From: Candidatus Woesearchaeota archaeon | Lineage (GTDB): Archaea > Nanobdellota > Nanobdellia > Woesearchaeales > UBA11576 | Length of the DNA stretch: 64,000 nucleotides | Direction of reading: 5' to 3' | NCBI GenBank assembly: GCA_018668595.1 | Contig: JABJCP010000009.1 | Span: 62,735 to 126,734, forward strand | In this document: positions 1 through 64,000 of the stretch, one piece after another | Layout of the letters: each line of letters begins with the position of its first letter | Position numbering within the stretch: the first letter of the stretch is position 1 | Made by a program: the position numbers and the translations under genes | The notes under the pieces: model-generated | Seen by the model: the letters and a program-made list of their open reading frames with translations, nothing else | Told to the model about the DNA's origin: nothing | Database searches by the model: none

Positions 1-399
1 TAAAGCATAATTAACAATTTGGTTTAGTTTTTTAAAATCAGATCTTTCAGATCCTATATCTTCACTAAAAACATTTCTACTCATTACAATATTTGTTCCA
101 TTGGGTCTGTAAGGATACGTGCCATATTCAAAAATACCATCATTATTTTCATCAACCATTGAATGTCTTCTAAATGGTTTGCTTGGATCATCTAACAATT
201 CTGCTTCTATATTTACTACAAATTCTGGCGTTTTTTCTGGATTGTAATATGTCTTTAGTTCTACTTCGCCACATCCTTGTATTGTTCCAACATAGGTTTC
301 TTTTTTTGTTGGTGTTTCTGTTAGTGGATTGCATGCTGATAAGTATGCTGCAGCCAGGCCAATTATTATTTTTCTTGTTAAATAGTTCATATATTTCAT
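1..399 (-). CDS. Lipoprotein, 3'-truncated by the window edge. The N-terminus MKYMNYLTRKIIIGLAAAYLSAC carries a signal peptide with lipobox L-S-A-C. This gene is not in the supplied ORF track.
   Basis: Manual translation of the minus strand from ATG (complement of 397-399) finds no stop down to position 1. A GGTGA SD sits 6 nt upstream. The hydrophobic h-region is followed by a lipobox cysteine. Confidence 0.6.
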   Translation of the reverse strand, partial: MKYMNYLTRKIIIGLAAAYLSACNPLTETPTKKETYVGTIQGCGEVELKTYYNPEKTPEFVVNIEAELLDDPSKPFRRHSMVDENNDGIFEYGTYPYRPNGTNIVMSRNVFSEDIGSERSDFKKLNQIVNYAL

Positions 400-518
400 T
401 TAAATTCACCTCGAATAATCTTTGAAAAGAATAAATTAACACCATTATAATAAACTGATCATCTATTTTTAAGAAAAATACATAAAATTTATATACTATT
501 TTCTACATTATTCTTAAA

Positions 519-1544
519 ATGAACAAAAAAGACCTTCAAATAATGGAAATTTTAGCTCAGAACTGCCGTATAGCACAAACTACTCTAGCTCAAGCATTGA
601 ACATATCGAAAGATACAGTTTCATACAAAATAAAGAATTTAGAAAAATCTGAATTTCTAAAACAATATGTTTTGTTTATTGATGCCAGAAGACTGGGATT
701 TACTAGATATCATATTTTAATAAAATTTGAAGCAGGACTTAGAAATAAACTTGATTTATTTAATAAATTATCACAACACAAATTTGTAATGTGGATTAAT
801 ACCTTTATTGGACGATTTGATATTCAAATAATAGTTGATGCAAAAGATGGTTTTCATTTAAATAAAATTCGCGAAGAGTTATTTGATATTTGCAATAATA
901 AAATTAAAGAATATAATATTTTAACTCATTTGTGCGATCTCGAATTTACTCAATTAAATCCTGTATTAGATCTCAACACAAAGTTTCAGAAAAAATTAGA
1001 TCATTCTTTTAGTTCTATTTTAACCACTCGAAATTTTCCAGTATCTTTAGAATTTAACAAATATATTCATTCAAAAGTAGAGTTAGATATTCTAAAAATA
1101 CTTTCAGACAATCCTAAAGAACAATTAATAGAAATAAGTAGAAAATTAAATATAGATAGAGTCACAGTAAAGAAAAAAATAATTTCTTTAATAAAAAATA
1201 AAATCATTCTTAACTTTGGAGCAATTCCTAATCTTTCAAAACAAGGTTTTGTAACATATTATCTTTTAGTTAGAATAAATCAAAAAACACCTATTGAAAT
1301 TTTAAAAAAACCATTTGCTAAACTTCAGAATATTTTTTATGCAGGTAGAATGATTGGAGATTATGATATGATTATTTATTTGAATGCTAGAACTCCTGAC
1401 GAGCTTAATGAAAGTATTGAATTGTTTAAATCAGAAATTGAAGAACACATAATACATTACGATCTGCTTGTCCAGGACAAAGTAATTCATTGGCGACAAT
1501 TCACAAAAGGAATTTATGGCTATTTAGCAGATAATAAAAAATAA
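519..1544 (+). CDS. Tandem (duplicated) Lrp/AsnC-family transcriptional regulator made of two HTH + RAM-like units
   Basis: The N-terminus MNKKDLQIMEILAQNCRIAQTTLAQALNISKDTVSYKIKNLE is typical of the Lrp/AsnC HTH. A second HTH-like unit (LDILKILSDNPKEQLIEISRKLNIDRVTVKKKI) occurs around aa 190. Confidence 0.55.
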   Translation: MNKKDLQIMEILAQNCRIAQTTLAQALNISKDTVSYKIKNLEKSEFLKQYVLFIDARRLGFTRYHILIKFEAGLRNKLDLFNKLSQHKFVMWINTFIGRFDIQIIVDAKDGFHLNKIREELFDICNNKIKEYNILTHLCDLEFTQLNPVLDLNTKFQKKLDHSFSSILTTRNFPVSLEFNKYIHSKVELDILKILSDNPKEQLIEISRKLNIDRVTVKKKIISLIKNKIILNFGAIPNLSKQGFVTYYLLVRINQKTPIEILKKPFAKLQNIFYAGRMIGDYDMIIYLNARTPDELNESIELFKSEIEEHIIHYDLLVQDKVIHWRQFTKGIYGYLADNKK

Positions 1545-1586
1545 TTTTTTCTTTTTAATATTTATTCAATTTAATTTTCAATTTTT
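1545..1586. terminator. T-rich tract between convergent genes; putative bidirectional terminator
   Basis: An oligo-T/A-rich 42-nt spacer lies between the stop codons of a plus-strand and a minus-strand gene. Confidence 0.25.
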
Positions 1587-2762
1587 TCATCTTCTTCTTT
1601 TAATCAATGCACTCCCTCTATCTATGGAGTCATCTTCATCATCTTTTTTCTTTCCAAAACTTAAAAATCCTTTTATTCGTCTACCAAAACCAAGTCCAGA
1701 TTCAGATTTCGCTGCAATTTTTCTATGCAGTGTTGCAATTCTTTCACTTGCTTCTTTACAATTAGGATCTATTTTTCGCACAAGTTCCCATTTTTTTCTC
1801 GCTTCATCTTTTTCACCAATAAATTCATATGCATCTGCAAGTTGCATCATCACGGTTAGTTTTGCAATGTTGCGTCCATTGCGCACACTTTTATCGACAT
1901 AATGTCGTCGATGTATTTGTCCGAGTGATGCTTTGTATATTTTTATTGCAGTGTCCATTGCTTGTTCTCTTTTTTTTCGAAAGCTAGGTATGTCTTCATA
2001 TTTTTTATCTGCAACTTTTGCTTCTAGTGTGATTCCCCATCTGTACATGAAAATTATATTTCCAGGAACTTTATGATTTATACTTTTCAAGAGAATTTCT
2101 GCATCTTCAAAATTGTGATTCATAAAATGATTTGCTGCAATATCATTATTTTTTATCCAAGTAAGATCATCTATTCCTCCAGATTCACGATTAAAAAATC
2201 CATCACTCATTTCTTTCCAGGATTCTCCCGATTCAGGAATATTATAATACATTTCAAGCATATCTGATTCAGAACTTTCAAGAATAGAATTACGAACTCC
2301 GTAAACTTGAGGCTTTTCTTTTATTTTTTGACTAAGGCCACTACTTTCGCTCCCGCCTCCAATGAGTTTGCTAGAATTAGTTATAGCAACTCCGTCTTTG
2401 TAAGGAATATAAATTCTAACACCATATAATGATCCTAAACAGAATACTCTTCGCCCAATTAGTATTGGTTGTTGTAGTGCTTTTGCAAATTCTGCTTCTG
2501 CGTTTTCTCTTCGATCTTTTTTTATTAGAACTTCATAAGCACTTGCATGAAGTGCGGATTTTTGTTGTGCTTCTTTTTCGCTTGGTTTTCCATGATGTTT
2601 ATCTGGATGCCATTCTAGCATAAACCTGCGGTATACTTTTTTTATTTCAGATGGTTGAGCATCGCGTCCAACGCCTAGTACATTTCTAGCACTTGTCAGT
2701 TGTGGTGCTTCTTTATCAACTGCGCCAAACAAATCATATTTTTCTGAAGATATTGTTCTCAC
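1587..2762 (-). CDS. J-domain (DnaJ-like, HPD motif) protein with a C-terminal helical/TPR-like region
   Basis: KKVYRRFMLEWHPDKHHGKPSEKEAQQKSALHASAYEVL is a J-domain helix II-III with the HPD tripeptide. Confidence 0.55.
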   Translation of the reverse strand: MRTISSEKYDLFGAVDKEAPQLTSARNVLGVGRDAQPSEIKKVYRRFMLEWHPDKHHGKPSEKEAQQKSALHASAYEVLIKKDRRENAEAEFAKALQQPILIGRRVFCLGSLYGVRIYIPYKDGVAITNSSKLIGGGSESSGLSQKIKEKPQVYGVRNSILESSESDMLEMYYNIPESGESWKEMSDGFFNRESGGIDDLTWIKNNDIAANHFMNHNFEDAEILLKSINHKVPGNIIFMYRWGITLEAKVADKKYEDIPSFRKKREQAMDTAIKIYKASLGQIHRRHYVDKSVRNGRNIAKLTVMMQLADAYEFIGEKDEARKKWELVRKIDPNCKEASERIATLHRKIAAKSESGLGFGRRIKGFLSFGKKKDDEDDSIDRGSALIKRRR

Positions 2763-2822
2763 CCTGTTGTTTAAATATATGATTGTTAAAAATTACTAAT
2801 TGTATTACTAATTGTAAAAGAA

Positions 2823-3872
2823 TTAAATATTATGTGGATCTTCAATTAATGATAGTCCATTGTAAGGATAGCAACCATTTTTTCCTTTTTGTTTTACTTT
2901 ATAGAGTCCGCGATCTGCACCTTCAATCATGCAGTTAAGAATTGTTTCTATGTGTTCTTCGTTTTTCAAATCAAATTTTGAAAAAAGTTGATCATAGAAT
3001 TTTGCAGATAGTGTTGAAATTCCTGCACTAAATGTTACAACTTCAGAAGTTTCGCATCCATTTTTTTTTGGCTTGAAGGTTATTTCTCCAAAGTCCCATG
3101 CAATTCGGTCATATGCTTTTTTTGCACTGTCATGAGGAGTATCTTGCATTAGTATGCAAAATTCTTCTCCACCATATCTCGCAAAAATATCTGAACCTCT
3201 AAGTTTGCTTGAAAATATATTTGCAACTTTTTTAATTATGTAATCTCCTTCTAAGTGACCATATAAATCATTATATCTTTTGAAATTATCAATGTCAAAC
3301 ATTGCTAAGGATATATTTCGTTCTGTTCTGCTGTATCCTTTCAAATTAATTTTTATTTGTTCAATTAATGTTTTTTTATTTGCAGCTCCAGTCATTGAAT
3401 CAGTTATTGAACCGCATCTTATTTGAAAATCTATTAGTGCTTTTTCTATTCTTAATGTGAGATCTTCAGCAGATACTGGTTTTTCTAAATAATCAATAGC
3501 ACCTCTTCGCATAGCAGATATTAATGTTTTTTTATTATTTTCTGCACTCACGACCACAAAAGGAGTTAGACTTTGTTTTTCAACACTTATTTTTTCCATG
3601 AGTTCTAGTCCACTTATGTCTCCTATTTTTAAATTTAAATCCATGAGAATAATATCAGGAGTTGTTTTTTCTAGAATTTCAAATGTTTCTTGAGATGATT
3701 GTGCAGTGTATATTCTTTCATATCCGTCTGCTTGTAAAATTAGTTTGTGAGTTTTATTTAATAGTTCTTCGTCATCAACTAACAATATCGTATAATTTTC
3801 TTTATTTTCTAGTCCAGATATTACTGGAGCTACTTTTCCATTAACTGCTTTTATTTCTTGTGTTATAGTCAT
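2823..3872 (-). CDS. Response regulator with a receiver domain fused to a GGDEF diguanylate cyclase domain (PleD-like)
   Basis: The receiver reads ILLVDDEELL...IILMDLNLKIGDISGLEL. The GGDEF signature is RYGGEEFCILM. The track ORF starts at 3962; the internal Met (MTITQEIKAV) at 3872 is the more likely start. Confidence 0.7.
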   Translation of the reverse strand: MTITQEIKAVNGKVAPVISGLENKENYTILLVDDEELLNKTHKLILQADGYERIYTAQSSQETFEILEKTTPDIILMDLNLKIGDISGLELMEKISVEKQSLTPFVVVSAENNKKTLISAMRRGAIDYLEKPVSAEDLTLRIEKALIDFQIRCGSITDSMTGAANKKTLIEQIKINLKGYSRTERNISLAMFDIDNFKRYNDLYGHLEGDYIIKKVANIFSSKLRGSDIFARYGGEEFCILMQDTPHDSAKKAYDRIAWDFGEITFKPKKNGCETSEVVTFSAGISTLSAKFYDQLFSKFDLKNEEHIETILNCMIEGADRGLYKVKQKGKNGCYPYNGLSLIEDPHNI

Positions 3873-4010
3873 AACTCTATAGAAATGGTAATCTATTTTA
3901 TAAAACTTTTGAACAACTTTTTTAAAACAACAATATGTCCTGTTTATGTGACTAAAAAACAAGATTTTACCAAAAATAATATATACTAATTATACTTCTA
4001 AATAATAAAA

Positions 4011-4415
4011 ATGGTGAAAAAACACATTGCTCACATTGTTTTAGCGTTTTTACTTATTCTAATTGCTTTTGTGTATGGTACAAATGTTGGTCAACCAGAG
4101 GTTTCAGATGAAGAATTAGCTACATTGAATATTGAAGATGGACTTAAATCAGAGCAGGTAGTTGCAAAGAAAATAGGCCCTACATTTGCAGACAAAGGAA
4201 AGTTTGAAGGTAAACAAGAAATGTGGATTTTGGTTAATTTTGGAAAACCTGTAACAACAAAACTAACTACTGAATGTTACAATAATGAAACTCTTGTAGA
4301 AAACTTTGATACCGAAGATCACACATTTAAACAAGAAGAAATATTTACCTGGTATGCACTTTGCAAAAACGAATCAGTAACTAAGCGTAATGTTGTGATT
4401 GAATATTTGGAGTAA
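4011..4415 (+). CDS. Small secreted or membrane-anchored protein of unknown function
   Basis: The N-terminal hydrophobic segment is MVKKHIAHIVLAFLLILIAFVYG. Confidence 0.4.
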   Translation: MVKKHIAHIVLAFLLILIAFVYGTNVGQPEVSDEELATLNIEDGLKSEQVVAKKIGPTFADKGKFEGKQEMWILVNFGKPVTTKLTTECYNNETLVENFDTEDHTFKQEEIFTWYALCKNESVTKRNVVIEYLE

Positions 4416-4542
4416 GCATAATAAGTATAATTTTTTTTTAATTTTCTATTAATTTTATTGTTTGGTTGTTTTTCTTTTCATCTTATTTTTTTATAAAAAC
4501 TTTTATATATCACCAACTCATAACTAATTAGGGGGTAATTTA

Positions 4543-5112
4543 ATGGTTGATAAAATTTATACTAATGAACTAGAGGGTTCTAACCTTGATAAGTTTATAC
4601 TTATTGAATGCAATAGAACAGATCCTAATCGTAAATCTTTGGATGATCTTGCAAAAGAGCAAGGATTTGAAGAAACTGATTTGATTAATGATATTTTGGC
4701 AGATAAGCCTATTAAAAAATTAGTCACATTTCCTAAAAAAAATGTTTCAGTACCTAAACCTGTTAATACTTCTTTAAGTCATAATTCTATTGTTGAACAA
4801 GATTATTTAAAAAATATTTCCAAACAGTATTCAGTTCCAATAGTAGATCTTAGCCAGGTTGAATTTAAAAAAGACGCATTGAGTTTAGTTCCTTCTGAAA
4901 TGTGTTGTAGACATAAATATGTGCCTATATCTAAAAATTCAAATGGTGGTGCTGAGATTGTTGTTGCATTTAGCGATCCTTCCAATTTGGCTGCTATGGA
5001 CGACATAAAATTCTATTCAGGTTATAATGTTAAAGTGCTTGTTGCATCTGAACAACAAATAGTTGAAGCATTAAAAAAATATTATCCTAACGCATCTGAT
5101 TTTTTATATTAG
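4543..5112 (+). CDS. Stand-alone GspE/PilB N-terminal (T2SSE_N / MshEN-like) domain protein
   Basis: The C-terminal half (LVPSEMCCRHKYVPISKNSNGGAEIVVAFSDPSNLAAMDDIKFYSGYNVKVLVASEQQIVEALKKYY) matches the GspII_E N-terminal domain pattern (..A....vPl......l.va..dP.n....d.l.f.tg..v...va....i...l..yY). A GGGGG SD lies upstream. Confidence 0.5.
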   Translation: MVDKIYTNELEGSNLDKFILIECNRTDPNRKSLDDLAKEQGFEETDLINDILADKPIKKLVTFPKKNVSVPKPVNTSLSHNSIVEQDYLKNISKQYSVPIVDLSQVEFKKDALSLVPSEMCCRHKYVPISKNSNGGAEIVVAFSDPSNLAAMDDIKFYSGYNVKVLVASEQQIVEALKKYYPNASDFLY

Positions 5113-5128
5113 TAAATGAGGAATTGAA

Positions 5129-5803
5129 ATGAACAATAAAAATAAAGAAAATATTGATCAACCACAACCAATTTATTTTCCTGAGTCATTGGGAAAAATT
5201 GCTATGATTAGAGAATATTTTGAGATAAAAGAAGATTATCAACTTATTGAATTAATTGCTGCTATTGAGAAATATTTTAGTGCTCGTGGTGAAGAAGGAG
5301 AGGCAACTATTCGTTTTAATATTGATTCTTTTCCTCCTGAAAAAATGCCAATTGATTCAGATGGTTTTATATTAGAATATACAAACTCATTGAAATTTCG
5401 ATTTGATCCTTTAGATGAAAAAGCTGAAGCTGCAATTAATCCATTTAAGATACATGATAAAACAAATTATTATTTGATTGGAAAAGTTGCTGCAGATGGT
5501 GATCAAATTCTTCCGTTCCTTGCAGACGCAATTGATATTAATTCAGATTTTAAAATTTTGTCTATTGAGTCAATTCCTCAATCATTTGAAGATTGGAAAT
5601 ATCAATTTCCTAGTTTTCTTTTGAATGCAGTGCGTGGAGATACTGCTAGTTTAGAAATAATTTTATCTACGGGAAGCACACCAAAAAAATATAATGTAAA
5701 TCAAGCAAAAGCACTAAAGATTGTGAAAGAGTCATATGATAAATTTAAAGAAGCCTATGCGACAGCAAATAAAAAATATGCTGGATTTGGGGATGTTTAC
5801 TGA
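5129..5803 (+). CDS. Hypothetical protein
   Basis: The ORF has an SD (GAGGAA) and is probably co-operonic with the GspE_N protein. Confidence 0.4.
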   Translation: MNNKNKENIDQPQPIYFPESLGKIAMIREYFEIKEDYQLIELIAAIEKYFSARGEEGEATIRFNIDSFPPEKMPIDSDGFILEYTNSLKFRFDPLDEKAEAAINPFKIHDKTNYYLIGKVAADGDQILPFLADAIDINSDFKILSIESIPQSFEDWKYQFPSFLLNAVRGDTASLEIILSTGSTPKKYNVNQAKALKIVKESYDKFKEAYATANKKYAGFGDVY

Positions 5804-5833
5804 CTATTAATTTACTAACTACTTTTAATTATC

Positions 5834-6586
5834 TCAAAGCTTCTCACCAATCATCCACAGAACATCAAACAGCGCAGTAAACTGTTGAGCATGAACTTTA
5901 TTTTCTATAAAAATGCAGTTTGGTTCTTCAAAATTAAACAGCAAAACTTGATTTCCTGCTACCATAAAATTTGATACATCTTTTCCTTTCAGATATTTAT
6001 AAATTTTGTACTTATTTTTTTTATTTCGTCGCATTTCTCGTCCTTTTTTTGTTATTTGTGACATTATTATTTTATTCTTAAAATTTTTAGCTGCAATAAT
6101 CAAGTCATATTTTGGCCATCTTAAAATTACATCTCGTTTCACATCATCATTGGCTCCATATATTCTTATCGTGGAATTTTTAGAAAGTCGTTCAACAAAT
6201 TTAAACAGAGCAGTTCTTACTCCTTCAACTCCTTCAAAGACATTTACTCCGCAAACATCTTTTTCAAATTTGTATAATTTGTTTAATGCAGGTAAACTAT
6301 TCTTGACAAGTTCTTCTTGCTCATCTAATTCTATTTGTTTGGTTCTCAGATACTCATTAAGTTTTTCAGGATCTTCTGCAAAATAACTTTTTATTTTATT
6401 TTTAAGCACAAACGAAACAAGTCCTTTTCGAACTAATGAATCTAATACTTGGTATATTTTTCCTGACTTAAAATTTGCTTCTCGTATAATTTCACTTACT
6501 TTGCTTTCCCCCAATTTTAATAATGTTAAATACACAACAGCTTCATTTTTTGTTAAATCTAGTTTAATTAGTACTTCTGGTTTCAT
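5834..6586 (-). CDS. TrmB-family winged-HTH transcriptional regulator
   Basis: MKPEVLIKLDLTKNEAVVYLTLLKLGESKVSEIIREANFKSGKIYQVLDSLVRKGLV is a TrmB N-terminal HTH. It is followed by a coiled-coil. Confidence 0.55.
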   Translation of the reverse strand: MKPEVLIKLDLTKNEAVVYLTLLKLGESKVSEIIREANFKSGKIYQVLDSLVRKGLVSFVLKNKIKSYFAEDPEKLNEYLRTKQIELDEQEELVKNSLPALNKLYKFEKDVCGVNVFEGVEGVRTALFKFVERLSKNSTIRIYGANDDVKRDVILRWPKYDLIIAAKNFKNKIIMSQITKKGREMRRNKKNKYKIYKYLKGKDVSNFMVAGNQVLLFNFEEPNCIFIENKVHAQQFTALFDVLWMIGEKL

Positions 6587-6706
6587 AATGCTATCAAAAC
6601 AAGCATCATTTATATTTCTTTCGATTACACTCCCCTGGGGGTGTGGTATTATTGATAATAAATTAGTATTATTAGGGTATTATAACTTAGTTTGGAGGTA
6701 ATAACT

Positions 6707-7480
6707 ATGGGTTTACTAGATCCGCCTTTTAATTATTGGATAGAAGAAGTTCCTTCCGCGGCATTTGCGAGTATTGGAAACAAATTAAATAAATCTAAAT
6801 TTGAGAATTGCAATTCCGACCAGGAATATTCAGCTTCAGATTTTTTCCTGCAAAGAAGACTTGAATTTCAAAATGAACTTATTTATTGTATGGAACAAGT
6901 TCCTGAACTTAGACAAGAAACAACAATGGATGATTTTTTTAAACGTCTTTACATAAATGATTTTCCAAGTCTTTGTTTAGTTGTAAGAGCTGCTTATGCA
7001 GATTATGTTCCTGAACAAAAAAGTTACAAAACAGGACATATTGTTGGATTTATAACTGCGTATTGTCAAGAAAAATTTCATTCAAGAGATAAAACAGATC
7101 GTGATTTATATCTTTGGTTGGGAGGAGTTGATGGTGGTCATAGAACTAAGGGGTTAATGGGTGCTTTGTTTTCAACAGTAGAGTGGTGGGCTAACGAATC
7201 AGGATATTCCTCAGTATCTGCAAAAACATTTCCTAAATTTCAAAATATGATTGGTTTGCTGGATAAAAGAGACTTCAGACAAACACACAGTGTTCAACAA
7301 GAAGACGGTCTAGCATTGTTTTATCAAAAGATTCTTGATAATTCTAATCAGTCAAGTTTTAGAAATAGCGAACCATATGTCAAATACAGTTTTACAAAAA
7401 ATGGAGATTTTCACTTTAATGTACCTTGGAATACTTTAACAAGAGAACGTATGAGGCGCAGCGTTAATAGGTTATATTAA
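6707..7480 (+). CDS. Hypothetical protein, possibly GNAT-like acyltransferase
   Basis: The track start at 6692 lies inside the SD (GGAGGT), so ATG 6707 (MGLLDPPF) is likelier. A weak GNAT motif-A-like stretch is LWLGGVDGGHRTKGLMGALF. Confidence 0.35.
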   Translation: MGLLDPPFNYWIEEVPSAAFASIGNKLNKSKFENCNSDQEYSASDFFLQRRLEFQNELIYCMEQVPELRQETTMDDFFKRLYINDFPSLCLVVRAAYADYVPEQKSYKTGHIVGFITAYCQEKFHSRDKTDRDLYLWLGGVDGGHRTKGLMGALFSTVEWWANESGYSSVSAKTFPKFQNMIGLLDKRDFRQTHSVQQEDGLALFYQKILDNSNQSSFRNSEPYVKYSFTKNGDFHFNVPWNTLTRERMRRSVNRLY

Positions 7481-7534
7481 CTAGAATAATTGAAATAAAT
7501 TGCATAAATAAAATATATTATAGATAAAAGAATG

Positions 7535-7605
7535 TGCCCTGCTTACTCGCTCAGTATCACAGAATCCAATAAATTGGAAACTCAAAAGAGTTTAAGAGCA
7601 GGGCA
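7535..7605. other. Candidate small structured element (~71 nt) between convergent genes
   Basis: An outer 9-bp stem TGCCCTGCT...AGCAGGGCA encloses the inner hairpins CCAATaaATTGG and AAACTCaaaaGAGTTT. It is GC-enriched relative to the flanks. Confidence 0.3.
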
Positions 7606-7673
7606 AGTGATAAGAAATCTATTTTCTTTTTAATTGTTTTGGTAAAAATCATAAGATTTAAGAATTCTTTTTT

Positions 7674-7970
7674 TTATTCAAAAAATGCAGTATATTTTTG
7701 ATCGATTTCTTTGCAGGAATATTTTCCTTGTGGTGATTCTCTTATTTTTTCATATTCTTGTGGGTTTGTTTTGTCTATTTGTTGGCATTGATCATAAATT
7801 TTTTTAAGTTCAGTTTTTTCATTATAGCATCCTTTGATTGGCCAGTATATTATTGCACCAATTAAAACTATTATTGCACTTACCGCTCTTATTTTTTCAA
7901 AGGTTGTTACTTCGCGAGTGTTATTGTATTTAACAATCTCTTCTAATCTTTCTTTTCTTGTTTTTTTCAT
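7674..7970 (-). CDS. Small membrane protein
   Basis: It has one predicted TM helix (AVSAIIVLIGAIIYWPI). Confidence 0.4.
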   Translation of the reverse strand: MKKTRKERLEEIVKYNNTREVTTFEKIRAVSAIIVLIGAIIYWPIKGCYNEKTELKKIYDQCQQIDKTNPQEYEKIRESPQGKYSCKEIDQKYTAFFE

Positions 7971-8032
7971 TCTATTGTTTTATTTTATTTTTATTAATAA
8001 ATATTTCTAATTTAGAAAATATATTTCAATTA

Positions 8033-8938
8033 CTATTTTATCCTCTTCAAATAATACTCTGCGCTTTTACTTCTCTTAACCATATCTTTAAACATTCCTT
8101 CATATAATTGCACAACTTCTTTATTGTGTATTTCGAGTCCCGATCCTATTCCCATGTGTATGTGAAATAACATTATTTGATTGTGTATCACAAAAACTTG
8201 CATTGGTAAGTATTCTTCAATAATATATAATTTAATATCATATTGTTTGCATTTACGTCTAAAATCTGCAATCATTCTATCTAAGAAATCTTGTCCTAGA
8301 TTTTTTTTTATTAGATTTATGTGCCACAGAAAAGTATCTTTGTTGCATATTGCATAGAAATGTTTATTTTTTTTGAGTGCTTCGTGGTATGCATTAAATA
8401 CTCTTATTGATTTTGTTTGTGTTGTGTGAGCAATTGTTGTTCTTTTCGCATCAATTACTTCTCGCATTTGTATGAATTCTTGTTTTGTTGATGGATAAAA
8501 AATAAAGGGTAAACTTCCATATCTCGCAATTGTTTTCAAACCGGATTTGCAGGATGATAATAGTTTCAGTAATGAATATGTGAAATCTTCTGTTGAACGA
8601 AGTAAGTCAATTCGAGGTGGTGTTTTATCATCTAACATATCTATTATTTTATTTTCATCTTTAACAAAATTGTGAAATTTATTTTGTAAGAATTCTAATA
8701 TTCGTTCATTCGAATTTTCAAATACATACTTAGAGGGTTTTTTCCCTATTTTTTCAATTAGTTTATTTGAAATCAATTGATTTAATGGTTCATATATTCG
8801 CCCTAACGGAATTTTTGTTTTTTTAGAAAGTTGTTGTGCAGTGAGATTTTCAATTATCAATAAATCTAATATCAAAAACTGTTTTTCAGTAATGTGTCTT
8901 TTGTTTTTGAGTTCCTCAACTACAGGTTTTATGTTCAT
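8033..8938 (-). CDS. Winged-helix (TrmB-like) transcriptional regulator
   Basis: The N-terminal HTH is ITEKQFLILDLLIIENLTAQQLSKKTKIPLGRIYEPLNQLISNKLIEK. Confidence 0.45.
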   Translation of the reverse strand: MNIKPVVEELKNKRHITEKQFLILDLLIIENLTAQQLSKKTKIPLGRIYEPLNQLISNKLIEKIGKKPSKYVFENSNERILEFLQNKFHNFVKDENKIIDMLDDKTPPRIDLLRSTEDFTYSLLKLLSSCKSGLKTIARYGSLPFIFYPSTKQEFIQMREVIDAKRTTIAHTTQTKSIRVFNAYHEALKKNKHFYAICNKDTFLWHINLIKKNLGQDFLDRMIADFRRKCKQYDIKLYIIEEYLPMQVFVIHNQIMLFHIHMGIGSGLEIHNKEVVQLYEGMFKDMVKRSKSAEYYLKRIK

Positions 8939-9285
8939 AAATATTGGTAAGAATTACTTGTTTAAATATTTTGCCTCTTTTTTAACACAAAAAAACGTTT
9001 TTTTGTAGGTAAAGTTTTTATGTAACTTAGTCTACAGATTACTAGTGCTATCCTAATAATCACATTTGTTTCGTAGTATTTGTCAGTATTGGTCAAGCTA
9101 TTTTGTAAAGGGTAGTTTTAATTTCAAAAATTTGGTGATAATTGTAATTTAGCGTTAGCTCTAATCACGACCAAGATATGTTTGTAAATAGTGTTAGCTT
9201 CAATGTTTGGTTTAGATTTGTTTCAAAGTTGTTAGTTAGCGCAAGCTTTCAATTAACAAGAGCCATCAAGAGGTGTAAAAATAAA

Positions 9286-9744
9286 ATGATATCAAATAAA
9301 GATAAATTAATAATTGGACATTTGCGTTCAAACGCAAGAGTAAAAATTACTGATCTTAGTAAACTAGTTAATATTCCTGTAACTACATTATATAGCAAAT
9401 TAAAAAATTATGATCGAAAATTAATCAAAAAGCATACTTGTCTGCTGGATTATTCAAAACTGGGTTTTCATAAAAATGTTTTTTTTGTTCTTAAATCCAC
9501 TGGAGATCGCGATCAATTACAAGATTTTCTAAACACTGAATTTTGCGTTAATTCATTATTCAGAGTTAATTTTGGTTATGATTTTCTTGTGGATTGTATT
9601 TTTCGTGATGAAAAAGAGGTTAGCGATTTTATGGACGGATTAGTCCAGAATCATTCTGCAGAAATTCAAATGTTGAATATTATCGACGAAATAAAACGTG
9701 AAGAGTTTCTAAAACATACTGAAGAGGACTTAAAAAATGATTGA
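9286..9744 (+). CDS. Lrp/AsnC-family transcriptional regulator
   Basis: MISNKDKLIIGHLRSNARVKITDLSKLVNIPVTTLYSKLKNY is an Lrp HTH. The track ORF (9178) is extended upstream; ATG 9286 carries a GAGGTG SD. Confidence 0.55.
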   Translation: MISNKDKLIIGHLRSNARVKITDLSKLVNIPVTTLYSKLKNYDRKLIKKHTCLLDYSKLGFHKNVFFVLKSTGDRDQLQDFLNTEFCVNSLFRVNFGYDFLVDCIFRDEKEVSDFMDGLVQNHSAEIQMLNIIDEIKREEFLKHTEEDLKND

Positions 9745-10099
9745 TAGATCTATTTCAGATAAGCTTAATGAATATGTTGGAAAAGAAATTAGTGTCAAAT
9801 TAAAAGAATCGTCTGCTTATTTTCATGGTGCAGATTGTGTGTTAGATAAAATAATAGATAAGTATGATACTAAAAATTTATTTTTATCAGGAGTTACTGA
9901 TTCAAAATTATTTGGGATTCTTGAAGGCAAGGTAATTGAATTGCATTTTTTTGATCGCAGAGAAGAAGATCTTGCAGTTGAAGCAAAAGATTTGATTAAA
10001 AGATACAAGTGTGTTGAGAATTATATAATTTCTATTGAGTGTGATGGTGGTGTTATTTACAAAAATAAAAGAAATTATGAAACTGATGAGGTTGATTAA
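9737..10099 (+). CDS. Hypothetical protein with possible N-terminal Sm-like fold
   Basis: GKEISVKLKESSAYFHGADCVLDKIIDKYDTKNLFLSGV loosely fits the Sm1 pattern. Confidence 0.3.
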   Translation: MIDRSISDKLNEYVGKEISVKLKESSAYFHGADCVLDKIIDKYDTKNLFLSGVTDSKLFGILEGKVIELHFFDRREEDLAVEAKDLIKRYKCVENYIISIECDGGVIYKNKRNYETDEVD

Positions 10100-10100
10100 A

Positions 10101-10601
10101 ATGAATTCAAAACTAAGTTTAGAAGAAGTTATTGTTTATTCTAGAACTGTTAAAAAAGTTGAAACAGTAACTGTACAAAAACACATTCCCTCGTCGTGGG
10201 ATATAGCAGATAGAGAATATGGGTGGACTAGAGAAGATTATAGTGTTGCCTCGAGGCCTGAACAAAAAGTTGTGACTAGAACTATTTTTGAGTTGGTTGT
10301 TTTTAATCCTGAATCTAATAGATCTGTTCATATTTCCCAAGTAGATGGCAAAACTTATCACGAGCTGTCTGCGATTTTGAAATTAGAACTAAAAAGTCCT
10401 AGGTTGAGTATAACTCAAGCAAAATTATCTGCAAATAATAATCAATACGTAGTTAGAAATATTTTAGATCGTGCTGAAATTTTTGATGTAAAAAATAACA
10501 AACAAGTTTCAGTTATCAACGGCAAGATTTTGTACGCGGCAACTTATTCTAAACAAGAGTTGTCAAAGCATCTTCCTGCACATATTAATAATAAAATTTA
10601 A
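10101..10601 (+). CDS. Hypothetical protein
   Basis: The likely start MNSKLSLEE at 10101 follows the upstream stop, with a GAGGT SD. Confidence 0.35.
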   Translation: MNSKLSLEEVIVYSRTVKKVETVTVQKHIPSSWDIADREYGWTREDYSVASRPEQKVVTRTIFELVVFNPESNRSVHISQVDGKTYHELSAILKLELKSPRLSITQAKLSANNNQYVVRNILDRAEIFDVKNNKQVSVINGKILYAATYSKQELSKHLPAHINNKI

Positions 10602-10624
10602 AAATTTTAATGGAGGAAATTAAA

Positions 10625-12064
10625 ATGAATGGAAATAAACGAATTGTTCAAGTGGGAATTAATGGTTTTGGTGTTATGGGTAGACTTATTTATAGATTAT
10701 TAGATAAACATCCTTTAATCGATGTTGTAAAAATAAATGATTTAGCACCTAAATCAACATTAGATTATTTGTTAAAATATGATTCTGTGCACGGAAGATT
10801 TGACAAAGGTTTGGAAAATATAGAATATTCTTCGGAAAGTAATCCGAAAAATATTTTTTGGCAAGGTGTAGATATAGTTGTAGACTCAACTCCTGATTTG
10901 AAAACATATGAGCATCTTAGTAAACATTTAGAACAGGGTGCAGAATATGTCATTCGAACTTCTCCACTTGGAGGAAATCTAGAAAAAACTCAAACAATTA
11001 TTCAAGGAGTTAATGATAATTCTCTCGACCTTGATAATTATAGAATACTTAGTTTGGCTTCTTGCACAACTAATTGTTTGGCGCCTCTAGTAAAGCTTGT
11101 AAAAGAGTTTTGTCAAAAAACAAGAAATTCTGTTGAAGATTTAGATTTTGTAACTGTTCACGCATATACTAATGATCAAGCAATTAAGGATTCTGCCCAT
11201 AGTTCTGATCTTCGTCGAGGTAGAGATGTTAATAATATTATTGAAACAGGTACTGGTGCTAGTTCTCAGATTGAATTATTTTTCCCAGAACTCAAAGGAA
11301 AAATATTTGGGACTGCTTATCGTGTTCCTGTTTCTGATGGTTCTGTTCTTGAACTAAGAGTTAAAACCAGAAATGGTTTTTCATTAGAGCAATTTAATAA
11401 TTTTGTAAAGCTTGCATCTGAAAATGATCTGAAAAATATTTTGCGTTATGAAACTCTTCCGCTTGTTTCTAGTGATTGCATTGATGATGCGCATACTTGC
11501 ATTTATCTTGAGTCTGCTGCGCAACAATTAAGCAATAATAAAGTCAAACTTGGTGCTTTGTATGATAACGAATTTGGTTACAGTAGTAAGATTGTTGATT
11601 TGATAAAATTAATTGAACAGAAAAAATTTGATCCAATCAGAACAACTTTTGAAGGGTACCGAACAGAAATGACTGTTGAGGCTGAAGGTCCTTATGGTCC
11701 TGATTGTGATGATTGGGATGAATTAAATTATCAAGATGTTGTAAAGTGTTTAAAAAATTTAGAAACAAAAAATAATTGGAAGTTCGAAGAAAATAAAACT
11801 GGAAAGGCACAAGGTGATGGAACTCTTTATACAAATCGAGGAATGTATAAAATTAAGATTGGTTGGTCTGGTAAGTATGTTACTTTGCTTGATCAAAAAG
11901 GAGATACTATGGATTTGAGCGGGGACAGAAAAAACCATGATTTTGTTAGAGGCGAAATTGGAAATGAATTCCATAAAGAGCTTCAAAAACGTGAGATCGA
12001 GTATACTGATGAAGATCGTGAATGGGATGAAGCAATGGAGATGAGTCCTGATGATCATGAGTGA
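10625..12064 (+). CDS. gap: Type-I glyceraldehyde-3-phosphate dehydrogenase with an unusual ~150-aa acidic C-terminal extension
   Basis: The NAD-binding N-terminus is RIVQVGINGFGVMGRL. The catalytic motif ASCTTNCLAP is present. The start at 10625 follows a GGAGG SD, and the track ATG at 10610 lies inside that SD. Confidence 0.7.
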   Translation: MNGNKRIVQVGINGFGVMGRLIYRLLDKHPLIDVVKINDLAPKSTLDYLLKYDSVHGRFDKGLENIEYSSESNPKNIFWQGVDIVVDSTPDLKTYEHLSKHLEQGAEYVIRTSPLGGNLEKTQTIIQGVNDNSLDLDNYRILSLASCTTNCLAPLVKLVKEFCQKTRNSVEDLDFVTVHAYTNDQAIKDSAHSSDLRRGRDVNNIIETGTGASSQIELFFPELKGKIFGTAYRVPVSDGSVLELRVKTRNGFSLEQFNNFVKLASENDLKNILRYETLPLVSSDCIDDAHTCIYLESAAQQLSNNKVKLGALYDNEFGYSSKIVDLIKLIEQKKFDPIRTTFEGYRTEMTVEAEGPYGPDCDDWDELNYQDVVKCLKNLETKNNWKFEENKTGKAQGDGTLYTNRGMYKIKIGWSGKYVTLLDQKGDTMDLSGDRKNHDFVRGEIGNEFHKELQKREIEYTDEDREWDEAMEMSPDDHE

Positions 12065-12110
12065 CTTTTTCTTTTTTTCTTTTCTTTTCATTTCTTTTCG
12101 CATTTCTTCC
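12065..12110 (+). terminator. Pyrimidine/oligo-T-rich tract downstream of gap
   Basis: The tract reads ctttttctttttttcttttcttttcatttcttttcg. Confidence 0.2.
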
Positions 12111-12277
12111 GACGAGAAAAACAATTAAGATAATTACGTAATATTATTCATTTTTATTCATTTATATCTTATATGTTCATCCAATAAAAGATTTTAAAGC
12201 AAAAATTCAATTTGATACTATTTTAAAGTAGTAATAAAACAAAAAGTTTATATATCATTAATAAGAAATAATAACTT

Positions 12278-12493
12278 ATGAAACACATCATGAGTGTAAG
12301 CCTTGATGAAGATACAATCATCAAACTTCGCGAACTGTTGAGATCAAAAAACTTCAGAAATAAAAGTCATGCAGTAGAGCAAGCTATACTGGGCATGCAT
12401 GAAAATTCTATTAATAATAAATCCGAAGATGTCACTTCTGACAATCTTAATTCAGATAATATTGATCCTAATTCTAGAGGTGATGATGAATGA
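12278..12493 (+). CDS. Small ribbon-helix-helix (CopG/Arc-like) protein; its stop overlaps the start of the first kinase gene (ATGA)
   Basis: MSVSLDEDTIIKLRELLRSKNFRNKSHAVEQAI has a beta-strand/helix/helix pattern. Confidence 0.4.
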   Translation: MKHIMSVSLDEDTIIKLRELLRSKNFRNKSHAVEQAILGMHENSINNKSEDVTSDNLNSDNIDPNSRGDDE

Positions 12494-15183
12494 AAGATGT
12501 TGAGAGAAATTTGGAAATAATAGTGGGAGATAACTTATTTGGGCGTCCGCATCAGTCAGAACATTTCACTTTTGAGTTTGAGGGAAAAACTTATCTTATT
12601 GCTGAAAAAAATTTATCAGATCCGGACGCAGTTTATTCTAAAGATGGACTCGCAAATTTATTTGGAACAGAGCATTATCAGATAGATGGAGTTATCAAAA
12701 CAAAAGATAAAACTTTGCTTAAAGTTAAACTGAGCTCTAAAGGTCCTGAATCCTTAGTTTCTAGCGATGGAAAAATGGATTGGTTTGGTTGTCCTCATCA
12801 AAAGTTATTTGAGATTATTACTGTGAGTGGTAAGGAATTTCTTTTAGCTATTCCCTCGGGAGAAGATCTAGAACGATTTTATGATATTACTGGCGAACCT
12901 GTTGATTTATTTGGAGGGCCACATGAAAGTGTGTTAGATATGTTCAAAATGGGTGATGAACCTTTTATTGTTGCAACAAAAGATGATCGAGATGCAGTAT
13001 ATTCCTCTGATGGAAAAAATAATTGGTTTGGCGGACCTCATTATCATATTTTTACACAGTTAAAAGAGATTGATGGAAAAAAATTTATCAAGGCACAGAA
13101 GGAAAAAGACGGTCCTGTTGCGATATACTCTTCTGATGGACAACTTCATTGGTTTAATGGTCCTTTTGGTAGAATATCTGGAGGAATAGTTTTTGTAGAT
13201 GGTCAACCTCTTTTAAAAGCGAGTCAGAGTACTTCTGGAAATTGTTTACTTTATACTTTAGAAGGAAGACCTAGTGGTCTTTTTGGTGGTCTTGAAAAAT
13301 ATTTTAATTGGCAATTTTTAGATTTTAATAATCTTGATTTTATTGTTGCTAAATTTGAAAAAAATGGAAAAGAGTATTTGGTTTCAAAAGAGTGCAAAAT
13401 AAATTTGTTTGGCGGACCGCACGAAAAAATACTTGGTTTACGAGATGTAGATAATCAAAATTATTTAGAAGTAATTAGAACTGAAAACAAAGCAATAAAC
13501 TATTTGATAAGTTCCGATGGTTTAGGTTTTACAAGTAAAGAAGATATTCTATGTTCTAATTTGGCTTCTGAGAAAAATTATAGTGATACTTATAAGCGTA
13601 TTTTAAGTTGGTTTAGAGAATTTAGTTCAGATATAGGTTTTATATCTAAAGAAATTGCTGATCTAATCGAACAAACTAATTTGTTGGATCATTCAAGAAG
13701 ATTATTTAATTTAACAGGAGAAGAACTTTTGAATGAGTTGGCAAAATCACCTGAAGATTTTATACTTGACGAGTCTGACAATAAAGAGGGTTTCAAAAAA
13801 GTTGAAGGTTATGAAGATTTAATAATGTTTAATAGAGTCGACTTATTTAAAGATTGGTTAAATTTAGTTATTGAATATTCTGATAATAAAACTGAGTCTT
13901 TAAGTTTAAAAGAGTCTATTTTAGCAATTCAAAGAATTCATTCCCAAGAAAGTCATGAACGGTTTGATGATTGTTTAAGTTATAATTTGAAATTACTTAG
14001 GCGTAATAGAAATAGTCTTGCTGAGATAACTGAATGTTCCAAATTAAGTTTTAATAATTATAATATATTAAAAAAACTTGGTCAAGGTGCTTTTAAGAAA
14101 GTTTATCTTGCAGAAGCAAAAGTAAGTCCTGGTCATTTTGTTGCTTTAAAGCAAATTGATCCTACTGCTTATTGGACTGATAGGATTCTTGAGCATTATG
14201 ATTCTGTTGATGATTGGGTTGGTGCAGAGCTTTCCATTAATCATCTTGCTAAGTTAAATTCTGATTTTGTGGCAAAGCCAGAAACTCCCTTCAAAGGAGA
14301 AGATGGTATTTTTTATTATGTTGAGCAGGCTTTCAAGGAAACGTTGAAAGATAAAGTTTCTCGAGAAGGAAAATGTGATTTATCTGAAGGATTAAAGATC
14401 GCTTTACAAATCGTAACTGGTTTAAGCGATTGTCATAATTATAAAAAACCTATTATTCATAAAGATTTAAAGCCTGATAATATTGGTCTTGATGAAAATG
14501 GAACTGTTAAGTTAACAGACTTTGGTAGTTTAGATTCTTTAAGTCATGATTTGTCTGATAGAGATTTATCAAATATTAACTACTCACCTGAAAAGGTTTT
14601 GAGAGGAGAAAAGAATGATGAAAAGACTAATATTTACTCAGTAGGTTTAGTTATGTTTTATGTTTTTACTGGAGACAACTTCTTTGATCCAGATAAAAAA
14701 GAAGATCGAAGAGAATATGTAAAAGGATTGTTACAATTAATAACTGAATATTCTAATTTATCTTGTGATGAAAAAGAAGATTTAATTAAAAAAAGTTTAG
14801 AGCATTTAGGAAGTAATGAAAAAGAAAAAGTATTTTATGCTTCGATTGGTAAAGTTATTCTGGCTTGTTTAGAAAGCGAATCTAAAGACTCTTATTTTAA
14901 TATGGAAGATGTGAGCACAGATCTTTCCAAATTAACTAATTATTTAGAAGGAAAATCAGAGGATAGTTCTGTTTTATGGGATAAATTCAGAGAACTTGAA
15001 CCATTTGGTTCTGAAGATAGTAAAGATAAAGACATTTTTGATGCATTTCTTGACGGAGAAGTAGAGCGTCAAAGACCTCTTGATGCATTAAGAAAATATA
15101 AAGGAGTTTTAGATGATTCTGATTACAGAACTATTGAAATAGCATTAAGCTTGTGCGAACATAATCAGCAGACTAAAAAGTAA
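12490..15183 (+). CDS. Ser/Thr protein kinase (eukaryotic-type) with an N-terminal ~45-aa 'FGGPH ... AVYSSDG' repeat domain (7-8 copies; beta-propeller-like)
   Basis: The Gly loop is LGQGAFKKVYLAE, the beta3 lysine is in FVALKQI, the catalytic loop is HKDLKPDNIG, DFG is present (KLTDFGS) and the APE-like motif is YSPE. Repeats include WFGCPHQKLF, LFGGPHESVL, WFGGPHYHIF and LFGGPHEKIL. Confidence 0.75.
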   Translation: MKDVERNLEIIVGDNLFGRPHQSEHFTFEFEGKTYLIAEKNLSDPDAVYSKDGLANLFGTEHYQIDGVIKTKDKTLLKVKLSSKGPESLVSSDGKMDWFGCPHQKLFEIITVSGKEFLLAIPSGEDLERFYDITGEPVDLFGGPHESVLDMFKMGDEPFIVATKDDRDAVYSSDGKNNWFGGPHYHIFTQLKEIDGKKFIKAQKEKDGPVAIYSSDGQLHWFNGPFGRISGGIVFVDGQPLLKASQSTSGNCLLYTLEGRPSGLFGGLEKYFNWQFLDFNNLDFIVAKFEKNGKEYLVSKECKINLFGGPHEKILGLRDVDNQNYLEVIRTENKAINYLISSDGLGFTSKEDILCSNLASEKNYSDTYKRILSWFREFSSDIGFISKEIADLIEQTNLLDHSRRLFNLTGEELLNELAKSPEDFILDESDNKEGFKKVEGYEDLIMFNRVDLFKDWLNLVIEYSDNKTESLSLKESILAIQRIHSQESHERFDDCLSYNLKLLRRNRNSLAEITECSKLSFNNYNILKKLGQGAFKKVYLAEAKVSPGHFVALKQIDPTAYWTDRILEHYDSVDDWVGAELSINHLAKLNSDFVAKPETPFKGEDGIFYYVEQAFKETLKDKVSREGKCDLSEGLKIALQIVTGLSDCHNYKKPIIHKDLKPDNIGLDENGTVKLTDFGSLDSLSHDLSDRDLSNINYSPEKVLRGEKNDEKTNIYSVGLVMFYVFTGDNFFDPDKKEDRREYVKGLLQLITEYSNLSCDEKEDLIKKSLEHLGSNEKEKVFYASIGKVILACLESESKDSYFNMEDVSTDLSKLTNYLEGKSEDSSVLWDKFRELEPFGSEDSKDKDIFDAFLDGEVERQRPLDALRKYKGVLDDSDYRTIEIALSLCEHNQQTKK

Positions 15184-15211
15184 AATTTGAAAAATATTTG
15201 AAACTAATAAA

Positions 15212-18118
15212 ATGAACACTAAACAAAAACTTTCAAAAGAGCAAAAAGAAAAAATCTTGGCTAAAGTAGAGAAAGCTAGGCGGGCAAAATTAGTTGATCG
15301 TCTATATGTTGATGGTATTTTTCATTTAAGTTCAGATGTAAGATCTAAAACTGCGGAGAGTTTAGGTGTTTTAGCAAGCATTAATGTGCGCGATTATGTG
15401 GATTTTTTTGAATTTAGTATAAAAAGTTCTAATTCGAGTGTGCAGGACAACGCTTCAAAAACTCTTGCTGATTTAGTTCATGTTGATAAAAATAAATTTC
15501 TTAAATTTTATGAGCGATTTATGTTTAAAAGAGGCTCACAGAGTATGGCCAAAACATTGAGTGAATTAGCAAAAGTTGATCCTTACAAATATTTCGAGTT
15601 ATGTGAAGAGGGAATGAATCATTCAAGCGATATGGGAAGAAGTTTTGTTGCAGTTGCATTAGGTGATATGGCTAAATTATTTCCTGATAAGTATATTGAA
15701 ATCTTTGAAAAGAATTTTGGTCGTGATCATGTATCAGGACCTTTAGTTAGTACTCTTGGCAATTTAGCGATTAATGATGAAAAGAAATATATTGAGTTTT
15801 ATAAACTAGCGATGAAAAATAAAAGTAAGTTTGTGAGGTGTAGTGCAGCTGAGACATTAGGTTCTTTAGCAAGTGTTAATCCTGAAAAATATGTTATGTT
15901 ATATTCTCTAGCAATAAATGATAAATCTGACTTTGTATTTACTGACGCAGCAAAAACATTGGGCAGTTTAGCAAAAGCAGATCTTAATTTGTATATTAAA
16001 TTGTTCAAAGAATGCATTAATAATAAAAAAGATCGCGTTAGAAAAGGTGTTGCTTTATCTCTTCGTTCATTATGTCCTGTTAATTATAGCGCGTATGTTG
16101 AATTGTTTGAATTAGGTATTGATAAAGGATTTAGTGTGGCAAGTTCTGTTGCAAGTACAATTGATTGTTTAGCAAATGCACAGTCTGAAGATATTTATGT
16201 TGAATTTTTAGACAAATGTTTGGATCATTCTGAAGAGGAAGTTAAAAGTAGTGCTTTAAGAACAGTAGGTAAATTAATTAATTCAAATCCTCAAACATAT
16301 TTCAAGTTACTCGAATCTGGTAATTATGCTGACTTTTTTAATTCTGATGCATTAGGTGTTTTTTTAATTAAATTAAGAGAAAAAGATCCTGAAATTTATT
16401 CTAAGCTACGTTCTAATTTAAGACAGGGTGTTGATTGGGGAGATGTTTTAGCAAGTATTTCGCCCAAACTATTTTTAGAAATGTATGATTCTAAGTACAA
16501 AATACATTCTCTTAATTCAAAAGTTAAGTTGAGTTCTTTAGCATTAACATTAACTGAAGAAAATTTGACCCCTATTAGAGATGAAGCTTACAAATTGTTT
16601 GAATCATATCTTGAGTCTAATTTTATTTTGACAGAAGATAGAACTCTTAAATCAGAAGAAGCAATTACTAAAGAATTGAAAGGTTTACTTTCTATTGAAA
16701 AATTGAATTATTTGAGGTTGACTGAAGTATTTAGGTCGAGTGATGTGAATTCAATGAATTTATTTGAAATAGATGATTTTAGTTTTCCAAATGCTAGAGA
16801 TCTTGATGAAATGGTCGAATGCGCACAGCGGTTTATTCCTAACTATTCAATTTTGTCAAGAGAATCCCGAGGAAGTTCAAAAATAGTTTACAAAGCAATT
16901 TATCAAAAACCAGGTTTTGATCCTGTCGAAGTTGCTCTGAAAATAGTAGATAGAACTGGTCTTCCTGATTCGTCTAATGTTGATGCATTAGTTGATCGTT
17001 TTGGTTTAGAAGATTTAACTAGGAAAGAAGTTAGCAAGTTGTTTAAATTAAATAAAAAAGGAATTGCCAGATTGATTGACTTTGGTAAACTTGCAGATGG
17101 AAAACTGTTTATTACAGAAGAGTTTATTCGAGGTAAAACTTTTAGAGAATATTTGGAAAAACGGGAAGAATTTAAATCTCTTTGCGATTTGTTAGATCAA
17201 AAGCGTTCTTCATTTTTTAATAAGTTTGTTAATGCAGAAATTGAATCTTTTGTTAATAATAATTTGACAGATTTTATTATGGGTATGAAACAGCAATTGT
17301 GTTTATCAAAATCGGATCATCAATATTTAAACCAATCTATTTTCAAAGGAAATCTTGTATTTTCTGATTCTAAGGTAGATAATTTTAAACCTAAAGATAG
17401 AGTTTGTTTATTATATTTACAGCTTTTCAGAGATTTAATAAATAATATTGAATATATTCAAGATTTAGGATTTATACATTTAGATATTAAACCAGAAAAC
17501 GTAATTATTAATCAAGATGTTTATTTAACAGATCTTCAAACAGTTATTGAAAAATTAAGGGCGAATGATTCGGTTAAAGGAGTTCATGGTTCAAGAAATT
17601 ATGCTATGCCTCAACTTATAGAAGGAGGCATTCCTGATTTTTCTGCAGATATTTATTCTCTTACAGTTATGTTGTTTGAAGCAATTACTGGAGAACTTCC
17701 TTATGATAAATATTCTTCAGATAAACAAGATAGTTTTCATAAAGAACGAATTGAACAATGGTCTGAGAAATCAAAATTAATTCATGAAAGATTTTCTTCA
17801 TTTAAAAATATTTTTAATAGAATGTTTGGAGAAGGGTCTTTTGGAACTTATTATGAATCAATAAATGAGTTTAAACAGGATTTTCAGCAAGCATTCAGTT
17901 CTATTTTTTTAAGTAATAATTACTTAATTGGAAATACTACTATGTTAGAGCAAGACATGAGATCAATTAACTTGTTAAGAAAAAAGTATGGTGCTAGAGA
18001 ATTAAGAGAAGTGCTTTTCGAAACTCAAGACATTCCTCTTACTGATGATGGATATTTTGATGAAATGGCAGGTTGTGAAACTGTAGATAATACTTTTGAT
18101 GATGAAGAATTTGAATGA
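15212..18118 (+). CDS. HEAT/PBS-lyase-like repeat protein fused to a degenerate protein-kinase domain (HLDIKPEN present, but DFG replaced by DLQ and the Gly loop degenerate)
   Basis: Repeats include ETLGSLASVNPEKYV and AKTLGSLAKADLNLYI. The kinase core reads HLDIKPENVIINQDVYLTDLQ. It is a paralog of 24239..26455 (shared YKAIYQKPGFDPxxVALKIVxRTxLPDSSNVD). Confidence 0.65.
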   Translation: MNTKQKLSKEQKEKILAKVEKARRAKLVDRLYVDGIFHLSSDVRSKTAESLGVLASINVRDYVDFFEFSIKSSNSSVQDNASKTLADLVHVDKNKFLKFYERFMFKRGSQSMAKTLSELAKVDPYKYFELCEEGMNHSSDMGRSFVAVALGDMAKLFPDKYIEIFEKNFGRDHVSGPLVSTLGNLAINDEKKYIEFYKLAMKNKSKFVRCSAAETLGSLASVNPEKYVMLYSLAINDKSDFVFTDAAKTLGSLAKADLNLYIKLFKECINNKKDRVRKGVALSLRSLCPVNYSAYVELFELGIDKGFSVASSVASTIDCLANAQSEDIYVEFLDKCLDHSEEEVKSSALRTVGKLINSNPQTYFKLLESGNYADFFNSDALGVFLIKLREKDPEIYSKLRSNLRQGVDWGDVLASISPKLFLEMYDSKYKIHSLNSKVKLSSLALTLTEENLTPIRDEAYKLFESYLESNFILTEDRTLKSEEAITKELKGLLSIEKLNYLRLTEVFRSSDVNSMNLFEIDDFSFPNARDLDEMVECAQRFIPNYSILSRESRGSSKIVYKAIYQKPGFDPVEVALKIVDRTGLPDSSNVDALVDRFGLEDLTRKEVSKLFKLNKKGIARLIDFGKLADGKLFITEEFIRGKTFREYLEKREEFKSLCDLLDQKRSSFFNKFVNAEIESFVNNNLTDFIMGMKQQLCLSKSDHQYLNQSIFKGNLVFSDSKVDNFKPKDRVCLLYLQLFRDLINNIEYIQDLGFIHLDIKPENVIINQDVYLTDLQTVIEKLRANDSVKGVHGSRNYAMPQLIEGGIPDFSADIYSLTVMLFEAITGELPYDKYSSDKQDSFHKERIEQWSEKSKLIHERFSSFKNIFNRMFGEGSFGTYYESINEFKQDFQQAFSSIFLSNNYLIGNTTMLEQDMRSINLLRKKYGARELREVLFETQDIPLTDDGYFDEMAGCETVDNTFDDEEFE

Positions 18119-18132
18119 ACTAAAAACAAAAA

Positions 18133-21100
18133 ATGAACATTGAAAAGATTTTAAACCAAGTTGAAAGAGAACGTCGAAAAATCTTAATCGGAGATATGTT
18201 TAGTTCTGGTCTTAGGGTTAAAGATCGTCATGCTAAAGAATCATTTGCAAACAAACTTCATAAACTTGCAGATATTGACTTGCCAAAATTTGTTGAACTT
18301 TACCAAAGAGAAATTAAAAAATTACATAGGGGTGGTTTGAATGATGTTTGTTGGGAGTTTAGTGTCAGTTCTAAAATCGCAAAGCAGCTTGGAGCATTAG
18401 TTAAAAGTGATATTGATCTTTATGAACAACTTTTCGAAGAAACTGTGAATAGAACGTATAAATTTCCAGACTCTAATCGAAAGGTTGCGACGGGGTGTAT
18501 TAGTACCTTGGAAACTGTTGCAGAAATAAATCAAGATCGATTTTTAGATATTTATCATGCTTGTCTTCATCAAGGTAATAAAAAAGTTAAGCAGAGCGCT
18601 TCATACTCAATAAAGCCTTTAGCAAAATTAAATCCTGAATTGTTTGAAGAGTTATTGACAGATCAAATATTAAATTACGGTTCGCAAGTTTTAGATTGGT
18701 CAATAGGTTTTTTACCGCGTCTAGCAGATATTAATATTGATAAAACTAAATATCTTTTAGAGCATTGTTTGAATTCAGAAAGTAAAAAATTAAAAAAATT
18801 TGCAGTTCTCGAACTTAATTCTTTAGCAGTTAAATTTCCAGAGTCATTTTCTCAACATTTGCTTGATGTTTTCAAAAATAAGTATGGTAAAGAAGTTCAT
18901 GAATCTGCATCAGTGAGTTCATTAGTAGAAGTAGCAGTACATTCAAATATTGATCCTGTTGCTTTTGCAATTAGTTGTTCTGATTTTGATACTGGAGAAG
19001 ATCCTTTAGGTTATCAGGTTAGAATGGAATTTATTAGTTATTTGTTCAAGGAAGATCCTAGAAAAACCTATGATTTGATAAAATATAAGTATGATCTTGA
19101 TAAAAACCTGGCAGATTTAATAAGTCGGTCAGCAAAAGACGATGATTTTGGTGCTGTTTTTAAAGATGAATTAAGCAGAAGAGATATTGATATTCTGGAT
19201 CCTGGCACTTCAAAAATCATTTTTGAAAATTTAGAGGGCATAATAGAACAAGATTCTCAGTTAGGTGTTGAACTTTTTAATTTCCTTGAAGAGAATGGTT
19301 CTGAAGATGTTAAAAAGAACTTATTTAATTATGTGCATCTTTTAATCGCATTTGATTTGGATAAATTCGAATCAGTTTTTAATCATACCCTTAATCAATC
19401 TACAAAAGAAACAAGTAATAGCATTTACTCTCATTTGGGTAAAGTTGCTGTTGTTAATACAGAAAAATATGTTGAACTTTATAAAAAAGCAACTTGCAAA
19501 ACTGTTGATCATTCTATTAGAATAGATATTATAGAAACTCTTGGTTCTCTTGCAAAAGTAGATCCTGATAAATATATTGAACTCTTTGAAGAGAACTTAA
19601 CGCGAGACCAATTTATTAGGTCCTCAACTTTCGAAACTCTTCACAATCTTGCAGATTCTCGACCAGAAAAGTATGTTGAACTTTGTGATATTGGTATGAG
19701 TGATAACTCTAGTTATGTTTATCGAGATACAATAAGATCTTTAAAACCATTAGCAAAAATTGATCCTGATAAATTCAAAAAATATGTTGTTGAAGGTTTT
19801 AATAGTAGAAAAACTGAAGTTGCGCCTTTTGCAGCAGAACTCATTCCTTTACTTGCACCTATTGATCCAAAACTATGCACAGAACTTGCAAAAAAAGCTT
19901 TAAGAAAAAAAGATTGGCAGATCAAGATAAAATCAGCAGATGCACTTGAAGCACTTGCAGATAATTATTTAGAAAATAAGATCCAGCATTTTAAAGATGA
20001 TTGTAATAAATTCATAAAAAAATATCTCCAATCAAAATATGTTCAAACAAAAGAGGGAGAAGATAGATCAGAACAAGACGTAACAGATGAACTAATTGAA
20101 TTGATACAAAAAAAAGATCTTGATTACAAATCAATGCTTGAATCTTTAGGGTATGAAAAAGCAGAAAATCTAGATGAACTAGTCGAACTTTCTAAAATTA
20201 AATTTGGTTCATATAAATTAATAAAAAAACTAGGCCAAGGTGCTTTCAAATCTGTTTATTTGGCAGAATCTACTTTGAGTTCAGGATTGTTTTTCGCTCT
20301 TAAAAAAATTAATCCGTCGCAATTTGGAGATGAACTAATAAGTCAGCATTATGATTCTTTTGAGGATTGGCTTGATGCTGAACTTCATATTACTAGACTT
20401 GCAATGGTTGATTCAAAATATGTTTCAAGACCTCAGCTTCCAAGAAAAGATGATGCTGGATTCTTTTACTTAACTGAGCAACCATTCAAAGAAAATTTAA
20501 AAGAAAAATTGCAAAATCAAAAAATCAATTTAATTGAGTCATTCAATTTAATTATTCAAATAGTTGAAGGGCTAGAAGATTGTCATAATTTTTACCAAGG
20601 TCCAATTATTCATAAGGATCTTAAACCAAGTAACATTGGAATAGATGAACTTGGACATATTAAACTTACTGATTTCGGTAGTTTAGAAACAATGAGTCGC
20701 GATCTTAGCGACGGAGATCTTTCAAATATTCTTTATTCTGCTCCTGAGGTTTTACAAGGAGAAAAAACAACCATTAAAAGCAATATTTGGACTGTTTGTA
20801 ATTTAATGTATAATATTCTAACGGGCGATGATTTGTTTGCTCCTGAAAATAATTCAAAACCTAAATCTACAGATGAAAACAGAGAAACATATGCGAAAAT
20901 TTCTTTAGAAAAAATGATGAAAACTTCAGAACTTGGTGTTAAAGACAAAGTCGTTTTTTTAAGAGATAAACTTTGCGAAAACTATAATCAAGAGTCTGTT
21001 GAATATAGAACATTAACTATTCTTGCAGGAGTTATTGCAGGAGGACTTTTTGAAAATCCTGAAGAAAGAGTTTACAATTCTATGACTGAATTAAAAACTG

Positions 21101-21423
21101 ATTTACTTCACACTTTAACTTTTTATGAAACTAATCCTGAACAAGAACATTATCCTAAATTGCAAGTTGATCGTCATGAAGAATGGTTTGGTCTTTCAGA
21201 TGAAGAACTTTCGCGACTTAATGAAAATAAAAATCCTGCAACAGGAATAAATTATCATGATTCTGTAAAAGAACTAGTGAATCTAAGAGAGAAAAATCCG
21301 TTGTTTGTGATTGGTAAATACAAGCAGTCAATGTCTGATGAAGATTATAACTTGTTAGAAACAAGATTAAAGCGATTATTAAATTATGAAGCACCTTTTG
21401 GTGTTGTAGGTGAGGATGATTAA
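18133..21423 (+). CDS. HEAT-like repeat protein fused to a Ser/Thr protein kinase (appears active)
   Basis: LGQGAFKSVYLAE, FFALKKI, HKDLKPSNIGIDELGHIKLTDFGS and YSAPE are all present. It is a paralog of 12490..15183. Confidence 0.75.
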   Translation: MNIEKILNQVERERRKILIGDMFSSGLRVKDRHAKESFANKLHKLADIDLPKFVELYQREIKKLHRGGLNDVCWEFSVSSKIAKQLGALVKSDIDLYEQLFEETVNRTYKFPDSNRKVATGCISTLETVAEINQDRFLDIYHACLHQGNKKVKQSASYSIKPLAKLNPELFEELLTDQILNYGSQVLDWSIGFLPRLADINIDKTKYLLEHCLNSESKKLKKFAVLELNSLAVKFPESFSQHLLDVFKNKYGKEVHESASVSSLVEVAVHSNIDPVAFAISCSDFDTGEDPLGYQVRMEFISYLFKEDPRKTYDLIKYKYDLDKNLADLISRSAKDDDFGAVFKDELSRRDIDILDPGTSKIIFENLEGIIEQDSQLGVELFNFLEENGSEDVKKNLFNYVHLLIAFDLDKFESVFNHTLNQSTKETSNSIYSHLGKVAVVNTEKYVELYKKATCKTVDHSIRIDIIETLGSLAKVDPDKYIELFEENLTRDQFIRSSTFETLHNLADSRPEKYVELCDIGMSDNSSYVYRDTIRSLKPLAKIDPDKFKKYVVEGFNSRKTEVAPFAAELIPLLAPIDPKLCTELAKKALRKKDWQIKIKSADALEALADNYLENKIQHFKDDCNKFIKKYLQSKYVQTKEGEDRSEQDVTDELIELIQKKDLDYKSMLESLGYEKAENLDELVELSKIKFGSYKLIKKLGQGAFKSVYLAESTLSSGLFFALKKINPSQFGDELISQHYDSFEDWLDAELHITRLAMVDSKYVSRPQLPRKDDAGFFYLTEQPFKENLKEKLQNQKINLIESFNLIIQIVEGLEDCHNFYQGPIIHKDLKPSNIGIDELGHIKLTDFGSLETMSRDLSDGDLSNILYSAPEVLQGEKTTIKSNIWTVCNLMYNILTGDDLFAPENNSKPKSTDENRETYAKISLEKMMKTSELGVKDKVVFLRDKLCENYNQESVEYRTLTILAGVIAGGLFENPEERVYNSMTELKTDLLHTLTFYETNPEQEHYPKLQVDRHEEWFGLSDEELSRLNENKNPATGINYHDSVKELVNLREKNPLFVIGKYKQSMSDEDYNLLETRLKRLLNYEAPFGVVGEDD

Positions 21424-24189
21424 ATGACCAAAAAAACAAATTCAACAACCAATCAAGATTTAATGAATCTCCTCCTGCCTATTTTTGAAGAGTTTGATCT
21501 AATTAGAGAATCATCTGATTTTTATTTGACCACTAAAAAAAATTTAAATAAATATATTTCTGAACAGAAAGCAAGAGTAGCATTTACTTTTAATTTTCCT
21601 GAAATCGCAATTAATTGTTTGGATGATTATTTATCTACTTTAAATATTGATTCTATCGATTCATTTGATTTGCATAGTGTTGTGGATTATGCAGGTTATT
21701 GTATTGAACTAAATAAACTAAAAAAAGCAGAGCCTTATGTTGTTTTACTTGCAGATAAATTAAATTTGTTAACAAATAATGGGAACTTCAAAGTAGCATT
21801 ATCTTTTTTAAATAATTTAAATGAAGAAAAATTAAATATTTTATCTAATTTTAACTTTTCTGAGTTAATTTCAAATCAAATAGATTTAATGCCTTTGGGC
21901 ATCACAAAATCAGAATATTATTCATCCGAATCATTTTTTAATTTGCTTTATAATATGGATAAATTTGATAAATTATTATGTGAAACCAAATCGCTTGATG
22001 ATAAAATTTCTGATTTAGAGAAATCAGAAAATTTAAATTATTATTTTAGTTTAAGAATACTTCAAGCAAAACAGTATATGCGATTAAATTTAAATGATGA
22101 GTTCAAAGAAATTATCTCGGATTTAGAACTTAAATCAGCTGGTTTTTCAAATAAATTTTCAGATAGAAGTCATTTTGATTTTTTAAGTGTTATAAAATTA
22201 AAAAAAACTTTTGATGTTGATTATGATTGTAGAACTGATATTTTATCAGTTGTAGATTTAGTTAAAGATAATTATGAAGATGTTGATGATTATTGGCATA
22301 TTTCATCATTTTTTGAAGAAATTGTGAATTTAACCAGGAGTGAGTTTCCTGAGTTTGCAAAAAATGTTTTTAATAATTTTTTAAATTCTGGGCCTGAGAA
22401 ATATTTTGGACATATAAAAAAAGAACTAGATAAAGCTAAAGGATTAACTAATTTTTTATGGAAATGTCGTGATTATTTAGGCAAGGAGTATAGCTTAGAA
22501 AAAATTAATTTTATTAATTCTATTTTATTAAATAAAGATATTTTATTTAATCAATCTTATTTAAAATTTGCATGTAAAATTAGTCATGAATTGGGGTTAG
22601 AACATGATTTCAATAATCATTTAACCGAATTAAATAAATTGATGCGTTATCCTAAAGAAGAGTTTGATATGAGCAAAAAACTTGTTGCAGAAAATTTAAG
22701 ATATGAAACATTAAATGATCTGGCAGATATTTTTAAAGCAAGATCTGATTTTAATCAGGCATCTAATGCTTATCGAGAGTTAATTAATTTGTATAAATTA
22801 AAAATTGATTTTACAAAGAAAGACTTTAGTCGTAATTGGCACAAAGATGACAATCAAAGAAAATTTGATGAATTATCTATTAAATTGAAAAAATTAAAAA
22901 TGAATTATTCTAATAAATTTTCTAAACATCAACTTAGTAATTGGAACAAGGAAGTGAATAGAACACAAGACCAAATTAATAATTTGAAACAAATTAATGC
23001 ACATATTTCTATTAATTTAAAAGCATTTAATTCAATGGATTTAATTAGGTCTTTACATTTTACTTATTTGCGTAATGCAGAATGTTTGTTAGCTTCTAAT
23101 AATATTAATGCTGCTGTTGAATCATATTTGGAAATGAAAAATTTGTTTTACTCTTGGAGTGTTAAAGAAGAAACTGCTGCATTTTGGATTGGAACAAGAG
23201 CAGTATTACTTTCAAAAATATTTAAAACGACAGAAGATCTTCCATCATTAAACTTCATGCTGGACAACAACATAGTTCTCGAGGGTTACACAATTACAAA
23301 AAAACTCGGCAAAGGTGCTTTCTCTGATGTTTATTTAGGAAAAAATGTAGTCGATGAAATGGACGAAGCTGTCAAAATAATTCAAATTTCTGATTTTGGT
23401 AAACAACTTATTGAAGAATCAGGCATGACACAGGAACAATTTATAAGTAAAGAACTTCAAGTCAGAAAACTTAATTCTTTAAGAAGTCATAATATTGTTT
23501 TATATCATAATGTTGCAAAAGTAAAAGATAAGGTTGTTATTTTTATGGAACCTTTTGAGATGACATTAGAAACTGCACTGATTGAAAATAATCTTACTTA
23601 TTTTGAAAAGGTTAACTGTTTTGCAGACATTGCAGCTACATTAACTGAGTGTTATGATAAATTGGGAATTATTCATAAGGATTTGAAGCCGGTTAACGCA
23701 GGTTTGGATTCTAATAAAGAAATAAAGCTTACTGATTTTGGTAGTATTGATTCTTTTTCTGCAAAAAATTATTCTGATTTAAGTAATATTGAATATCGTG
23801 CTCCTGAAATTTGGGAGGGTGAAAAAGCAACTTTTTCGTCGAGTATTTGGGCGATGGGCGGTATTTTTTTCAGAATGCTTACAGACAAAAAACTGTTTGA
23901 GCCAGATAATTTAGATAAAAACAAAGATCGTAAAGAGTACGAAACTTATTTTAAGAATAGAGATTGGCAAAGCTTAGAAGAGCAAGATTCTAAATATATA
24001 GCAGATTCAATGATTCATCCTAATGTTAGATTTATTCCGGGCAGTGTTTATGCTGATATTACTTTTATGATTCAAACTTGTTTAACCTATGATCCTAAAA
24101 AAAGAGAAGATAGATTTAGAGCGTTTTTAGATTATTTCAATGAAACCTATGATATAAATGAGTTATTGAACTTAGAAAATACTAATTAA
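21424..24189 (+). CDS. Helical-repeat (TPR-like) protein fused to a Ser/Thr protein kinase
   Basis: LGKGAFSDVYLGK, HKDLKPVNAGLDSNKEIKLTDFGS and YRAPE are present. The start abuts the preceding stop (TAAATG). Confidence 0.7.
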   Translation: MTKKTNSTTNQDLMNLLLPIFEEFDLIRESSDFYLTTKKNLNKYISEQKARVAFTFNFPEIAINCLDDYLSTLNIDSIDSFDLHSVVDYAGYCIELNKLKKAEPYVVLLADKLNLLTNNGNFKVALSFLNNLNEEKLNILSNFNFSELISNQIDLMPLGITKSEYYSSESFFNLLYNMDKFDKLLCETKSLDDKISDLEKSENLNYYFSLRILQAKQYMRLNLNDEFKEIISDLELKSAGFSNKFSDRSHFDFLSVIKLKKTFDVDYDCRTDILSVVDLVKDNYEDVDDYWHISSFFEEIVNLTRSEFPEFAKNVFNNFLNSGPEKYFGHIKKELDKAKGLTNFLWKCRDYLGKEYSLEKINFINSILLNKDILFNQSYLKFACKISHELGLEHDFNNHLTELNKLMRYPKEEFDMSKKLVAENLRYETLNDLADIFKARSDFNQASNAYRELINLYKLKIDFTKKDFSRNWHKDDNQRKFDELSIKLKKLKMNYSNKFSKHQLSNWNKEVNRTQDQINNLKQINAHISINLKAFNSMDLIRSLHFTYLRNAECLLASNNINAAVESYLEMKNLFYSWSVKEETAAFWIGTRAVLLSKIFKTTEDLPSLNFMLDNNIVLEGYTITKKLGKGAFSDVYLGKNVVDEMDEAVKIIQISDFGKQLIEESGMTQEQFISKELQVRKLNSLRSHNIVLYHNVAKVKDKVVIFMEPFEMTLETALIENNLTYFEKVNCFADIAATLTECYDKLGIIHKDLKPVNAGLDSNKEIKLTDFGSIDSFSAKNYSDLSNIEYRAPEIWEGEKATFSSSIWAMGGIFFRMLTDKKLFEPDNLDKNKDRKEYETYFKNRDWQSLEEQDSKYIADSMIHPNVRFIPGSVYADITFMIQTCLTYDPKKREDRFRAFLDYFNETYDINELLNLENTN

Positions 24190-24238
24190 TGATTATTTAA
24201 TATTAAAAAATGATTAAAAAAAATTAAATAACTAAAAA

Positions 24239-26455
24239 ATGACAGAAGAAAATAAAAAAAATAACTCCAAAAAAGATTCAAGTAGAGATTTTAAACTTTC
24301 AAATCCTATTAAAAACATTCAAGATTTAAAAAATGAATCTAAAGAACTTAAATATTTAATAAAACATTTTGAAGAATTTAATCTTGATAAACCCGAATTA
24401 GAAGATTATGTTGTCAAAGTTTTAGATTCTAATGCGAGTATTTTAACTAAGAATATTTTAATAGAAGGAGATATTGATAAAAATTTAGTTGATGTAGTGA
24501 ATGATTCTAAGTTATTGTCTAATTTCTTAAAAAAGTTTGAACAATACTCTTTATTTTTTAGAGATAAGTTAGATCTACAATATGGGTTTAGAATTTCAAC
24601 AACTAAAGAATGGGGGGAATCATTAGAGCAGTTAGGTGTGGTTTTAACTGCAGATAATGAGATTAATTTTAAGAAGGAAGGATATGTGTCTAATGTTGCA
24701 CATAAACAATTTTTAGTTAATCTTAGAGATGATATTATTTCCAACCCAGAAACACTAGATTCTGATTATTATGGTTTGTTTAATGAGTTAATAAGAAAAT
24801 CTCATAATAAAGAGAGAATAGAGGACAGAGCATTACATTCTCTTTATTATTTAGGGGTAGACTTTGATTCAAAATACTCTTTGGAAAAAATTACTGATTT
24901 GTTACTTGGTTATAAAGATCATGAGATTTTAAAAAAATTTGGACAATCAGATGTCGCGTATAGTCCACCCGTGCTCGATCAAGTATTTAGGAAAATTATT
25001 AAATATATAAAACAAGGAGACTGTAATTCAATTAATGATTGTATTGAATGTGCTTCAATTAACATTTCCAACTACCAATTAATCTCAAAAATAGCAGAAG
25101 GTACTTCGAAGCGAGTCTACAAAGCTATTTACCAAAAACCAGGTTTCGATCCTATCACAGTTGCATTAAAGATCGTCAATAGAACTGATTTGCCTGATTC
25201 ATCTAATGTTGATAATCTTATTCAACGTTTTGGTTTGGAGGATATTACAAAAGGGGAAATTAATGCCATGTTGAAAACAAAAAATCCTTCTGTAGCTTCT
25301 ATTTATGATTTTGGAAAAACTAACAAAGGTAAACTGTACATTGCAGAAGAGTTTGTTGAAGGTGTTAGTTTAAGAGATGTAATAAATCAAAGACCTGTTC
25401 TTGAATCTGTTTTTAATAATTTATTTTCAATGAGTATTTCTGATGAAGAATTAGATTCAGGAAGGATAGATCTATCTGATCTTTTGCCAGATTCTTTTAA
25501 TTCGATTGAAGAAGAAAAATTAGTTGTGTCTGCGAAAGAAAAAAATTGCAGCAGATCTGAATTAAAAGATAAACTGCTTACTAAAAAACAAAATTTATAT
25601 TCTCAACGAGCATTATCCAATACTCGTTTTTCATCAAAATTTACATTTTCTAAAGAGAAATCAATTATGCGATATGTTGTCAAAGATGGAATTGTTTCTG
25701 AAGAAGACTATTTGACAAAAATTCCTGAGGATTTGGCAAGACTCAGTTTTTATTTTTCATTATTTGAAAAAATTTTAAAATCAGTCTATAAATTACATGA
25801 AGATAATTTAGTTCATTTAGATATTAAACCTGAAAATATAATTATAGGGGATGTTGTTAAATTGACTGATTTTCAAACTGCAGGTATTTTAGAAGATTTT
25901 TATGTTTCTGGTGCAAAAGGCGTGCATGGTTCAAAGCAGTATGCAGGTCCTGAATTGTTTTGGGATTCGAGTCCAGGAATACATTCAGATATTTATTCGT
26001 TAGGTATTATTTTTTATGAACTTCTTACGGGAGAACTTCCTTTTGGACCATATGATTCGAGAGAAAAAGCAAAAAAAGATCATGAATTAAATCATGAAGA
26101 TAATTTAGAAAAAGCTCTTGATAAATTAAACTTTTACAAGTCTGATGAAGTTAAATTTCTTTTTGAAAAAGTTTTGACTGATGATTCGACGAGTAGATAT
26201 GATTTAATGTCTACTTTTATTAGTCATTTTAATATGGTTCAGAATAGTTTATTTCAGGATTTTAGAGTGGATGTTGAAGGAATTCCTGTATTTGATGAAG
26301 ATTTGATAACATTATTTGAATTAAGACGTAAGTATGGTTTTGATGACCTTAATAAAATATTAAAATACACCAAGCATTTAGATATGACTGATCATGTACC
26401 TCTGCATGAGCCATCAGGAGGGGTTGATTATGGTGATTGGGATGATGAAGAATAA
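24239..26455 (+). CDS. Protein-kinase-like protein (HLDIKPEN present; DFG replaced by DFQ)
   Basis: The core reads HLDIKPENIIIGDVVKLTDFQTAG. It has an acidic C-terminus (DYGDWDDEE) and is a paralog of 15212..18118. Confidence 0.65.
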   Translation: MTEENKKNNSKKDSSRDFKLSNPIKNIQDLKNESKELKYLIKHFEEFNLDKPELEDYVVKVLDSNASILTKNILIEGDIDKNLVDVVNDSKLLSNFLKKFEQYSLFFRDKLDLQYGFRISTTKEWGESLEQLGVVLTADNEINFKKEGYVSNVAHKQFLVNLRDDIISNPETLDSDYYGLFNELIRKSHNKERIEDRALHSLYYLGVDFDSKYSLEKITDLLLGYKDHEILKKFGQSDVAYSPPVLDQVFRKIIKYIKQGDCNSINDCIECASINISNYQLISKIAEGTSKRVYKAIYQKPGFDPITVALKIVNRTDLPDSSNVDNLIQRFGLEDITKGEINAMLKTKNPSVASIYDFGKTNKGKLYIAEEFVEGVSLRDVINQRPVLESVFNNLFSMSISDEELDSGRIDLSDLLPDSFNSIEEEKLVVSAKEKNCSRSELKDKLLTKKQNLYSQRALSNTRFSSKFTFSKEKSIMRYVVKDGIVSEEDYLTKIPEDLARLSFYFSLFEKILKSVYKLHEDNLVHLDIKPENIIIGDVVKLTDFQTAGILEDFYVSGAKGVHGSKQYAGPELFWDSSPGIHSDIYSLGIIFYELLTGELPFGPYDSREKAKKDHELNHEDNLEKALDKLNFYKSDEVKFLFEKVLTDDSTSRYDLMSTFISHFNMVQNSLFQDFRVDVEGIPVFDEDLITLFELRRKYGFDDLNKILKYTKHLDMTDHVPLHEPSGGVDYGDWDDEE

Positions 26456-26584
26456 TTATTATTTTTAAAAATTCAGTGAGTTGTTTATCAAAAGAATTAA
26501 GCAGTATAATTAAGTTTTATCTATAACCTCTATACCTCAAACTTAAATAACAAAAATGAATACTTAAAATCAGAGTAAATAAAA

Positions 26585-27355
26585 ATGAATTACAAAAAAG
26601 AATTGGAAATTGCAAAAAAAGCAGTAAAGTCTGCAGGAGAATTAGTTCTTAGGTATTTTAATTCAGATTACGAAACAAAAATTAAGCAAGACGACACTTC
26701 TGTCACAACTGCAGATATTGAGTCTAATAAACTTCTAGAATCTATTTTATTAAAAGATTTTACTGATTATGGCATTATTAGTGAAGAAAAATCACCTATA
26801 AAACCAAATGCAAAATATAAATGGGTTATTGATCCTATCGACGGAACCAGAGGTTTCAAAGCAGGTATTGATGAGTTTTGTATAACTGTTACTTTAACCA
26901 AAAACAACAAACCTGTTGTTGCGGTAGTGTACAGACCAGTTACTGATGAGCTTTATCATGCTGTTGATAATCAAGGTGCTTTCAAAAACAGCGAGCCTAT
27001 TGAAGTTAGTCAGGTTGAGTGCATAAACCAATCTAGAATGCTTGTTAGTGATTCTGAATTTAAATTAGATTATATGAAAGAATTAATAAACGAAATTAAT
27101 CCTGAAGAAGTTTCTGATATGGGTAGCACTGCTTTAAAATTTTGCAAGGTTGCAGAGGGTGATGCTGATTTTTACATAACATTCGGAGGCAATGATCGAA
27201 ATATTGGAGCATGGGATTATCTTGGTCCGAGTTTAATTTTAAAAGAAGCAGGTGGCTTATTTTTTAAGCTAAATAATTCTAAACACTTGCCAGAAAATAG
27301 GGATTACATGTTTCTTGTTTCAACAGAATATTTAAATATTGATTTATTCATGTAA
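26585..27355 (+). CDS. Inositol monophosphatase family protein (IMPase/FBPase-like)
   Basis: The WVIDPIDGTRGF signature is present. The upstream metal-binding motif ISEE lies in GIISEEKSP. Confidence 0.65.
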   Translation: MNYKKELEIAKKAVKSAGELVLRYFNSDYETKIKQDDTSVTTADIESNKLLESILLKDFTDYGIISEEKSPIKPNAKYKWVIDPIDGTRGFKAGIDEFCITVTLTKNNKPVVAVVYRPVTDELYHAVDNQGAFKNSEPIEVSQVECINQSRMLVSDSEFKLDYMKELINEINPEEVSDMGSTALKFCKVAEGDADFYITFGGNDRNIGAWDYLGPSLILKEAGGLFFKLNNSKHLPENRDYMFLVSTEYLNIDLFM

Positions 27356-27369
27356 TTTAATATTTTGTT

Positions 27370-28284
27370 CTATAAATTTATTCCAAATATTGGACTTGCT
27401 GCTTCAAAGATTTTCACAGATAAATTATTCAGCACGTGTACAACTCTTATTTCTTTTTTTGGTACTTTCTCGAGCAGTGATAGGCCTTTTTTAATAAATG
27501 CTTTTTTCCCTTCAATTATATCTTTTGCAGTTTCTATATCGAAGTCATAATAAAGATTATACATTTTTTCAAATAATGTATTGATATTCTTATACAGTTT
27601 GAGTGTTTCTGGACTTAATTTAAATTTTGGATCTTTCAACTCGAGTAAATATCTGCATACATATTTGTAATCATCTGCAATATCTTCTAGTCTTTGAATT
27701 AATAAATACAGGAGTGTTGGTTTTTCAAACATTGATGTTCCTTTTACATTCACAACTCTGCAACAATACATATAGAATTTATTTTGTACATTTTCTAGTT
27801 CTGAAATTCCATCTAGTTCGTCATATTTTTGTGTAGCAATTGCATCATATGATTCTTCTGCAAGTGATTTAGTAATTAAAAACAACCTACGCATGCTTTG
27901 TTCAAATTGCGAGTCATCTATTCTCATTATGCTTTGTAGAATAACATAGTTTTTGCCTTGGTCTGATATTTCAAAACCCATCATTAAGGGCAGTCGTCTT
28001 TGAATATCTTTAATAACAGAACTATCATCATAATTTACTTTTATTTCTGTAACTCCTTTTCTATATAGATTAAATAATGTTCTTGATATTAATCTGTGTG
28101 GTTTTTTTACTGTTACTTCTGCTTTCATTTCAAGTGCTTTTGTATCAGAACTTATTGTAAGATATCCTTTTTCTTCTAAGATTTCAACTTCATCTCCTGC
28201 ATTTAGATTTTTTTGTTGTATCCATTTTGCAGGTAGACTTACAGTCATTACACTTCCGCCTTGTTTTACTAGTTTTCTTTTCAT
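27370..28284 (-). CDS. AbrB/SpoVT-type swapped-hairpin domain fused to a PhoU-like helical domain (putative regulator)
   Basis: The N-terminus is MKRKLVKQGGSVMTVSLPAKWIQQKNLNAGDEVEI. The remainder is helical. Confidence 0.4.
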   Translation of the reverse strand: MKRKLVKQGGSVMTVSLPAKWIQQKNLNAGDEVEILEEKGYLTISSDTKALEMKAEVTVKKPHRLISRTLFNLYRKGVTEIKVNYDDSSVIKDIQRRLPLMMGFEISDQGKNYVILQSIMRIDDSQFEQSMRRLFLITKSLAEESYDAIATQKYDELDGISELENVQNKFYMYCCRVVNVKGTSMFEKPTLLYLLIQRLEDIADDYKYVCRYLLELKDPKFKLSPETLKLYKNINTLFEKMYNLYYDFDIETAKDIIEGKKAFIKKGLSLLEKVPKKEIRVVHVLNNLSVKIFEAASPIFGINL

Positions 28285-28493
28285 TTTTTTTCTTCCCTTG
28301 TTTGGTTAATTGAATTAAATTATGTTGATTTTGTATTATATCCGTATTTAATCGTAAATCTTACATTATTATGCAGCACTACTATATAAATTTTTCTAAA
28401 TTATATAGGATTAACAAAACTATAGAGTTATAGAGTCATCTATAGAGTCTACACCAAAGATATATATCGATATTCCGTCATATGTAGAAGATA

Positions 28494-28551
28494 TTCCGAA
28501 AACATCTGAAAATAATTCAGAAAAGAGGGAGATAATCGTTGGTTTTCGGAA
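28494..28551. promoter_or_regulatory. 10-bp perfect inverted repeat (TTCCGAAAAC ... GTTTTCGGAA, 38-bp spacer) ending at the SD of the Lrp gene; three TATAGAGT direct repeats lie just upstream (about 28421-28455)
   Basis: Read directly from the sequence. Confidence 0.35.
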
Positions 28552-28566
28552 ATGGAGGGGCATAAA

Positions 28567-29049
28567 ATGAATATGGACAATAATCAAAAATTAAATCAAA
28601 AAGACTTGAAAATTATTGCACACCTAAGAAATGATGCGAGAATGCCATTAACAAAGATGAGCAAGAAAGTTCAAATTCCAGTATCCACTATATTTGACAG
28701 ATTAAAAGCAAATGAAAATAAGCTAATAATAAAACACACAAGTCTATTGGATTTTTCAAGGTTGGGATATCATACTAGAGCAAATATTGCAGTAAAAGTA
28801 AATAAAGAACATAAAGAAGAATTGAAAAATTATTTAGTAACACACCAGAATACAAATTCAGTATATAAGATCAATAACGGTTTTGACTTTATGATTGAAG
28901 GAATATTCACGCACATTAAAGATATGGAAGAATTCATAGACGAGCTCGAAAATAAGTTTAATATTGAAGATAAAAAATTTTTCTTTATAATCGAGGACTT
29001 AAAAAAAGAAGCATTCATGAGCAATCCTGATATGTTGTGGGGAAATTAA
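28567..29049 (+). CDS. Lrp/AsnC-family transcriptional regulator
   Basis: QKDLKIIAHLRNDARMPLTKMSKKVQIPVSTIFDRLK is an Lrp HTH. The track ATG (28552) is inside the SD (GGAGGGG), so the start at 28567 is preferred. Confidence 0.55.
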   Translation: MNMDNNQKLNQKDLKIIAHLRNDARMPLTKMSKKVQIPVSTIFDRLKANENKLIIKHTSLLDFSRLGYHTRANIAVKVNKEHKEELKNYLVTHQNTNSVYKINNGFDFMIEGIFTHIKDMEEFIDELENKFNIEDKKFFFIIEDLKKEAFMSNPDMLWGN

Positions 29050-29137
29050 AATAAAATATTGGCTGTATAAAAAAATATAAGAACTTGATATCTGTAACTG
29101 CCAATTACAAGAACAACAGCACTACCTTGGCATACAT

Positions 29138-29264
29138 TTGAACACGTAGTGTTCAATTTTGTCGAGCGTAGCTCGATGTTGTCAGTAACTTGTTACTGAT
29201 GTAATGCAGAAAAATGCCTGATTCATACAAGGTATTTTTCGATAAATCAAATTCATAGAATTTG
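29138..29264. promoter_or_regulatory. Cluster of four perfect palindromes/hairpins in a 350-bp intergenic region (candidate structured ncRNA or regulator-binding array)
   Basis: The four palindromes are TTGAACACgtaGTGTTCAA (29138-29156), TCGAGCgtaGCTCGA (29162-29176), CAGTAACttGTTACTG (29183-29198) and ATCAAATTCataGAATTTGAT (29246-29266). Local GC is higher than in the flanks. Confidence 0.35.
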
Positions 29265-29397
29265 ATAAATTGCCGTAGTGCTGAAAAAAGAAAAAATAAA
29301 CTGAGTTTCTATAATTATTATTCGATTTTTATATCTCCGAAAAAATAACAATCCAACCACACAAATCTTTATAAAATAAACTACGAATTCTAAAAAC

Positions 29398-30117
29398 ATG
29401 GTAATTCAAAAAAGACTAATAGGTCATGCAACTGGTAATTTTCATTTATTCGATCTAACTCTGGACGAAAAAATACAACAAATAAAAGAGCTAGGCTGTA
29501 ACTGTACTGAGTTTACTTTTGCAACAAAAGAAGATCTTGATCAAGCATTACTTAGTTTGGATAGTTCTGAGTTCATTAAAACACTAGATTATGTTTCTGT
29601 TCATGCACCATTTAGATTTGAATATGGAAAAAATGATGAGACTTATACTTTACTAAATAAGTTGTTTTATTTTTCAGAATTAGTTCAAGCATCACATATA
29701 ACAATTCATCATAACTTAATCCAGGATGATTGGGTTGTAGATAAATTATTAAATTCAGGGATCAAAACCAGTTTTGAAAATTTAAAAAAAGGAAATCCTT
29801 ATACTATGAGTGATTACTTTCAAATTCTAAAACAAAATCCAGGAGTAGGTTTGGTTTTTGACGCAGGTCATGCACTTACTTATTCAGAAAATTATCTTAA
29901 AGAGTTTTTAACCAAACTAAAACCAACAAATAAATTAGATCAATTCCATATTAGTGATTGCTATGGTGGAAAACCTCATCGGCCAATAAAGAATCCTAAT
30001 TTTTTAAATCATCTAAAAGAATTTGATGTTCCTTTTATTATTGAATCAAAATATTCTCCAGATGAAAAAGATGTATTAAAAAAAGATTTAGATATAGTGA
30101 GAATGTATTTGTCTTAA
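29398..30117 (+). CDS. Xylose-isomerase-like TIM-barrel (sugar phosphate isomerase/epimerase or AP endonuclease 2 family) protein
   Basis: Candidate metal-ligand stretches are VSVHAPF, ITIHHN and FDAGHA. Confidence 0.35.
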   Translation: MVIQKRLIGHATGNFHLFDLTLDEKIQQIKELGCNCTEFTFATKEDLDQALLSLDSSEFIKTLDYVSVHAPFRFEYGKNDETYTLLNKLFYFSELVQASHITIHHNLIQDDWVVDKLLNSGIKTSFENLKKGNPYTMSDYFQILKQNPGVGLVFDAGHALTYSENYLKEFLTKLKPTNKLDQFHISDCYGGKPHRPIKNPNFLNHLKEFDVPFIIESKYSPDEKDVLKKDLDIVRMYLS

Positions 30118-30151
30118 GAAAAAGATTTAAAAAAATTAAATGTTAAAATAT

Positions 30152-31399
30152 TCAAAGATCATATTCTTGTTTATTTTCTCCAATAACTTTGTCTGCTAGG
30201 TTTTTACTCATCCATTTCCAAGCAGGAATAACATTTATATCATTCAATTTGTCTTCTTGAGCGAATGTAATTATTAACCCATTTTCTATTTTGAATTTTC
30301 TCATAGTTTCATATAATCCATTTAGTTCTCTTTCTTTGTTTTCTTCGGTAAGTTCATAACAGACTTGTATTGCTTGAATGAGTTTTCCGTTTTCTTTAAT
30401 TATAAAATCACATTCATGTCGATTTCTATAGTAAAATATTTCTTTGTATTTTCGTCTTAATTCTATAAAAATTAAATTTTCTAATAATCTTCCTTTATCT
30501 GAGGAAAATGAAGCAGTATTGGCTCTTGCAAATCCTAAATCTATGCAAAATATTTTTTTAGGATTAATCATTTGTTTTTTTAGCGAATAATCAAATCGCG
30601 GTATTGTAAAAAATAAATAACTATCTTCAAAAAATGAAATATATGAACTAACTGTGTTTGTCGAACCTAGATTTAATATTTTGGCAAGATTATTGTACGA
30701 ATATTCCTTTCCTATATTTGTTATTAAATACGTAGCAAGTTCTTTGAGTTTTTTCGTATCTTTTATTTTATGTCTTACAATTATATCTCTTGTTAGAACA
30801 TCTTTGAACAGTTCTTGTAATAATTCTGTTTTTGGTTTTTCAAGAAACTCTGGAAACCCACCTAGTTCAAAATATTTTTCAAATGTTTTTAGTGATGGTT
30901 TTAGTTTCAAAAATTGTAGCATTTCTTTATACGAAAATGGGAATAGTTCGTGAGAGATTTGTCTTCCGGTTAATTTAGTTCCAAGTTCTCTGCTTAGCAA
31001 TGATGCATTAGATCCTGTTAAAAATATTTTCCCCCCCTGATCTAATTTTTGCCTTACAAATCGTTCCCAACCTTCAACATTTTGTATTTCATCAAAAAAG
31101 TAGAATTCGAGATCTTTATTTAGTTCATTAAGCACTTCATCTAATTTTTCAAAATCAGTCAGTTCAAATTTAAAAATTCTTGGATCTTCAAAATTAAAAT
31201 AAGCCTTGTTTTTTACTGTTTTCATTAACTGTCTTAATACAGTACTTTTTCCACACCTTCGTATTCCTGTAATTATATTGGCATGTTTTATGTCAAAATC
31301 TATTTTTTGATTTAAATCCCGTTTAATACCTGTTTCTAGCTGTTTTAACTCTTCCTTTTGTTTAACTACTGTTTTTTTTATTGTTTCTTTTAATATCAT
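30152..31399 (-). CDS. AAA-superfamily ATPase of the AAA_14/DUF4143 type
   Basis: Walker A is GIRRCGKST and Walker B is FYFFDEIQ. The family is common in archaea. Confidence 0.5.
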   Translation of the reverse strand: MILKETIKKTVVKQKEELKQLETGIKRDLNQKIDFDIKHANIITGIRRCGKSTVLRQLMKTVKNKAYFNFEDPRIFKFELTDFEKLDEVLNELNKDLEFYFFDEIQNVEGWERFVRQKLDQGGKIFLTGSNASLLSRELGTKLTGRQISHELFPFSYKEMLQFLKLKPSLKTFEKYFELGGFPEFLEKPKTELLQELFKDVLTRDIIVRHKIKDTKKLKELATYLITNIGKEYSYNNLAKILNLGSTNTVSSYISFFEDSYLFFTIPRFDYSLKKQMINPKKIFCIDLGFARANTASFSSDKGRLLENLIFIELRRKYKEIFYYRNRHECDFIIKENGKLIQAIQVCYELTEENKERELNGLYETMRKFKIENGLIITFAQEDKLNDINVIPAWKWMSKNLADKVIGENKQEYDL

Positions 31400-31436
31400 A
31401 TTAATAAATGATAGAATGATTAATATATAAAGGTTT

Positions 31437-31476
31437 GCATTATTGATGCACAGAAGTATGCATTATTGATGCACAG
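31437..31476. repeat. Tandem direct repeat of 17 bp (GCATTATTGATGCACAG, two copies, 6-bp spacer) in a divergent promoter region
   Basis: The copies are exactly identical, at 31437-31453 and 31460-31476. Confidence 0.5.
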
Positions 31477-31671
31477 TTCAGTATTTTAGTTGTATTGATT
31501 GGCTTGTTGTTTTGGTGTTATATATTAGTTTAGAAAAAATTCATTGATTATTATGAACCTTCCCCTTATAACTACTCTTCAGTGCTAATCAAACGAAACT
31601 TTTATAAATAACTATATCATAACTCTATATATATTATATTAAAGGGGATAATTTTTCAGAGGGCGAAATAT

Positions 31672-32178
31672 ATGAGACCAAAAGAATTACTAAAAGCAAT
31701 AGATCATGAAATTGATGTTAACATAAAGCGAGAAAAAAAATTTTCTGTAGATGAATTAGTTGAATCTTATGATATGCATGCTAAATACAGACCTGTAGTT
31801 AAACAGTATGTTTCTGATGTTAAAAAATTATTTGCTGAAACTGGTGAAAAACTTGCAAGCGAAGCAGATGGATTGGGTGAAAGTCTTGGATGTTTAGGTT
31901 ATATTGTTGCTGTGGCAATTGGTGCTGGTGCAGGATTTGGAATCGGACTTTTAACAGGCGACATGGGGACTGCAAAAGAGTTTGCAGGTTCAGGTGCAGG
32001 AATTGGTTTATTTGCTGAATTAATATTTAGTCCTGCTGCCACAGTTATGGCTCATAAATATATTAATAGTGAATTAAAAAGTTGCGAAGAACCAAGAGCA
32101 ATTTATAGAAATAAAACTTTAGCAAAACTTGATAATTTAGTTCCTGAACAAAGAGATAAAGATTTATTGAAGTCATAA
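31672..32178 (+). CDS. Gly-rich hypothetical membrane protein
   Basis: It contains LGCLGYIVAVAIGAGAGFGIGLLTG. Confidence 0.35.
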   Translation: MRPKELLKAIDHEIDVNIKREKKFSVDELVESYDMHAKYRPVVKQYVSDVKKLFAETGEKLASEADGLGESLGCLGYIVAVAIGAGAGFGIGLLTGDMGTAKEFAGSGAGIGLFAELIFSPAATVMAHKYINSELKSCEEPRAIYRNKTLAKLDNLVPEQRDKDLLKS

Positions 32179-32251
32179 TTTTTATTAATTAATTTGTTTA
32201 ATATGTATTAACAAAATAGGATGATTTAATTATATTTGGGGGGGATTTAAT

Positions 32252-32554
32252 ATGGGTAAAAAAATATTCAAAAAAACATTAATCAACACTTTGGCTTATG
32301 GAGTGGTATTTCATCCTATTTATTCTGCGCTTAGTTCTTTATCAGGAGATGATTCTTTTGTAGAAAAATTAACTAATCCATATACTTTTTGTTTTACAGC
32401 AGGTTCTATGGTTGGTTGGTTTGGATGTTCATATTTATTTGGCAAATTAGAAGATAAACGAAAAACTAAATTCGAAGAGCAAATAAAACGAGAGAAAAAA
32501 GAATATTCTACTAAAAAATATAATTCTAATTTAGAAGATAAGTTACATACTTAA
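32252..32554 (+). CDS. Small membrane protein
   Basis: It has two hydrophobic segments. A GGGGG SD lies upstream. Confidence 0.35.
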   Translation: MGKKIFKKTLINTLAYGVVFHPIYSALSSLSGDDSFVEKLTNPYTFCFTAGSMVGWFGCSYLFGKLEDKRKTKFEEQIKREKKEYSTKKYNSNLEDKLHT

Positions 32555-32659
32555 TTTTCATTTTTTCTATGTTGATGTTTTTTAATTTTTAATTTTTTTC
32601 TAATTATTTATATTTTATAATGGGAAGTTTTAAATATGGGTTATGCATTATAATGCATA

Positions 32660-33151
32660 ATGGTACGACCAAGAAAAATCAAACATGTAAATTTTGAGCC
32701 TGGAGTGACTTATTTTAAACCTCGAGCTATTCCCTTAAATCAGATTGAAGAGGTTGAGTTAACAGTTGACGAATTAGAAACTTTAAGATTAGTTAATATT
32801 GAAAAATTAAGTCAGGCAGACGCTGCTAAAAAAATGAAAATTCATCAATCTACTTTTCAAAGAACTTTAACTCGTGCAAGGGAAAAAATTACAGATGCAT
32901 TGGTCAATGGAAAAGCAATAAAAATTCAAGGAGGCGAATATAAAATGCCAGGAAGAGATGGAACTGGACCTGTTGGAAACAGAAGAGGCGAGGGTAGAGG
33001 TTTTAGAGGTAGAATGGGTGGACCAAGTGCAGCAGGTCCTAATGGAATTTGTAAATGTTCAAAATGTGGATTTGAACAAAAACATGAACAAGGAAAACCT
33101 TGCGTAAATATTAAATGTCCAAAGTGTGGGCAAGTTATGACGAGAAAATGA
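32660..33151 (+). CDS. DUF134/UPF0251-family putative DNA-binding protein with a C-terminal Gly/Arg-rich region and a Cys4 zinc ribbon
   Basis: MVRPRKIKHVNFEPGVTYFKP...ELTVDELETLRL...AKKMKIHQSTFQRTLTRAREK matches the UPF0251 signature. The zinc ribbon is CKCSKCG...CPKCG. Confidence 0.55.
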   Translation: MVRPRKIKHVNFEPGVTYFKPRAIPLNQIEEVELTVDELETLRLVNIEKLSQADAAKKMKIHQSTFQRTLTRAREKITDALVNGKAIKIQGGEYKMPGRDGTGPVGNRRGEGRGFRGRMGGPSAAGPNGICKCSKCGFEQKHEQGKPCVNIKCPKCGQVMTRK

Positions 33152-33175
33152 TATTTTGTTAGGGGGGAAATTAAA

Positions 33176-33508
33176 ATGAATTATAGAATAATACCTGTCT
33201 ATAAGGAAGGATTTATTGTTAGAAAAAACTATAATCCTTGTTTAATTGGTGGATTTAATAAAGACTCTTATAACTATTTTCAAGAAAAATTAAGTTTATC
33301 AATAACACATTCAAGCGGACTAGATAAGATTTTATTGATGCCTAATAAAGATGGTCGCGGTCCAAAGGGTGATGGTAAACGTGATGGTAGTGGTGGCGGT
33401 CGTGGTGGAAATCAAGGCGGTAGAAGAGGAGGTAATAAAGGCAGATCTGGTGATGGAAAAAAACCAAGTGGTGGAAAAAAACAAGGCGGTGGAAAAGGTA
33501 ATTGTTAA
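33176..33508 (+). CDS. Small protein with an RGG/Gly-Lys-rich C-terminal tail
   Basis: The tail reads DGRGPKGDGKRDGSGGGRGGNQGGRRGGNKGRSG. A GGGGGG SD lies upstream. Confidence 0.4.
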   Translation: MNYRIIPVYKEGFIVRKNYNPCLIGGFNKDSYNYFQEKLSLSITHSSGLDKILLMPNKDGRGPKGDGKRDGSGGGRGGNQGGRRGGNKGRSGDGKKPSGGKKQGGGKGNC

Positions 33509-33530
33509 TTAAATTTCAGAGGTAATACAA

Positions 33531-34265
33531 ATGAAAATTGCTATTAGTACAGTGGGTGATAAATTAAGTTCTTTAATTGATCAGCGTTTTGGTAGGTGTG
33601 AATATTTTTTAATAGTTGATATAAAAAATAATGAAATTAATAAAGTGACTTCAGTAAAAAATGAGGGGGCGATTCAGGGTCATGGTGCAGGTATTCGCGC
33701 TGCGCAACAAGTAGGCGAATTAGGAGTTAATGTTGTAATTACTGGAAGCTTAGGTCCTAACGCAACAAATGTTTTAAGTCAAGTGGAAATTAAAGCGTAT
33801 CATGGTTCTGGTAATGCAGAAGATGTGATTGGTGAATTTATTGCTGGAAAATTAAACTTAATTTCTGAAGTTGCACAAGCTCATTCAGGCAGTGTTGCGG
33901 GGGATGTTAACTCCGAAGAAAGAATTTTTTTCCCACTTCTAGAAAATAACGGTTTTGATTCAGAAATATCTGATCATTTTGGCCACGCACCATTTTTTGG
34001 ATTGTACGACACTAAGACCGATAAATTAAAAATAACTAAAAATGAATTAAGTCACACAGATCCGGATAAATCTCCTGTTGATCAGATAATTGATGCAGTC
34101 AATCCAACAATTGTTTTTGCATTAGGAATTGGAGGGCGAGCAGTTCAATTATTTAATGAAAAAGGAGTCGTGCTTAAAACAGGAGATTATGGTACTGTAC
34201 AAGAAGTTATTGACAATTTAGATAAATTAGAAATTCAAAACAAAGATTGCGGACATAAACATTAA
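33531..34265 (+). CDS. Dinitrogenase iron-molybdenum cofactor-binding (NifX/NafY/NifB-C-like) domain protein
   Basis: MKIAISTVGDKLSSLIDQRFGRCEYFLIVD is the canonical start of this family. Confidence 0.6.
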   Translation: MKIAISTVGDKLSSLIDQRFGRCEYFLIVDIKNNEINKVTSVKNEGAIQGHGAGIRAAQQVGELGVNVVITGSLGPNATNVLSQVEIKAYHGSGNAEDVIGEFIAGKLNLISEVAQAHSGSVAGDVNSEERIFFPLLENNGFDSEISDHFGHAPFFGLYDTKTDKLKITKNELSHTDPDKSPVDQIIDAVNPTIVFALGIGGRAVQLFNEKGVVLKTGDYGTVQEVIDNLDKLEIQNKDCGHKH

Positions 34266-34293
34266 GTTAAACATTAAGTTAAGGTTTTTTTAA

Positions 34294-35133
34294 ATGGCTA
34301 AAATTATTGGTATCACTGGAGGAAAAGGAGGAACTGGGAAGTCAACAATTGCTACTGCATTAGCATACAGTTTGGCAAAGAATCACAAAGTGCTTTTGGT
34401 TGATGCTGATGTTGATTGTCCTAATGATCATTTATTGTTAAATTTAGAACGAGAATTTTTAAAAGTTGTTGAGCAAAGAATTCCTGCTTGGAACTTAAAT
34501 AAATGTACTAAGTGCGGGTTATGTGGTGTTGTTTGTAAGACAAATGCAATAGTTTCAATAAAAAATAAATTTCCTATTTTTATGCAATCTCAATGTAATG
34601 GTTGCGGTGCTTGTGTTATTAAATGTCCTGCTAAAGCAATTATTTGGAACAAAAAAGAGATTGGAAAAATATTTACAGGAAACAAATATGATATTGATTT
34701 TTTGTCGGGTGAACTTAAAGCAAATGAACCTGTTTCTGAATTTGTAGTTAATTCTTTGAATAAAATCATTGAAACAAAAAAAACAAAATATGAGTTTATA
34801 ATTATTGATACTGCTGCAGGAACTCATTGTCCAGTTATTGCTGCATTGGAAATGTGTGATAAAGTATTTTCTGTTTCTGAACCAACACCTTTAGGAAAAC
34901 ATGATTTAGAAATAATATTGCAATTATTAAAAAAACTAAAAATAAACTCCAAAATTATTTTAAATAGGTCAGATATAGGAAATAAAAGATTTATATCTGT
35001 TGTTGCAGAACAATATGGTTTAGACATTCTTTGCGAAATTCCTTTTTCTAAAAAAATTGTTAATAATTATGCTAAAGGAATCCCTATTGAAAGCAAACAC
35101 ATTTCAAAGATTGTAGATGATATACTTAACTAA
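34294..35133 (+). CDS. MinD/Mrp-superfamily P-loop ATPase with two 4Fe-4S ferredoxin motifs
   Basis: The P-loop is GGKGGTGKST. The cluster motifs are CTKCGLCGVVC and CNGCGACVIKCP. Confidence 0.65.
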   Translation: MAKIIGITGGKGGTGKSTIATALAYSLAKNHKVLLVDADVDCPNDHLLLNLEREFLKVVEQRIPAWNLNKCTKCGLCGVVCKTNAIVSIKNKFPIFMQSQCNGCGACVIKCPAKAIIWNKKEIGKIFTGNKYDIDFLSGELKANEPVSEFVVNSLNKIIETKKTKYEFIIIDTAAGTHCPVIAALEMCDKVFSVSEPTPLGKHDLEIILQLLKKLKINSKIILNRSDIGNKRFISVVAEQYGLDILCEIPFSKKIVNNYAKGIPIESKHISKIVDDILN

Positions 35134-35239
35134 ACATAAATAAAATTTACTAAATGAATTTATGGTGCTGTGTGCAAAAATATAATTAAATAAAATAAAT
35201 TATAACAAAATATCATAAAAAAAACAAAAATAAAGCAAA

Positions 35240-36118
35240 ATGAAAACAATAACTATTTTATCTGGAAAAGGAGGAGTGGGGAAAAGCAGCATTAGTGCGT
35301 CTTTGGCATTATCTTTTTCTAAAAACAAAAAAATTATTTGTGCTGATTGTGATGTTGATGCTTCAAATTTAGCTTTAGTTTTTGGAGCAAAAAAACAAGA
35401 AGAATGGATTGATTTATCCACTAATGAAGCCGCAGTTTTTAATTTAAACAAATGTGGTTCGTGCAAAAAATGTTTTAATGTTTGTTATTTTGGTGCTATT
35501 GATTGGAAAGATAACAAACCACATTTAAAAAAATTTAGTTGTGAGGGTTGTGGTGTTTGTAAACTTGTTTGTCCTCAAAATGCAATATTAATGAAAAAGG
35601 TTAGTAATGCAAAGATTGGTTTTGCAAACACAAAATATGGTTTTAAAGTTGTTTCTGCGCAATTAAATCCTGGCGAATCAGGTTCTGGAAAAGTTGTTTC
35701 TGAAGTTAAAAATAAAGCAAAAAATATGGGGTCTGGTGCTGATTTAATGATTGTTGATTCTGCTGCGGGAGTTGGTTGTCCAGTTATTGCTTCAATTACT
35801 GGATCAGATTATGCAATTATTGTTACCGAACCTACTCCTTCAGGTTTTTCTGACATGAAAAAGGCAATTGAAATTATAAATTTTTTTAATATTCCAAAAA
35901 GCATAATAATTAATAAATTTGATCTTAACAAATCAGGTACAAAACAAATTGAAGAGTATGCAGAAAAGAATAATTTAGTTGTTTTGTCAAAAATTCCATT
36001 TGACAAAAAATTTGCACTAGCTTTAACTAACTTAGTTCCGATAATTAAGTATGCGCCAAGTTATGAATTATTGTTTAATGATATGAAAAATAAACTACTT
36101 AATTTGATGAATTTGTGA
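35240..36118 (+). CDS. Second MinD/Mrp-type P-loop ATPase with two 4Fe-4S ferredoxin motifs
   Basis: The P-loop is SGKGGVGKSS. The cluster motifs are CGSCKKCFNVC and CEGCGVCKLVCP. Confidence 0.65.
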   Translation: MKTITILSGKGGVGKSSISASLALSFSKNKKIICADCDVDASNLALVFGAKKQEEWIDLSTNEAAVFNLNKCGSCKKCFNVCYFGAIDWKDNKPHLKKFSCEGCGVCKLVCPQNAILMKKVSNAKIGFANTKYGFKVVSAQLNPGESGSGKVVSEVKNKAKNMGSGADLMIVDSAAGVGCPVIASITGSDYAIIVTEPTPSGFSDMKKAIEIINFFNIPKSIIINKFDLNKSGTKQIEEYAEKNNLVVLSKIPFDKKFALALTNLVPIIKYAPSYELLFNDMKNKLLNLMNL

Positions 36119-36130
36119 GGTAAGTAAATA

Positions 36131-36622
36131 ATGGAATTAATGAGAAAAAGCAAATTTTTCCAATTATGGCTTATTATTGGAATGGTTGCGGGTTTTGCAG
36201 CAGTTATATTTTTTTCAATAACTTATCTTAATGAAACTGTACTTTGTAGTGTTGATTGTAGATTAAGAAATGAAGTATCAATTATTCTTGTGTTGTTATC
36301 TCTTGTCGGAATGTTCATAGGTAGTTTGACTTATTATTTTATTTCTGAAAAATATGAAAAAAAGATTACAAAAATACATAAGGATGTTAGTCTTACTCTT
36401 CGTTTTTTAGATGGCGAAGAAAGAGTAATTGTCAGCGCGATAATTAAAAGCAGTGGTGAACTAACTCAGTCAGATATAGCAAGGAATACGGGATTATCTA
36501 GAGTAAAGATTTCTAGATCTTTACACAAGTTAGAGCAAAAAAATATAATAACTAAAACTTCTTGCGGTATGACTAATATGATAAAAATCAAAAAAGAAAT
36601 AGGGGAAGTTTTAATAGAATAA
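36131..36622 (+). CDS. Membrane-anchored winged-helix (MarR-like) transcriptional regulator
   Basis: It has two N-terminal TM helices. A C-terminal HTH reads LTQSDIARNTGLSRVKISRSLHKLEQKNII. Confidence 0.4.
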   Translation: MELMRKSKFFQLWLIIGMVAGFAAVIFFSITYLNETVLCSVDCRLRNEVSIILVLLSLVGMFIGSLTYYFISEKYEKKITKIHKDVSLTLRFLDGEERVIVSAIIKSSGELTQSDIARNTGLSRVKISRSLHKLEQKNIITKTSCGMTNMIKIKKEIGEVLIE

Positions 36623-36741
36623 TAGAATAAAAATCATTTCACTTTTTGATACAAATCTTTATGGGTTATTTCATTTTTTGTAATATAATAAGATTACTCC
36701 AAGATGAGCTAATTATTAAGATTAAACAAAGAGGATAACTG

Positions 36742-37188
36742 ATGTTCAAAAAATTAATAGTGCTATTTAATATTTGGTTGATAATTATATTGATGACAGG
36801 ATGCACTAATCAAATCAAAGACCAACAAGAATCCCTTGAAGAAATTAGAGGAGATAATGATTTGTTTATGATTTCATCAAATGGAAATTTTAGTATTTCT
36901 GACTGTGCGGATAAAGGTCTGAATAATGAATTTATTATGTTAGAATCCAAATATTGTGGTCACTGTAAATCTACATTGCCTGATTTTAAAGAAGCATGTG
37001 TTGAAAAAGGAATTAATCCTATAATTTTAGACATAAGCAATGAATCTCAAAGATCTCAGATGGAATCCTATGGGATAAATATTCAATTCACTCCAACATT
37101 TATTTTCGATTGTAATTATTATGTTGGTGCTAAATCCTCAGAAGAATATTTGCAATTATTAGATAAATTAAATGTAAAGGGAGATTAA
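36742..37188 (+). CDS. Thioredoxin-fold lipoprotein with a CGHC active site
   Basis: The signal peptide plus lipobox is LMTGC. The thioredoxin motif YCGHCK is present. Confidence 0.5.
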   Translation: MFKKLIVLFNIWLIIILMTGCTNQIKDQQESLEEIRGDNDLFMISSNGNFSISDCADKGLNNEFIMLESKYCGHCKSTLPDFKEACVEKGINPIILDISNESQRSQMESYGINIQFTPTFIFDCNYYVGAKSSEEYLQLLDKLNVKGD

Positions 37189-38018
37189 TGATGAAAAAGA
37201 AAATTAAAAAGTGCTTGATTGTTTTATCTATTGTATTATTGTTAGTTTTACTGTATGGGATTACAAAATTAATACCTCCTGATTTTTTATCTCTTCTTAG
37301 TATGCAACTGCCTTTGCCAATTTTTACTTTTTTAATTGCACTGGTTGATGGATTTAATCCTTGCAATCTTTTTGTTTTAACTTTGTTAATATCTTTGATG
37401 TTGTCTGAATCTCATTCTAGGGAAAAAATATTTGCAGTGGGATACAGTTTTATATTTGTAGTTTATATTTTTTATTTTCTTTTTATGGCTGCATGGCTGA
37501 ATATTTTTAAATATATTGGATTTATTGATCCTCTAAGAATCGCGATTGCTTCAATAGCAATAATTGCAGGTTTAATAAATTGTAAAGAATATTTTTTTTA
37601 TAGACGAGGAATTACTTTAATGGTTCAAGATAAACACGTCAAACCATTAATTAAAAGAATTCAATCTGTTGCAAAACTTCTTAAAAAAGGTTCGATGCCA
37701 ACCTTGATTGGCGCTTCGGTAGTATTAGCAATTTTTGCATCACTTGTTGAACTTCCTTGTACAGCAGGATTCCCAATAATTTACACAGGTGTATTAATAG
37801 GTATGTCGTTAAGAGGTATATCTTATTATCTTTATTTGGCATTATATAATTTAGTTTATGTGTTGCCTCTCGTTACAATAATTACTTTGTTAGGATATAC
37901 ATTTAATGGCAAGCAAATAGAAAAAACAACAATGGCATTAATTAAATTCATTGGTGGTGCGATAATGTTAATATTGGGTGCTATTTTAATTTTGAGTCCT
38001 GGATTAATAGGACTTTAA
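37188..38018 (+). CDS. DsbD/CcdA-family transmembrane thiol-disulfide electron transporter
   Basis: The protein is polytopic. Conserved Cys residues sit in TM1 (DGFNPCNLFVL) and in a later TM (LVELPCTAGFP). Confidence 0.5.
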   Translation: MMKKKIKKCLIVLSIVLLLVLLYGITKLIPPDFLSLLSMQLPLPIFTFLIALVDGFNPCNLFVLTLLISLMLSESHSREKIFAVGYSFIFVVYIFYFLFMAAWLNIFKYIGFIDPLRIAIASIAIIAGLINCKEYFFYRRGITLMVQDKHVKPLIKRIQSVAKLLKKGSMPTLIGASVVLAIFASLVELPCTAGFPIIYTGVLIGMSLRGISYYLYLALYNLVYVLPLVTIITLLGYTFNGKQIEKTTMALIKFIGGAIMLILGAILILSPGLIGL

Positions 38019-38110
38019 AACAAATTATTGATGTATGGGTTGTTTTGTTTAGATAAATCTGTTTATGATATGGGAATTCTAATTTAGACGGTAAGTTGCA
38101 TATTTGATTT

Positions 38111-38584
38111 TCATTCATCCATTTTATAAGTTGGTTCTTCTCCAACTTTGACATATTCTATTCCTAGAATTTCTATTCTATTTTTTGGAACTCTCCATTG
38201 TGGTCGTCCCATTATCATATCTGGTTGTGGAGTTGTAAGTCTTGCTTTTATGATTGCATATTCCAAACTTTCTTCATCTTTTGCTTTTTCTCGTCCAGCA
38301 AGTTCAGAATTTTGTTTAACTTGTTCATCCCAAAACCAAACACCTACAGTTCCATCGATAGATACATAATTTTCAAATCCTTCTGCTTCAATTTTTCTTG
38401 CACGCGCACCAGATGTTCCGTGATAACCTATTGCAATTCCTCCTTGATCTCTTAAACGTTGGAGATTATCTTGAGTTTTTCGCAAAGCTTCTTCACTTTC
38501 AGGACCTCGATGAGGAGTAATGTTTTTACTTTTAGAACTGGGAGTACATTCATTATGCTGGTTATAATTAACGTTGTAGTTCAT
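38111..38584 (-). CDS. Hypothetical protein; possible C-terminal fragment of an interrupted gene
   Basis: It begins MNYNVNYN, repeating the last residues (DMNYN) of the upstream ORF. Confidence 0.35.
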   Translation of the reverse strand: MNYNVNYNQHNECTPSSKSKNITPHRGPESEEALRKTQDNLQRLRDQGGIAIGYHGTSGARARKIEAEGFENYVSIDGTVGVWFWDEQVKQNSELAGREKAKDEESLEYAIIKARLTTPQPDMIMGRPQWRVPKNRIEILGIEYVKVGEEPTYKMDE

Positions 38585-38648
38585 TTTTCTTTTTTTTGTT
38601 TTAATTATAAAATAAAAAATTTAATTTAATTTAAAATTTAAATAAAAA

Positions 38649-40004
38649 TTAGTTATAGTTCATATCATTTTTTGCAGTTAGATGATCTACACTTTTTGGG
38701 AAATATTTTGGTCCCATCTTCTCTGCAAATCTTGCTCGAAATCCTTTTTTTCTTGCGAGAATTATTTGTTGTAATCTTAGATCTTTTGTTTTTGTTGCAA
38801 AATCATATGTTGCATTAGGGAATCTTTCAACCATTGCAGTTTCTGCTTTCATTTTTAATATTCCTGCACCAACAATTCCTGCATATCTATCTGCTTTTTC
38901 GTCGCAGTATGCTTCGAATGGATTTTGAGCAATGTATTCTTTGATTGCTGAATTGATTAATTCTCTTGAATTATTTTTATGTCCTAGAAATATTGCGTTT
39001 CGAGGATCTTCTTTTAAAACTTTTTGACCAATTAGGTCTGTTAGTTCAAGTTGTCCTGCTTTACGTGTAGCACTATATGTTTTTTCAGCATCCATTTCTA
39101 AAATATATTTTTTTGCTTTTTGCATGATTTCTTCCACGCCTTGTTTTTTTGCTTGGGTATATACTTCTATTTGATCAAGTCTTTTTGTTAATTTTGCATA
39201 TAATTCATCGCAATTTATTTGTTTTGCAAATGAAATTACTGTTTTTACTGAACTAGAAACTGCAATTTCAATTTCTTTGACTGTATTTGCGTCTTCTAAC
39301 TTTTTAGAGTTTTTATACATTAGTTCTATCGATTCAATATCTATTTCTGCTAGTTGTGTTAATGCATTTCTTGCCAAGTACTGATCGTCTTCTTCTTTGA
39401 AAAAAGTATATGCAGCTAATGGGTGAGATTCAATAAATTCTATTGAAGCAAACCTTGCTAATAATTTTTTATGTTCTGTATCTTGTTTTTCTTGTTGAAT
39501 TTGCTCATGAACTTTTTTGTACTCTTCAGGATCGTTTTGGATTTTTTTTAGTGTATTTATCAATTCAATTGTTGGTTGATCATTAGATTCTAATGCGAGT
39601 TGTTCTATTGTAGAATATCTGGCTTTATTTAAAAGAGTTCCTAGTGCGGTGTTTCTAAGTCGTGTATCTCCAAATTTGTATGCAGTTTTTAATGCGTCTT
39701 TAGGTTTTCTTACGGCATAGCTTACTGCTATAAGTTCAAACATTTCAGGGGTTAAGTCAGATATCATTAATTTTGCTTGTTCATATGCGTATTCTGGTTG
39801 GTATTCTATTTCTTCTAGGAGTTCTTCACCTTTTCTTTGTGCAACTCTTTTTTTATATGCTGCAACGGGTAATAATAGTCTTTTTCTATTTTCAGAATCA
39901 ACTTGTAAACTTGGCTTTATTTCAGTTAACAATGATTTTTCTTGCACTATTGTTGTTAATCGTTCTTTATTTGTTGGTTTTTCATTTTGTAATCCCTTAC
40001 TCAC
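38649..40004 (-). CDS. Hypothetical helical protein
   Basis: A long ORF of 451 aa. Confidence 0.4.
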   Translation of the reverse strand: MSKGLQNEKPTNKERLTTIVQEKSLLTEIKPSLQVDSENRKRLLLPVAAYKKRVAQRKGEELLEEIEYQPEYAYEQAKLMISDLTPEMFELIAVSYAVRKPKDALKTAYKFGDTRLRNTALGTLLNKARYSTIEQLALESNDQPTIELINTLKKIQNDPEEYKKVHEQIQQEKQDTEHKKLLARFASIEFIESHPLAAYTFFKEEDDQYLARNALTQLAEIDIESIELMYKNSKKLEDANTVKEIEIAVSSSVKTVISFAKQINCDELYAKLTKRLDQIEVYTQAKKQGVEEIMQKAKKYILEMDAEKTYSATRKAGQLELTDLIGQKVLKEDPRNAIFLGHKNNSRELINSAIKEYIAQNPFEAYCDEKADRYAGIVGAGILKMKAETAMVERFPNATYDFATKTKDLRLQQIILARKKGFRARFAEKMGPKYFPKSVDHLTAKNDMNYN

Positions 40005-40359
40005 TTTTTATCACCTTTTTCATTTTTTAAATATGTTAAAATAATAAACTGATGTCGGTAATGATTTCGAACTAATATATAAATTTTTCGCTTTTTTAAC
40101 CACTTATAAGTGACAAAAACAAACAAAAATTAAGGTTTCTACTAACTGACATATGAGGCAATTTCCCTAATACTGCACTAAATAAGCCAAAAGATCAACA
40201 TCTACTAACTAAAAAGTATATACAAAACGTTTTCACCATAAAATACAGTGTTAAACAATATATATTTGGTACAACTAATATATACTGAGAGATAGAATAC
40301 AATCTACTCTCAATTCAACTGCAAATTTTTTCAAAGTAAATATTGAGGGGTAATAAATT

Positions 40360-41472
40360 ATGGTAGATCCATCTTTGTTAGATGAAATTTTATTAATTCA
40401 TAACGCACTTGTTAAAGCTAGATTTCCTGAAAATGTGTTTGGAGAATTGAAAGCTTCAGAAAAAACAGATCAAGAAAGAGAACTAAAAACTACGTATAGA
40501 ACAATTCTAAAAAAAATTCATCCTGATAAATATGCACAAATTGAGCAGGCAAGTTATTTAGCACAAGAAGCAACATCGCTTGTCAACAATTTATACGAAA
40601 AAGCAAAAGCAAAAATAAATTCAAATTCTTATGGAGAAATTTTAAATGACAAATCAAGTTTTGGTGATGCAACTTCAATCGAAACAACTTTTGACTTAAA
40701 TGATTATTGTTATGAATTACTAAAAGATCCTGTGCAGGGAGATTTTTGTGATGTTTTTTTTGGAGTGCGAGAAAATGATTCAGGTCTTGAACATATTTGT
40801 TTCAAAGTTGTAGAAGATAAAAGCAATAATAGTTTACTTGAACGAGAAAAAGAAATTCTAACGTCAATTACCCATAAATCAATTCCAATTTTTCTTGATT
40901 CAGCCATACTTGAAGATGATAGACAAGCAAATATTCTCAGACGTGTAGAAGGAAGTTATGATTTGTATGAAGTTAAAGACCAATTTCCTGACGGAGTACC
41001 TCAAGAGCATGCAGTTTGGATTTTAGACAGATTACTTAGTGTTCTTGGTTACTTACACACAAATAAAATTATTCATGGAAGTATTGAACCGGGAAATATC
41101 TTAATTACTCCTCATAACCATAATGGATTTCTTATAGATTACACTTTAGGAATTAAAGAAGCAACAAAAACCAATTCAAAATATTTCGGAACAAATGATT
41201 ATAGTGCACCTGAAATTGAAAAAGGAGAATCACCTCATCCCTCATCTGACTTGTATTCTTTAGGAAAATCAATCATTTTTCTAATGGGTGGAAATAACAC
41301 AACGCCACTCGCGAACATTGATCCAAAATTAAATTCATACTTAGCAAATTTTGTAACAGAAGATCCATCGAGGAGAACTAATGATGCTTGGAAAGCATGG
41401 CATGAGCTAAAACAATTAAGAAAAGAGGTATTTGGAGCAGAGAATCAATTTTTAGAGCTTTGCTTAGATTAA
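40360..41472 (+). CDS. J-domain fused to a degenerate protein-kinase-like domain (pseudokinase)
   Basis: The J domain is YRTILKKIHPDKYA. The kinase-like core reads HGSIEPGNILI...LIDYTLG with an APE-like SAPE. Confidence 0.55.
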   Translation: MVDPSLLDEILLIHNALVKARFPENVFGELKASEKTDQERELKTTYRTILKKIHPDKYAQIEQASYLAQEATSLVNNLYEKAKAKINSNSYGEILNDKSSFGDATSIETTFDLNDYCYELLKDPVQGDFCDVFFGVRENDSGLEHICFKVVEDKSNNSLLEREKEILTSITHKSIPIFLDSAILEDDRQANILRRVEGSYDLYEVKDQFPDGVPQEHAVWILDRLLSVLGYLHTNKIIHGSIEPGNILITPHNHNGFLIDYTLGIKEATKTNSKYFGTNDYSAPEIEKGESPHPSSDLYSLGKSIIFLMGGNNTTPLANIDPKLNSYLANFVTEDPSRRTNDAWKAWHELKQLRKEVFGAENQFLELCLD

Positions 41473-41558
41473 AAAAATACAAAATAACCAAACAATAAAA
41501 CAATAAAACAACAAAATAAAAAAATAAAAAAACAAATCAAAACATGGAGGGATAAAAT

Positions 41559-42545
41559 ATGGGAGGAGGAAGTTATTCAAGAGATGTTGGGCGCTCGTCG
41601 TCTTCAGGAAGTTTTAGTTCAGGAGGAACATCAAGTTCTAGGGCTAAAAGCGATTTGTCTCAGTATGGGCTGCACAACGATTTAAAACCAAACAGGGTAA
41701 TAACATCACTCAAAGAAAGTCCGATTGTTATTGCACTTGACGTAACAGGATCGAACAGAGAGTTCTCAAGAATTGTGTACGACAAAGCACCTATGCTTCA
41801 TGGACAAATAGAACAACAAGGATATCTAAAAGATTTTGATATTTGTTTTACAGCAGTTGGTGATGCATATTGTGATCGTGCACCTTTACAAGTCTGCGAC
41901 TTTGATTACGGAATAAATCTTGACAAACACCTCAAAAAACTTTTCTTAGAAGGTGGTGGTGGTGGTCAAACCATGGAAACTTATGAACTTGCAGCGCATT
42001 ACTTTAACACAAAGTGTGAAATGCCAAATGCAAAGATGCCTTTCTTTTTTTACATTGGAGATGAAGCACCGTATCCTGTTGTTGAGAGTAGAATCATTGA
42101 AAACGTAATGGGCGAAACTGGAGCAAACACATTAGAATCAAAGCTTGTTTTTTCAAAACTTTACAAAAAGTTTGAGGGAAATGTGTTCTATCTTCAAAAT
42201 CCTTATTGTGGGCGTGATAGAGATACTGCTGAGCGTATAAGAAGTGCATGGATTCAACAAATTGGTGTTGAGAACACAGAAAAAATAATTCCAGTTCATG
42301 AGGAGAAATCAGTAATTGATTTGATTCTTGGAGTTATTGCAATGACGTCGCATGCTAGAACTTTGGATTCTTATAGAACAGACATGGTACAGAGAGGTCA
42401 AACATCAACAAGAGTTGCAAATGTTGACAAATCTCTTGGGCAGTTTGAAACTAGAGTTGCAAAAAAACCAAAACAAAACGCAGTTAGTGTTCCAAGAAAA
42501 AGATCATCCAGATCTAGAAAACGAAGTGGAGCTAAAATAATTTAA
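41559..42545 (+). CDS. von Willebrand factor A (VWA)-like domain protein with a Gly/Ser-rich N-terminus
   Basis: A MIDAS-like motif is IALDVTGSN. A GGGGG loop is also present. Confidence 0.45.
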   Translation: MGGGSYSRDVGRSSSSGSFSSGGTSSSRAKSDLSQYGLHNDLKPNRVITSLKESPIVIALDVTGSNREFSRIVYDKAPMLHGQIEQQGYLKDFDICFTAVGDAYCDRAPLQVCDFDYGINLDKHLKKLFLEGGGGGQTMETYELAAHYFNTKCEMPNAKMPFFFYIGDEAPYPVVESRIIENVMGETGANTLESKLVFSKLYKKFEGNVFYLQNPYCGRDRDTAERIRSAWIQQIGVENTEKIIPVHEEKSVIDLILGVIAMTSHARTLDSYRTDMVQRGQTSTRVANVDKSLGQFETRVAKKPKQNAVSVPRKRSSRSRKRSGAKII

Positions 42546-42611
42546 TAAAACAAAGTAAAGAATCAAACCAAAATTAACCCAATATAAACAAAACAAAACC
42601 TGGAGGTTAAA

Positions 42612-43526
42612 ATGCTAATATCAACATTACCATCTGCAAATAAATTAAAACAAATCGAAGAAATGTTTTCCAACCCCTCAATAGTTGGTGCTAGATATAA
42701 TGTTGGTATTAGATCCTCCTATGGTCCGCACATGACTTTGATGATGGTAAGTAAAGTAGCAAAAGCAACTAATAAAGATTTATGGGTTGATCTTAAAGGA
42801 AGACAATTAAGAATTCAAACGTGGGCAGATCCAACTTATGGAGATATAGAACTTAATCATGCAATTGAAGTTGATTTGCCTGCAAAAGTTTATTTCAGAG
42901 GAGATCAGTCTTCAACATTAGTGCAATATAGTGGTAATAAAATTGTTGTTGATCCAGATCCTCCGAATGCTCTTGGTGCAGGCCAAGCAATTAACATAAT
43001 TGGAAATAATTTAAAAATTAAAGGAGATTATTTAACAAACACAGATAAAGAATATTTAGAAGCTGCACAAAAACTAGGGGTTAAAAATTTTATGCTTTCT
43101 TTTGTTGAACAGGAAAGTGATTTGCAAGAAGTGAGAAATTATATTCCTGATGCAAATTTAATTTTAAAGATTGAAAGCATTGGTGGTTTAAGGTATGTGG
43201 CAAATGATTATCATAAAACCAGTAAGTGCAATCTTATGGCTGCGCGTGATGACTTAATGATTAACATAGGGGATAATAAAGCAAATATGATTCCTGCACT
43301 CGAACTTATTGTTGCAAAAGATCCTGATGCAGTTTTAGCTTCTCATTTATTTAGATCTTTAGAACACTCAGGAGGTTTAGCAATGGGAGACATTTCTGAC
43401 ATTGTTTTAATGAAAGATATGGGTTATAAAAATTTTATGCTTAGCGACGGTGTTGCACATCATCATTTTGAAGAAGCTGTTAAATATTGGAATGATATTA
43501 ATAAGTGGTACAAAGATCACAACTAA
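42612..43526 (+). CDS. Pyruvate-kinase-like / HpcH-HpaI-like TIM-barrel protein
   Basis: LILKIESIGGL...MAARDDLMINIG resembles the pyruvate kinase barrel K.E..eG...MvARGDLg motif. Confidence 0.3.
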   Translation: MLISTLPSANKLKQIEEMFSNPSIVGARYNVGIRSSYGPHMTLMMVSKVAKATNKDLWVDLKGRQLRIQTWADPTYGDIELNHAIEVDLPAKVYFRGDQSSTLVQYSGNKIVVDPDPPNALGAGQAINIIGNNLKIKGDYLTNTDKEYLEAAQKLGVKNFMLSFVEQESDLQEVRNYIPDANLILKIESIGGLRYVANDYHKTSKCNLMAARDDLMINIGDNKANMIPALELIVAKDPDAVLASHLFRSLEHSGGLAMGDISDIVLMKDMGYKNFMLSDGVAHHHFEEAVKYWNDINKWYKDHN

Positions 43527-43560
43527 AATCAAAAATAAGTATTAATGCAGTTGATAAAAA

Positions 43561-44958
43561 ATGAAATCAATATACCTCATTGCAGGACTTGGCTTTGGAG
43601 ACGAAGGTAAGGGGACGATTGTAGATTTCTTAACAGAATACAAAAACGCAAATTCAATAGTAAGATATAATGGTGGACCTCAAGCAGCACATAATGTTGT
43701 AAAAAATAATATAGAACATTGTTTTGCTCAGTTTGGTTCAGGTTCTCTTTGTCAAACAAAACCAAAAACTTATCTTTCAAAAAATATGTTTGTAGATCCA
43801 CTATCGCTTCTAGTTGAAAAAGAAAGTTTAGAAAAAAAATTAAATCACAATCCTTTAGAACATTTAATAATAGATAACGAATCTTATATCATAACACCCC
43901 TGCATAAACTTGTTGGTCAAATGAGAGAAATTTCCAAAAGAACTGGTAGTTGTGGTATGGGTGTTGGTGAAGCAGTTAGAGATTCTAATGTTTGGAAAAA
44001 TAGATCGATCAAAGCAGAAGATCTAAAAGACAAAGACAATCTAAAAAACAAATTAAATTTTATGTGGAGGATTAAATTAGATCAAGCAGAGCAATTATTA
44101 GATTCTGACCCTGCCAATAAAGAATTGCAAAATAGATACAATAAAATCAGTCAACCTGATTTTGTAGATTCAATTGTTTCTGAATATACAAACTTCACAA
44201 ACCAAGTAAACATCATGCCTGATTGTCATAAAGAAGCATTAAAAAACCAAACCATTATTTTTGAAGGTGCTCAAGGAATTTTACTCGACGTAAATTATGG
44301 GTTTTGGCCTCATGTCACAAAAACAGATATCACTTACAAGAATGCAGAGGACTTGATAGCCAAAACTAATCCAAACACAACAAAAAACAAAATAGGAATT
44401 CTTAGAGCATATTTAACAAGGCATGGTGCAGGACCTTTTGTAACTGAAAACACAGATCTAACAAATACAATTCCTGATGTTCACAATCAAACTAATACTT
44501 GGCAAGATAATTTAAGGGTTGGTTATTTTGATCTTGTAGCAGCAAAGTATTCTTTAGAAGTGATTGGAAACCTAAACAGCATTGCACTTACAAATATAGA
44601 TAGATTAACAAATAAAAATAATGTTAAAGTTTGCACAAATTATGAATATGCAGGAAATGAAAACATAGATGATTATTTCAATTATCAAATAATAGATGAT
44701 AAAAAAATAATCAATAAAATTAAAGTAACTAAGCAATCAGACCGATATCATCAATCAAAACTAGCAGATCTACTAAATCAGTGCACTCCTGTTTACAAAT
44801 CATTCGAGCCTTGGACCAACAACACACCAGAAGATCAAAACTTAAAAACCTACTTAGATTATTTAGAATCAGAAAAAGCTCTCAACACAAAAATAAGTAT
44901 TCTTTCATTCGGGCCTGAAAGTAAGGATAAGGTTGTTTATCGTCAAGAATTAGTTTAA
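43561..44958 (+). CDS. purA: Adenylosuccinate synthetase (divergent, long form)
   Basis: The P-loop is GLGFGDEGKGTIVDFL. The motif RAYLTRHGAGPF corresponds to the conserved TRVG-GPF. Confidence 0.6.
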   Translation: MKSIYLIAGLGFGDEGKGTIVDFLTEYKNANSIVRYNGGPQAAHNVVKNNIEHCFAQFGSGSLCQTKPKTYLSKNMFVDPLSLLVEKESLEKKLNHNPLEHLIIDNESYIITPLHKLVGQMREISKRTGSCGMGVGEAVRDSNVWKNRSIKAEDLKDKDNLKNKLNFMWRIKLDQAEQLLDSDPANKELQNRYNKISQPDFVDSIVSEYTNFTNQVNIMPDCHKEALKNQTIIFEGAQGILLDVNYGFWPHVTKTDITYKNAEDLIAKTNPNTTKNKIGILRAYLTRHGAGPFVTENTDLTNTIPDVHNQTNTWQDNLRVGYFDLVAAKYSLEVIGNLNSIALTNIDRLTNKNNVKVCTNYEYAGNENIDDYFNYQIIDDKKIINKIKVTKQSDRYHQSKLADLLNQCTPVYKSFEPWTNNTPEDQNLKTYLDYLESEKALNTKISILSFGPESKDKVVYRQELV

Positions 44959-45077
44959 ATCTAATTAAAATATTATCTAAATTAGTTATAATCCTGGCTA
45001 TGATTGTCTCTCTCACCGGAATATCTACAAATTTCTTTCAATAAACTATTTAAATCTTCTAAGTTCTTTAATGTTGT

Positions 45078-45506
45078 ATGTTAAGGGATAAAGAGGCAGT
45101 GTTGCTTAGACATTTGAGACAGGATTCAAGGAAAAGTTTGGCTAAGATTAGCAAAGAAACTAATATTCCTCTTTCTACTTTGTGTGATAATCTGAAAAAA
45201 TTAGAATCAGGAGTTATTCAAAAGCATGCTTCATTGCTTGACTTTTCAAAGTTGGGTTTTAATTTTAAAGCAACATTTGTAATAAGTACTAATAAAAAAA
45301 AAGAGTTAAGAGATTTTTTGACTCTTCACCCTCAAGTTAATTCTTTATCAACTTTAATTAATAATTATGATTTTTATGCAGAGTGTGTTTTTCGCGATCT
45401 AAAAGATATGGAATCTTTCAAAGATAAATTGGATTGTTTTGAAATTAAAGAACTGGAAGAAAATTTAATAATTGAAGAATTCAAAAAAGAAGGATTTTTC
45501 ATTTAA
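45078..45506 (+). CDS. Lrp/AsnC-family transcriptional regulator
   Basis: The HTH reads LRHLRQDSRKSLAKISKETNIPLSTLCDNLKKLE. Confidence 0.5.
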   Translation: MLRDKEAVLLRHLRQDSRKSLAKISKETNIPLSTLCDNLKKLESGVIQKHASLLDFSKLGFNFKATFVISTNKKKELRDFLTLHPQVNSLSTLINNYDFYAECVFRDLKDMESFKDKLDCFEIKELEENLIIEEFKKEGFFI

Positions 45507-45540
45507 TTTTTATTTGTATTCTTATTTTATTTTTTCTATT

Positions 45541-46398
45541 TTATTTTTTCCCTTTTTTTGAACTATTTTCACTTTTATTGCTTTTACTTTTTTTACTTTT
45601 TTCACTTTTAGATTTAGTTTTACTATGTTTACTTGTTTTCTTTTTTTTGTTCTTTTTATTTTTCTTATTAACATAGTCTCTTCTTCTTTGTAGTGCTTCT
45701 TTACCTTCTTTATATTTTGAGCGAACTTTTTCAGTTGCAGATCCTGCGCATTCCAAGTCATTATATGTTTTATCCATAATTTCTTCTGCGCGATCTAGAG
45801 CACTTACTGCTTTTTCTAAATTATTTTCATCATATCCTCCAGATTCACAAAGTCTATTTAATCCAGAGTATCCGAGTCTAGTCATTTTATCTGCAACATA
45901 TAATATTTTTTCTTCATTACTGGCTAGACTTCCAACATCTTGATTATGTGCTATAATTATTTTTTTTATTTTTTTTATTCTAGCATTATCCAAGCCTAAT
46001 TTTTTTAGAAATTGTTCACAGGCTTTTGCACTGTAGAAATTATGGTTATTTGCAATTTCATCATCTGATTTTTTTTCTACTGAAGATTTATTCAATCTCT
46101 TAATCAAATACCCTAAATCATGACACATTGCAGCAGCTATAACTTCATCATCAACAGAATTTCCTTGTTGTTTATATAATTCCTTGATATTTTTAAGAAC
46201 ATCTATTGTGTGCCCGGTTCCATTTGTTTCTAAAACACTTGATTCATATTGGCCATTAGGCGTCAAATTATTGTAAAATCCACTAACATCGCGCCATAAA
46301 TCAACAGTATAACTATGTTTAGGTTTATTAGAATTCACACTATTTGCTAAATTTGTTTCATTTAAAACCATTTTAACCCCTATATTACAGATCATCAT
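45541..46398 (-). CDS. HD-domain phosphohydrolase with a long Lys-rich C-terminal tail
   Basis: The HD motif is AAMCHDLGYL with a downstream D in LYVADKM. The tail is ...KKNKKNKKKKTSKHSKTKSKSEKSKKSK. Confidence 0.5.
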   Translation of the reverse strand: MMICNIGVKMVLNETNLANSVNSNKPKHSYTVDLWRDVSGFYNNLTPNGQYESSVLETNGTGHTIDVLKNIKELYKQQGNSVDDEVIAAAMCHDLGYLIKRLNKSSVEKKSDDEIANNHNFYSAKACEQFLKKLGLDNARIKKIKKIIIAHNQDVGSLASNEEKILYVADKMTRLGYSGLNRLCESGGYDENNLEKAVSALDRAEEIMDKTYNDLECAGSATEKVRSKYKEGKEALQRRRDYVNKKNKKNKKKKTSKHSKTKSKSEKSKKSKSNKSENSSKKGKK

Positions 46399-46525
46399 CA
46401 GTTTATATATGTTATTATAAGTTTTTTATAAAATTGATATAATTCTCTTTTTTCTTTTTAAACAAATTGTTTTTTTCGGAAACTTTCCAGTATTTCATCA
46501 ATAAGCTTTTTTAAAAAAAACATAC

Positions 46526-47221
46526 TTGTATTCTATGATGTCTAACAAAATACTTAACAAACTAAAAACTGAACCAATCATTCAAAGAGCGGCAGATCCT
46601 ATTTTATCTAATTCAGTTCAAGTTATTAGAAAGTCTAACTCTCCTATTTTATTTGAAAACAAGAAACAAGATATTGTAGATATAGTGGATGAATTTTACA
46701 ATTCATTAAGTGTTTGTATGAGTCAAGATTCTGCTATCGAAACAAAAGTAATTCTTGAGAAAAAACATAATATTGCATTAAGATTAGACTTTGATTCTAA
46801 GGGGATATATACTGGTAAAGTATCTGTTGTTGAATCTGCAAGTCTTCATCAAGGTCATATAAAATACTTAATGAGTGATAAACAGTATGATCATTTTCTT
46901 ATCACAACTGATTGTTCAAGATACGGACCTCATTTAGAGGCTAGTGTAAATATGGTTTGTGAATTATTTAATCTTAATGTTAAAAAAGATCAATTTCCAT
47001 TAGTATTAAAAGATAATAGAAACAACAATGCTGCAGCAGTTCTTGGATCATATTTGGTTTTTCCTACTGATACTGGTTCTTTTAATATTTCAAATCCTAA
47101 ACGAGAAGTTTTTGGAACAGTTAAGTTAAATAAAAATTATGTCAATAAAGGAGTTTCTTTGAAAAAACCTTTGTTGTATTCTATTGTTAAAGAAATTTAT
47201 CAAGCTAATACGGGGGTATAA
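46526..47221 (+). CDS. Hypothetical protein; first member of the N-terminal-motif family (MMSNKILNKLKTEP)
   Basis: It shares the N-terminal motif with the six downstream genes. Confidence 0.4.
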   Translation: MYSMMSNKILNKLKTEPIIQRAADPILSNSVQVIRKSNSPILFENKKQDIVDIVDEFYNSLSVCMSQDSAIETKVILEKKHNIALRLDFDSKGIYTGKVSVVESASLHQGHIKYLMSDKQYDHFLITTDCSRYGPHLEASVNMVCELFNLNVKKDQFPLVLKDNRNNNAAAVLGSYLVFPTDTGSFNISNPKREVFGTVKLNKNYVNKGVSLKKPLLYSIVKEIYQANTGV

Positions 47222-47224
47222 ATA

Positions 47225-47854
47225 ATGGATCCAATTTTAAAAAGTTTAAAAAAAGGCGAAAGTTTTACAGGAGGTTATACTTCAACTACTCAACAATATA
47301 ATCCTATAGGTTCTGATTCTGAGAGTGGTTGGAAAAATTATTTGAAAAAAGGAGCTATCGCATTAGGTATTGTTGGTGTTCTAAGTATGGGTGGTTTTGG
47401 TATTTACAAAGGAGTTTCTTGGTTAACTGAAAAAAAAGATGCAGTTGAAACTATTGAAGAAATTATTGTAGCAAACCCTGATCAATTACAAAATTTAGAC
47501 GAGAAACAAGTGTTAACTGTTGTTCGTTCAGGACTAGAATTAAAACCTGAATATTCTGATATGTTTATTCAAGAAAGTATCAAAGCAGCAGAAATTTCAG
47601 GGCATAATTATAATTCAGATACTTATCTGGTAATGTTTGATGTTATAAAGCGTGAAGCAGAATTAAAACCCGAGATAATGGATCATTTTGGACCTAAAGC
47701 AAAAGATCGTCTTAATCATGGTAAAGCAAAAAAGTTTGTGAGAACTTTAGAGGATGAAGCAGATTCTGCTGCAAAAGTTGCTAAAAAGAAAATGGAAGAT
47801 ACGTGGGGATTTTTTAAGGACGGTTATGTTTTACTGCAAGAAAGATTTGAATAA
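47225..47854 (+). CDS. Hypothetical protein with N-terminal motif MDPILKSLKK and a TM segment
   Basis: It carries the N-terminal motif. A hydrophobic helix is AIALGIVGVLSMGGFGIY. Confidence 0.4.
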   Translation: MDPILKSLKKGESFTGGYTSTTQQYNPIGSDSESGWKNYLKKGAIALGIVGVLSMGGFGIYKGVSWLTEKKDAVETIEEIIVANPDQLQNLDEKQVLTVVRSGLELKPEYSDMFIQESIKAAEISGHNYNSDTYLVMFDVIKREAELKPEIMDHFGPKAKDRLNHGKAKKFVRTLEDEADSAAKVAKKKMEDTWGFFKDGYVLLQERFE

Positions 47855-47909
47855 AAAAGTTAAACAAATTAAATTAAACAAATTAAATAATTGTGGATGG
47901 TGGTTTATT

Positions 47910-48170
47910 ATGGGAATTATTAGAAAAACTTTATTTTATGTTTCAATTATTAGCATGGCATCAGGTTTTGGTTATTGTGTTGGTAAAGGTGTTGGAGATA
48001 AACAGTGTCGAGAAGAAATTCATGAAGGGTATTTCACACATCCAGACTCAGGTCAGAAATATGAACTAAATGTTGAAGAAGGAACTTTAGAAAAATTAAG
48101 TGGAGAATATGAAAAACCTAAAGATTATATTGGTGAAAAAGGCCTAAAAGAAATTTTTGAAAGTAGGTAA
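47910..48170 (+). CDS. Small membrane protein
   Basis: The internal start MGIIRKTLFYVSIISMASGF follows a GGTGG SD. The track start (47754) overlaps the upstream gene. Confidence 0.35.
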   Translation: MGIIRKTLFYVSIISMASGFGYCVGKGVGDKQCREEIHEGYFTHPDSGQKYELNVEEGTLEKLSGEYEKPKDYIGEKGLKEIFESR

Positions 48171-48242
48171 TTGAGTTGTTAAGCACAGGGATAATTAAGT
48201 AATTAATTATTGGATTTTTTATTAAAATTATTAGGTGGTATT

Positions 48243-49520
48243 ATGGCAGATGTTATTAAAAATAAATTAAAGGAAAGAACAACTTTAGATGAAGAGCTTT
48301 CAGATAATCCTTCAGGTTCTGACACTCCATCACAAAGAAAATTAAAAGACAAAGATATTTTAAATAATTTAAAAGATACGGGAGTTAATCAAGATCCTGC
48401 CATCACTCAACAATTTGTTAGAGAGAAAAGGGATTTGATAAGAAATGGTCGTAATAAAAGTGCTGCAATAAAGTCTCAGTTAAAACAACCAAGAGGAGAA
48501 AATCAACAAACAGGACAAATAGGGAATACTGCAATTCAACCTTATCAACCAACTCAATCAGTTCAACCTATTCAATCAGTTAATCCTGTTCAAGTTCAAC
48601 CTTATCAACCAACTACTGTAACCTCTCAAGATGCTCTTTTAGCAATGGGTATTGGAGAAAGTACGTCGGGAGATTTAACAAGATTAAATCAAACATTGGT
48701 TTTATTTAATAAAGGTCAAAAAGAATTAAAAGTTATTAAAAAAATTGATGATTCTCAAGTATATAGAGTCTGGCATTATGTTAAAACATTAGGTGGTACA
48801 AAAAAAGCAAAAGCAAGAATTACTCAAGTATTTAGATCTCAAAATGATAATGTTCGTCAGATGAATATGATTCTTGCAAGTATGATTGCTAGATTTGGAA
48901 AAGATGCTGCAGATATTAGCGGAACATTAGATGGTCTTATTTACAATGGTGCACAAACAATTAAAGCAAGAGATGCATATAGATCTAAATTAGCACCTAC
49001 GCTTGAATCGTATAATCAGGCAACGTCACTTCTTTCAAATTTAGATCGAGATAAAGAACCGGATAAATATTATTCTCATCTAAAAACAGTTATTGATCTT
49101 AAGAGAAACTTAAGAAAATTAGGCTATGTTGTGAGAGATTCTGAAGCTACTGACAAACACAATCAAAGAGATCTTCAAAATTTATATTTACAGGAAGATT
49201 TGTTTAGTACTTTACTTTATGGTGCTATGGAAATGGCTAAAACTACTGAGCGTTATCAACAAACTCTCGACAATAATCTTAAAGTTTGGGAAGCCACAAT
49301 TCCTTTAGCCGATGCAGTCAGAGCAGTTAGTCAAGGTCTTACGGGTTTAGTCGGATTAAATAATGATTTGAATGGTCATTATGTTAGAGCAATTACAGGC
49401 ATGCAAAATATCTTTGCATCAAACCCTGGGGCTAACGCATTAGACAGTACTAATGTTCAGCTTCAGCAACTTGTCGAGGGAATTAACACTCAAAGATATC
49501 TTGCTAGTGGTCAGGATTAA
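48243..49520 (+). CDS. Hypothetical protein with N-terminal motif MADVIKNKLK and a Q/P-rich linker (QPYQPTQSVQPIQSVNPVQVQPYQP)
   Basis: It carries the N-terminal motif. A GGTGG SD precedes ATG 48243. Confidence 0.4.
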   Translation: MADVIKNKLKERTTLDEELSDNPSGSDTPSQRKLKDKDILNNLKDTGVNQDPAITQQFVREKRDLIRNGRNKSAAIKSQLKQPRGENQQTGQIGNTAIQPYQPTQSVQPIQSVNPVQVQPYQPTTVTSQDALLAMGIGESTSGDLTRLNQTLVLFNKGQKELKVIKKIDDSQVYRVWHYVKTLGGTKKAKARITQVFRSQNDNVRQMNMILASMIARFGKDAADISGTLDGLIYNGAQTIKARDAYRSKLAPTLESYNQATSLLSNLDRDKEPDKYYSHLKTVIDLKRNLRKLGYVVRDSEATDKHNQRDLQNLYLQEDLFSTLLYGAMEMAKTTERYQQTLDNNLKVWEATIPLADAVRAVSQGLTGLVGLNNDLNGHYVRAITGMQNIFASNPGANALDSTNVQLQQLVEGINTQRYLASGQD

Positions 49521-49563
49521 CTCACTAAGAATTTGATTTTTTTCATTTTGAGGATTGACTAGA

Positions 49564-50253
49564 ATGGATAAGATAAAAAACAAATTGAAACAGGATCTTG
49601 ATAAAAAAAATAGGAGACATAATAGAAAAGCAAAACGTATGTCGACCAATATTTTATCAAAATTAAAAACAACAATACCTCCTCATAGAGAAATAACTAA
49701 TAAAAGTTCAAGAAGAATTATTGATGCGCTTAAAGAACAGTATAAACAGTATAATCAAGCAATTCTTGATGTTGGAGAAATTAGGGACGAGTATCAATTG
49801 CTTGTTAATGATGAGAGTGTTAGAAATCCATTTATTGTAAGTTCTGGTCTTGTAGATATAATAAGAAATGAAACTAAAAATTTAAATTCAAATGAAAAAA
49901 AAGCAAGACGCATTTATGATTGGATTGAAAAAAACATAGAGTATGGTAAAGGATTAAAAAAATATAGTAATTCTGAAGAAGTAATTAATCAGCGTCGGGG
50001 TGTTTGTGGTGAAATGGCTTTTGTATACGTCACAATGGCAAGATGCATTGGTTTAAAGTCTAGTTATGTTAGTGTAAGAAGAGATTATAGTGGAAAAAAA
50101 GTTCATCATGCTTGTGCTGTTGTGAGAACAGAAAGAGGTAATATTTTTGTTGATCCTGCATATCACACATATGATGTGAAACACAAGGATTACGAAGTAC
50201 TTAATGATGTTGAAGTTTTAGAAAGATTTAATCAATGGAGGGGAAGAGAATAA
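49564..50253 (+). CDS. Transglutaminase-like cysteine protease domain protein with N-terminal motif MDKIKNKLKQ
   Basis: The catalytic Cys motif is RRGVCGEMAFVYVTMARCIGL. The His/Asp part is HHACAVVRTERGNIFVDPAYH. Confidence 0.55.
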   Translation: MDKIKNKLKQDLDKKNRRHNRKAKRMSTNILSKLKTTIPPHREITNKSSRRIIDALKEQYKQYNQAILDVGEIRDEYQLLVNDESVRNPFIVSSGLVDIIRNETKNLNSNEKKARRIYDWIEKNIEYGKGLKKYSNSEEVINQRRGVCGEMAFVYVTMARCIGLKSSYVSVRRDYSGKKVHHACAVVRTERGNIFVDPAYHTYDVKHKDYEVLNDVEVLERFNQWRGRE

Positions 50254-50254
50254 A

Positions 50255-50737
50255 ATGAATGATAAAATTAAAGAGCATCTAAAATATGTCAATTTCCAAA
50301 AAAATAAAGAAACATTGTCATCCTCTCTAGATAATAAAGTCGAAGTTGAAGATATTGTTGTTAAAAAAAGATCGTTAAAACCAGGATTATTATATATTCA
50401 AATTGGTCAGTATGGAACTTTTCATAGTAAAGGCAAATACGAAGCGGATAATAATTCTCATAACGGTCTCGAAGTACATGTTTCAGATGGGGTGCATGAT
50501 TATTATTTAGTTACGGGCGTTTGTGAAGAAAGTGCAAAAGAAAAAAACCAGGGTTGTCCAGGAGTTTGTAAAATTAACCTGCCTGGCGGACATTATGCGG
50601 TAGAGACATCTTATAACGGACCTTATAAAAAAAAGATAACTGTGGATGGAGATACAAAATTATATATTCACATTAAGAGCAAGCTTAGAAAAAAATCTGT
50701 AAAGAGAGTTGAGACAGGAGATAAGAAAAATGACTGA
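50255..50737 (+). CDS. Hypothetical protein with N-terminal motif MNDKIKEHLK
   Basis: A member of the N-motif family. Confidence 0.4.
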   Translation: MNDKIKEHLKYVNFQKNKETLSSSLDNKVEVEDIVVKKRSLKPGLLYIQIGQYGTFHSKGKYEADNNSHNGLEVHVSDGVHDYYLVTGVCEESAKEKNQGCPGVCKINLPGGHYAVETSYNGPYKKKITVDGDTKLYIHIKSKLRKKSVKRVETGDKKND

Positions 50738-51194
50738 TAAAATAAAAGAAAAATTAAAAAGTGAAAAACCACCAGAACCAATACCTACTTATCAAAAAAA
50801 AGATATTCAATATATCTCGACACCAATAGATAAAAAAACAGATTTAGGAAAACTTGAAGTTATGGTTTGCAAAGATTTTATGGATTGGACAGGAGATATA
50901 AAATCAAGTAAAACTGTTAGAGATTTTATGAAAAACTTTGCAAGTGTAAAACCTGGAATTGTCGTCGAGGCAAAAAGTACTCACAACGAAAAAGATGTTT
51001 ATTATTTAAACACTAGGTGGGATGGTCGTTCTAAAGTAAAAATCCCTACAGGCAATTATACAATTACTGCAATACTTGATGATAAATCTTATAGTAATCC
51101 TTCTAAGCACGCCACTGTTTACAAAGGAAAAAAAACAGAAGTAACTTTCACCATAAAAAAAGAAGACTTTCAAATCGAAAAAAAATATACCTAG
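50730..51194 (+). CDS. Hypothetical protein with N-terminal motif MTDKIKEKLK
   Basis: ATG 50730 follows a CAGGAGA SD. The track used an upstream TTG. Confidence 0.4.
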   Translation: MTDKIKEKLKSEKPPEPIPTYQKKDIQYISTPIDKKTDLGKLEVMVCKDFMDWTGDIKSSKTVRDFMKNFASVKPGIVVEAKSTHNEKDVYYLNTRWDGRSKVKIPTGNYTITAILDDKSYSNPSKHATVYKGKKTEVTFTIKKEDFQIEKKYT

Positions 51195-51197
51195 AAA

Positions 51198-51608
51198 ATG
51201 ACAGATCCAATTTTAGAAAAACTAAAAGGAAATATTATTCCTAGTGAAGAACCAGTATTAAAAGATCCTTACAAACCAAATCCTGCTAATGTAGCTGTTG
51301 AAGTAAATACTATTGAAACTAAAGTTGGAGAATTATTTAGTTTTGAAAATACAACGCCTGTACATTGCAAACAAACTTTAATTTATGAAAAAGGACTTTT
51401 CGAACTTGTTAATATTGATAAATCTCCTGTTTTAATTAATGGAGAACTTGTTTGTGGTCCTGGTCCCATCCACAAATACAATTTCAAAGCTAAACAACTT
51501 GGGAACTATTGTATAACTTGTGCTGATATCGACGGGACAAATGGTATGATATATAATTTAAATGTTTATGAAATTAATATTGCTAAAATAGATAAAAAGA
51601 GGGGTTAA
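51198..51608 (+). CDS. Hypothetical protein with N-terminal motif MTDPILEKLK
   Basis: A member of the N-motif family. Confidence 0.4.
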   Translation: MTDPILEKLKGNIIPSEEPVLKDPYKPNPANVAVEVNTIETKVGELFSFENTTPVHCKQTLIYEKGLFELVNIDKSPVLINGELVCGPGPIHKYNFKAKQLGNYCITCADIDGTNGMIYNLNVYEINIAKIDKKRG

Positions 51609-51720
51609 AATATTTTCTTTTCTCCGTCGTAAATTTAAAAAATCTGAGTTAAAGATTTCTAAAAAAGTTCTAAAAGATTTAGATTCAGAACTCAAAGAAT
51701 TAGATTCTGAATATGGCGAT

Positions 51721-52770
51721 ATGGATGCATATTGTAAATATAATGGAGTTTTAAAAAAAACAATAGGCATTATTGATAATTATTATGAAAATAATAAACA
51801 ACTAGAGTCTCGAGTTAAAGAGTTAGAAAAAAAATTAGACAGAAATAATGTTGCGTTAACATCGGATCAAGATCATGCAAATCCTACTAAGGTTCATTTA
51901 TCTACTAAATTATTTTTGATTTCTGCAGTAGTAGTAGTTTTATCCGCTGGAGGGTATGTAGCACATTCTGCATATAATGAGTTTTTAGAGTCGCAAGCAT
52001 CTGAGAAAACTTTAACAGAAGAATCAATTAATTTTAATTCAACAGAATATTCAACTTGGTTTTCGCAAATAAAAAATATTTTAGAACCAACTAATCTCCA
52101 AGACGAATCTTCTTCTAAAAATAAAACTAAGATTACTCCAACCTATACTTCTGATCGACCACTGCCGGTTCTTGTTAAACCCCCTGCAAAACCACTTGCT
52201 GTTCTTGAACAAGAAAACAATACAAAACCACTTAATGTTTCTGAAAAAGAAAACCATTCTCATAAAAATAAATCAACTAATAATTATCCAAAAAAGTTTG
52301 ATAAATCAGTTATCAAACAAAAACAATCCAAGACTAAAAAAATAGTGACTTATTCTTCTAACGAAAAACACATAGAATCTCTTATTGGTAGATTCTTTAA
52401 AGATGTTGAAAACAGGAATTTCAAAGCAACTAGTGATTATTTTTCTTGTGTGAGAAAGAGAGGTGCGGATTATAATTTTCCTGAACGGTTAGTTAAACGA
52501 TTTGATAATGAAGATGAACTTTATTTTTACAAAAGAGCAATTGTGCGCAATGTCGATGAAGAACATAATAGAAATCCTTATGTTAGTGGCAAAATTTACA
52601 ATGCTAAATTAAAAGTACAATTAACATCGTCAAATGATTCTTATTATCATGAATCTCTTGGTTGGATTTTTGCAAATTGTAAAAATCAACAAGAAAAACC
52701 AAAAGAAGGAGATTGTAAATTATTGGTTTACAAAAGTTACTTGACTAATTGTCCTGAGTTTACTTTTTAA
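51721..52770 (+). CDS. Hypothetical membrane-anchored protein
   Basis: It has one TM segment (LFLISAVVVVLSAGGYVAH). Confidence 0.35.
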   Translation: MDAYCKYNGVLKKTIGIIDNYYENNKQLESRVKELEKKLDRNNVALTSDQDHANPTKVHLSTKLFLISAVVVVLSAGGYVAHSAYNEFLESQASEKTLTEESINFNSTEYSTWFSQIKNILEPTNLQDESSSKNKTKITPTYTSDRPLPVLVKPPAKPLAVLEQENNTKPLNVSEKENHSHKNKSTNNYPKKFDKSVIKQKQSKTKKIVTYSSNEKHIESLIGRFFKDVENRNFKATSDYFSCVRKRGADYNFPERLVKRFDNEDELYFYKRAIVRNVDEEHNRNPYVSGKIYNAKLKVQLTSSNDSYYHESLGWIFANCKNQQEKPKEGDCKLLVYKSYLTNCPEFTF

Positions 52771-52790
52771 AAATTTAAGGAGATAAAAAA

Positions 52791-54095
52791 ATGAATATTC
52801 CAAAAACAATTTTAGAGGATTTTAAACTTTGTGGAGAACCTTTTATTATTCGCTCTAATAGAATTTATACTTTAGAGTCTGCTCAAGGAGTATTTGACAA
52901 CAATGATTTTATTCAGTTTCTCGACAAAAAATATCCTTTGGAGAAATCTTTGTTAATTTCCAATTTAGAAAATCGTTATTTTTCTTTAAATGAAAAATAC
53001 ATTAATAGTTATTTGCAACACATCATTAAAAGAGATTATGTGAGTAAAGTAGAATCATCTCACGCAGCGTTGATTTCGCAGCACAATATTTATGAGCAAA
53101 ATAAATTATCTTCTGTTGAACATTTTATCAGATCGCAGGTTGTTCCACAATACGCAGAACTTGCTAAAGATTTTTTCCAGGTTAATTCAGATGTTCCTTC
53201 AAAGCCTAAAAAAATAAAAACTGTTAGTTCTGAAACATTTGATCCTGATATGTTTCGTTTTCCAGATATTTCTGATCTCTATTCAGAAAAAAGCATTCTT
53301 GAATCTGTGATGGGTTCATTTGTTAATTCAGATTTTATTTTTACTCTTGGTGGAAGATGCTATGTTTCGTCTACTTATGATAATTCTCCTTCAGAATTAG
53401 TAAAAATAAACAATAAAGTTCATTCATTAAAATATTTAAGTTCACTTAGTAATCTTGATAAGAATTATAAAACTGCAATAATCAGAAAGTTAAATTCTGT
53501 TGCAAAAAATCATGGAGAACAACTTATTCCTAAGATTCAAAAAAATTTAGATCAAATAAAAAATCTTGAATCTGCATTTGAGGTTCAAGATAAAACTGAT
53601 TTTGGTTCAATTGGTTACCAAAAAGTTAATAATGATAAATATAGAATTTACATTAATATAGTCCCTTTTATTGCTAAAATGAGGGGTAAATTTTTTCATT
53701 TTATAAAAACTAAAGTTGGAACTGATTTTTTAATTAAAAATAATTCTTTAGAAATTTTATCTGCACCTGTAGTTATTGAAAAAGAGCGCTATTATCATCC
53801 TTTTGTTAGTTCTAGTAATAGTATGTGTTATGGAGGTAATAAACGTTGGAAATTTACAGGTGTTGAGTTTTGTAAAAAGTATCATTTAGACTCAAAAGAA
53901 AATAGGCAAATTGCAGGTTATAAAGTCGCAGCAGTTTTGGCTGAAGGGTGGAAAGTTATTCATAGAGGGTATTTGAAATCAAATTCTCCAGATACTTATC
54001 ATCCCATATCTCATTTTCAAAATCGTGAAGTTTCAAAGCAAGCGGCAGATAATTTAGTAAACAGTGGTTTGAAACTTTATGTTCAGGATGAGTGA
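52791..54095 (+). CDS. E2/UBC-like protein, paralog 1, with a long N-terminal domain
   Basis: The C-terminal motif YYHPFVSSSNSMCYGG has the same H-P-x-[VI]-x5-[IM]-C spacing as the UBC active site HPNI-x5-IC. It is paralogous to 58413..59702. Confidence 0.45.
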   Translation: MNIPKTILEDFKLCGEPFIIRSNRIYTLESAQGVFDNNDFIQFLDKKYPLEKSLLISNLENRYFSLNEKYINSYLQHIIKRDYVSKVESSHAALISQHNIYEQNKLSSVEHFIRSQVVPQYAELAKDFFQVNSDVPSKPKKIKTVSSETFDPDMFRFPDISDLYSEKSILESVMGSFVNSDFIFTLGGRCYVSSTYDNSPSELVKINNKVHSLKYLSSLSNLDKNYKTAIIRKLNSVAKNHGEQLIPKIQKNLDQIKNLESAFEVQDKTDFGSIGYQKVNNDKYRIYINIVPFIAKMRGKFFHFIKTKVGTDFLIKNNSLEILSAPVVIEKERYYHPFVSSSNSMCYGGNKRWKFTGVEFCKKYHLDSKENRQIAGYKVAAVLAEGWKVIHRGYLKSNSPDTYHPISHFQNREVSKQAADNLVNSGLKLYVQDE

Positions 54096-54206
54096 GACAG
54101 TCTTATTAATCTTAATCACATCGTCGGAACTCTTTCGGTTTTTTCTACAAAACTCTTATTAAATAAATCTTCATAAAATCATTTAATAAAACAGGGGGCT
54201 AACAAA

Positions 54207-54626
54207 ATGAGCTTACTATATTTAAGATTAGACGCATCTTTTGCAGAGACTACAACTCTTGTGAAAAGAATTCCAGAATCAAAGCTTGACGAAACAATAG
54301 AGTCTCTTATTTTGTACATGTGTGATACTTCTCCAGATGTTCTTAATCCAGAACTAATAGATCATGCGAATAGTTGTTATTCTTTTAAAGAAGTTAGGTT
54401 GGCACAAAATATAGAAGATAGTATTGAAACAATTCAAGAAGACAACCCCGCATTTGTTTCGCCTTTAAAATTATATTCTCTTGTTGGGGATATTCCTGTT
54501 ATTATGGCATCTCACAAAACATTAGCAAATAAGTCTCTTGCAGAATATAAAAATAAAATCATAACAACAAAAAAATTAGATAATGAATCTTACAAAATAA
54601 TTGATTTGATATTAAAAACTGTTTAA
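54207..54626 (+). CDS. Ubl-like small protein, divergent copy with no C-terminal GG
   Basis: MSLLYLRLDASF...YMCDTSPDVLNPEL...SCYSFKEV aligns with the other small paralogs. Confidence 0.4.
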   Translation: MSLLYLRLDASFAETTTLVKRIPESKLDETIESLILYMCDTSPDVLNPELIDHANSCYSFKEVRLAQNIEDSIETIQEDNPAFVSPLKLYSLVGDIPVIMASHKTLANKSLAEYKNKIITTKKLDNESYKIIDLILKTV

Positions 54627-54638
54627 GGTGGTTGGAAA

Positions 54639-55709
54639 ATGAATGAAATTAAAAAACTTGAAACTGTAATTGGCACAGAAGATGTTAAACTTAATGAAGA
54701 ATCTGTAATTGAAGATTTATTCGAACAGACAGGTAATTTTTTTAATGATGTGTTTATTAAAAGTAGGGTTGGGCCAAATACTAAATTAAATCATAAAAAA
54801 ATATCATCAAATAAATATTCTATTTCGATAGATTTAGAAGATTATATTCTTAAGAAGAATGATAGATATTTTAAGTTTGATAAAGTGACAATTGGCTTAG
54901 ATATTTTATTTGATAAAGAGTCAATTCAATTTTTAAGAGCTACTAAAATTAAATTAGGAAAAAAATATGATCATCCTTTTGTATTTAATGATAATTCTAT
55001 TTGTTATGGGGGTGGCTTAAGGTGGAGACTTGTTGGTGTTGATTTTGGAAAAAAATATTCTATTAAAACAGATGAAGAAAAAAATAATGCTGCTTGGAAA
55101 ACCTGTCTTGTTTTAACAGAAGGTGCTAAGGTGCTACACGAAGTACATGGTGATCAAGTCATACCTGTTAATAATTTAATGAATAGATTTTCTGATAGAG
55201 AAATATGTAAAAACAAAGCAGAATTATCTGGTTTAATTATTTATGGTGCTGAATCATCAACTAAAAAAACTCAGGAGTTACCTAACTCTAGTAATTTATA
55301 TATTAGATTGGACGGAGCTTTTGCAAACAAAGTTATTCTTGCAAAACGAGTTCCTGAAACAATTTTATCAGAGCCGTTGGATGAGGTTATTAGGTATATG
55401 TGTAATCCGACTTCGGATGAATTGAATGAAGAGCTCGAGGATAATCCTAGTAGTTGTTATACTGAACAAGAAGTTAGCACTGCGAAATTATTTCAAGAAG
55501 CATTTGATGAAGGAATTAATTCTCCGAATAAATCATTCGAGGTTCAGGCAATTAGTGTCGACGGAAATTCGCTGATTTATCTTGGCAGAGATGCTGATTT
55601 GAAAACTGTAACTCTCGATTCTAAACGTAGTGAAATTCTTATGGAAGAACATATCGATGAAGGAAATTATAATTTGATTGATCTTAAAGGAACTTATGTT
55701 AGTTGTTAA
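54639..55709 (+). CDS. Fusion protein with an E2/UBC-like core followed by a C-terminal Ubl-like domain
   Basis: The N-terminal part carries KYDHPFVFNDNSICYGGGLRWRLVGVDFGKKY. The C-terminal part (NLYIRLDGAFANKVILAKRVPET...) is about 80% identical to the free Ubl paralogs and ends ...DLKGTYVSC. Confidence 0.45.
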   Translation: MNEIKKLETVIGTEDVKLNEESVIEDLFEQTGNFFNDVFIKSRVGPNTKLNHKKISSNKYSISIDLEDYILKKNDRYFKFDKVTIGLDILFDKESIQFLRATKIKLGKKYDHPFVFNDNSICYGGGLRWRLVGVDFGKKYSIKTDEEKNNAAWKTCLVLTEGAKVLHEVHGDQVIPVNNLMNRFSDREICKNKAELSGLIIYGAESSTKKTQELPNSSNLYIRLDGAFANKVILAKRVPETILSEPLDEVIRYMCNPTSDELNEELEDNPSSCYTEQEVSTAKLFQEAFDEGINSPNKSFEVQAISVDGNSLIYLGRDADLKTVTLDSKRSEILMEEHIDEGNYNLIDLKGTYVSC

Positions 55710-55713
55710 TAAA

Positions 55714-56643
55714 ATGACTCGCGCTGCTATTTTAATCGGATCGTTGGAAAGTTTTCAAAAAGAGGAGTTTGCAGATCCTATGAAAGAATCTTTTGCAAAG
55801 ATTGGACTCGATTCAATTATTGTACCCTTAAATAAAATAGAAGAGTTAAATAAAGTAGATATTGTTTATACTCTGCCTCATAGTATTCAGGTTGATCTTT
55901 CGTTCTTAGATGAAAAAAATATTCCTATTATTAATTCGCATAGGTCTCATTCGCTTTCTAAAAATAAAATGGAAAGTAGTGATGTATTTATCAAAAATAA
56001 TATTCCAACTCCGGATACTATAACAACAGATTCTCAAGATGAATTAATTAATTTCATAAATAAACACAATAAAATTATTTTGAAGCAACCTGATATTTGT
56101 GCAGGCTATGGGCACATGATTGTTGAAAAAATCAATAACAATTATTTTGCATGGAATAATGATTCAAAAGGCGAGTTTGATTTTTCAAATCCTAATTTTG
56201 TTAAAGCAAATAAACGAGTTTTTGCACAGCCGTATTATGCACAAGATTTTATTTCTGATTTTAATCCTGATAATATTGTGTCTGTTTATAGAGCATATGT
56301 TATCGGAAATAATGTTCCTATGGCAACTGCAAGAGTTGGTAAAGATCAGCCCATTGTTAATGTTGCAAGGGGTGCACATTATGAATTTGTTACTCCTGAT
56401 AAAAAAATGAAAGAAATTGCATTAAAGACTGCAGATAGTATTGGTTTTGAAGTTGGAGTTGTTGATTTATTAAAAGATAAAAATCAAAATTATTTTGTTA
56501 TTGAATGCGATTGCGATGGTCTTACATTAGTTGTTTGTAGAAAGTTTAGAAAATTGAAAGAGTTTGAAGATAAATATGATTTTGATCAGCACATTGGCAG
56601 AAGATTAATTGAAATTGTAAATGGAGAATCTTATAGAACTTGA
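55714..56643 (+). CDS. ATP-grasp ligase (RimK-like)
   Basis: ILKQPDICAGYGHMIV fits vvKP..GS.G.GV. YRAYVIGNNVPMATARVGKDQPIVNVARGA fits the RimK D.Rv.vvG...a..R......tN...Gg pattern. EVGVVDLL...YFVIECD is also present. Confidence 0.55.
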   Translation: MTRAAILIGSLESFQKEEFADPMKESFAKIGLDSIIVPLNKIEELNKVDIVYTLPHSIQVDLSFLDEKNIPIINSHRSHSLSKNKMESSDVFIKNNIPTPDTITTDSQDELINFINKHNKIILKQPDICAGYGHMIVEKINNNYFAWNNDSKGEFDFSNPNFVKANKRVFAQPYYAQDFISDFNPDNIVSVYRAYVIGNNVPMATARVGKDQPIVNVARGAHYEFVTPDKKMKEIALKTADSIGFEVGVVDLLKDKNQNYFVIECDCDGLTLVVCRKFRKLKEFEDKYDFDQHIGRRLIEIVNGESYRT

Positions 56644-56650
56644 TTATTTC

Positions 56651-56779
56651 CTCGTCGGAACTCTTCCGCTTTTTAACATACAACCCTTATTAAATTCAAT
56701 ATTGCGTTTATATTTGTTTAGTGGGAGAACTTAAATTAAAAAGTAAAAATACATCTAAACTAGATTGAGATATACAAAA
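56651..56779 (+). promoter_or_regulatory. Conserved ~130-bp promoter/5'-leader module (copy 1) upstream of a Ubl gene, with three palindromes
   Basis: It contains CGGAActcTTCCG and TTTAGtgggagaaCtTAAA (imperfect in this copy), then CATCTAaacTAGATt immediately 5' of the start codon. Confidence 0.45.
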
Positions 56780-57205
56780 ATGAAAAATTTATACATTAGA
56801 TTAGACGGAGCTTTTGCAGATAAAGGCGTTCTTGCAAAAAAAGTTAGTGAGAATTTACTTTTAGAAACATTAGATACTGTTATTATGTGTATGTGTGACT
56901 CTACTCCTGATGAGTTTAATCATGAATTAGCTGAGAATCCTGGTAGTTGTTATACTGCGCAGGAAGTTAGAAAAGCCGAACTTATTGAAGAAGCACTAGA
57001 CGATGGACTTAATTATTGTATTACTGTTAAGGTTGATGCGCTTAGTGTAGGCGGAAATTCTTTAGTAGAACTTGGAAGAAATGGTGAACTAAGAACTGCT
57101 ACAATTGCCGATAAGAAAAATGAAATTCTTAGAAAACTTGATCTTGATGGTAAACAATATTATATTGTAGATCTTAAGATGTCTTATTTATGCCCTGGGG
57201 GTTAG
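56780..57205 (+). CDS. Ubl-like small protein ending in a free Gly-Gly (…YLCPGG*)
   Basis: It begins MKNLYIRLDGAFADKGVLAKKV and ends at stop TAG directly after GG. The start at 56780 was chosen by alignment with the paralogs; the track used an upstream TTG. Confidence 0.5.
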   Translation: MKNLYIRLDGAFADKGVLAKKVSENLLLETLDTVIMCMCDSTPDEFNHELAENPGSCYTAQEVRKAELIEEALDDGLNYCITVKVDALSVGGNSLVELGRNGELRTATIADKKNEILRKLDLDGKQYYIVDLKMSYLCPGG

Positions 57206-57216
57206 ATTCAAGTATC

Positions 57217-57350
57217 TCCTCGGAATCCTTCCGAATTTTAACACGTAATCATTATTAAATTCAATATTGATTTTATACTTATTTAGGGGGAAAACCTAAA
57301 TTATATGTAAAAAATAAAAATACATCTAAACTAGATGGATGCATATGAAA
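57217..57350 (+). promoter_or_regulatory. Promoter/5'-leader module, copy 2
   Basis: It contains CGGAAtccTTCCG, TTTAGGgggaaaaCCTAAA and CATCTAaacTAGATG (57323..57337). Confidence 0.45.
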
Positions 57351-57803
57351 ATGGAAAATTTATACATTAGATTAGACGGAACATTTGCAGATAAAGTTGT
57401 TTTTGCAAAACGAGTTTCTGAAACAATTTTATCAGAGCCGTTGGATGAGGTTATTAGGTATATGTGTGATTCTTCTCCTGATGATTTAAATAAAGAAATT
57501 GAAATAGATTATTGTTTTGATATGAATCAAGATTACATCAAAGACAGTGGTTATACAGCGCAGGAAGTTAATAATGCAAATATTATTGAACATTTTTTGA
57601 ATCAAGATATTAGATCGGACAATATTTGTGCAGAAATTCATGCTATTAGTAAGGATAAAAATTCGCTTGTTTATTTAGGTAAAACAAACAAGCTTAAAAA
57701 TGTTAATCTTGCTTCAAAAAAAAAATATTTGTTACAAAAAGAAAAAATAGGTGGCGAAAATTATTTCATTATTGACCTTAAGTTTAATTTGCTTTGCATG
57801 TAG
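57351..57803 (+). CDS. Ubl-like small protein with a divergent C-terminus (…LLCM*)
   Basis: It begins MENLYIRLDGTFADKVVFAKRVSETILSEPLDEVIRYMCD. The start was aligned to the paralog starts. Confidence 0.45.
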   Translation: MENLYIRLDGTFADKVVFAKRVSETILSEPLDEVIRYMCDSSPDDLNKEIEIDYCFDMNQDYIKDSGYTAQEVNNANIIEHFLNQDIRSDNICAEIHAISKDKNSLVYLGKTNKLKNVNLASKKKYLLQKEKIGGENYFIIDLKFNLLCM

Positions 57804-57842
57804 ATTGCAAGGTTTAGTATACTGCAGTTTTATTACTCTCTC

Positions 57843-57976
57843 CTCGGAACTCTTCCGCTTTTTAACACACAATCCTTATTAAATTCAATATAACATTTAT
57901 ACTTATTTAGGGGGAGAACCTAAATTATATGTAAAATAAGTAAAAATACATCTAGATTAGATGGAGGTATATAAAA
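57843..57976 (+). promoter_or_regulatory. Promoter/5'-leader module, copy 3
   Basis: It contains CGGAActcTTCCG, TTTAGGgggagaaCCTAAA and CATCTAgatTAGATG (57949..57963), followed by a GGAGG SD. Confidence 0.45.
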
Positions 57977-58411
57977 ATGGGAAATCTATACGTTAGATTG
58001 GATGGAGCTTTTGCAAACAAAGTTGTTCTTGCAAAAAAAGTTCCTGATACAAAGTTATCAGAACCGCTCGAAGATGTTATTAGGTATATGTGTGATCCAA
58101 CTCCGGACGCATTAAATGAAGCGCTTGCAGATAATCCTGGTAGTTGTTATACTGCGCAAGAAGTTAGCAATGCATCTTTGATTGAAGAAGCTTTAGAAGA
58201 TGGGCTTAATAGTGAGAATTCTTCGTTTGAAGTTCAAGCAGTTAGTCTTGACGGTAATTCAATGGTTTATCTTGGCAAGGATAATGAATTAAGAAGTGCA
58301 AATATAGCATCTAAGCAAAACGATATTCTTAGAGACGAAAATTTTGATGGAGAGGTTTACAAGCTTGTAGATCTTAAAGGAGTTTATGTTGGAGTTGGTG
58401 GTAAACTTTAA
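57977..58411 (+). CDS. Ubl-like small protein ending GG-KL (…VGVGGKL*), a precursor-like C-terminus
   Basis: It begins MGNLYVRLDGAFANKVVLAKKVPDTKLSEPLEDVIRYMCDPTPD. A GGAGG SD lies upstream. Confidence 0.5.
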   Translation: MGNLYVRLDGAFANKVVLAKKVPDTKLSEPLEDVIRYMCDPTPDALNEALADNPGSCYTAQEVSNASLIEEALEDGLNSENSSFEVQAVSLDGNSMVYLGKDNELRSANIASKQNDILRDENFDGEVYKLVDLKGVYVGVGGKL

Positions 58412-58412
58412 A

Positions 58413-59702
58413 ATGCAAAATTTAAATACTTTTTTAAATAGTTTTAAGCTCGCTGGAGAACCTTTTTTTATTAGAGGTGACAGGCTCTATACTTTAGAGC
58501 TTTCAAATGGTTTTTGTAACAGCGAGCAGTTTTTATCTTTAATGGAGCGAAAATATCCTCTAGAAAGATCAGTTGATATTAGCAATCTGGAGTATACCTC
58601 TTTTCTCAAACAAAAAAATTCAATTTTAAATTTTATGGAAAAACACATTAGAAATAATTTTATCAGTAAACTTGAAAGTTCAGAAAAAAAGGTAATTCGT
58701 GCAAGTGGTTTGTATGAACAAAATAGACTTTCTTCTATTGAACGATTTATTCGTGAAAAAATAATTCCTGAATATGCTGAAGTTGCAAAGCGTTTTTTAG
58801 ATGATAAATCAATAAAAACACCTAACCTTATAAAAAAAGTTTCAAAGGTTAAAGCAGAATCTTTTGATGTTAATAGTTTTGTTTGGCCAGGTATTGAAGA
58901 CTTAAAATCAGATATTAGTAGGTTGGATAAAATAATTGAAAAAGAAGGCGTTTTAATTGTTGGTGGTCGCTGTTATTCTGCATCTCGTTCAAAATCAAAA
59001 TCTTTATCTGATTATGTTAAAGCTGGAAGTTCTTTTTATAGTTTAGATTATATGTGTTGTGTTGATGAATTGGATAAAATTTACAAACAAGAATTAGTTA
59101 AGTTTTTTCAAGATACTTCAAATAAGCAGGGTAATATTTTAGTTCCTTTAATTAAGCAAAATAACCAAAAATTATCTAACTTAACAGATGCTGTTAATAA
59201 ATCTGTTGATCAAAAATTTGGAAATATTGGTTATAAGTGTGTTAGTGAACATAAGTATCAAATTTTTCTTAAGTTTAATCCGTTTATTATAAAAAAAGAT
59301 GATCAATACTATAAATTTCCTGAATTAAAATTAGGAACTGATTTAATTATCAAGAACAATATGCTTGAAATTGTAGCAGCACCTCAAGTTTTGGGTTCTA
59401 AACCATATCTTCATCCTTTTGTTTGGTCTGATAAACGCATTTGTTATTCTGGTGATACTAAACGTTGGCATTTTATAGGTATCGATTTTGGAAAAAAATA
59501 TCCTATAAATTCTGAACAAAATCAAAATGATGTTGCTTGGAAAGTCGCATTAGCTCTTTCAGAGGGTTTTAAGGTTATTCATAAAGGATATATTGGAAAT
59601 AAAATTATTCCTGTTAATAACTTACATTCTAGTTGTAAGTCTCGCAAAATTTCTTATTCAGAAATATCGCCCTCAAAATTAAAGGTGTATAACAATGATT
59701 AA
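58413..59702 (+). CDS. E2/UBC-like protein, paralog 2
   Basis: It carries YLHPFVWSDKRICYSGDTKRWHFIGIDFGKKY. The N-terminus MQNLNTFLNSFKLAGEPFFIRGDRLYTLE aligns with 52791 (MNIPKTILEDFKLCGEPFIIRSNRIYTLE). Confidence 0.45.
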   Translation: MQNLNTFLNSFKLAGEPFFIRGDRLYTLELSNGFCNSEQFLSLMERKYPLERSVDISNLEYTSFLKQKNSILNFMEKHIRNNFISKLESSEKKVIRASGLYEQNRLSSIERFIREKIIPEYAEVAKRFLDDKSIKTPNLIKKVSKVKAESFDVNSFVWPGIEDLKSDISRLDKIIEKEGVLIVGGRCYSASRSKSKSLSDYVKAGSSFYSLDYMCCVDELDKIYKQELVKFFQDTSNKQGNILVPLIKQNNQKLSNLTDAVNKSVDQKFGNIGYKCVSEHKYQIFLKFNPFIIKKDDQYYKFPELKLGTDLIIKNNMLEIVAAPQVLGSKPYLHPFVWSDKRICYSGDTKRWHFIGIDFGKKYPINSEQNQNDVAWKVALALSEGFKVIHKGYIGNKIIPVNNLHSSCKSRKISYSEISPSKLKVYNND

Positions 59703-60969
59703 TAAAAACAATAACAAATATGGTTCATCAAACAATAGTATAGATGAAGAAATTCAAAAACTTATAGGACCTATTAGAATTACTCGTGAAGCATTAGAAA
59801 AAGGTAAATTAATTGCAAAGCGTACTTGTGATATTGCAAAAAAATTTAATCTTGGAACTTTAGAAATTTATTTGTATAATCTTAATCCTATTGATAAACA
59901 AGAAAAAGGCGATTATGCTATTAGAGATTTGTACATTGCACATGAGCAAACTGTTTCTGCTATTAATTGCGAGGTTGGTGCTCAAGGTCAAATAATGTCC
60001 CGAGATATAGCTTATCAAGAGCATAATATGTATACTATTGGTTGGTCTCATTCTCATGGAGATCTAGGGGTTTTTGTTTCAGGAACTGATGATAATAATA
60101 CTAAAAATGTTGTCAAATTTTTAGGAATAGCGTCAGGGATTGATTTATTGGAAGAGTGTGGTTCAATTAATTATGAGAATATGGAAAACAAAATTACTTT
60201 TTTAGATGGATCGCAGTATTTTATTAGTGCAGAAACATCAAAAGATAAAGAGCTTGTTGAAGGTTTATTTGAAACTATTTTAAAATCAAATCCGTTAACA
60301 ATTCATACAAAGAAAAAAAAGTTTTTTAATTGGACTCCTAGTTTTGTTTTTAATTCTAAAGGAGATTTTCATCCTTTTATGGCATATTATTTAGATAGAA
60401 ATATGATGTTGGTTGATGGTTGTTCTTATGAAATTTTGGAGGAGAATAATGGCATATGTCTTGATCCGCAAGTTATTGATGAGGAAATAATTACTCGAGT
60501 TAGAGAACTCAACTTCATTAAAAATAAAAAAACGCCAGAAACTAAAAAAACTCAATCAAAATTGTACAATTTATTTTTTAAAAAAGCTGAAGAATTTGAC
60601 AAGAATCATGATAAACTCAAAGAGTATATTAAAAATAAACAGAATTCTAACCGTACTTCTAAACGAGAGTGGAAAAAAGAATCTGGTTTATCTAAAAACA
60701 TTCAAGAATCTGTTGTTGAAATGGGTGATCTTTTAGATCATTGTGAAAATGAGTTAGGGACAAATATTAGTGATGATGAACTTGCTAAAATAAAACAAGT
60801 TTATCTTGCAAGGCAGCAGCAGATTAAAGAAGCTCAACCATTAATAGAACAAAGAATTGATTCACTTTGTAATGAAGCTAACTCTCGTAATTATGTTAAG
60901 AACCACGGGTTGATTGATATGTATGAATCTATTTTAAAAAATTCTTTAGGAGGAGATATTGATGCCTAA
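59695..60969 (+). CDS. JAMM/JAB (MPN+) metallopeptidase
   Basis: The full JAMM motif E…HSHGDLGVFVSGTD (HxHx7Sx2D) is present. Confidence 0.6.
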   Translation: MINKNNNKYGSSNNSIDEEIQKLIGPIRITREALEKGKLIAKRTCDIAKKFNLGTLEIYLYNLNPIDKQEKGDYAIRDLYIAHEQTVSAINCEVGAQGQIMSRDIAYQEHNMYTIGWSHSHGDLGVFVSGTDDNNTKNVVKFLGIASGIDLLEECGSINYENMENKITFLDGSQYFISAETSKDKELVEGLFETILKSNPLTIHTKKKKFFNWTPSFVFNSKGDFHPFMAYYLDRNMMLVDGCSYEILEENNGICLDPQVIDEEIITRVRELNFIKNKKTPETKKTQSKLYNLFFKKAEEFDKNHDKLKEYIKNKQNSNRTSKREWKKESGLSKNIQESVVEMGDLLDHCENELGTNISDDELAKIKQVYLARQQQIKEAQPLIEQRIDSLCNEANSRNYVKNHGLIDMYESILKNSLGGDIDA

Positions 60970-62509
60970 TGAAGTTATTGCAGATATTAATAATCGTAAT
61001 CATTTAGCATGGAGTATTGATAAATCTATTAATATGGATTATTCAAAAAAATTAGCTGATTTAGAAAAAAATAAAACTGGTTTAAGTCAAGGGGTTTACG
61101 ATCAAAAGAAATTAGGTTTATTAGAAGAAAAAAAAGCAGAGTTAAGCAAGCTAGGAGAAGAAAGAATAAATTTATTAAATAATTTAAAAATAATGGTTCT
61201 TGGTTCAGGACCTCTTGCGCAATTTGTTAGCGGAGGGTTAATGGGTTTAGGTATTGGAACTATTTATGTCGTCGGTAATGAGATTGTTTCACGAAATGAT
61301 AGTTATGATTTTTTAGTAACTAAAGAATCAAATCTTGGAAAATCAAAAGTAGACGAAATTGTGGCTAGGATGAACGAAATTAATGATTATAATAATTTTG
61401 TTCCTGTTTTTTCAAGATTTAGTTCTGCTTTAACTAATTCATTTTATCCTTCGGATATGATTATTGATGCGACAAACTCGTCTGTTTCAAAAAATAAAGT
61501 TTTGAGATATTGTATTGATAACAAGATTCCTTTAATTTCTGCATCATCTAGTTTTAGAAATTCAAGAGTTTCTTCTTACAAACCAAACTCTGCACCTATT
61601 AGACTTAAAGATTCAGTTAATTTGGAAGCAGTTATTCACCAAGAACTTGATGGTCTTTCTCAAGACATTGTGAGTTCTGGAATTATTGCAGGAATTATTT
61701 TAGAGGAAGTTAGAAAGCAAAAGTTTTCTATGTCAAAAACAGATTTTCCTCTTAAAAATTTTCAAGTTGTAAATTATAATCCTTATTCTAAAACAAGAAA
61801 TAATAAGTTGAGAGATCTACCCAAATGTGCTAAAACTTATGCAAATAAACGTGTTTTAGTCGCAGGAGCAGGAGCGCTAGGTAATTTTGTTGCAATGGAA
61901 CTTGCTTTGTTAGGGGTTGGACAATTGGATATTTTAGATATGGATTCTGTTGAGGTTTCAAATCTTAATCGTCAAATTAATTTTGATAAGTCAAATATTG
62001 GTAAGGAATACAAAAAAGCAACAGTTCTTTTTGATCGTTTAAAAAAATTAAATCCATCTATTAATGGAACTGGAATAGTTGCAAAACTTGAAATGACTTC
62101 GGATAATTTGATTAAAGAAGGCAACTATGATGTTTTACTTGGTTGTTTTGATAATAAGATTGCAAGACAAACTTTAGATCATTTTGCGGAAAAATATAAT
62201 ATTCCTTATGTTGACGGAGGTTGTTCGACAAACGCAGGCCAGGTTGTTTCATTTATTCCTGGTTATAACCAGAAGGTCACTGAACAGGTTAATTTTCCAG
62301 ATCCTTCTAATAGTGGTAATCAGGTAGGTTGTGCTATTGTAGCTCAAGCTAATCCTAGTATTATTACTTCAAATGCAATTATTGGCAGTGCAACTGTTGC
62401 AGAGGCTTTAAAGATTTTATCAGGGCAAAATTATGGGGATGTTGGAGGTTCTTTTAACTATCGTAGTAATTCTCCTGACCGTATTTGGTTGGATCCTTAT
62501 GTTCCTTAA
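60959..62509 (+). CDS. E1-like (ThiF/MoeB/UBA) activating enzyme with tandem Rossmann domains (N-terminal degenerate, C-terminal active)
   Basis: The N-terminal domain reads IMVLGSGPLAQFV with no SNLNRQ. The C-terminal domain reads RVLVAGAGALGNFVAMELALLGVGQLDILDMDSVEVSNLNRQ. GGCSTNAGQV lies downstream. Confidence 0.65.
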   Translation: MMPNEVIADINNRNHLAWSIDKSINMDYSKKLADLEKNKTGLSQGVYDQKKLGLLEEKKAELSKLGEERINLLNNLKIMVLGSGPLAQFVSGGLMGLGIGTIYVVGNEIVSRNDSYDFLVTKESNLGKSKVDEIVARMNEINDYNNFVPVFSRFSSALTNSFYPSDMIIDATNSSVSKNKVLRYCIDNKIPLISASSSFRNSRVSSYKPNSAPIRLKDSVNLEAVIHQELDGLSQDIVSSGIIAGIILEEVRKQKFSMSKTDFPLKNFQVVNYNPYSKTRNNKLRDLPKCAKTYANKRVLVAGAGALGNFVAMELALLGVGQLDILDMDSVEVSNLNRQINFDKSNIGKEYKKATVLFDRLKKLNPSINGTGIVAKLEMTSDNLIKEGNYDVLLGCFDNKIARQTLDHFAEKYNIPYVDGGCSTNAGQVVSFIPGYNQKVTEQVNFPDPSNSGNQVGCAIVAQANPSIITSNAIIGSATVAEALKILSGQNYGDVGGSFNYRSNSPDRIWLDPYVP

Positions 62510-62522
62510 GTAGGTGTGTTTT

Positions 62523-64000
62523 ATGGCGAAGAAAAAAAAAAATAATCTAAAACAGGGAAAAAAAGTAGGAAAAAATAGAACGGAATTGTCTAAAAAAAAA
62601 AGAAAGCCATTTGAAAATAAATTAGATAAACTCAATAAACCTTTTTCAGAAGACAGTTCTTCGCAAGAACTTTCGTTACACAAAGATTATTCTAAACTAG
62701 ATTGGTTTTCTTTAAATGAGAAATTTGAATATGAACTTAATAAACTAGATATAAACCCTATTAATATGGAATTATTTAATTATGTTAGATCTGATTTATA
62801 TTGTGTTAAATCTGAATTAATAAATAGGAATTTAAGCAGTAGAGTAATTCTTGATAGAAATTATGATTTGGAATTGTTAATTAAAAAAGAGATTAAGCCA
62901 AAAGTTACTATTGATATTACTGATGATTCAATTGAAAAAAGCAAATTAATTGCAAAAAAACTCGTCGATCTTGGTAAAGCAGCAGGTTTAGGAAAGAATG
63001 AGATATATTTGGCAGGAGTTTGTGATAAATCCAACTATGATAAAGATGATTTTATTGTTGAGGATATTTATATTGTTCCTGATCAGGTTTGCTCTAATGA
63101 GCGATGCGAATTTCCAAGTACGGGCAAGTTTAAAATGCTTGATGAGTTGGATAAATTAAAAAAAGTTCCGATTATGTGGATTCATTCTCATTGTGATGAT
63201 ACTTATTTTTCTCCTGACGATAAAGATAATTTATTTAATCTGGTCAGATTTGATGGTTTTCTAAAAGAGTTGTCTTATGAATTATTGGATGAAAAATCGA
63301 GTTTAATTTTCAAATGTTATCCTGCAATTGTTGTTTCAGGAATAAATGATGCTGAAACTTTTGGAGTGCAGTTATTAAGAAAACCAAAAATTTATGACAA
63401 AGATTCTAAAAAAATATCTGAGATTAAAGAAAAATCCACAGTATTATTGACTGGGGCAGATATTTCAGTAAACATTCATAAGTTGGATGTTAAAATTAGT
63501 TTAGATGAAATTTTAATTCAAAAAGAATTGGTAAATAAAGTTACAATTAAAAGATATAATTCTATTCATAAATTATCTGATTATTATGATTGCAATCTAA
63601 AATTAATAAATTCTGCTGAACCAAAATATGTCGAAGAGCCGTCTACAAAAATTAAGGATAGTTTGGCTAATAGAGATGGGCAAAGAGCTCAACAAAAAGC
63701 ACAAGAAGAAAAAGTAAAAACATCAGGCATTCTTGGTAGATTAAAATCTGAACCTGTTGATGAAATTTCTGATTCAAGTTCATATGAACATACTGTTGCA
63801 ATTATTAAAAAAGACTTGCCAATATGTAGTGCTAATTCAGATTTAGTTAATGAAATTAAAAAACCTCGGGATGAATATTATGTTGGAGATTCATTTAAAA
63901 TTACGCATATTGATGTGAATAGGGGTTCTTTTGTTTTTAATAATAAAGAGTATTTCCTAAAATTCGATAATGAAAATATTAAACCATTTTTAGATTTATT
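62523..64000 (+). CDS. Second JAB/JAMM-like protein, 3'-truncated by the window edge and absent from the ORF track; paralogous to 59695 in its N-terminal region
   Basis: Manual translation gives MAKKKKNNLKQG... with EIYLAGVCDKSNYDKDDFIVEDIYIVPDQ and WIHSHCDDTYFSPDD (HxH-x6-S-x2-D). It shares IT.e..EK.KLIAK...LG..EIYL with the first JAB. An AGGTG SD lies upstream. Confidence 0.5.
   Translation, partial: MAKKKKNNLKQGKKVGKNRTELSKKKRKPFENKLDKLNKPFSEDSSSQELSLHKDYSKLDWFSLNEKFEYELNKLDINPINMELFNYVRSDLYCVKSELINRNLSSRVILDRNYDLELLIKKEIKPKVTIDITDDSIEKSKLIAKKLVDLGKAAGLGKNEIYLAGVCDKSNYDKDDFIVEDIYIVPDQVCSNERCEFPSTGKFKMLDELDKLKKVPIMWIHSHCDDTYFSPDDKDNLFNLVRFDGFLKELSYELLDEKSSLIFKCYPAIVVSGINDAETFGVQLLRKPKIYDKDSKKISEIKEKSTVLLTGADISVNIHKLDVKISLDEILIQKELVNKVTIKRYNSIHKLSDYYDCNLKLINSAEPKYVEEPSTKIKDSLANRDGQRAQQKAQEEKVKTSGILGRLKSEPVDEISDSSSYEHTVAIIKKDLPICSANSDLVNEIKKPRDEYYVGDSFKITHIDVNRGSFVFNNKEYFLKFDNENIKPFLDL

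Follow-up and report, generated by a model that had tools for sequence, protein, structure and literature searches.

Ser/Thr kinases that carry repeat domains are common in bacteria. In Acidobacteria, Planctomycetes and myxobacteria, Hanks-type Ser/Thr kinases (STKs) are fused to TPR, WD40 or HEAT interaction repeats, and PASTA-type enzymes combine an N-terminal kinase with a membrane span and sensor domains. Among archaea, several ePKs of Sulfolobus islandicus and Sulfolobus acidocaldarius (SiRe_2030/2056, ArnC/ArnD) auto- and cross-phosphorylate, and in S. islandicus a cross-phosphorylation network has been demonstrated (PMC5682000). Pseudokinases are known from eukaryotes and from bacteria (in the latter ActPs, CP1, DYD and DLHK). 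Degraded G-loops and altered DFG motifs occur among them, and by working definition a protein counts as one when its β3 Lys, HRD Asp or DFG Asp is lost (PMC12599244). A Ser/Thr kinase core is also present in the anti-phage systems PD-T4-6, MADS (MAD6), Mokosh (MkoA), BREX (PglW) and Stk2. No literature on Ser/Thr phosphorylation in DPANN archaea was found.

The 64-kb window (the whole stretch of DNA that was analysed) derives from an uncultured, tiny archaeon. It contains an array of five kinase genes, K1-K5, whose products exhibit the catalytic fold and motifs of the PknB/StkP/PknA core and, as in the repeat-fused bacterial enzymes, join the kinase to interaction repeats. The nearest external database matches are bacterial TPR- and PASTA-kinases with ~28% identity over the kinase core. 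In contrast to the PASTA type, the array proteins place the repeats at the N-terminus and the kinase at the C-terminus, and have no membrane span. They differ from the bacterial STKs in the grouping of five genes in one probable unit, in their DPANN genome, and in a family-specific segment ('..ECA.I.I.NY.I..') that precedes the kinase domain in all five proteins. The initial annotation regarded the arrangement as unusual in prokaryotes, which is overstated in view of the bacterial TPR- and PASTA-kinase matches. Recognisable Hanks-type kinases fused to repeats are a common prokaryotic theme, and the array refines a known category rather than opening a new one. Crenarchaeal proteins are missing from the best homology-search matches, and no specific sequence relationship to the Sulfolobus kinases emerged. 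The latter, studied as a genome-wide set, serve as the model for the mechanism proposed below.

Gene layout and domain architecture

The array lies within 12278-26455 and comprises a gene for a 71-aa RHH-like protein followed by the five kinase genes, all on the + strand:

12247..12254, + strand: candidate archaeal TATA box TTTATATA, read from the sequence 23 nt 5' of the ATG with which the unit begins
12278..12493, + strand: RHH-like protein of 71 aa, encoded at the head of the unit; stop codon and K1 start share the 4 nt ATGA
12490..15183, + strand: K1, 897 aa; eight β repeats, linker, canonical Ser/Thr kinase domain, C-terminal tail
15212..18118, + strand: K2, 968 aa; HEAT solenoid N-terminus, D-x-Q clade kinase, acidic C-terminus
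18133..21423, + strand: K3, 1096 aa; duplicated HEAT-like N-terminus, canonical kinase, C-tail
21424..24189, + strand: K4, 921 aa; predicted helical N-terminal domain of ~610 aa, canonical kinase; start abuts the K3 stop
24239..26455, + strand: K5, 738 aa; N-terminal domain of ~260 aa, D-x-Q clade kinase, acidic C-terminus

ORF coordinates, strand and intergenic gaps (-4, 28, 14, 0 and 49 nt along the series) agree with the initial annotation, which described five tightly packed, co-directional genes of 738-1096 aa. The kinase genes overlap, abut or nearly abut, and contain no introns. T-rich tracts follow the stop codon of the upstream GAPDH gene (12066-12078); T-tracts occur 5' of the array and directly after the K5 stop and are absent from the internal spacers, in a genome of 29% GC where T-runs are frequent. 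As judged from spacing and motif inspection only, the RHH-like gene and K1-K5 probably form one transcription unit of ~14.2 kb. The sequence TTTATATA at 12247..12254, which occurs six times on the + strand of the window, may be the promoter element of the array. SD-like GGTGA motifs precede K1 and K4 only; 5' of K2, K3 and K5 the sequence is rich in A and has no such motif.

The small gene with an overlapping stop and start was also correctly described, but its assignment to the RHH family is less firm, as the protein scores 16.7 bits against Pfam RHH_1 (E 0.007, aa 6-37), below the gathering score of 20.5. An identical 71-aa protein is named Arc/MetJ-type RHH regulator by JGI. No PDB match was obtained for it, and no equivalent is among the genes listed upstream of the related arrays in L007, L009 and L010, three of the loci compared for gene order.

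All five kinases exceed the Pfam PF00069 gathering threshold of 31.7 bits (K1, 98; K2, 67; K3, 96; K4, 117; K5, 108), in agreement with the ePK-like domain previously recognised in each. Catalytic residues were read by aligning the proteins to a PASTA-kinase reference and by translating the exact coordinates. The β3 Lys, the αC Glu, the HxD Asp, the downstream Asn and the DFG Asp are kept throughout K1-K5. A canonical GxGxxG loop and the DFG Gly are present in K1, K3 and K4 (LGxGAF, HKDLKPxN, TDFG), the three genes for which retention of DFG had been noted, and are lacking in K2 and K5. The closest solved structures by profile are StkP, PknB and PknA, followed by MARK and B-Raf (E 2.5e-33 to 1e-24). 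By family, K1-K5 are assigned to the Hanks-type Ser/Thr protein kinases.

The N-terminal domains are more diverse. K1 carries eight repeats of ~42 aa, (W/L)FGGPH...YSSDG (aa 16-347, nt 12535-13530), ahead of a kinase domain with the G-loop at nt 14077-14106, HKDLKPDN at 14458-14481 and TDFG at 14515-14526. The β repeat of the initial annotation is present, and a weak model suggests that it may be propeller-like. The K2 N-terminus matches Pfam HEAT with 53.6 bits (threshold 23.5) and HEAT_2 with 38.3 bits (threshold 27.7); the whole protein is identical to the NCBI entry 'protein kinase [Candidatus Woesearchaeota archaeon]'. The N-terminus of K3 lacks a Pfam HEAT match of its own; its HEAT-like character, unlike that of K2, is traced through homology to the K2 N-terminus (BLASTP, E 1.6e-21) and through a match of K3 (E 6.5e-50) to the HEAT-kinase encoded in L009. 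Its kinase motifs are LGQGAF, HKDLKPSN and TDFG. In K4 (LGKGAF, AVK, HKDLKPVN, TDFG) the domain formerly called TPR-like gave no Pfam TPR match at E<=0.1 and no PDB sequence match. It is all-helical in an AF2 model of low confidence (pLDDT 42.5), and the TPR label is not sustained. The AF2 models of the N-terminal domains are generally of low confidence (pLDDT 62 and 42), and neither the K1 β repeat nor the N-terminal domains of K4 and K5 belong to a Pfam family. Hydropathy over 19 residues peaks at <=1.23 in each protein, and K1-K5 contain no hydrophobic stretch that could form a membrane helix or the core of a typical signal peptide; the five are predicted to be soluble and cytoplasmic.

K2, K5 and the D-x-Q/E clade

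K2 and K5 share 34-36% identity over ~480 aa (E 1.4e-67). BLASTP and translation agree with the earlier description of the genes starting at 15212 and 24239 as paralogues with DLQ or DFQ in place of DFG and a degenerate Gly loop. K2 exhibits ESRGSSKIVY (16862-16891), the VALK Lys (16934-16948), HLDIKPEN (17477-17500) and TDLQ (17528-17539; DLQ by translation at nt 17531-17539), with MPQ at the APE position and an insert of ~80 aa between the lobes. The corresponding K5 motifs are IAEGTSKRVY (25091-25120), VALK (25163-25177), HLDIKPEN (25814-25837) and TDFQ (25865-25876; DFQ at nt 25868-25876), and the lobe insert of ~115 aa accompanies a Pkinase match split in two pieces. Changed in both proteins are the DFG Gly and two G-loop glycines, which leaves one of three G-loop glycines.

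The motif and the large insert recur in relatives at other loci, including that of L009, a Woesearchaeota MAG. The K5 N-terminal domain is also found in P0054 (L009, DVQ) and in a partial gene of L008 (DMQ). In L008 this K5-type gene is followed by the HEAT-type P0057 (HEAT and a DLQ kinase), the external protein most similar to K2, and in L009 a K5-type gene precedes a HEAT-type gene with a 4-nt overlap. When 1.84 billion proteins were searched exhaustively, the best 150 matches comprised ~280 kinase domains, among which D-x-Q was confined to the archaeal proteins of this group. In a neighbour-joining tree, K1, K3, K4 and the L007 kinase form a DFG clade apart from the D-x-Q/E clade. The recurrence of D-x-Q/E in the clade across several genomes points to constraint, or a derived functional state, rather than decay. 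K2 and K5 are, on this sequence evidence, members of an undescribed lineage-specific kinase clade, known so far from Woesearchaeota-labelled and syntenic contigs, in which Gln or Glu replaces the DFG Gly and the G-loop is reduced.

The initial annotation proposed pairs of catalytic kinases and degenerate pseudokinases. It is unlikely that K2 and K5 are dead pseudokinases that scaffold or allosterically control K1, K3 and K4, in the manner of eukaryotic kinase/pseudokinase pairs. Such a role would account for DLQ/DFQ in place of DFG, the single remaining G-loop glycine, MPQ for APE in K2, a kinase domain split by a large insert, and the HEAT domain common to K2 and the adjoining canonical K3; the K5-type/HEAT-type adjacency kept in L008 and L009 is likewise consistent with obligate partners. 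However, K2 and K5 possess the β3 Lys, HRD Asp, DFG Asp, αC Glu and Asn, and so does each of the clade members that were aligned (from L008, L009, L010, P0092, P0120 and P0185); at ~25-36% identity, an active site free of selection would not be expected to keep them. K2 and K5 share the degraded G-loop and altered DFG of pseudokinases, yet with all three defining residues in place they are not pseudokinases by the usual residue criterion (PMC12599244). Moreover, both members of the L008 and L009 pairs belong to the D-x-Q/E clade with no canonical gene beside them (L008 being a 4.6-kb fragment), and the order in the window (DFG, DLQ, DFG, DFG, DFQ) gives no pair pattern. What survives is a weaker form of partnership: in L008 and L009 a K5-type gene and, directly behind it, a HEAT-type gene belong to one clade.

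The candidate pseudokinase of the window lies elsewhere:

40360..41472, + strand: K6, solitary sixth kinase-like gene 14 kb downstream of the array, with a J-domain-like N-terminus

K6 matches Pfam Pkinase with 67 bits and DnaJ with E 7e-4. It reads HGSIEPGN for the HRD motif (catalytic Asp lost, nt 41074-41082) and DYT for DFG; in lacking the HRD Asp it resembles true pseudokinases.

Since K2 and K5 preserve the full set of residues required to transfer phosphate, both most likely act as kinases. In many kinases the DFG Gly and the glycines of the G-loop contribute to the positioning of ATP and to the flexibility of DFG, and phosphotransfer by K2 and K5 could therefore be weak, altered or absent. 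Both are non-RD (HLD), so their regulation may differ from that of K1, K3 and K4.

Neighbouring regulators, expansion and other readings

Two regulator genes lie downstream of the array:

27370..28284, - strand: AbrB/SpoVT + PhoU-like regulator, conserved array neighbour outside the transcription unit
28552..29049, + strand: Lrp/AsnC-family regulator with Pfam and NCBIfam matches, conserved near arrays

The first is annotated in one source as phosphate uptake regulator PhoU; its homologs match MazE_antitoxin in five of five cases and PhoU in three of five in Pfam. Synteny, which had been suggested as a check, was drawn from four lineages only, in all of which an AbrB-PhoU-type regulator is no more than one gene away from the kinase array and in three of which an Lrp/AsnC gene is also nearby. 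The arrays of related genomes comprise one to three kinases, and homologs of the AbrB-PhoU gene of the window adjoin those of L007, L009 and L010. The L009 pair is followed by an AbrB-PhoU gene (35.5% identical to that of the window) and then by an AsnC-like gene; the Lrp/AsnC regulator of the window is 38% identical to the 154-aa L009 protein beside the AbrB-PhoU gene. The order is AbrB-PhoU, three tandem kinases and AsnC in L010, and AAA_14/DUF4143, a K1-like repeat-kinase, a TPR protein and an AbrB-like gene in L007. The two regulators may be targets or co-regulators of the kinases. PP2C phosphatases and FHA domains are the usual partners of Hanks kinases; no gene for either was present among the scanned ORFs (most >=100 aa) of the window.

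K1 and K3 share 39% identity over 406 aa of kinase and tail (BLASTP), the C-terminal tail being common to these two proteins, and K3 is by these alignments a chimera of a K2-type N-terminus and a K1-type kinase and C-tail. With its five genes the array resembles a local expansion in which domains were shuffled. It probably arose from fewer ancestral genes, likely including a K5-type and HEAT-type pair, through duplication in tandem and exchange of domains. The N-terminal domains would either bring in partners or substrates or act as sensors of a state, upon which the catalytic domains would phosphorylate Ser/Thr on these partners and probably on one another. The result would be a small cross-phosphorylation network with components in fixed proportions from one mRNA. 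We assign a probability of roughly 0.6 to this explanation as a whole, that is, one unit of five Hanks-type kinases from two clades, an expanded array and the proposed network.

It is doubtful that the locus represents a more specialised Woesearchaeota kinase module, in which a conserved D-x-Q/E pair linked to AbrB-PhoU and Lrp/AsnC would work by a new regulatory or catalytic mode and serve phosphate- or host-dependent physiology. There, the new mode would stem from the altered metal-binding motif, reduced G-loop and lobe insert; the proteins might, for instance, form an obligate heterodimer or prefer an unusual nucleotide or metal.

A conflict system, either anti-virus defence with variable repeat sensors or host-manipulating effectors of an episymbiotic DPANN cell, is improbable. 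The kinase domains match PADLOC PD-T4-6, mad6 and MkoA (E down to 2.5e-37), and a PDC-S01-type AAA_14/DUF4143 ATPase (E 2.4e-117) lies 3.7 kb downstream and has a homolog directly flanking the L007 K1-like gene. The family is lineage-restricted, with a copy number of 1-5 and domain shuffling, and its plan of repeat sensor and enzyme resembles many immune proteins. However, what the PADLOC and NCBIfam models recognise is the generic kinase core alone, with scores 5- to 60-fold under the NCBIfam cut-offs (MAD6, 41-85 bits versus 460; PglW, 16-33 versus 990), and no partner genes of the PD-T4-6, MADS, Mokosh or BREX systems are present among the scanned neighbouring ORFs. Nor did the ORFs scanned around the array match nuclease, methylase, integrase or toxin families, and the 64-kb window has no tRNA gene. 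Uniform GC, flanks of housekeeping genes (GAPDH, inositol monophosphatase) and regulators linked across lineages, the absence of a hydrophobic segment for a membrane helix or signal-peptide core, and the lack of visible hypervariability among four assemblies also argue against conflict.

The use of the kinase fold by the D-x-Q/E proteins for other chemistry, such as small-molecule phosphorylation, AMPylation or glutamylation (SelO, SidJ), is very improbable. Repurposed kinase folds have precedents (review, PMC12599244), and the atypical metal-binding motif and G-loop and the big lobe insert are compatible with one. Against this, the HxDxKPxN loop and the G[ST]xxYxAPE P+1/activation segment are intact, and StkP and PknB are the nearest proteins of solved structure at the sequence level. 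No APH match was found in K1-K5 at E<=0.1, contrary to the aminoglycoside phosphotransferase assignment that the initial annotation had named as a possible refutation; matches to other atypical kinase families stay below threshold, with E 0.021 for ABC1 in K3 and 17.6 bits for Bud32 against a cut-off of 125. HxDxKPxN and P+1 loops of the G[ST]xxYxAPE type are the Ser/Thr kinase pattern.

Eukaryotic contamination or an assembly chimera, to which the 'eukaryotic-type' kinase domains and HEAT repeats common in eukaryotes might point, can be set aside, since the array DNA is 99.98-100% identical in four independent assemblies from different samples and lies on a Woesearchaeota contig of 636-677 kb with archaeal-type regulators (TrmB, Lrp/AsnC, DUF134, AbrB-PhoU), uniform GC and composition across the window, abutting or overlapping intronless genes, and array proteins labelled Candidatus Woesearchaeota by NCBI, all in keeping with the prokaryotic origin first proposed.

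Implications for phosphorylation in DPANN archaea

Archaeal Ser/Thr phosphorylation is poorly understood. DPANN genomes are generally small and are thought to keep only what they need. If the locus is a unit of five Hanks-type kinases as favoured here, 14 kb of kinase genes together with K6 would be a large investment in a DPANN genome and would point to phosphorylation as a major layer of control. The link to AbrB-PhoU and Lrp offers a testable kinase-to-transcription-factor hypothesis, and the D-x-Q/E clade provides a natural test of what the DFG and G-loop glycines are needed for. Were the more specialised module to prove true, the expansion to five genes would represent lineage-specific rewiring in ultra-small symbiotic archaea.

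Organization of the kinase gene unit

Six co-directional ORFs fill the span 12278-26455, and no competing long ORF was found on its opposite strand.

12278-12493, +, RHH-like ORF, 71 aa
12490-15183, +, kinase K1, 897 aa
15212-18118, +, kinase K2, 968 aa
18133-21423, +, kinase K3, 1096 aa
21424-24189, +, kinase K4, 921 aa
24239-26455, +, kinase K5, 738 aa

The coordinates, gene sizes, common orientation and kinase assignment of the initial annotation are all confirmed by ORF calls and Pfam scores. The overlapping stop/start proposed for a small RHH gene is present, the stop of the 71-aa ORF and the start of K1 sharing 4 nt (ATGA); the RHH protein itself has no significant PDB match. The spacers K1/K2, K2/K3, K3/K4 and K4/K5 measure 28, 14, 0 and 49 nt; the three internal spacers are free of T5 runs and TATA-like words. 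A perfect TTTATATA, which occurs only six times on the forward strand of the window, is located at 12247-12254, 23 nt 5' of the first ATG of the unit. T-runs lie 3' of the upstream GAPDH stop (12066-12078) and of the K5 stop (26462); such runs are common in this AT-rich genome, with 53 in the coding span of the unit. The SD sites claimed for the locus are found upstream of two genes only, as SD-like GGTGA motifs preceding K1 and K4. Taken together, the gene spacing, TTTATATA, the T-runs, the spacers free of T5 or TATA-like words and the GGTGA pattern suggest that the RHH-like gene and K1-K5 quite probably form a single transcription unit of ~14.2 kb. Neither the Rfam nor the tRNA scan of the window gave any match.

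The gene immediately upstream (window 10610-12064, +) encodes a type I GAPDH homolog of 484 aa. Its Pfam GAPDH domains stop near residue 316 and are followed by a C-terminal extension of ~150 aa without assignment.

Domain architecture and catalytic motifs

K1-K5 score 98, 67, 96, 117 and 108 bits against Pfam Pkinase (gathering score 31.7), and their catalytic cores are nearest to those of the bacterial kinases StkP, PknB and PknA in a PDB profile search. Their membership in the Hanks-type kinase superfamily is close to certain. No hydrophobic stretch fit for a membrane helix is present in any of the five (19-residue Kyte-Doolittle mean ≤1.23). Motifs were assigned in an alignment of the domains that included a bacterial kinase of the PASTA type, and the coordinates were confirmed by translation. 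K1, K3 and K4 are canonical, with LG(Q/K)GAF, (A/V)(L/V)K, the αC Glu, HKDLKPxN, TDFG and (S/A)PE. K2 and K5 retain VALK, the αC Glu and HLDIKPEN; their G-loops contain one glycine (ESRGSSKIVY in K2, IAEGTSKRVY in K5), and the DFG segment reads TDLQ in K2 (DLQ, nt 17531-17539) and TDFQ in K5 (DFQ, nt 25868-25876). From the β3 Lys to HxD there are 179 aa in K2, 215 aa in K5 and ~100 in each of the other three kinases, which indicates an insert of ~80-115 aa between the lobes. Because of this insert, Pfam and the PDB profile match the K2 and K5 domains in two pieces.

A segment directly before the G-loop, (I/V)EC(A/S).I.I.NY.I, is common to K1-K5 and all relatives found, and by this feature they constitute one family, divided into a DFG clade (K1, K3, K4) and a D-x-Q/E clade with Gln or Glu at the DFG glycine position (K2, K5 and relatives). 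A neighbour-joining tree, rough and without support values, separates the two clades. In BLASTP comparisons, K1 and K3 are 39% identical over 406 aa spanning the kinase and the C-terminal tail, K4 is 35-36% identical to both in the kinase region only, and K2 and K5 are 34% identical over 482 aa. The K2 N-terminus matches two N-terminal blocks of K3 (E 1.6e-21 and 7.6e-18). Judged from these K2-like blocks and the K1-like kinase/tail match, K3 is chimeric, with a HEAT region of the K2 type joined to a kinase and tail of the K1 type.

The HEAT-like solenoids described by the initial annotation hold for K2 (Pfam HEAT, 53.6 bits; HEAT_2, 38.3 bits) and for K3, the latter by homology with K2 and with a strongly HEAT-positive kinase of a Woesearchaeota MAG (locus L009). 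The proposed TPR-like domain of K4 has no Pfam TPR match; this N-terminus of ~610 residues, also without significant PDB sequence match, is predicted to be all-helical by AF2 run without an alignment (pLDDT 42). In K1, a unit of 39-43 aa is repeated eight times. Its signature is (W/L)FGGPH...DG..F(L/I).A......(A/V).YSSDG, and neither a Pfam match nor a significant PDB sequence match was found for it. An AF2 model of the repeats, aligned with their sole homolog, is all-beta (pLDDT 62, pTM 0.51), and the propeller-like fold proposed for them is plausible. The first ~260 residues of K5 have no family assignment and are present again in the relative P0054.

A pseudokinase is defined by loss of the β3 Lys, the HRD Asp or the DFG Asp (PMC12599244). 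K2 and K5 keep all three, the only changes being the DFG glycine and two loop glycines. Thus the DLQ/DFQ replacement and degenerate Gly loop noted earlier are borne out by alignment and translation, and the arrangement in kinase/pseudokinase pairs deduced from them is not. K2 and K5 are probably catalytically competent. That they serve as pseudokinase scaffolds would accord with the altered G-loop and DFG and with the conserved adjacency of K5-type and HEAT-type genes, but it is unlikely given the retained catalytic residues and the composition of that conserved pair, both members of which belong to the D-x-Q/E clade. The sole window gene with a pseudokinase-type loss lies outside the array. 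This solitary gene (40360-41472, +, 370 aa), a pseudokinase candidate, has HGSIEPGN in place of HRD, with loss of the catalytic Asp, and DYT in place of DFG; its N-terminus is J-domain-like (Pfam DnaJ, E 7e-4; weak HscB/DnaJ NCBIfam matches).

Related kinases and their gene neighbourhoods

Relatives were obtained with HMMER, in an exhaustive search that ran a profile of the K2/K5 alignment against 1.84 billion representative proteins.

P0054, 895 aa: K5-like N-domain and DVQ kinase, from another Woesearchaeota MAG (GCA_043813525.1)
P0057, 977 aa: HEAT and DLQ kinase
P0092, P0145, P0120, P0185: sister group with GDLE or DFE, then a membrane span and a long C-terminal region

D-x-Q is confined to these archaeal proteins among the ~280 kinase domains that the top 150 matches contain. 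All aligned clade members keep the Lys, Glu, Asp, Asn and Asp, and this retention at 25-36% identity argues that the D-x-Q/E clade's active site is under selection. Queried with K5 and K3, word-index protein searches gave only generic bacterial TPR- and PASTA-kinases (~28% identity over the catalytic core); as they missed in-window paralogs, including K1 for the K3 query, absence of orthologs there is weak evidence. A K5 scan of GTDB species-representative contigs yielded no close relatives; its only matches were two bacterial kinases, both unrelated (25-27% identity). All 80 loci from a metagenome contig scan with the clade alignment were ordinary kinases (25-42% over short segments); the back-translated patterns (HRDLKPEN-like, GVHGSxxY) were too generic, and these loci (L011-L090) were left out of all results.

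In locus L008, a partial K5-type gene (DMQ) precedes a HEAT-type gene (DLQ). In L009, a K5-type gene (DVQ) overlaps the following HEAT-type gene (VRD, DLE) by 4 nt; next are a convergent AbrB-PhoU gene, 35.5% identical to window 27370-28284, and an Lrp/AsnC-like gene, 38% identical to window 28552-29049. In L010, a divergent AbrB-PhoU gene is followed by three kinases in tandem, each with GDLE, and then by an AsnC gene. L007 comprises an AAA_14/DUF4143 ATPase, a K1-like repeat-kinase with a membrane span after the kinase, a TPR protein of 681 aa and a convergent AbrB-like gene.

An apparent frameshift splits the L007 repeat-kinase gene. At 5762-10070, a beta-repeat ORF (454 aa) and the kinase ORF, which lie in different frames, share ~56-59 nt, and the repeats run across the junction, probably reflecting a frameshift (assembly error or real) in a single repeat-kinase-membrane-span protein of ~1450 aa.

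AbrB/SpoVT-PhoU fusion regulators near kinase arrays
27370-28284, -, window
5512-6468 and 14929-15837, -, L009 (two copies)
3086-4021, -, L010
12138-13079, -, L007

In each of the four sampled lineages, arrays of 1-3 related kinases are found within one gene of an AbrB-PhoU-type regulator; three of the lineages also have an Lrp/AsnC regulator nearby. One source names the AbrB-PhoU regulator 'phosphate uptake regulator PhoU'; its profile gave nothing significant in a PDB sequence search. The five-gene array of the window, the largest observed, looks like a local expansion, going by its shuffled domains. No counterpart of the RHH-like gene is listed upstream of the other arrays.

Proposed function and alternatives

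The array encodes five soluble proteins with intact Ser/Thr-kinase machinery and distinct N-terminal repeat domains, in tightly packed, syntenic genes of two clades. We favor, with a probability of roughly 0.6, a system of five soluble Ser/Thr kinases with repeat-domain recruitment, mutual phosphorylation and active K2 and K5. The repeat domains would recruit partners or sense a state, and the kinases would phosphorylate recruited partners and one another, by analogy to the Sulfolobus ePKs, for which mutual phosphorylation is documented (PMC5682000). K2 and K5 (HLD, non-RD; D-x-Q) would be active and regulated differently from the HKD/DFG kinases. Candidates for targets or co-regulators are the AbrB-PhoU and Lrp regulators next to the array, or the RHH protein. 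Neither PP2C phosphatase nor FHA partners of Hanks kinases were found among the scanned window ORFs.

A defence or host-interaction role might account for the lineage restriction, copy-number variation and domain shuffling. A nearby AAA_14/DUF4143 ATPase at 30152-31399 (-) also points to such a role; it matches the PADLOC candidate family PDC-S01 (E 2.4e-117), and a 26%-identical homolog (L007 4287-5546, -) directly adjoins the K1-like repeat-kinase. This role is nevertheless quite unlikely: the scanned ORFs gave no match to an effector or mobile-element family, base composition is uniform (G+C ~29% across the whole window), and the flanks consist of housekeeping genes and conserved regulators. 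PADLOC matches of the kinases were rejected as defence evidence, since these and the NCBIfam matches cover only the generic kinase core, far under the family cut-offs. That the kinase fold carries out an alternative chemistry is very improbable.

Contamination of the locus is vanishingly improbable, in agreement with the initial annotation. A eukaryotic source is excluded by identical Woesearchaeota-labelled proteins (K2 and K3 are 100% identical to NCBI 'protein kinase [Candidatus Woesearchaeota archaeon]', contigs up to 636-677 kb), by the same DNA at 99.98-100% identity in four other assemblies (Logan SRR3719565, GCA_018659545.1, JGI 3300028274, ENA ERZ27250245) and by neighbours of archaeal character (TrmB, Lrp/AsnC, DUF134 and AbrB-PhoU regulators, plus GAPDH and an inositol-monophosphatase-family protein). 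The near-identity of these assemblies makes a test of diversifying selection by strain variation uninformative.

Elsewhere in the window, a receiver-GGDEF diguanylate cyclase (2823-3962, -) and a protein with MshEN (4543-5112, +), a c-di-GMP-binding domain, suggest cyclic-di-GMP signalling, unexpected in a DPANN-labelled archaeal genome. A co-directional cluster at 46526-62509 (+) comprises ~17 ORFs ≥100 aa long, and the majority of those scanned lack a Pfam match. It may represent a peptide- or protein-modification pathway, the Pfam matches being as follows.

49555-50253, +, transglutaminase-like protein
55678-56643, +, RimK-type ATP-grasp
60959-62509, +, ThiF/E1-like enzyme

Fusion of kinases to repeat domains is widespread in bacteria, and K1-K5 share it. 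No description was found in literature searches of a Woesearchaeota-restricted kinase family with a conserved pre-kinase segment, of the D-x-Q/E clade or the K2/K5 lobe insert, of the K1 beta repeat, or of recurring kinase arrays beside AbrB-PhoU and Lrp genes. The five-kinase array does not amount to a new category of system; it offers a useful starting point for work on archaeal and DPANN signalling and on kinase structure-function.

Follow-up and report, generated by a model that had tools for sequence, protein, structure and literature searches.

Gene content and layout of the locus

The window, by which we mean the whole 64-kb stretch of Woesearchaeota DNA that was analysed, carries on its plus strand a gene for an Lrp/AsnC regulator (lrp, 28552–29049; Pfam HTH_AsnC-type and AsnC_trans_reg). 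It is followed by an intergenic region of 348 bp (29050–29397) and, downstream, by genes for a TIM-barrel protein and a DUF4143 ATPase (opposite strand). The upstream Lrp has hundreds of relatives, including many orthologues at 60–77% identity. For the downstream 239-aa protein essentially no relatives were found, and it is regarded as an orphan. The element described here begins 67 nt behind lrp, which itself lies outside the RNA.

An earlier note on this DNA had described four perfect palindromes packed into a GC-enriched part of an intergenic region of about 350 bp, and each of these points was confirmed. The first palindrome, TTGAACAC-GTA-GTGTTCAA, spans 29138–29156. The second, TCGAGC-GTA-GCTCGA, occupies 29162–29176, and a basal G-U pair lengthens its stem to 29161–29177. 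The third, TCAGTAAC-TT-GTTACTGA, lies at 29182–29199, where the physical structure is a 7-bp stem capped by a CUUG loop, and the fourth, ATCAAATTC-ATA-GAATTTGAT, covers 29246–29266. The GC content of 29117–29283 is 0.365; the remainder of the spacer has 0.21–0.24, and the window as a whole 0.294.

Two further features of the window were recorded. A tandem array of five large (738–1096 aa) eukaryote-type Ser/Thr kinases extends from 12490 to 26455, with a sixth at 40360–41472; Pfam Pkinase matches four of the six, and the genes at 18133–21423 and 21424–24189 were assigned from their HKDLKP motifs. The kinase at 15212–18118 carries N-terminal HEAT repeats. On the minus strand (2823–3962), a response-regulator receiver is fused to a GGDEF diguanylate cyclase, here in a DPANN archaeon.

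Dyad symmetry and predicted fold

The density of dyad symmetry had been put far above the background of AT-rich DNA. This stood for G/C-containing arms and for fold energy, but not for the raw number of palindromes. In first-order Markov simulations of the window, at least four perfect 6-bp hairpins per 130 nt were common (137 of 150 simulations), and three non-overlapping hairpins of at least 7 bp per 130 nt appeared in 39 of 300 (13%). The raw count was thus discarded as a statistic, being not significant alone in AT-rich sequence. When at least two G/C per arm were also required, the latter number fell to 0 of 300.

RNAfold gave one clean six-way junction for the plus strand, with a minimum free energy of −63.8 kcal/mol (z = −6.75). 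In a comparison with shuffled sequences, none of 200 was as stable. The minus strand reached −54.8 kcal/mol, so that the plus strand is 9 kcal/mol more stable. Across all 180-nt segments of the 64 kb on both strands, stability peaks at the element region (−55.3 kcal/mol; mean −27.4, standard deviation 6.5), and its fold under DNA parameters is also exceptional (z = −6.08).

The predicted architecture consists of a terminal helix of 9–10 bp, a conserved CUU bulge and a 4-bp helix leading into the six-way junction, from which five short, near-perfect hairpins emerge. All parts are given on the plus strand. The 5' strand of the terminal helix P1, CAGCACUAC (29117–29125), pairs with GUAGUGCUG (29275–29283). 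The 3-nt CUU bulge (29126–29128) separates P1 from P2, in which GGCA (29129–29132) pairs with UGCC (29271–29274), so that the 3' strands of both helices together fill 29271–29283. Hairpin H1 (29138–29156) has 8 bp and a GUA triloop closed by C-G. H2 (29161–29177) has 7 bp, including the basal G-U, and likewise a GUA triloop. H3 (29181–29200) is made up of a G-U and 7 bp below the CUUG loop, and is followed by the conserved linker J3/4, GUAAUGCA (29201–29208). H4 (29209–29240) has 11 bp, including one G-U, and carries a conserved 10-nt loop, GAUUCAUACA, with the family consensus GAUUCWURCA. H5 (29246–29266) has 9 bp, an AUA triloop and the invariant apex UUCAUAGAA.

The helices are bordered by a conserved 5' flank, AUUACAAGAACAA (29104–29116), and by an A-rich 3' tail, AAAAAAGAAAAAA (29284–29296). 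The first T5 run downstream of the RNA (29326–29330) is a candidate archaeal terminator of an lrp-RNA transcript. The extent first assigned to the feature, 29138–29266, thus holds the four palindromes but not the full element, whose helices span 29117–29283 and are bordered by the conserved flanks. The fifth hairpin (H4) and the long-range stem that encloses all five hairpins had been overlooked.

Diverged homologues and covariation

A metagenome collection was scanned with a bait consisting of only the two closing-stem strands at the right spacing. The search pattern fixed the length of the 4-bp helix and left the bulge as NNN. The scan returned three matches only (L147, L148 and L149), on contigs of 128, 13 and 52 kb from JGI sample 3300025660, and their interiors all differ. 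The L148 contig is labelled Candidatus Woesearchaeota at NCBI. The three homologues are 180–181 nt long, and pairwise identity among all four sequences is 67–70% outside the forced columns. Folded singly, each adopts the same closing stem and five hairpins (z = −7.5, −7.2 and −4.75).

The earlier note had suggested a multi-hairpin small RNA and had proposed covariation in related genomes as a check on it. This reading was supported: the three diverged homologues keep all hairpins by compensatory substitutions. RNAalifold reported 12 compensatory pairs among the four sequences. In the covariance-model alignment of the same four, 15 pairs changed on both sides, spread over all five hairpins: three in H1 (in L147), three in H2, three in H3, four in H4, where the loop was kept, and two in H5. 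None of 500 shuffles reached 15. Standard pairs fill 96.4% of the pair cells of this alignment, compared with 33–45% when the partners are slid by 1–3 columns. Seven cells hold G-U and none holds A-C, which identifies the plus strand as the folding strand and points to a molecule that is single-stranded. The alignment comprises four distinct sequences, which share a single marine setting.

That the closing stem is invariant is an artefact, because this was imposed by the search pattern. Conservation at the closing region that is free of the pattern comprises the CUU bulge, identical in all four sequences although it was left as NNN, an extra G-C pair, and the flanks AAUUACAAC.AC on the 5' side and CAAAAAAUAA on the 3' side. 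The 5' flank is kept in three of the four sequences and partly in L147, and CAAAAAAUAA occurs in two homologues. Sequence, and not only pairing, is conserved in the single-stranded linkers and loops, in the H4 loop GAUUCAUGCA and in the H5 apex. J2/3, J3/4 and the H4 loop each contain one copy of a motif UGAU..UG(C/U)CA (UGAUUC..UGCA). In L147–L149, H3 is longer and ends in a purine-rich apex, GAGC-AWA-GCGA, possibly with tandem G-A pairs. The window has the CUUG tetraloop in place of this apex, and the H3 tip appears dispensable.

On the evidence of these alignments, the fold is kept by compensatory substitutions in four populations that are taken to be Woesearchaeota, and the structure is under purifying selection. 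Strain-level copies were identical in sequence (five further contigs from the population of the window, and nine loci from that of L148) and therefore provide no covariation information. An identical locus is also present on the NCBI MAG GCA_018671815.1. The element occurs once per contig (128, 52 and 13 kb) and once in the 64-kb window. For the L148 population, two assemblies made independently stop within the RNA, at model positions 180 (L186, 2578–2760) and 93 (L187, 2578–2673). These ends may be assembly breaks at a sequence common to co-occurring species, or possibly real ends.

Genes adjoining the four loci

The genes upstream of the RNA are co-directional with it in all four loci, and the gap between gene and RNA measures 30–67 nt and contains no run of four or more T. 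Apart from lrp in the window (gap 67 nt), they encode a 178-aa HTH protein in L147 (54 nt), a 179-aa protein in L148 (49 nt), an orphan by an orthologue search, and a 278-aa membrane protein in L149 (30 nt). Downstream lie a DUF4143 ATPase fragment on the opposite strand (L147), a Cas4-like PD-(D/E)XK nuclease (L148) and small pilin-like proteins (L149). No orthologous gene common to the four loci was found, and no neighbouring gene recurs in all of them. The sole homologous protein pair, about 33–35% identical, joins the window and L147 and consists of AAA_14/DUF4143 ATPases. The RNA is an autonomous module that is not tied to its upstream gene; its single downstream link is the AAA_14/DUF4143 gene, in two of the four loci.

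Neither the 79 GTDB lrp loci nor nine closer metagenomic lrp loci carry the element. In orthologues without the RNA (L143, L144 and L085), a T5–T8 run follows right after the stop codon; the lrp of the window has none before the RNA.

At three loci out of the four (window 29398–31399, L147 1329–2111 and L148 5409–6236), genes just behind the RNA were matched by PADLOC profiles for defence candidates or Cas4. The profiles are PDC-M70B (E = 2.6e-13), PDC-S01 (E = 2.4e-117 and 1.4e-48) and a Cas4/DruK-like nuclease. The RNA may thus border variable or defence islands, or the association may be a coincidence. We treat it as a lead only, because families such as the DUF4143 ATPases are abundant.

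Upstream of lrp, in the divergent spacer, a third exact copy of the closing-stem 9-mer CAGCACTAC was observed on the plus strand at 28374–28382, beside TATATAAA. By a base-composition estimate, about 0.004 copies are expected within 1 kb. The upstream regions of lrp orthologues do not conserve this 9-mer, and its reading as an Lrp operator was rejected for this reason. In the same spacer, between an abrB-like gene and lrp, TATAGAGT is present as three direct copies and GATATTCCG as two (28421–28448 and 28469–28498), all of them candidate operator sites.

Comparison with known RNA families and elements

At the gathering threshold, Rfam 15 gave no match in the window or in L147–L149. Lax scans returned chance-level matches only (SNORD72, E = 1.3; SNORD50, E = 0.14; tmRNA, 8.5 bits). 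ARAGORN found no tRNA or tmRNA genes in the window, and inspection showed no T-arm/D-arm layout. For tRNA, 5S, SRP and RNase P there was no model match, and by inspection none of their universal motifs was present. Scans of viral contigs with four patterns gave chance-level matches, none of which was confirmed by nhmmer, and BLAST against phages and plasmids gave no match. In the literature, the closing-stem sequence was not found in any paper of the library searched.

The weak Rfam matches raised the possibility of a C/D box sRNA. In such RNAs, a C box (RUGAUGA) close to the 5' end and a D box (CUGA) close to the 3' end form a K-turn next to a short terminal stem, and C'/D' boxes and guides of about 12 nt are further features. 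Here the 5' end has no C box, the only similar sequence is an internal UGAUGU half buried in H3, and the 3' CUGA is paired inside P1. H/ACA sRNAs contain a pseudouridylation pocket within a hairpin, a K-turn or K-loop, and an ACA box at the 3' end; the hairpins of the present RNA are perfect, with no internal pocket, and its A-rich 3' tail contains no conserved ACA. Both assignments were rejected.

Retron ncRNA, omega-RNA and bridge RNA were set aside as well, as no reverse transcriptase, TnpB/IscB or IS110 recombinase was found among the window ORFs of at least 250 aa. The neighbours of the loci include Lrp, the TIM-barrel protein, DUF4143 ATPase, Cas4-like nuclease and small membrane proteins. 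Archaeal replication origins combine ORB repeats around an AT-rich unwinding element with an adjacent orc1/cdc6 gene and a skew switch. The origin-like element that had been suggested did not hold up against this pattern: the element is GC-enriched, no ORB-type repeats are present, no Orc1/Cdc6 was found among the neighbours scanned, and the cumulative GC skew climbs steadily through 29 kb without a switch.

Judged from these comparisons, the element is best read as a previously undescribed structured RNA family of marine Woesearchaeota.

Proposed expression and role

The interpretation that we favour, with a probability of roughly 0.55, is that 29117–29283, together with about 13 conserved nt on each side, represents a structured non-coding RNA of about 170 nt (180 in the relatives) that would be made by read-through and would bind protein in trans. 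Read-through from the upstream gene is probable because the RNA lies 30–67 nt behind a co-directional stop codon in all four loci, with no oligo-T terminator between them. The RNA would thus be 3'-UTR-derived, and the arrangement by which 3'-UTR-derived sRNAs are recognised, a co-directional ORF with no terminator before the RNA, was found at each of the four loci. In the homologues, T4–T6 runs follow 20–60 nt downstream of the RNA. A plausible TATA-like box can be seen in L148 and L149, about 25–30 nt ahead of the stem, whereas L147 shows none; given these boxes, an own promoter instead of read-through is possible.

Once transcribed, the RNA would be protected from exonucleases by the terminal helix (14 bp), leaving a nuclease-resistant product. 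The conserved linkers and loops, namely the thrice-repeated motif, the H4 loop and the H5 apex, may then serve as recognition sites held out by rigid arms. A role in trans, as a protein-binding scaffold or a sequestering RNA, is proposed as most likely because these linkers and loops are conserved in sequence and are taken as recognition sites. A stable, trans-acting, protein-binding RNA is our guess from these features.

Alternative explanations

The same position behind genes could also reflect a cassette acting in cis. Such an element would be portable, possibly a low-copy, MITE-like unit with terminal inverted repeats of 9–10 bp, that lands behind genes, is co-transcribed with them and either blocks 3'-to-5' decay or defines the 3' end of the mRNA. 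The inverted repeats are present, the upstream genes are mutually unrelated, and the element always sits 30–67 nt behind a co-directional stop with no terminator between. At orthologous lrp loci it is absent, and these have their own oligo-T terminator. However, a single copy per contig of 52–128 kb and per 64-kb window falls short of the many copies per genome of MITE- or REP-like elements, no target-site duplication is visible, and no transposase, integrase or TnpB was found among the window ORFs of at least 250 aa. The flanks are themselves conserved between loci, conserved sequence reaches beyond the inverted repeats, and five compensated hairpins with conserved loops and linkers exceed the needs of a decay block. 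We consider this explanation unlikely, and the trans-acting RNA is preferred.

The closing region also raises the possibility of an excised RNA. Cleavage there by the splicing endonuclease would free a core of about 145 nt with the five hairpins, open to circularisation by RtcB, and a 10-bp hairpin would stay on the 3' end of the mRNA. For this endonuclease, a motif of two 3-nt bulges on opposite strands, separated by a 4-bp helix, has been described, in whose relaxed form a loop can replace one bulge (PMC6379350). The CUU bulge, the 4-bp helix and the junction loop fit this relaxed bulge-helix-loop definition, with the length of the helix fixed by the search pattern, so that conservation of the helix is weightless, although the bulge was free in the pattern and is kept in all four sequences. 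Broad-specificity endonucleases are found in DPANN archaea, of the epsilon2 type in ARMAN-2 (PMC5829648, PMC12397907), and archaeal circular RNAs from such motifs are known (PMC3326292, PMC7714728). Nevertheless, the second 3-nt bulge and the second flanking helix are missing, and by inspection at most 2 bp are possible beyond the 4-bp helix. Excision is accordingly a doubtful reading of the locus.

An extended form of the proposal would unite several of these leads. The RNA would then represent a new class specific to marine Woesearchaeota (DPANN), cut from the 3' ends of unrelated mRNAs at the conserved bulge-helix-loop. It would persist, possibly in circular form, as a particle built on the six-way junction, with a protein partner of its own. 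It would maybe be linked to the downstream defence-candidate genes (PDC-S01 ATPase, PDC-M70B and Cas4-like nuclease; three of the four loci). As a whole, this is speculative and improbable.

A single-stranded DNA element, such as a transposon end, an attachment site or the single-strand origin of an integrated element, is very improbable. Stable DNA hairpins classically carry C-(GNA)-G and C-(ANA)-G triloops, and the C-GNA-G type is present here, together with the exceptional fold under DNA parameters and downstream genes that are lineage-specific and match defence-candidate profiles. Even so, no HUH/Y1 transposase, Rep, integrase or reverse transcriptase was found nearby, and the long conserved single-stranded loops are typical of RNA. 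The element is located on large chromosomal contigs (up to about 640–680 kb in the window's population) and has no counterpart in the phage, plasmid and viral collections.

Sites in double-stranded DNA, whether operators of Lrp or other regulators, a cruciform or the replication origin discussed above, are largely refuted and scarcely credible: the element adjoins an Lrp/AsnC gene with the third copy of CAGCACTAC upstream at 28374, but the operator array suggested earlier finds no common half-site consensus in five palindromes with five unrelated arm sequences, the stems change sequence yet stay paired and covary through G-U pairs that would be mismatches in duplex DNA, the homologues adjoin unrelated upstream genes in mostly different neighbourhoods, 88 lrp orthologue loci have neither the element downstream nor the 9-mer, and the GC skew shows no switch at 29 kb.

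Significance and relation to known systems

DPANN archaea are uncultivated and their genomes are reduced; apart from rRNA and tRNA, hardly any of their RNA repertoire has been explored. A covariation-backed RNA of 170–180 nt with a six-way junction and no Rfam relative is a concrete new object that can be searched for by covariance model. Finding it behind unrelated genes leads one to ask by what route such an RNA gene moves or gets expressed, and the bulge-helix-loop geometry leads to a specific processing hypothesis that is directly testable. The novelty lies in an RNA family with a narrow known distribution and not in a demonstrated new mechanism. We regard its interest for RNA and DPANN biology as moderate to high, within the limits set by narrow sampling.

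The nearest known systems share single traits with this RNA. MITE and REP elements are alike in their terminal inverted repeats (9–10 bp here), their length of about 170 bp and their intergenic position behind genes, and the cassette reading would resemble bacterial REP/BIME or Correia elements. The present element differs in its single copy per contig, in the lack of a visible target-site duplication, in its structure-keeping covariation and in its conserved loops. Substrates of the archaeal splicing endonuclease, of the bulge-helix-bulge and bulge-helix-loop type (tRNA introns, rRNA processing stems and circular sRNAs), likewise surround a structured RNA with a long helix that leads through a 3-nt bulge into a 4-bp helix and a loop, but this RNA, a possible substrate, has no second bulge and no second helix. 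Sequestering RNAs of the CsrB/RsmZ type expose a repeated single-stranded motif in stem-loops and linkers, as the threefold UGAUUC..UGCA does here. The resemblance is functional only, since motif, domain of life and architecture differ: the present RNA is a closed junction, whereas CsrB/RsmZ form a string of hairpins.

A likeness in position is offered by 3'-UTR-derived sRNAs, which also lie right behind a co-directional ORF with no terminator between, and whose stable structure could survive processing. Classical examples are tied to one gene, whereas the genes in front of this RNA are mutually unrelated in the four genomes. Hgc RNAs of Methanocaldococcus and Pyrococcus, and the RNA motifs with no assigned function that comparative genomics has delivered, are alike in being GC-enriched folded islands in AT-rich archaeal spacers with covariation support. 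Compared with these, the present RNA stands apart by its lack of an Rfam match, by a six-way junction with five short perfect arms, and by a distribution that so far covers only marine Woesearchaeota.

What the first reader, a model, noticed from the sequence alone, without database searches (positions are those of the whole stretch)
46526..51608. Seven consecutive genes whose products share an N-terminal decapeptide M-x-D-[KP]-I-[KL]-x-K-L-K
The shared N-termini are MMSNKILNKLK, MDPILKSLKK, MADVIKNKLK, MDKIKNKLKQ, MNDKIKEHLK, MTDKIKEKLK and MTDPILEKLK. The downstream sequences are otherwise unrelated: a transglutaminase-like protease, a Q/P-rich 426-aa protein and ~140-aa small proteins. A conserved, probably amphipathic, N-terminal tag on heterogeneous cargo suggests a dedicated targeting or secretion/packaging signal, or a recognition tag for the adjacent Ubl machinery. 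It is not a Sec, Tat or class-III signal.
Basis: seen in the sequence. Interest (0 to 1): 0.7.

Follow-up and report, generated by a model that had tools for sequence, protein, structure and literature searches.

The report
Shared N-terminal tag in archaeal ubiquitin-like cluster
Seven neighbouring, otherwise unrelated genes of an uncultured marine archaeon all begin with the same ten-residue lysine-rich peptide, and this tag is kept in distant relatives next to a ubiquitin-like protein-modification system, so it is probably that system's address label, although what reads it is unknown.

Summary
Seven + strand genes (46538-51608) start with M-x-D-x-I-[KL]-x-K-L-K. The motif occurs nowhere else in the 64 kb, and the bodies share no other similarity. 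It is not a recent DNA duplication: the invariant Ile and Leu use several different codons. An eighth tagged gene lies 71 nt past the window end, so tagged genes flank a block of one E1, three E2-like proteins, five beta-grasp Ubl-like proteins (diglycine tails on two), two JAB peptidases and an ATP-grasp ligase.

Three metagenomic loci whose E2-like proteins are only 21-35% identical keep the tag. It sits on orthologues of g1, g3 and the transglutaminase-like enzyme, and on a new cargo (a VWA protein). In the g3 family the tag is the best-conserved segment, ahead of an unalignable 25-135 residue linker.

The decapeptide alone is not special: it also starts UvrC and other unrelated proteins elsewhere. 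The array and its conservation are what is unusual.

My best reading is a portable docking motif that marks client proteins for the adjacent Ubl machinery. No reader has been identified, so this mechanism is inferred. I found no support for secretion or packaging. This is a new variant of a known kind; interest 0.66.

The parts
45078..45506 (+). Lrp/AsnC-type regulator upstream of the array. A conserved neighbour.
   Evidence: Weak Pfam AsnC_trans_reg and HTH_24 matches, both below the curated cut-offs. AsnC-type genes also precede the array in L113 and L117.
46538..47221 (+). g1, 227 aa, unknown fold. Tag MSNKILNKLKTE at 46538-46573, plus two degenerate copies (DPILSNSV, SPILFENK).
   Evidence: The L113 orthologue (33% identity) starts MNDVIKEKLKNE. 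No Pfam, NCBIfam or PDB match.
47225..47854 (+). g2, 209 aa. Tag MDPILKSLKKGE (47225-47260), then a Gly/Ser/Thr-rich linker, one hydrophobic segment at about residues 43-66, and a C-terminal domain.
   Evidence: The membrane segment is read from the sequence. No orthologue was seen in related loci.
47826..48170 (+). Small untagged membrane-protein gene interposed between g2 and g3.
   Evidence: Called as a 114-aa gene on identical public contigs. L113 has a weak positional homologue (pairwise E = 0.003).
48243..49520 (+). g3, 425 aa. Tag MADVIKNKLKER (48243-48278), a Q/P-rich linker of about 125 residues, then a conserved C-terminal domain of about 290 residues.
   Evidence: Orthologues in L113 (MSDLIKDKLKLE) and L117 (MGDPIKEKLKSE). 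The tag is invariant at 8 of its first 11 columns, although the proteins are only 26-35% identical and the linkers cannot be aligned. No database homologues were found by word-index search.
49564..50253 (+). g4, 229 aa, transglutaminase-like Cys-His-Asp enzyme. Two tags: MDKIKNKLKQ (49564-49593) and MSTNILSKLKTT (49639-49674).
   Evidence: Pfam Transglut_core 3e-14. C148, H182 and D197 are invariant in four orthologues, and motif-like copies occur in the basic N-terminal region of all four.
50255..50737 (+). g5, 160 aa, no family match. Tag MNDKIKEHLKYV.
50730..51194 (+). g6, 154 aa. Tag MTDKIKEKLKSE, a Pro-rich linker, then a small body with a weak PEGA-like match.
   Evidence: The L113 orthologue is 41% identical over the body but lacks the tag and linker, so the tag is modular.
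51198..51608 (+). g7, 136 aa. Tag MTDPILEKLKGN, a Pro-rich linker, then a Cys-containing body.
   Evidence: The identical protein is present on 20 public contigs.
51721..52770 (+). 349-aa untagged protein with a hydrophobic segment, between the array and the first E2-like gene.
   Evidence: No family match.
52791..54095 (+). E2-like protein a, 434 aa, with the HPFV...C active-site motif.
54207..54626 (+). Ubl-like paralogue, 139 aa, without a C-terminal GG.
54639..55709 (+). Fusion of an E2-like domain and a Ubl-like domain, 356 aa.
55696..56643 (+). RimK-type ATP-grasp ligase.
   Evidence: Pfam RimK 1.9e-12. Also present in L115.
56780..57205 (+). Ubl-like protein ending ...CPGG.
57345..57803 (+). 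Ubl-like paralogue without a terminal GG.
57977..58411 (+). Ubl-like protein ending ...GVGGKL. Modelled as a beta-grasp fold.
58413..59702 (+). E2-like protein c, 429 aa.
59695..60969 (+). JAB/JAMM peptidase, 424 aa.
   Evidence: Pfam Prok-JAB 2.4e-4, below the curated cut-off. The motif HSH-x7-S-xx-D can be read in the translation.
60962..62509 (+). E1-like adenylating enzyme, 515 aa.
   Evidence: Pfam ThiF 2.6e-59.
62523..64000 (+). Second JAB-like protein (507 aa, runs off the window end). It is followed at about 64071, outside the window, by an eighth tagged gene (324 aa, MSKNILSKLKQK).
   Evidence: L123 holds the same genome, contig JABJMF010000112.1. No Pfam match. The JAMM motif HSH-x7-S-xx-D is read by eye.

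Best explanation
The decapeptide is a portable N-terminal short linear motif with consensus M-x-D-x-I-[KL]-x-K-L-[KR]-x-E. Ile and Leu are invariant and the rest is basic. A non-conserved flexible linker follows it.

The motif marks a variable set of proteins encoded in one archaeal gene cluster as clients of that cluster's protein-modification machinery. That machinery comprises an E1, three E2-like proteins, beta-grasp Ubl-like proteins with diglycine tails, two JAB peptidases, a RimK-type ATP-grasp ligase and a transglutaminase-like enzyme.

Proposed mechanism, all inferred:
1. The basic Ile/Leu face of the tag docks non-covalently on the acidic Ubl-like proteins, or on the E2-like~Ubl intermediate.
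2. Docking places the tag's own lysines next to the E2-like active-site cysteine, so the client becomes Ubl-modified without a separate E3. This would resemble SIM-directed SUMOylation.
3. The JAB peptidases process the Ubl tails and reverse the modification.

Shown: the motif, its selection at the peptide level, its conservation across divergent loci, its portability between cargoes, and its association with the Ubl block.
Inferred: the binding partner, the conjugation step and the acceptor lysines.
For: 1. Specificity. The motif is found only at these N-termini in the window. A scan of 596 Gb of genomes found no other array of this kind.
2. Selection acts on the peptide. Ile is encoded by ATA, ATT and ATC, and Leu by CTA, TTA, TTG and CTT. 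Among codon pairs with the same amino acid, 37% differ. Internal copies in the transglutaminase-like proteins (residues 7-41) argue against a start-codon or mRNA effect.
3. Conservation.
   - In the g3 family the tag is invariant at 8 of 11 columns, although the proteins are 26-35% identical and the linker cannot be aligned.
   - The locus-search tool itself chose the tag as the family's most conserved stretch.
   - An HMM trained only on the window finds the L113 and L117 tags as the top independent hits.
4. Portability. The tag is on a VWA protein in L115 and is absent from the g6 orthologue in L113.
5. Association with the Ubl block. Tagged genes flank it on both sides in this genome and lie directly upstream of E2-like/Ubl genes in L113, L115 and L117.
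6. The block is a plausible conjugation system.
   - E1: ThiF 2.6e-59.
   - Ubl: beta-grasp fold, with GG-type tails in two of the five window paralogues and in most relatives.
   - JAB: JAMM motif.
7. Lysine is preferred over arginine in the tag's basic positions: 30:2, against 255:145 in the protein bodies (p = 3e-4).
8. Charge complementarity. The Ubl-like proteins are the acidic components (pI 4.3-5.1), whereas the tags are basic.
9. None of 150 E2-like homologues carries the tag, which fits their being readers rather than clients.
Against: - No binding or conjugation was tested. The tools do not allow complex prediction.
- Only three independent related loci were recovered, all short metagenomic contigs.
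- The one related locus with full flanks that lacks tags (L119) still has Ubl, E2-like and JAB genes but lacks the transglutaminase-like and g3 genes.
- The last basic position is Arg in one orthologue (MRDKIIERLRK), so that lysine is not an obligatory acceptor.
- The Lys-over-Arg preference is only marginal against other N-termini of the same genome (86:25, p = 0.04), and the tag instances are not independent.
- The conserved core components g3 and the transglutaminase-like enzyme are themselves tagged, which is unusual for mere substrates.
Confidence: 0.4

Rival explanations
1. The tag is read by the transglutaminase-like enzyme or by g3, not by the Ubl cascade. There are three forms of this idea. 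The tag could be a leader that the Cys-His-Asp enzyme removes, as with leader-peptide processing. It could supply lysines for cross-linking. Or it could be the handle by which clients assemble on a scaffold built from g3 and the transglutaminase-like enzyme.
For: - The transglutaminase-like gene is present in all four tag-bearing loci, and g3 in all three where the upstream region is visible.
- Both are absent from the only fully flanked tag-free locus, L119, which still has Ubl, E2-like and JAB genes.
- The catalytic triad is invariant.
- The transglutaminase-like proteins carry two tag copies in every orthologue.
- In this genome g3 has a Gln-rich linker, which could act as a glutamine donor.
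Against: - The Gln-rich linker is not conserved in g3 orthologues.
- The phyletic contrast rests on a single negative locus.
- No conserved cleavage motif follows the tag; position 11 is variable.
- The g6 orthologue functions without a tag.
- Both proposed readers carry the tag themselves.
Confidence: 0.25
2. The tag is a non-classical export, vesicle or compartment-loading signal. It would be comparable to microcompartment encapsulation peptides, or (from my own knowledge) to the phage T4 capsid-targeting sequence.
For: - The architecture of short terminal helix, flexible linker and heterogeneous cargo encoded in one operon matches encapsulation peptides (papers listed).
- Several cargo types (VWA, a weakly PEGA-like domain, transglutaminase-like) are common outside cells.
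- Small membrane proteins are part of the cluster.
Against: - Pfam, NCBIfam, PADLOC and PHROGs find no shell protein, translocase, secretion ATPase or phage structural gene in any of the loci.
- No relatives occur in viral contigs, phages or plasmids.
- The tag is much shorter and more polar than known encapsulation helices.
- The conserved neighbours are enzymes expected to act in the cytoplasm.
Confidence: 0.12
3. The tag has no dedicated function. It would reflect copying of gene 5' ends, or a general preference for A-rich, lysine-rich codons after the start codon in an AT-rich genome.
For: - The same decapeptide starts unrelated proteins in many organisms, including UvrC of Clostridia and Bacilli, a 63-aa Streptomyces protein and ribosomal protein S10, so it is an easily reached sequence.
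- N-termini in this genome are lysine-rich in general (K:R 86:25).
Against: - The tag is conserved on orthologues at 26-35% overall identity, while the adjacent linker is free to vary.
- The invariant Ile and Leu are encoded by several different codons.
- Internal copies lie far from the start codon.
- None of the other 53 genes in the window has the motif.
- The tag occurs on a different cargo in L115.
Confidence: 0.03

Closest known systems
Encapsulation peptides of bacterial microcompartments (Pdu, Eut and others)
   Same: A short terminal helix followed by a poorly conserved linker, attached to functionally unrelated proteins encoded in one operon and read by a shared partner (abstracts of PMC11463388, PMC7221423 and PMC11157265, listed).
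   Different: Encapsulation peptides are about 15-20 residues long and clearly amphipathic, and they need BMC shell proteins. Here the core is 8-10 residues, polar and basic, and no shell genes are present. The neighbours are ubiquitin-like conjugation enzymes.
SIM-directed SUMOylation and eukaryotic degron architecture (recognition motif, nearby lysines, disordered segment). From my own knowledge, not tested here.
   Same: A short hydrophobic and charged motif next to lysines and a flexible region, beside an E1/E2/Ubl cascade. This would explain E3-independent substrate choice.
   Different: There is no sequence relationship to SIM, UIM or known degrons. The binding partner and the modification are entirely inferred. 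The tag is N-terminal and is encoded on operon partners rather than on proteome-wide targets.
Prokaryotic ubiquitination-like operons (the Bil/6d type of Iyer et al. 2006; Bub pathways; the Caldiarchaeum E1/E2/RING system)
   Same: E1-like, E2-like, Ubl and JAB-type genes are clustered together (PMC1779556; PMC11601596; PMC5654768). Ubl proteins with extra N-terminal domains are also known (PMC11601603).
   Different: - None of these descriptions mentions a shared tag on neighbouring genes, or a transglutaminase-like or ATP-grasp partner.
- This E2-like family is about 420 aa long, keeps the classical His-Pro-x motif and has an invariant Cys. Bub enzymes work through oxyester intermediates, and the 6d E2-like proteins lack the classical His.
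- No RING E3 is present.
Phage T4 capsid-targeting sequence and double-glycine or RiPP leader peptides (from my own knowledge)
   Same: An N-terminal peptide of about 10-20 residues is shared by unrelated or variable cargoes of one locus. In those systems a dedicated protease removes it, and here a papain-like-fold enzyme is encoded in the array.
   Different: There is no phage context and no ABC-transporter/C39 peptidase. No Gly-Gly or other conserved cleavage site follows the tag. The cargoes are folded proteins of 136-425 aa, not short core peptides.

Membership tests
Sec / Tat / class III (pilin-type) signal peptides | A hydrophobic core of 7-15 or more residues directly after a basic N-region; a twin-arginine motif for Tat; a [KR]G/A cleavage site followed by a hydrophobic stretch for class III. 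| tested here: not met
   Polar, Pro-, Ser- or Glu-rich linkers follow the tags. There is no hydrophobic stretch within 40 residues of the start and no RR motif (sequences). Mean hydrophobicity of the tags is zero or negative.
Microcompartment encapsulation peptide | BMC shell proteins (BMC-H, BMC-T or BMC-P domains) in the same locus. | tested here: not met
   Pfam scans of the proteins from 36 to 62.5 kb, and of downstream proteins, give no BMC or EutN hits.
Microcompartment encapsulation peptide | A terminal amphipathic helix of about 15-20 residues joined to the cargo by a flexible linker. | tested here: inconclusive
   A linker is present and variable. The conserved core is only 8-10 residues, with a moderate hydrophobic moment of 0.36-0.67. 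No structure prediction of the tag was possible.
Phage capsid-targeting sequence or phage-encoded cargo | Phage structural and prohead-protease genes in the neighbourhood. | tested here: not met
   PHROGs gave only one insignificant hit. No relatives were found in viral contigs or phage genomes.
RiPP or bacteriocin leader peptide | A short precursor (leader plus core peptide) with a conserved cleavage motif and a dedicated peptidase/transporter or a core-modifying ATP-grasp enzyme. | tested here: not met
   The cargoes are 136-425 aa and include a recognised transglutaminase-core enzyme. No conserved residue follows the tag. No transporter is present. An ATP-grasp enzyme is present, but the tag has no conserved acidic or hydroxyl residue pair for cross-linking.
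Ubiquitin-like conjugation system (for the adjacent block) | An E1-type adenylating enzyme. | tested here: met
   Pfam ThiF 2.6e-59 for 60959-62509.
Ubiquitin-like conjugation system (for the adjacent block) | A beta-grasp modifier with a C-terminal diglycine, exposed or followed by a short tail. | tested here: met
Ubiquitin-like conjugation system (for the adjacent block) | An E2 (UBC) fold with a catalytic Cys about 10 residues after an HPN-like motif. | tested here: inconclusive
   - Invariant Cys and near-invariant HPFV 10 residues upstream, in 48-57 sequences.
- Profile hits to PDB E2 enzymes fall exactly on the active site, but at E = 0.2-1.
- Foldseek found nothing.
Ubiquitin-like conjugation system (for the adjacent block) | A JAB/JAMM metallopeptidase (H-x-H-x7-S-xx-D). 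| tested here: met
   The motif HSHGDLGVFVSGTD can be read in 59695-60969. Pfam Prok-JAB 2.4e-4 is below the curated cut-off. A second copy of the motif is in the 507-aa protein.
Ubiquitin-like conjugation system (for the adjacent block) | Covalent transfer of the modifier to lysines of target proteins, here the tags. | not testable with these tools
   This needs biochemistry or mass spectrometry. Only association and lysine enrichment are available.
Transglutaminase-like superfamily (g4) | A transglutaminase core with a Cys-His-Asp triad. | tested here: met
   Pfam PF01841 3e-14. C148, H182 and D197 are invariant in four orthologues.

The most novel reading that the evidence does not exclude
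The tag is a genetically encoded substrate or recruitment motif of a previously undescribed archaeal ubiquitin-like conjugation system. The system would modify or assemble a defined set of its own operon-encoded proteins, choosing them through a ten-residue N-terminal motif instead of an E3 ligase. That would be the first motif-defined substrate set for a prokaryotic Ubl cascade.
Probability: 0.3. Interest if true: 0.85.

Novelty: new variant of a known kind. Interest (0 to 1): 0.66.

Why it matters
For most prokaryotic ubiquitin-like systems the targets, and the way they are chosen, are unknown. Here a conjugation-type cluster (E1, E2-like, Ubl, JAB) comes with eight proteins that carry one conserved, portable decapeptide. 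This gives a direct experimental handle: fuse the tag to a reporter and ask what binds, modifies or cleaves it. If the tag proves to be the substrate or recruitment code, it would show E3-independent, motif-directed target selection in an archaeal lineage. It would also define a new E2-like family (208 members at E <= 0.001) together with its partner enzymes. Even on the more modest reading, it is a clear example of a short linear motif conserved across deep divergence in prokaryotes, and it could be reused as a small targeting tag.

Tried and rejected
- Tag profile search of the 5.8-billion protein database. Not possible: the E-value cap is 10, and the 12-column HMM gives only 11-27 bits on its own members.
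- Word-index homologue searches. Those with g3 and with the E2-like paralogues returned only self-hits. A third, with 48 E2-like sequences, returned only two usable proteins.
- Locus scans of reference genomes and JGI metagenomes with the window's E2-like alignment found nothing. The 48-sequence alignment was too divergent for the scanner. A 12-sequence subset gave seven loci.
- The strict DNA pattern for MxDKIKxK[LF]K in 596 Gb of genomes gave 107 scattered stretches. They show the decapeptide is a common way to start a protein, with no second array.
- PADLOC, PHROGs and NCBIfam gave nothing for the seven proteins or their neighbours. PDB sequence searches with g1 and g3 gave nothing.
- Viral contigs, phage genomes and plasmids hold no relatives of the E2-like, g3 or transglutaminase-like families.
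- Strain polymorphism cannot be used to test selection, because five public contigs are 100% identical over the array.
- Sigma-70 promoter and terminator scans were uninformative: counts equalled the shuffle expectation, and this is an archaeal genome.
- Foldseek of the full-length E2-like model against the PDB gave only fragment hits.
As a result g3, g4 and the tag itself could not be modelled with an alignment, and no complex prediction was possible.
- Rejected: a transglutaminase glutamine-donor role for the Q/P-rich linker of g3, because the linker is not Gln-rich in orthologues.
- Rejected: graspetide-like cross-linking of the tag, because it has no conserved acidic or hydroxyl partner residues.

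Full report
**1. What is in the sequence**

The window has about 29% G+C. It contains no tRNA genes and no Rfam matches. NCBI labels identical proteins as 'Candidatus Woesearchaeota archaeon'. The same DNA is found on 20 public contigs, the longest 636-677 kb.

Between 46538 and 51608 seven + strand genes begin as follows:
- g1 MSNKILNKLK
- g2 MDPILKSLKK
- g3 MADVIKNKLK
- g4 MDKIKNKLKQ
- g5 MNDKIKEHLK
- g6 MTDKIKEKLK
- g7 MTDPILEKLK

Five of the seven starts have Shine-Dalgarno-like sequences upstream, and public gene calls use the same starts.

The genes are packed tightly. Gaps between them range from an 8-nt overlap to 43 nt. One small untagged membrane-protein gene (47826-48170) sits between g2 and g3. 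g4 carries a second copy of the motif at residue 26 (MSTNILSKLK). g1 has two degenerate extra copies by eye.

**2. Is it more than chance?**

- A regular expression for the motif, run on all six frames of the 64 kb, hits only these seven N-termini plus one stray in a non-coding frame.
- A 12-column HMM of the tags scores 11-19 bits on them and at most 4.2 bits anywhere else in the window.
- None of the other 53 gene starts resembles the motif.
- Apart from the tag, the seven proteins show no convincing pairwise similarity.

The decapeptide on its own is not exotic. An exact scan of 596 Gb of reference genomes for MxDKIKxK[LF]K found 108 matches in 107 stretches, in scattered taxa. Many of these are genuine N-termini of unrelated families: UvrC of Clostridia and Bacilli, a 63-residue Streptomyces protein, ribosomal protein S10, and a pair of tandem paralogues in an Oscillospiraceae genome. 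None of those loci has two or more tagged ORFs with unrelated bodies. What is unusual is therefore the array, not the peptide.

**3. Not a recent DNA duplication**

The invariant Ile is encoded by ATA, ATT or ATC. The invariant Leu is encoded by CTA, TTA, TTG or CTT. Among tag codon pairs that specify the same amino acid, 37% use different codons. Selection therefore acts on the peptide. Five public contigs are 100% identical over the array, so population data cannot add to this.

**4. Conservation elsewhere**

Word-index searches found no relatives of g3 or of the large downstream proteins. An exhaustive HMMER search with those downstream proteins gave a different picture. It found a family of 208 proteins at E <= 0.001, mostly about 420 residues long. 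The family has an invariant Cys and a near-invariant HPFV motif 10 residues upstream of it.

Two family members could be traced to contigs, and a metagenome scan added seven loci. Three loci are informative:

- **L113** (11 kb). It contains AsnC regulators, then a g1 orthologue starting MNDVIKEKLK and a small membrane ORF. These are followed by a g3 orthologue starting MSDLIKDKLK and a transglutaminase-like orthologue starting MRDKIIERLRK. A g6 orthologue comes next; it is 41% identical over the body but lacks the tag and linker. The locus ends with an E2-like gene and a Ubl-like gene.
- **L117** (4.7 kb). It contains an AsnC regulator and a g3 orthologue starting MGDPIKEKLK. The transglutaminase-like protein has two internal copies (DTVIKKELK, NQIIRSLKK). 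E2-like, Ubl-like and a second E2-like gene follow.
- **L115** (7 kb). The transglutaminase-like protein has degenerate copies. A VWA-domain protein starts MDDIKAKLK. A membrane protein, an ATP-grasp gene, two Ubl-like genes, an E2-like gene and a JAB gene follow.

The E2-like proteins of these loci are only 21-35% identical to those of the window.

In the g3 family, 8 of the first 11 columns are invariant. The linker that follows varies from about 25 to about 135 residues and cannot be aligned. The locus-search tool itself chose M[ASG]D[VLP]IK[NDE]K as the family's most conserved stretch.

An HMM trained only on the window recovers the L113 and L117 tags as the best hits in independent DNA. 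The scores are 16.0, 15.0, 7.1 and 5.7 bits, against noise of at most 4.2.

Across 13 instances the core is D(11)-x-I(13)-[K8 L4 I1]-x-K(10)-L(13)-[K12 R1].

**5. The neighbourhood**

Downstream of the array lie:
- a 349-residue protein;
- three E2-like proteins (52791, 54639, 58413);
- five Ubl-like paralogues, one of them fused to an E2-like domain;
- a RimK-type ATP-grasp enzyme;
- a JAB protein with an exact JAMM motif;
- an E1 (ThiF 2.6e-59).

Extending the sequence through another contig of the same genome (L123) shows what lies beyond the window. After the E1 come a second JAB-like protein, then an eighth tagged gene (324 residues, MSKNILSKLKQK, starting about 71 nt past the window end), then an 879-residue protein with a C-terminal hydrophobic tail. 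Tagged genes therefore flank the Ubl block on both sides.

None of 150 E2-like homologues carries the tag.

**6. How it probably works**

Three things are shown:
- The tag is a short N-terminal motif under strong purifying selection, followed by an unconstrained linker.
- It is portable between cargoes: gained on a VWA protein, absent from one g6 orthologue.
- It is always found in the same gene cluster as the E2-like/Ubl machinery.

The role I infer is a docking or recognition peptide that makes these proteins clients of the cluster's machinery. The specific model I favour (confidence 0.4) has two steps. First, the basic Ile/Leu face binds the acidic Ubl-like proteins or the charged E2-like~Ubl intermediate. 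Second, the tag's own lysines are then modified.

Weak support for this model:
- Lysine is favoured over arginine in the tag. The ratio is 30:2, against 255:145 in the protein bodies (p = 3e-4). Against other N-termini of the genome it is only p = 0.04.
- The Ubl-like proteins are the acidic components of the cluster, with pI 4.3-5.1.

Evidence against this model:
- The one tag-free relative with full flanks (L119) keeps Ubl, E2-like and JAB genes but lacks the transglutaminase-like and g3 genes.
- One orthologue has Arg at the last basic position.

Export or packaging (confidence 0.12) has no positive evidence. No translocase, shell or phage genes were found. No relatives occur in viral, phage or plasmid collections.

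A non-functional origin (confidence 0.03) is contradicted by sections 3 and 4, and by the internal copies far from the start codon.

**7. Comparison with what is known**

In architecture, the closest analogues are microcompartment encapsulation peptides (papers), the phage T4 capsid-targeting sequence and leader peptides. The last two are from my own knowledge. The defining partners of each of these are absent here.

In neighbourhood, the closest systems are the prokaryotic E1/E2/Ubl/JAB operons (PMC1779556; PMC11601596; PMC11601603; PMC5654768). None of the passages and abstracts I read describes a shared tag on adjacent genes, or the transglutaminase-like and ATP-grasp partners. This E2-like family also differs from the Bub and 6d types in keeping both the classical His and the Cys. 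I found no paper describing this motif, but the literature search was limited.

**8. Verdict**

The interpretation as a dedicated tag linked to the Ubl machinery is supported by conservation and association. The secretion or packaging reading is not supported. The mechanism is unproven.

Caveats:
- Only three related loci were recovered, all short metagenomic contigs.
- Gene starts are inferred.
- The taxonomic label is NCBI's own.
- No structure prediction of the tag or of any complex was possible.

Noticed in passing
window 12490-26455: Five large tandem genes (738-1096 aa), each with a C-terminal Ser/Thr protein-kinase domain and one with HEAT repeats. A sixth kinase with a weak DnaJ match lies at 40360-41472. 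This is an unusual density of kinases for a small archaeal genome.
   Followed up: no
window 2823-3962 (- strand): A response-regulator receiver domain fused to a GGDEF diguanylate cyclase domain (Pfam 1e-32), in a genome that NCBI labels as Woesearchaeota. GGDEF is mainly a bacterial domain, so this may be a horizontal acquisition or a binning problem.
   Followed up: no
window 54121-54164, 56652-56695, 57217-57260, 57841-57884: A conserved intergenic element of about 44 nt, consisting of the hairpin CGGAACTCTTCCG, a T-run and TTATTAAAT. It lies roughly 85 nt upstream of each free-standing Ubl-like gene. It looks like a terminator plus an archaeal TATA-like promoter module that was duplicated along with the Ubl paralogues.
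   Followed up: partly
window 54207-54626, 57345-57803 and 54639-55709: Three of the five Ubl-like paralogues lack a C-terminal diglycine, and one of these is fused to an E2-like domain. They may be non-conjugatable adaptor or decoy versions.
   Followed up: partly
L114 (JGI 3300025317) 249-5449 versus L113 8976-10325: The same 449-aa E2-like protein (100% identical) and its Ubl neighbour are preceded in L114 by a 1266-aa Laminin_G_3 protein, in DNA of higher G+C (0.46 against 0.35), instead of the tagged array. This could be an assembly chimera or a recombination breakpoint directly upstream of the E2-like gene.
   Followed up: no
L021, L034, L043, L046, L058, L062, L076, L078, L085, L092 and others: UvrC proteins of many Clostridia and Bacilli start with MNDKIKEKLKxLTTKPGVY, the same decapeptide as g6. 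Streptomyces and Actinacidiphila have a conserved 63-aa protein starting M[FL]DKIKAKLKGHESQ. These look like convergent lysine-rich N-termini.
   Followed up: partly
L045 2045-2783 and L039 4634: Tandem paralogues of about 140 aa in an Oscillospiraceae genome, starting MNDKIKEKLKNKDFLKKIIGLETKEE. The start resembles Nif11-type leader peptides, judged from memory.
   Followed up: no
window 52791-54095 (AF2 model me23dbf91e13e): Before the UBC-like domain, the N-terminal 265 residues of the E2-like protein are predicted as two repeats of a beta-meander followed by a long helix (strands 18-55 with helices 56-129; strands 183-218 with helix 219-265). This could be a substrate-binding module. No structural match was found.
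   Followed up: partly
window 32660-36118: A cluster of DUF134, a tandem NifX/dinitrogenase-cofactor-like protein and two MinD-type ATPases with 4Fe-4S domains.
   Followed up: no
L119 9465-12017: A minimal version of the system (Ubl ending GGYR, an E2-like gene, then a gene in the position that JAB occupies in L115 and L118, with no Pfam match) on a 180-kb contig that also encodes what looks by eye like archaeal GatE. There is no transglutaminase-like gene, g3, ATP-grasp gene or tagged gene within 10 kb.
   Followed up: partly
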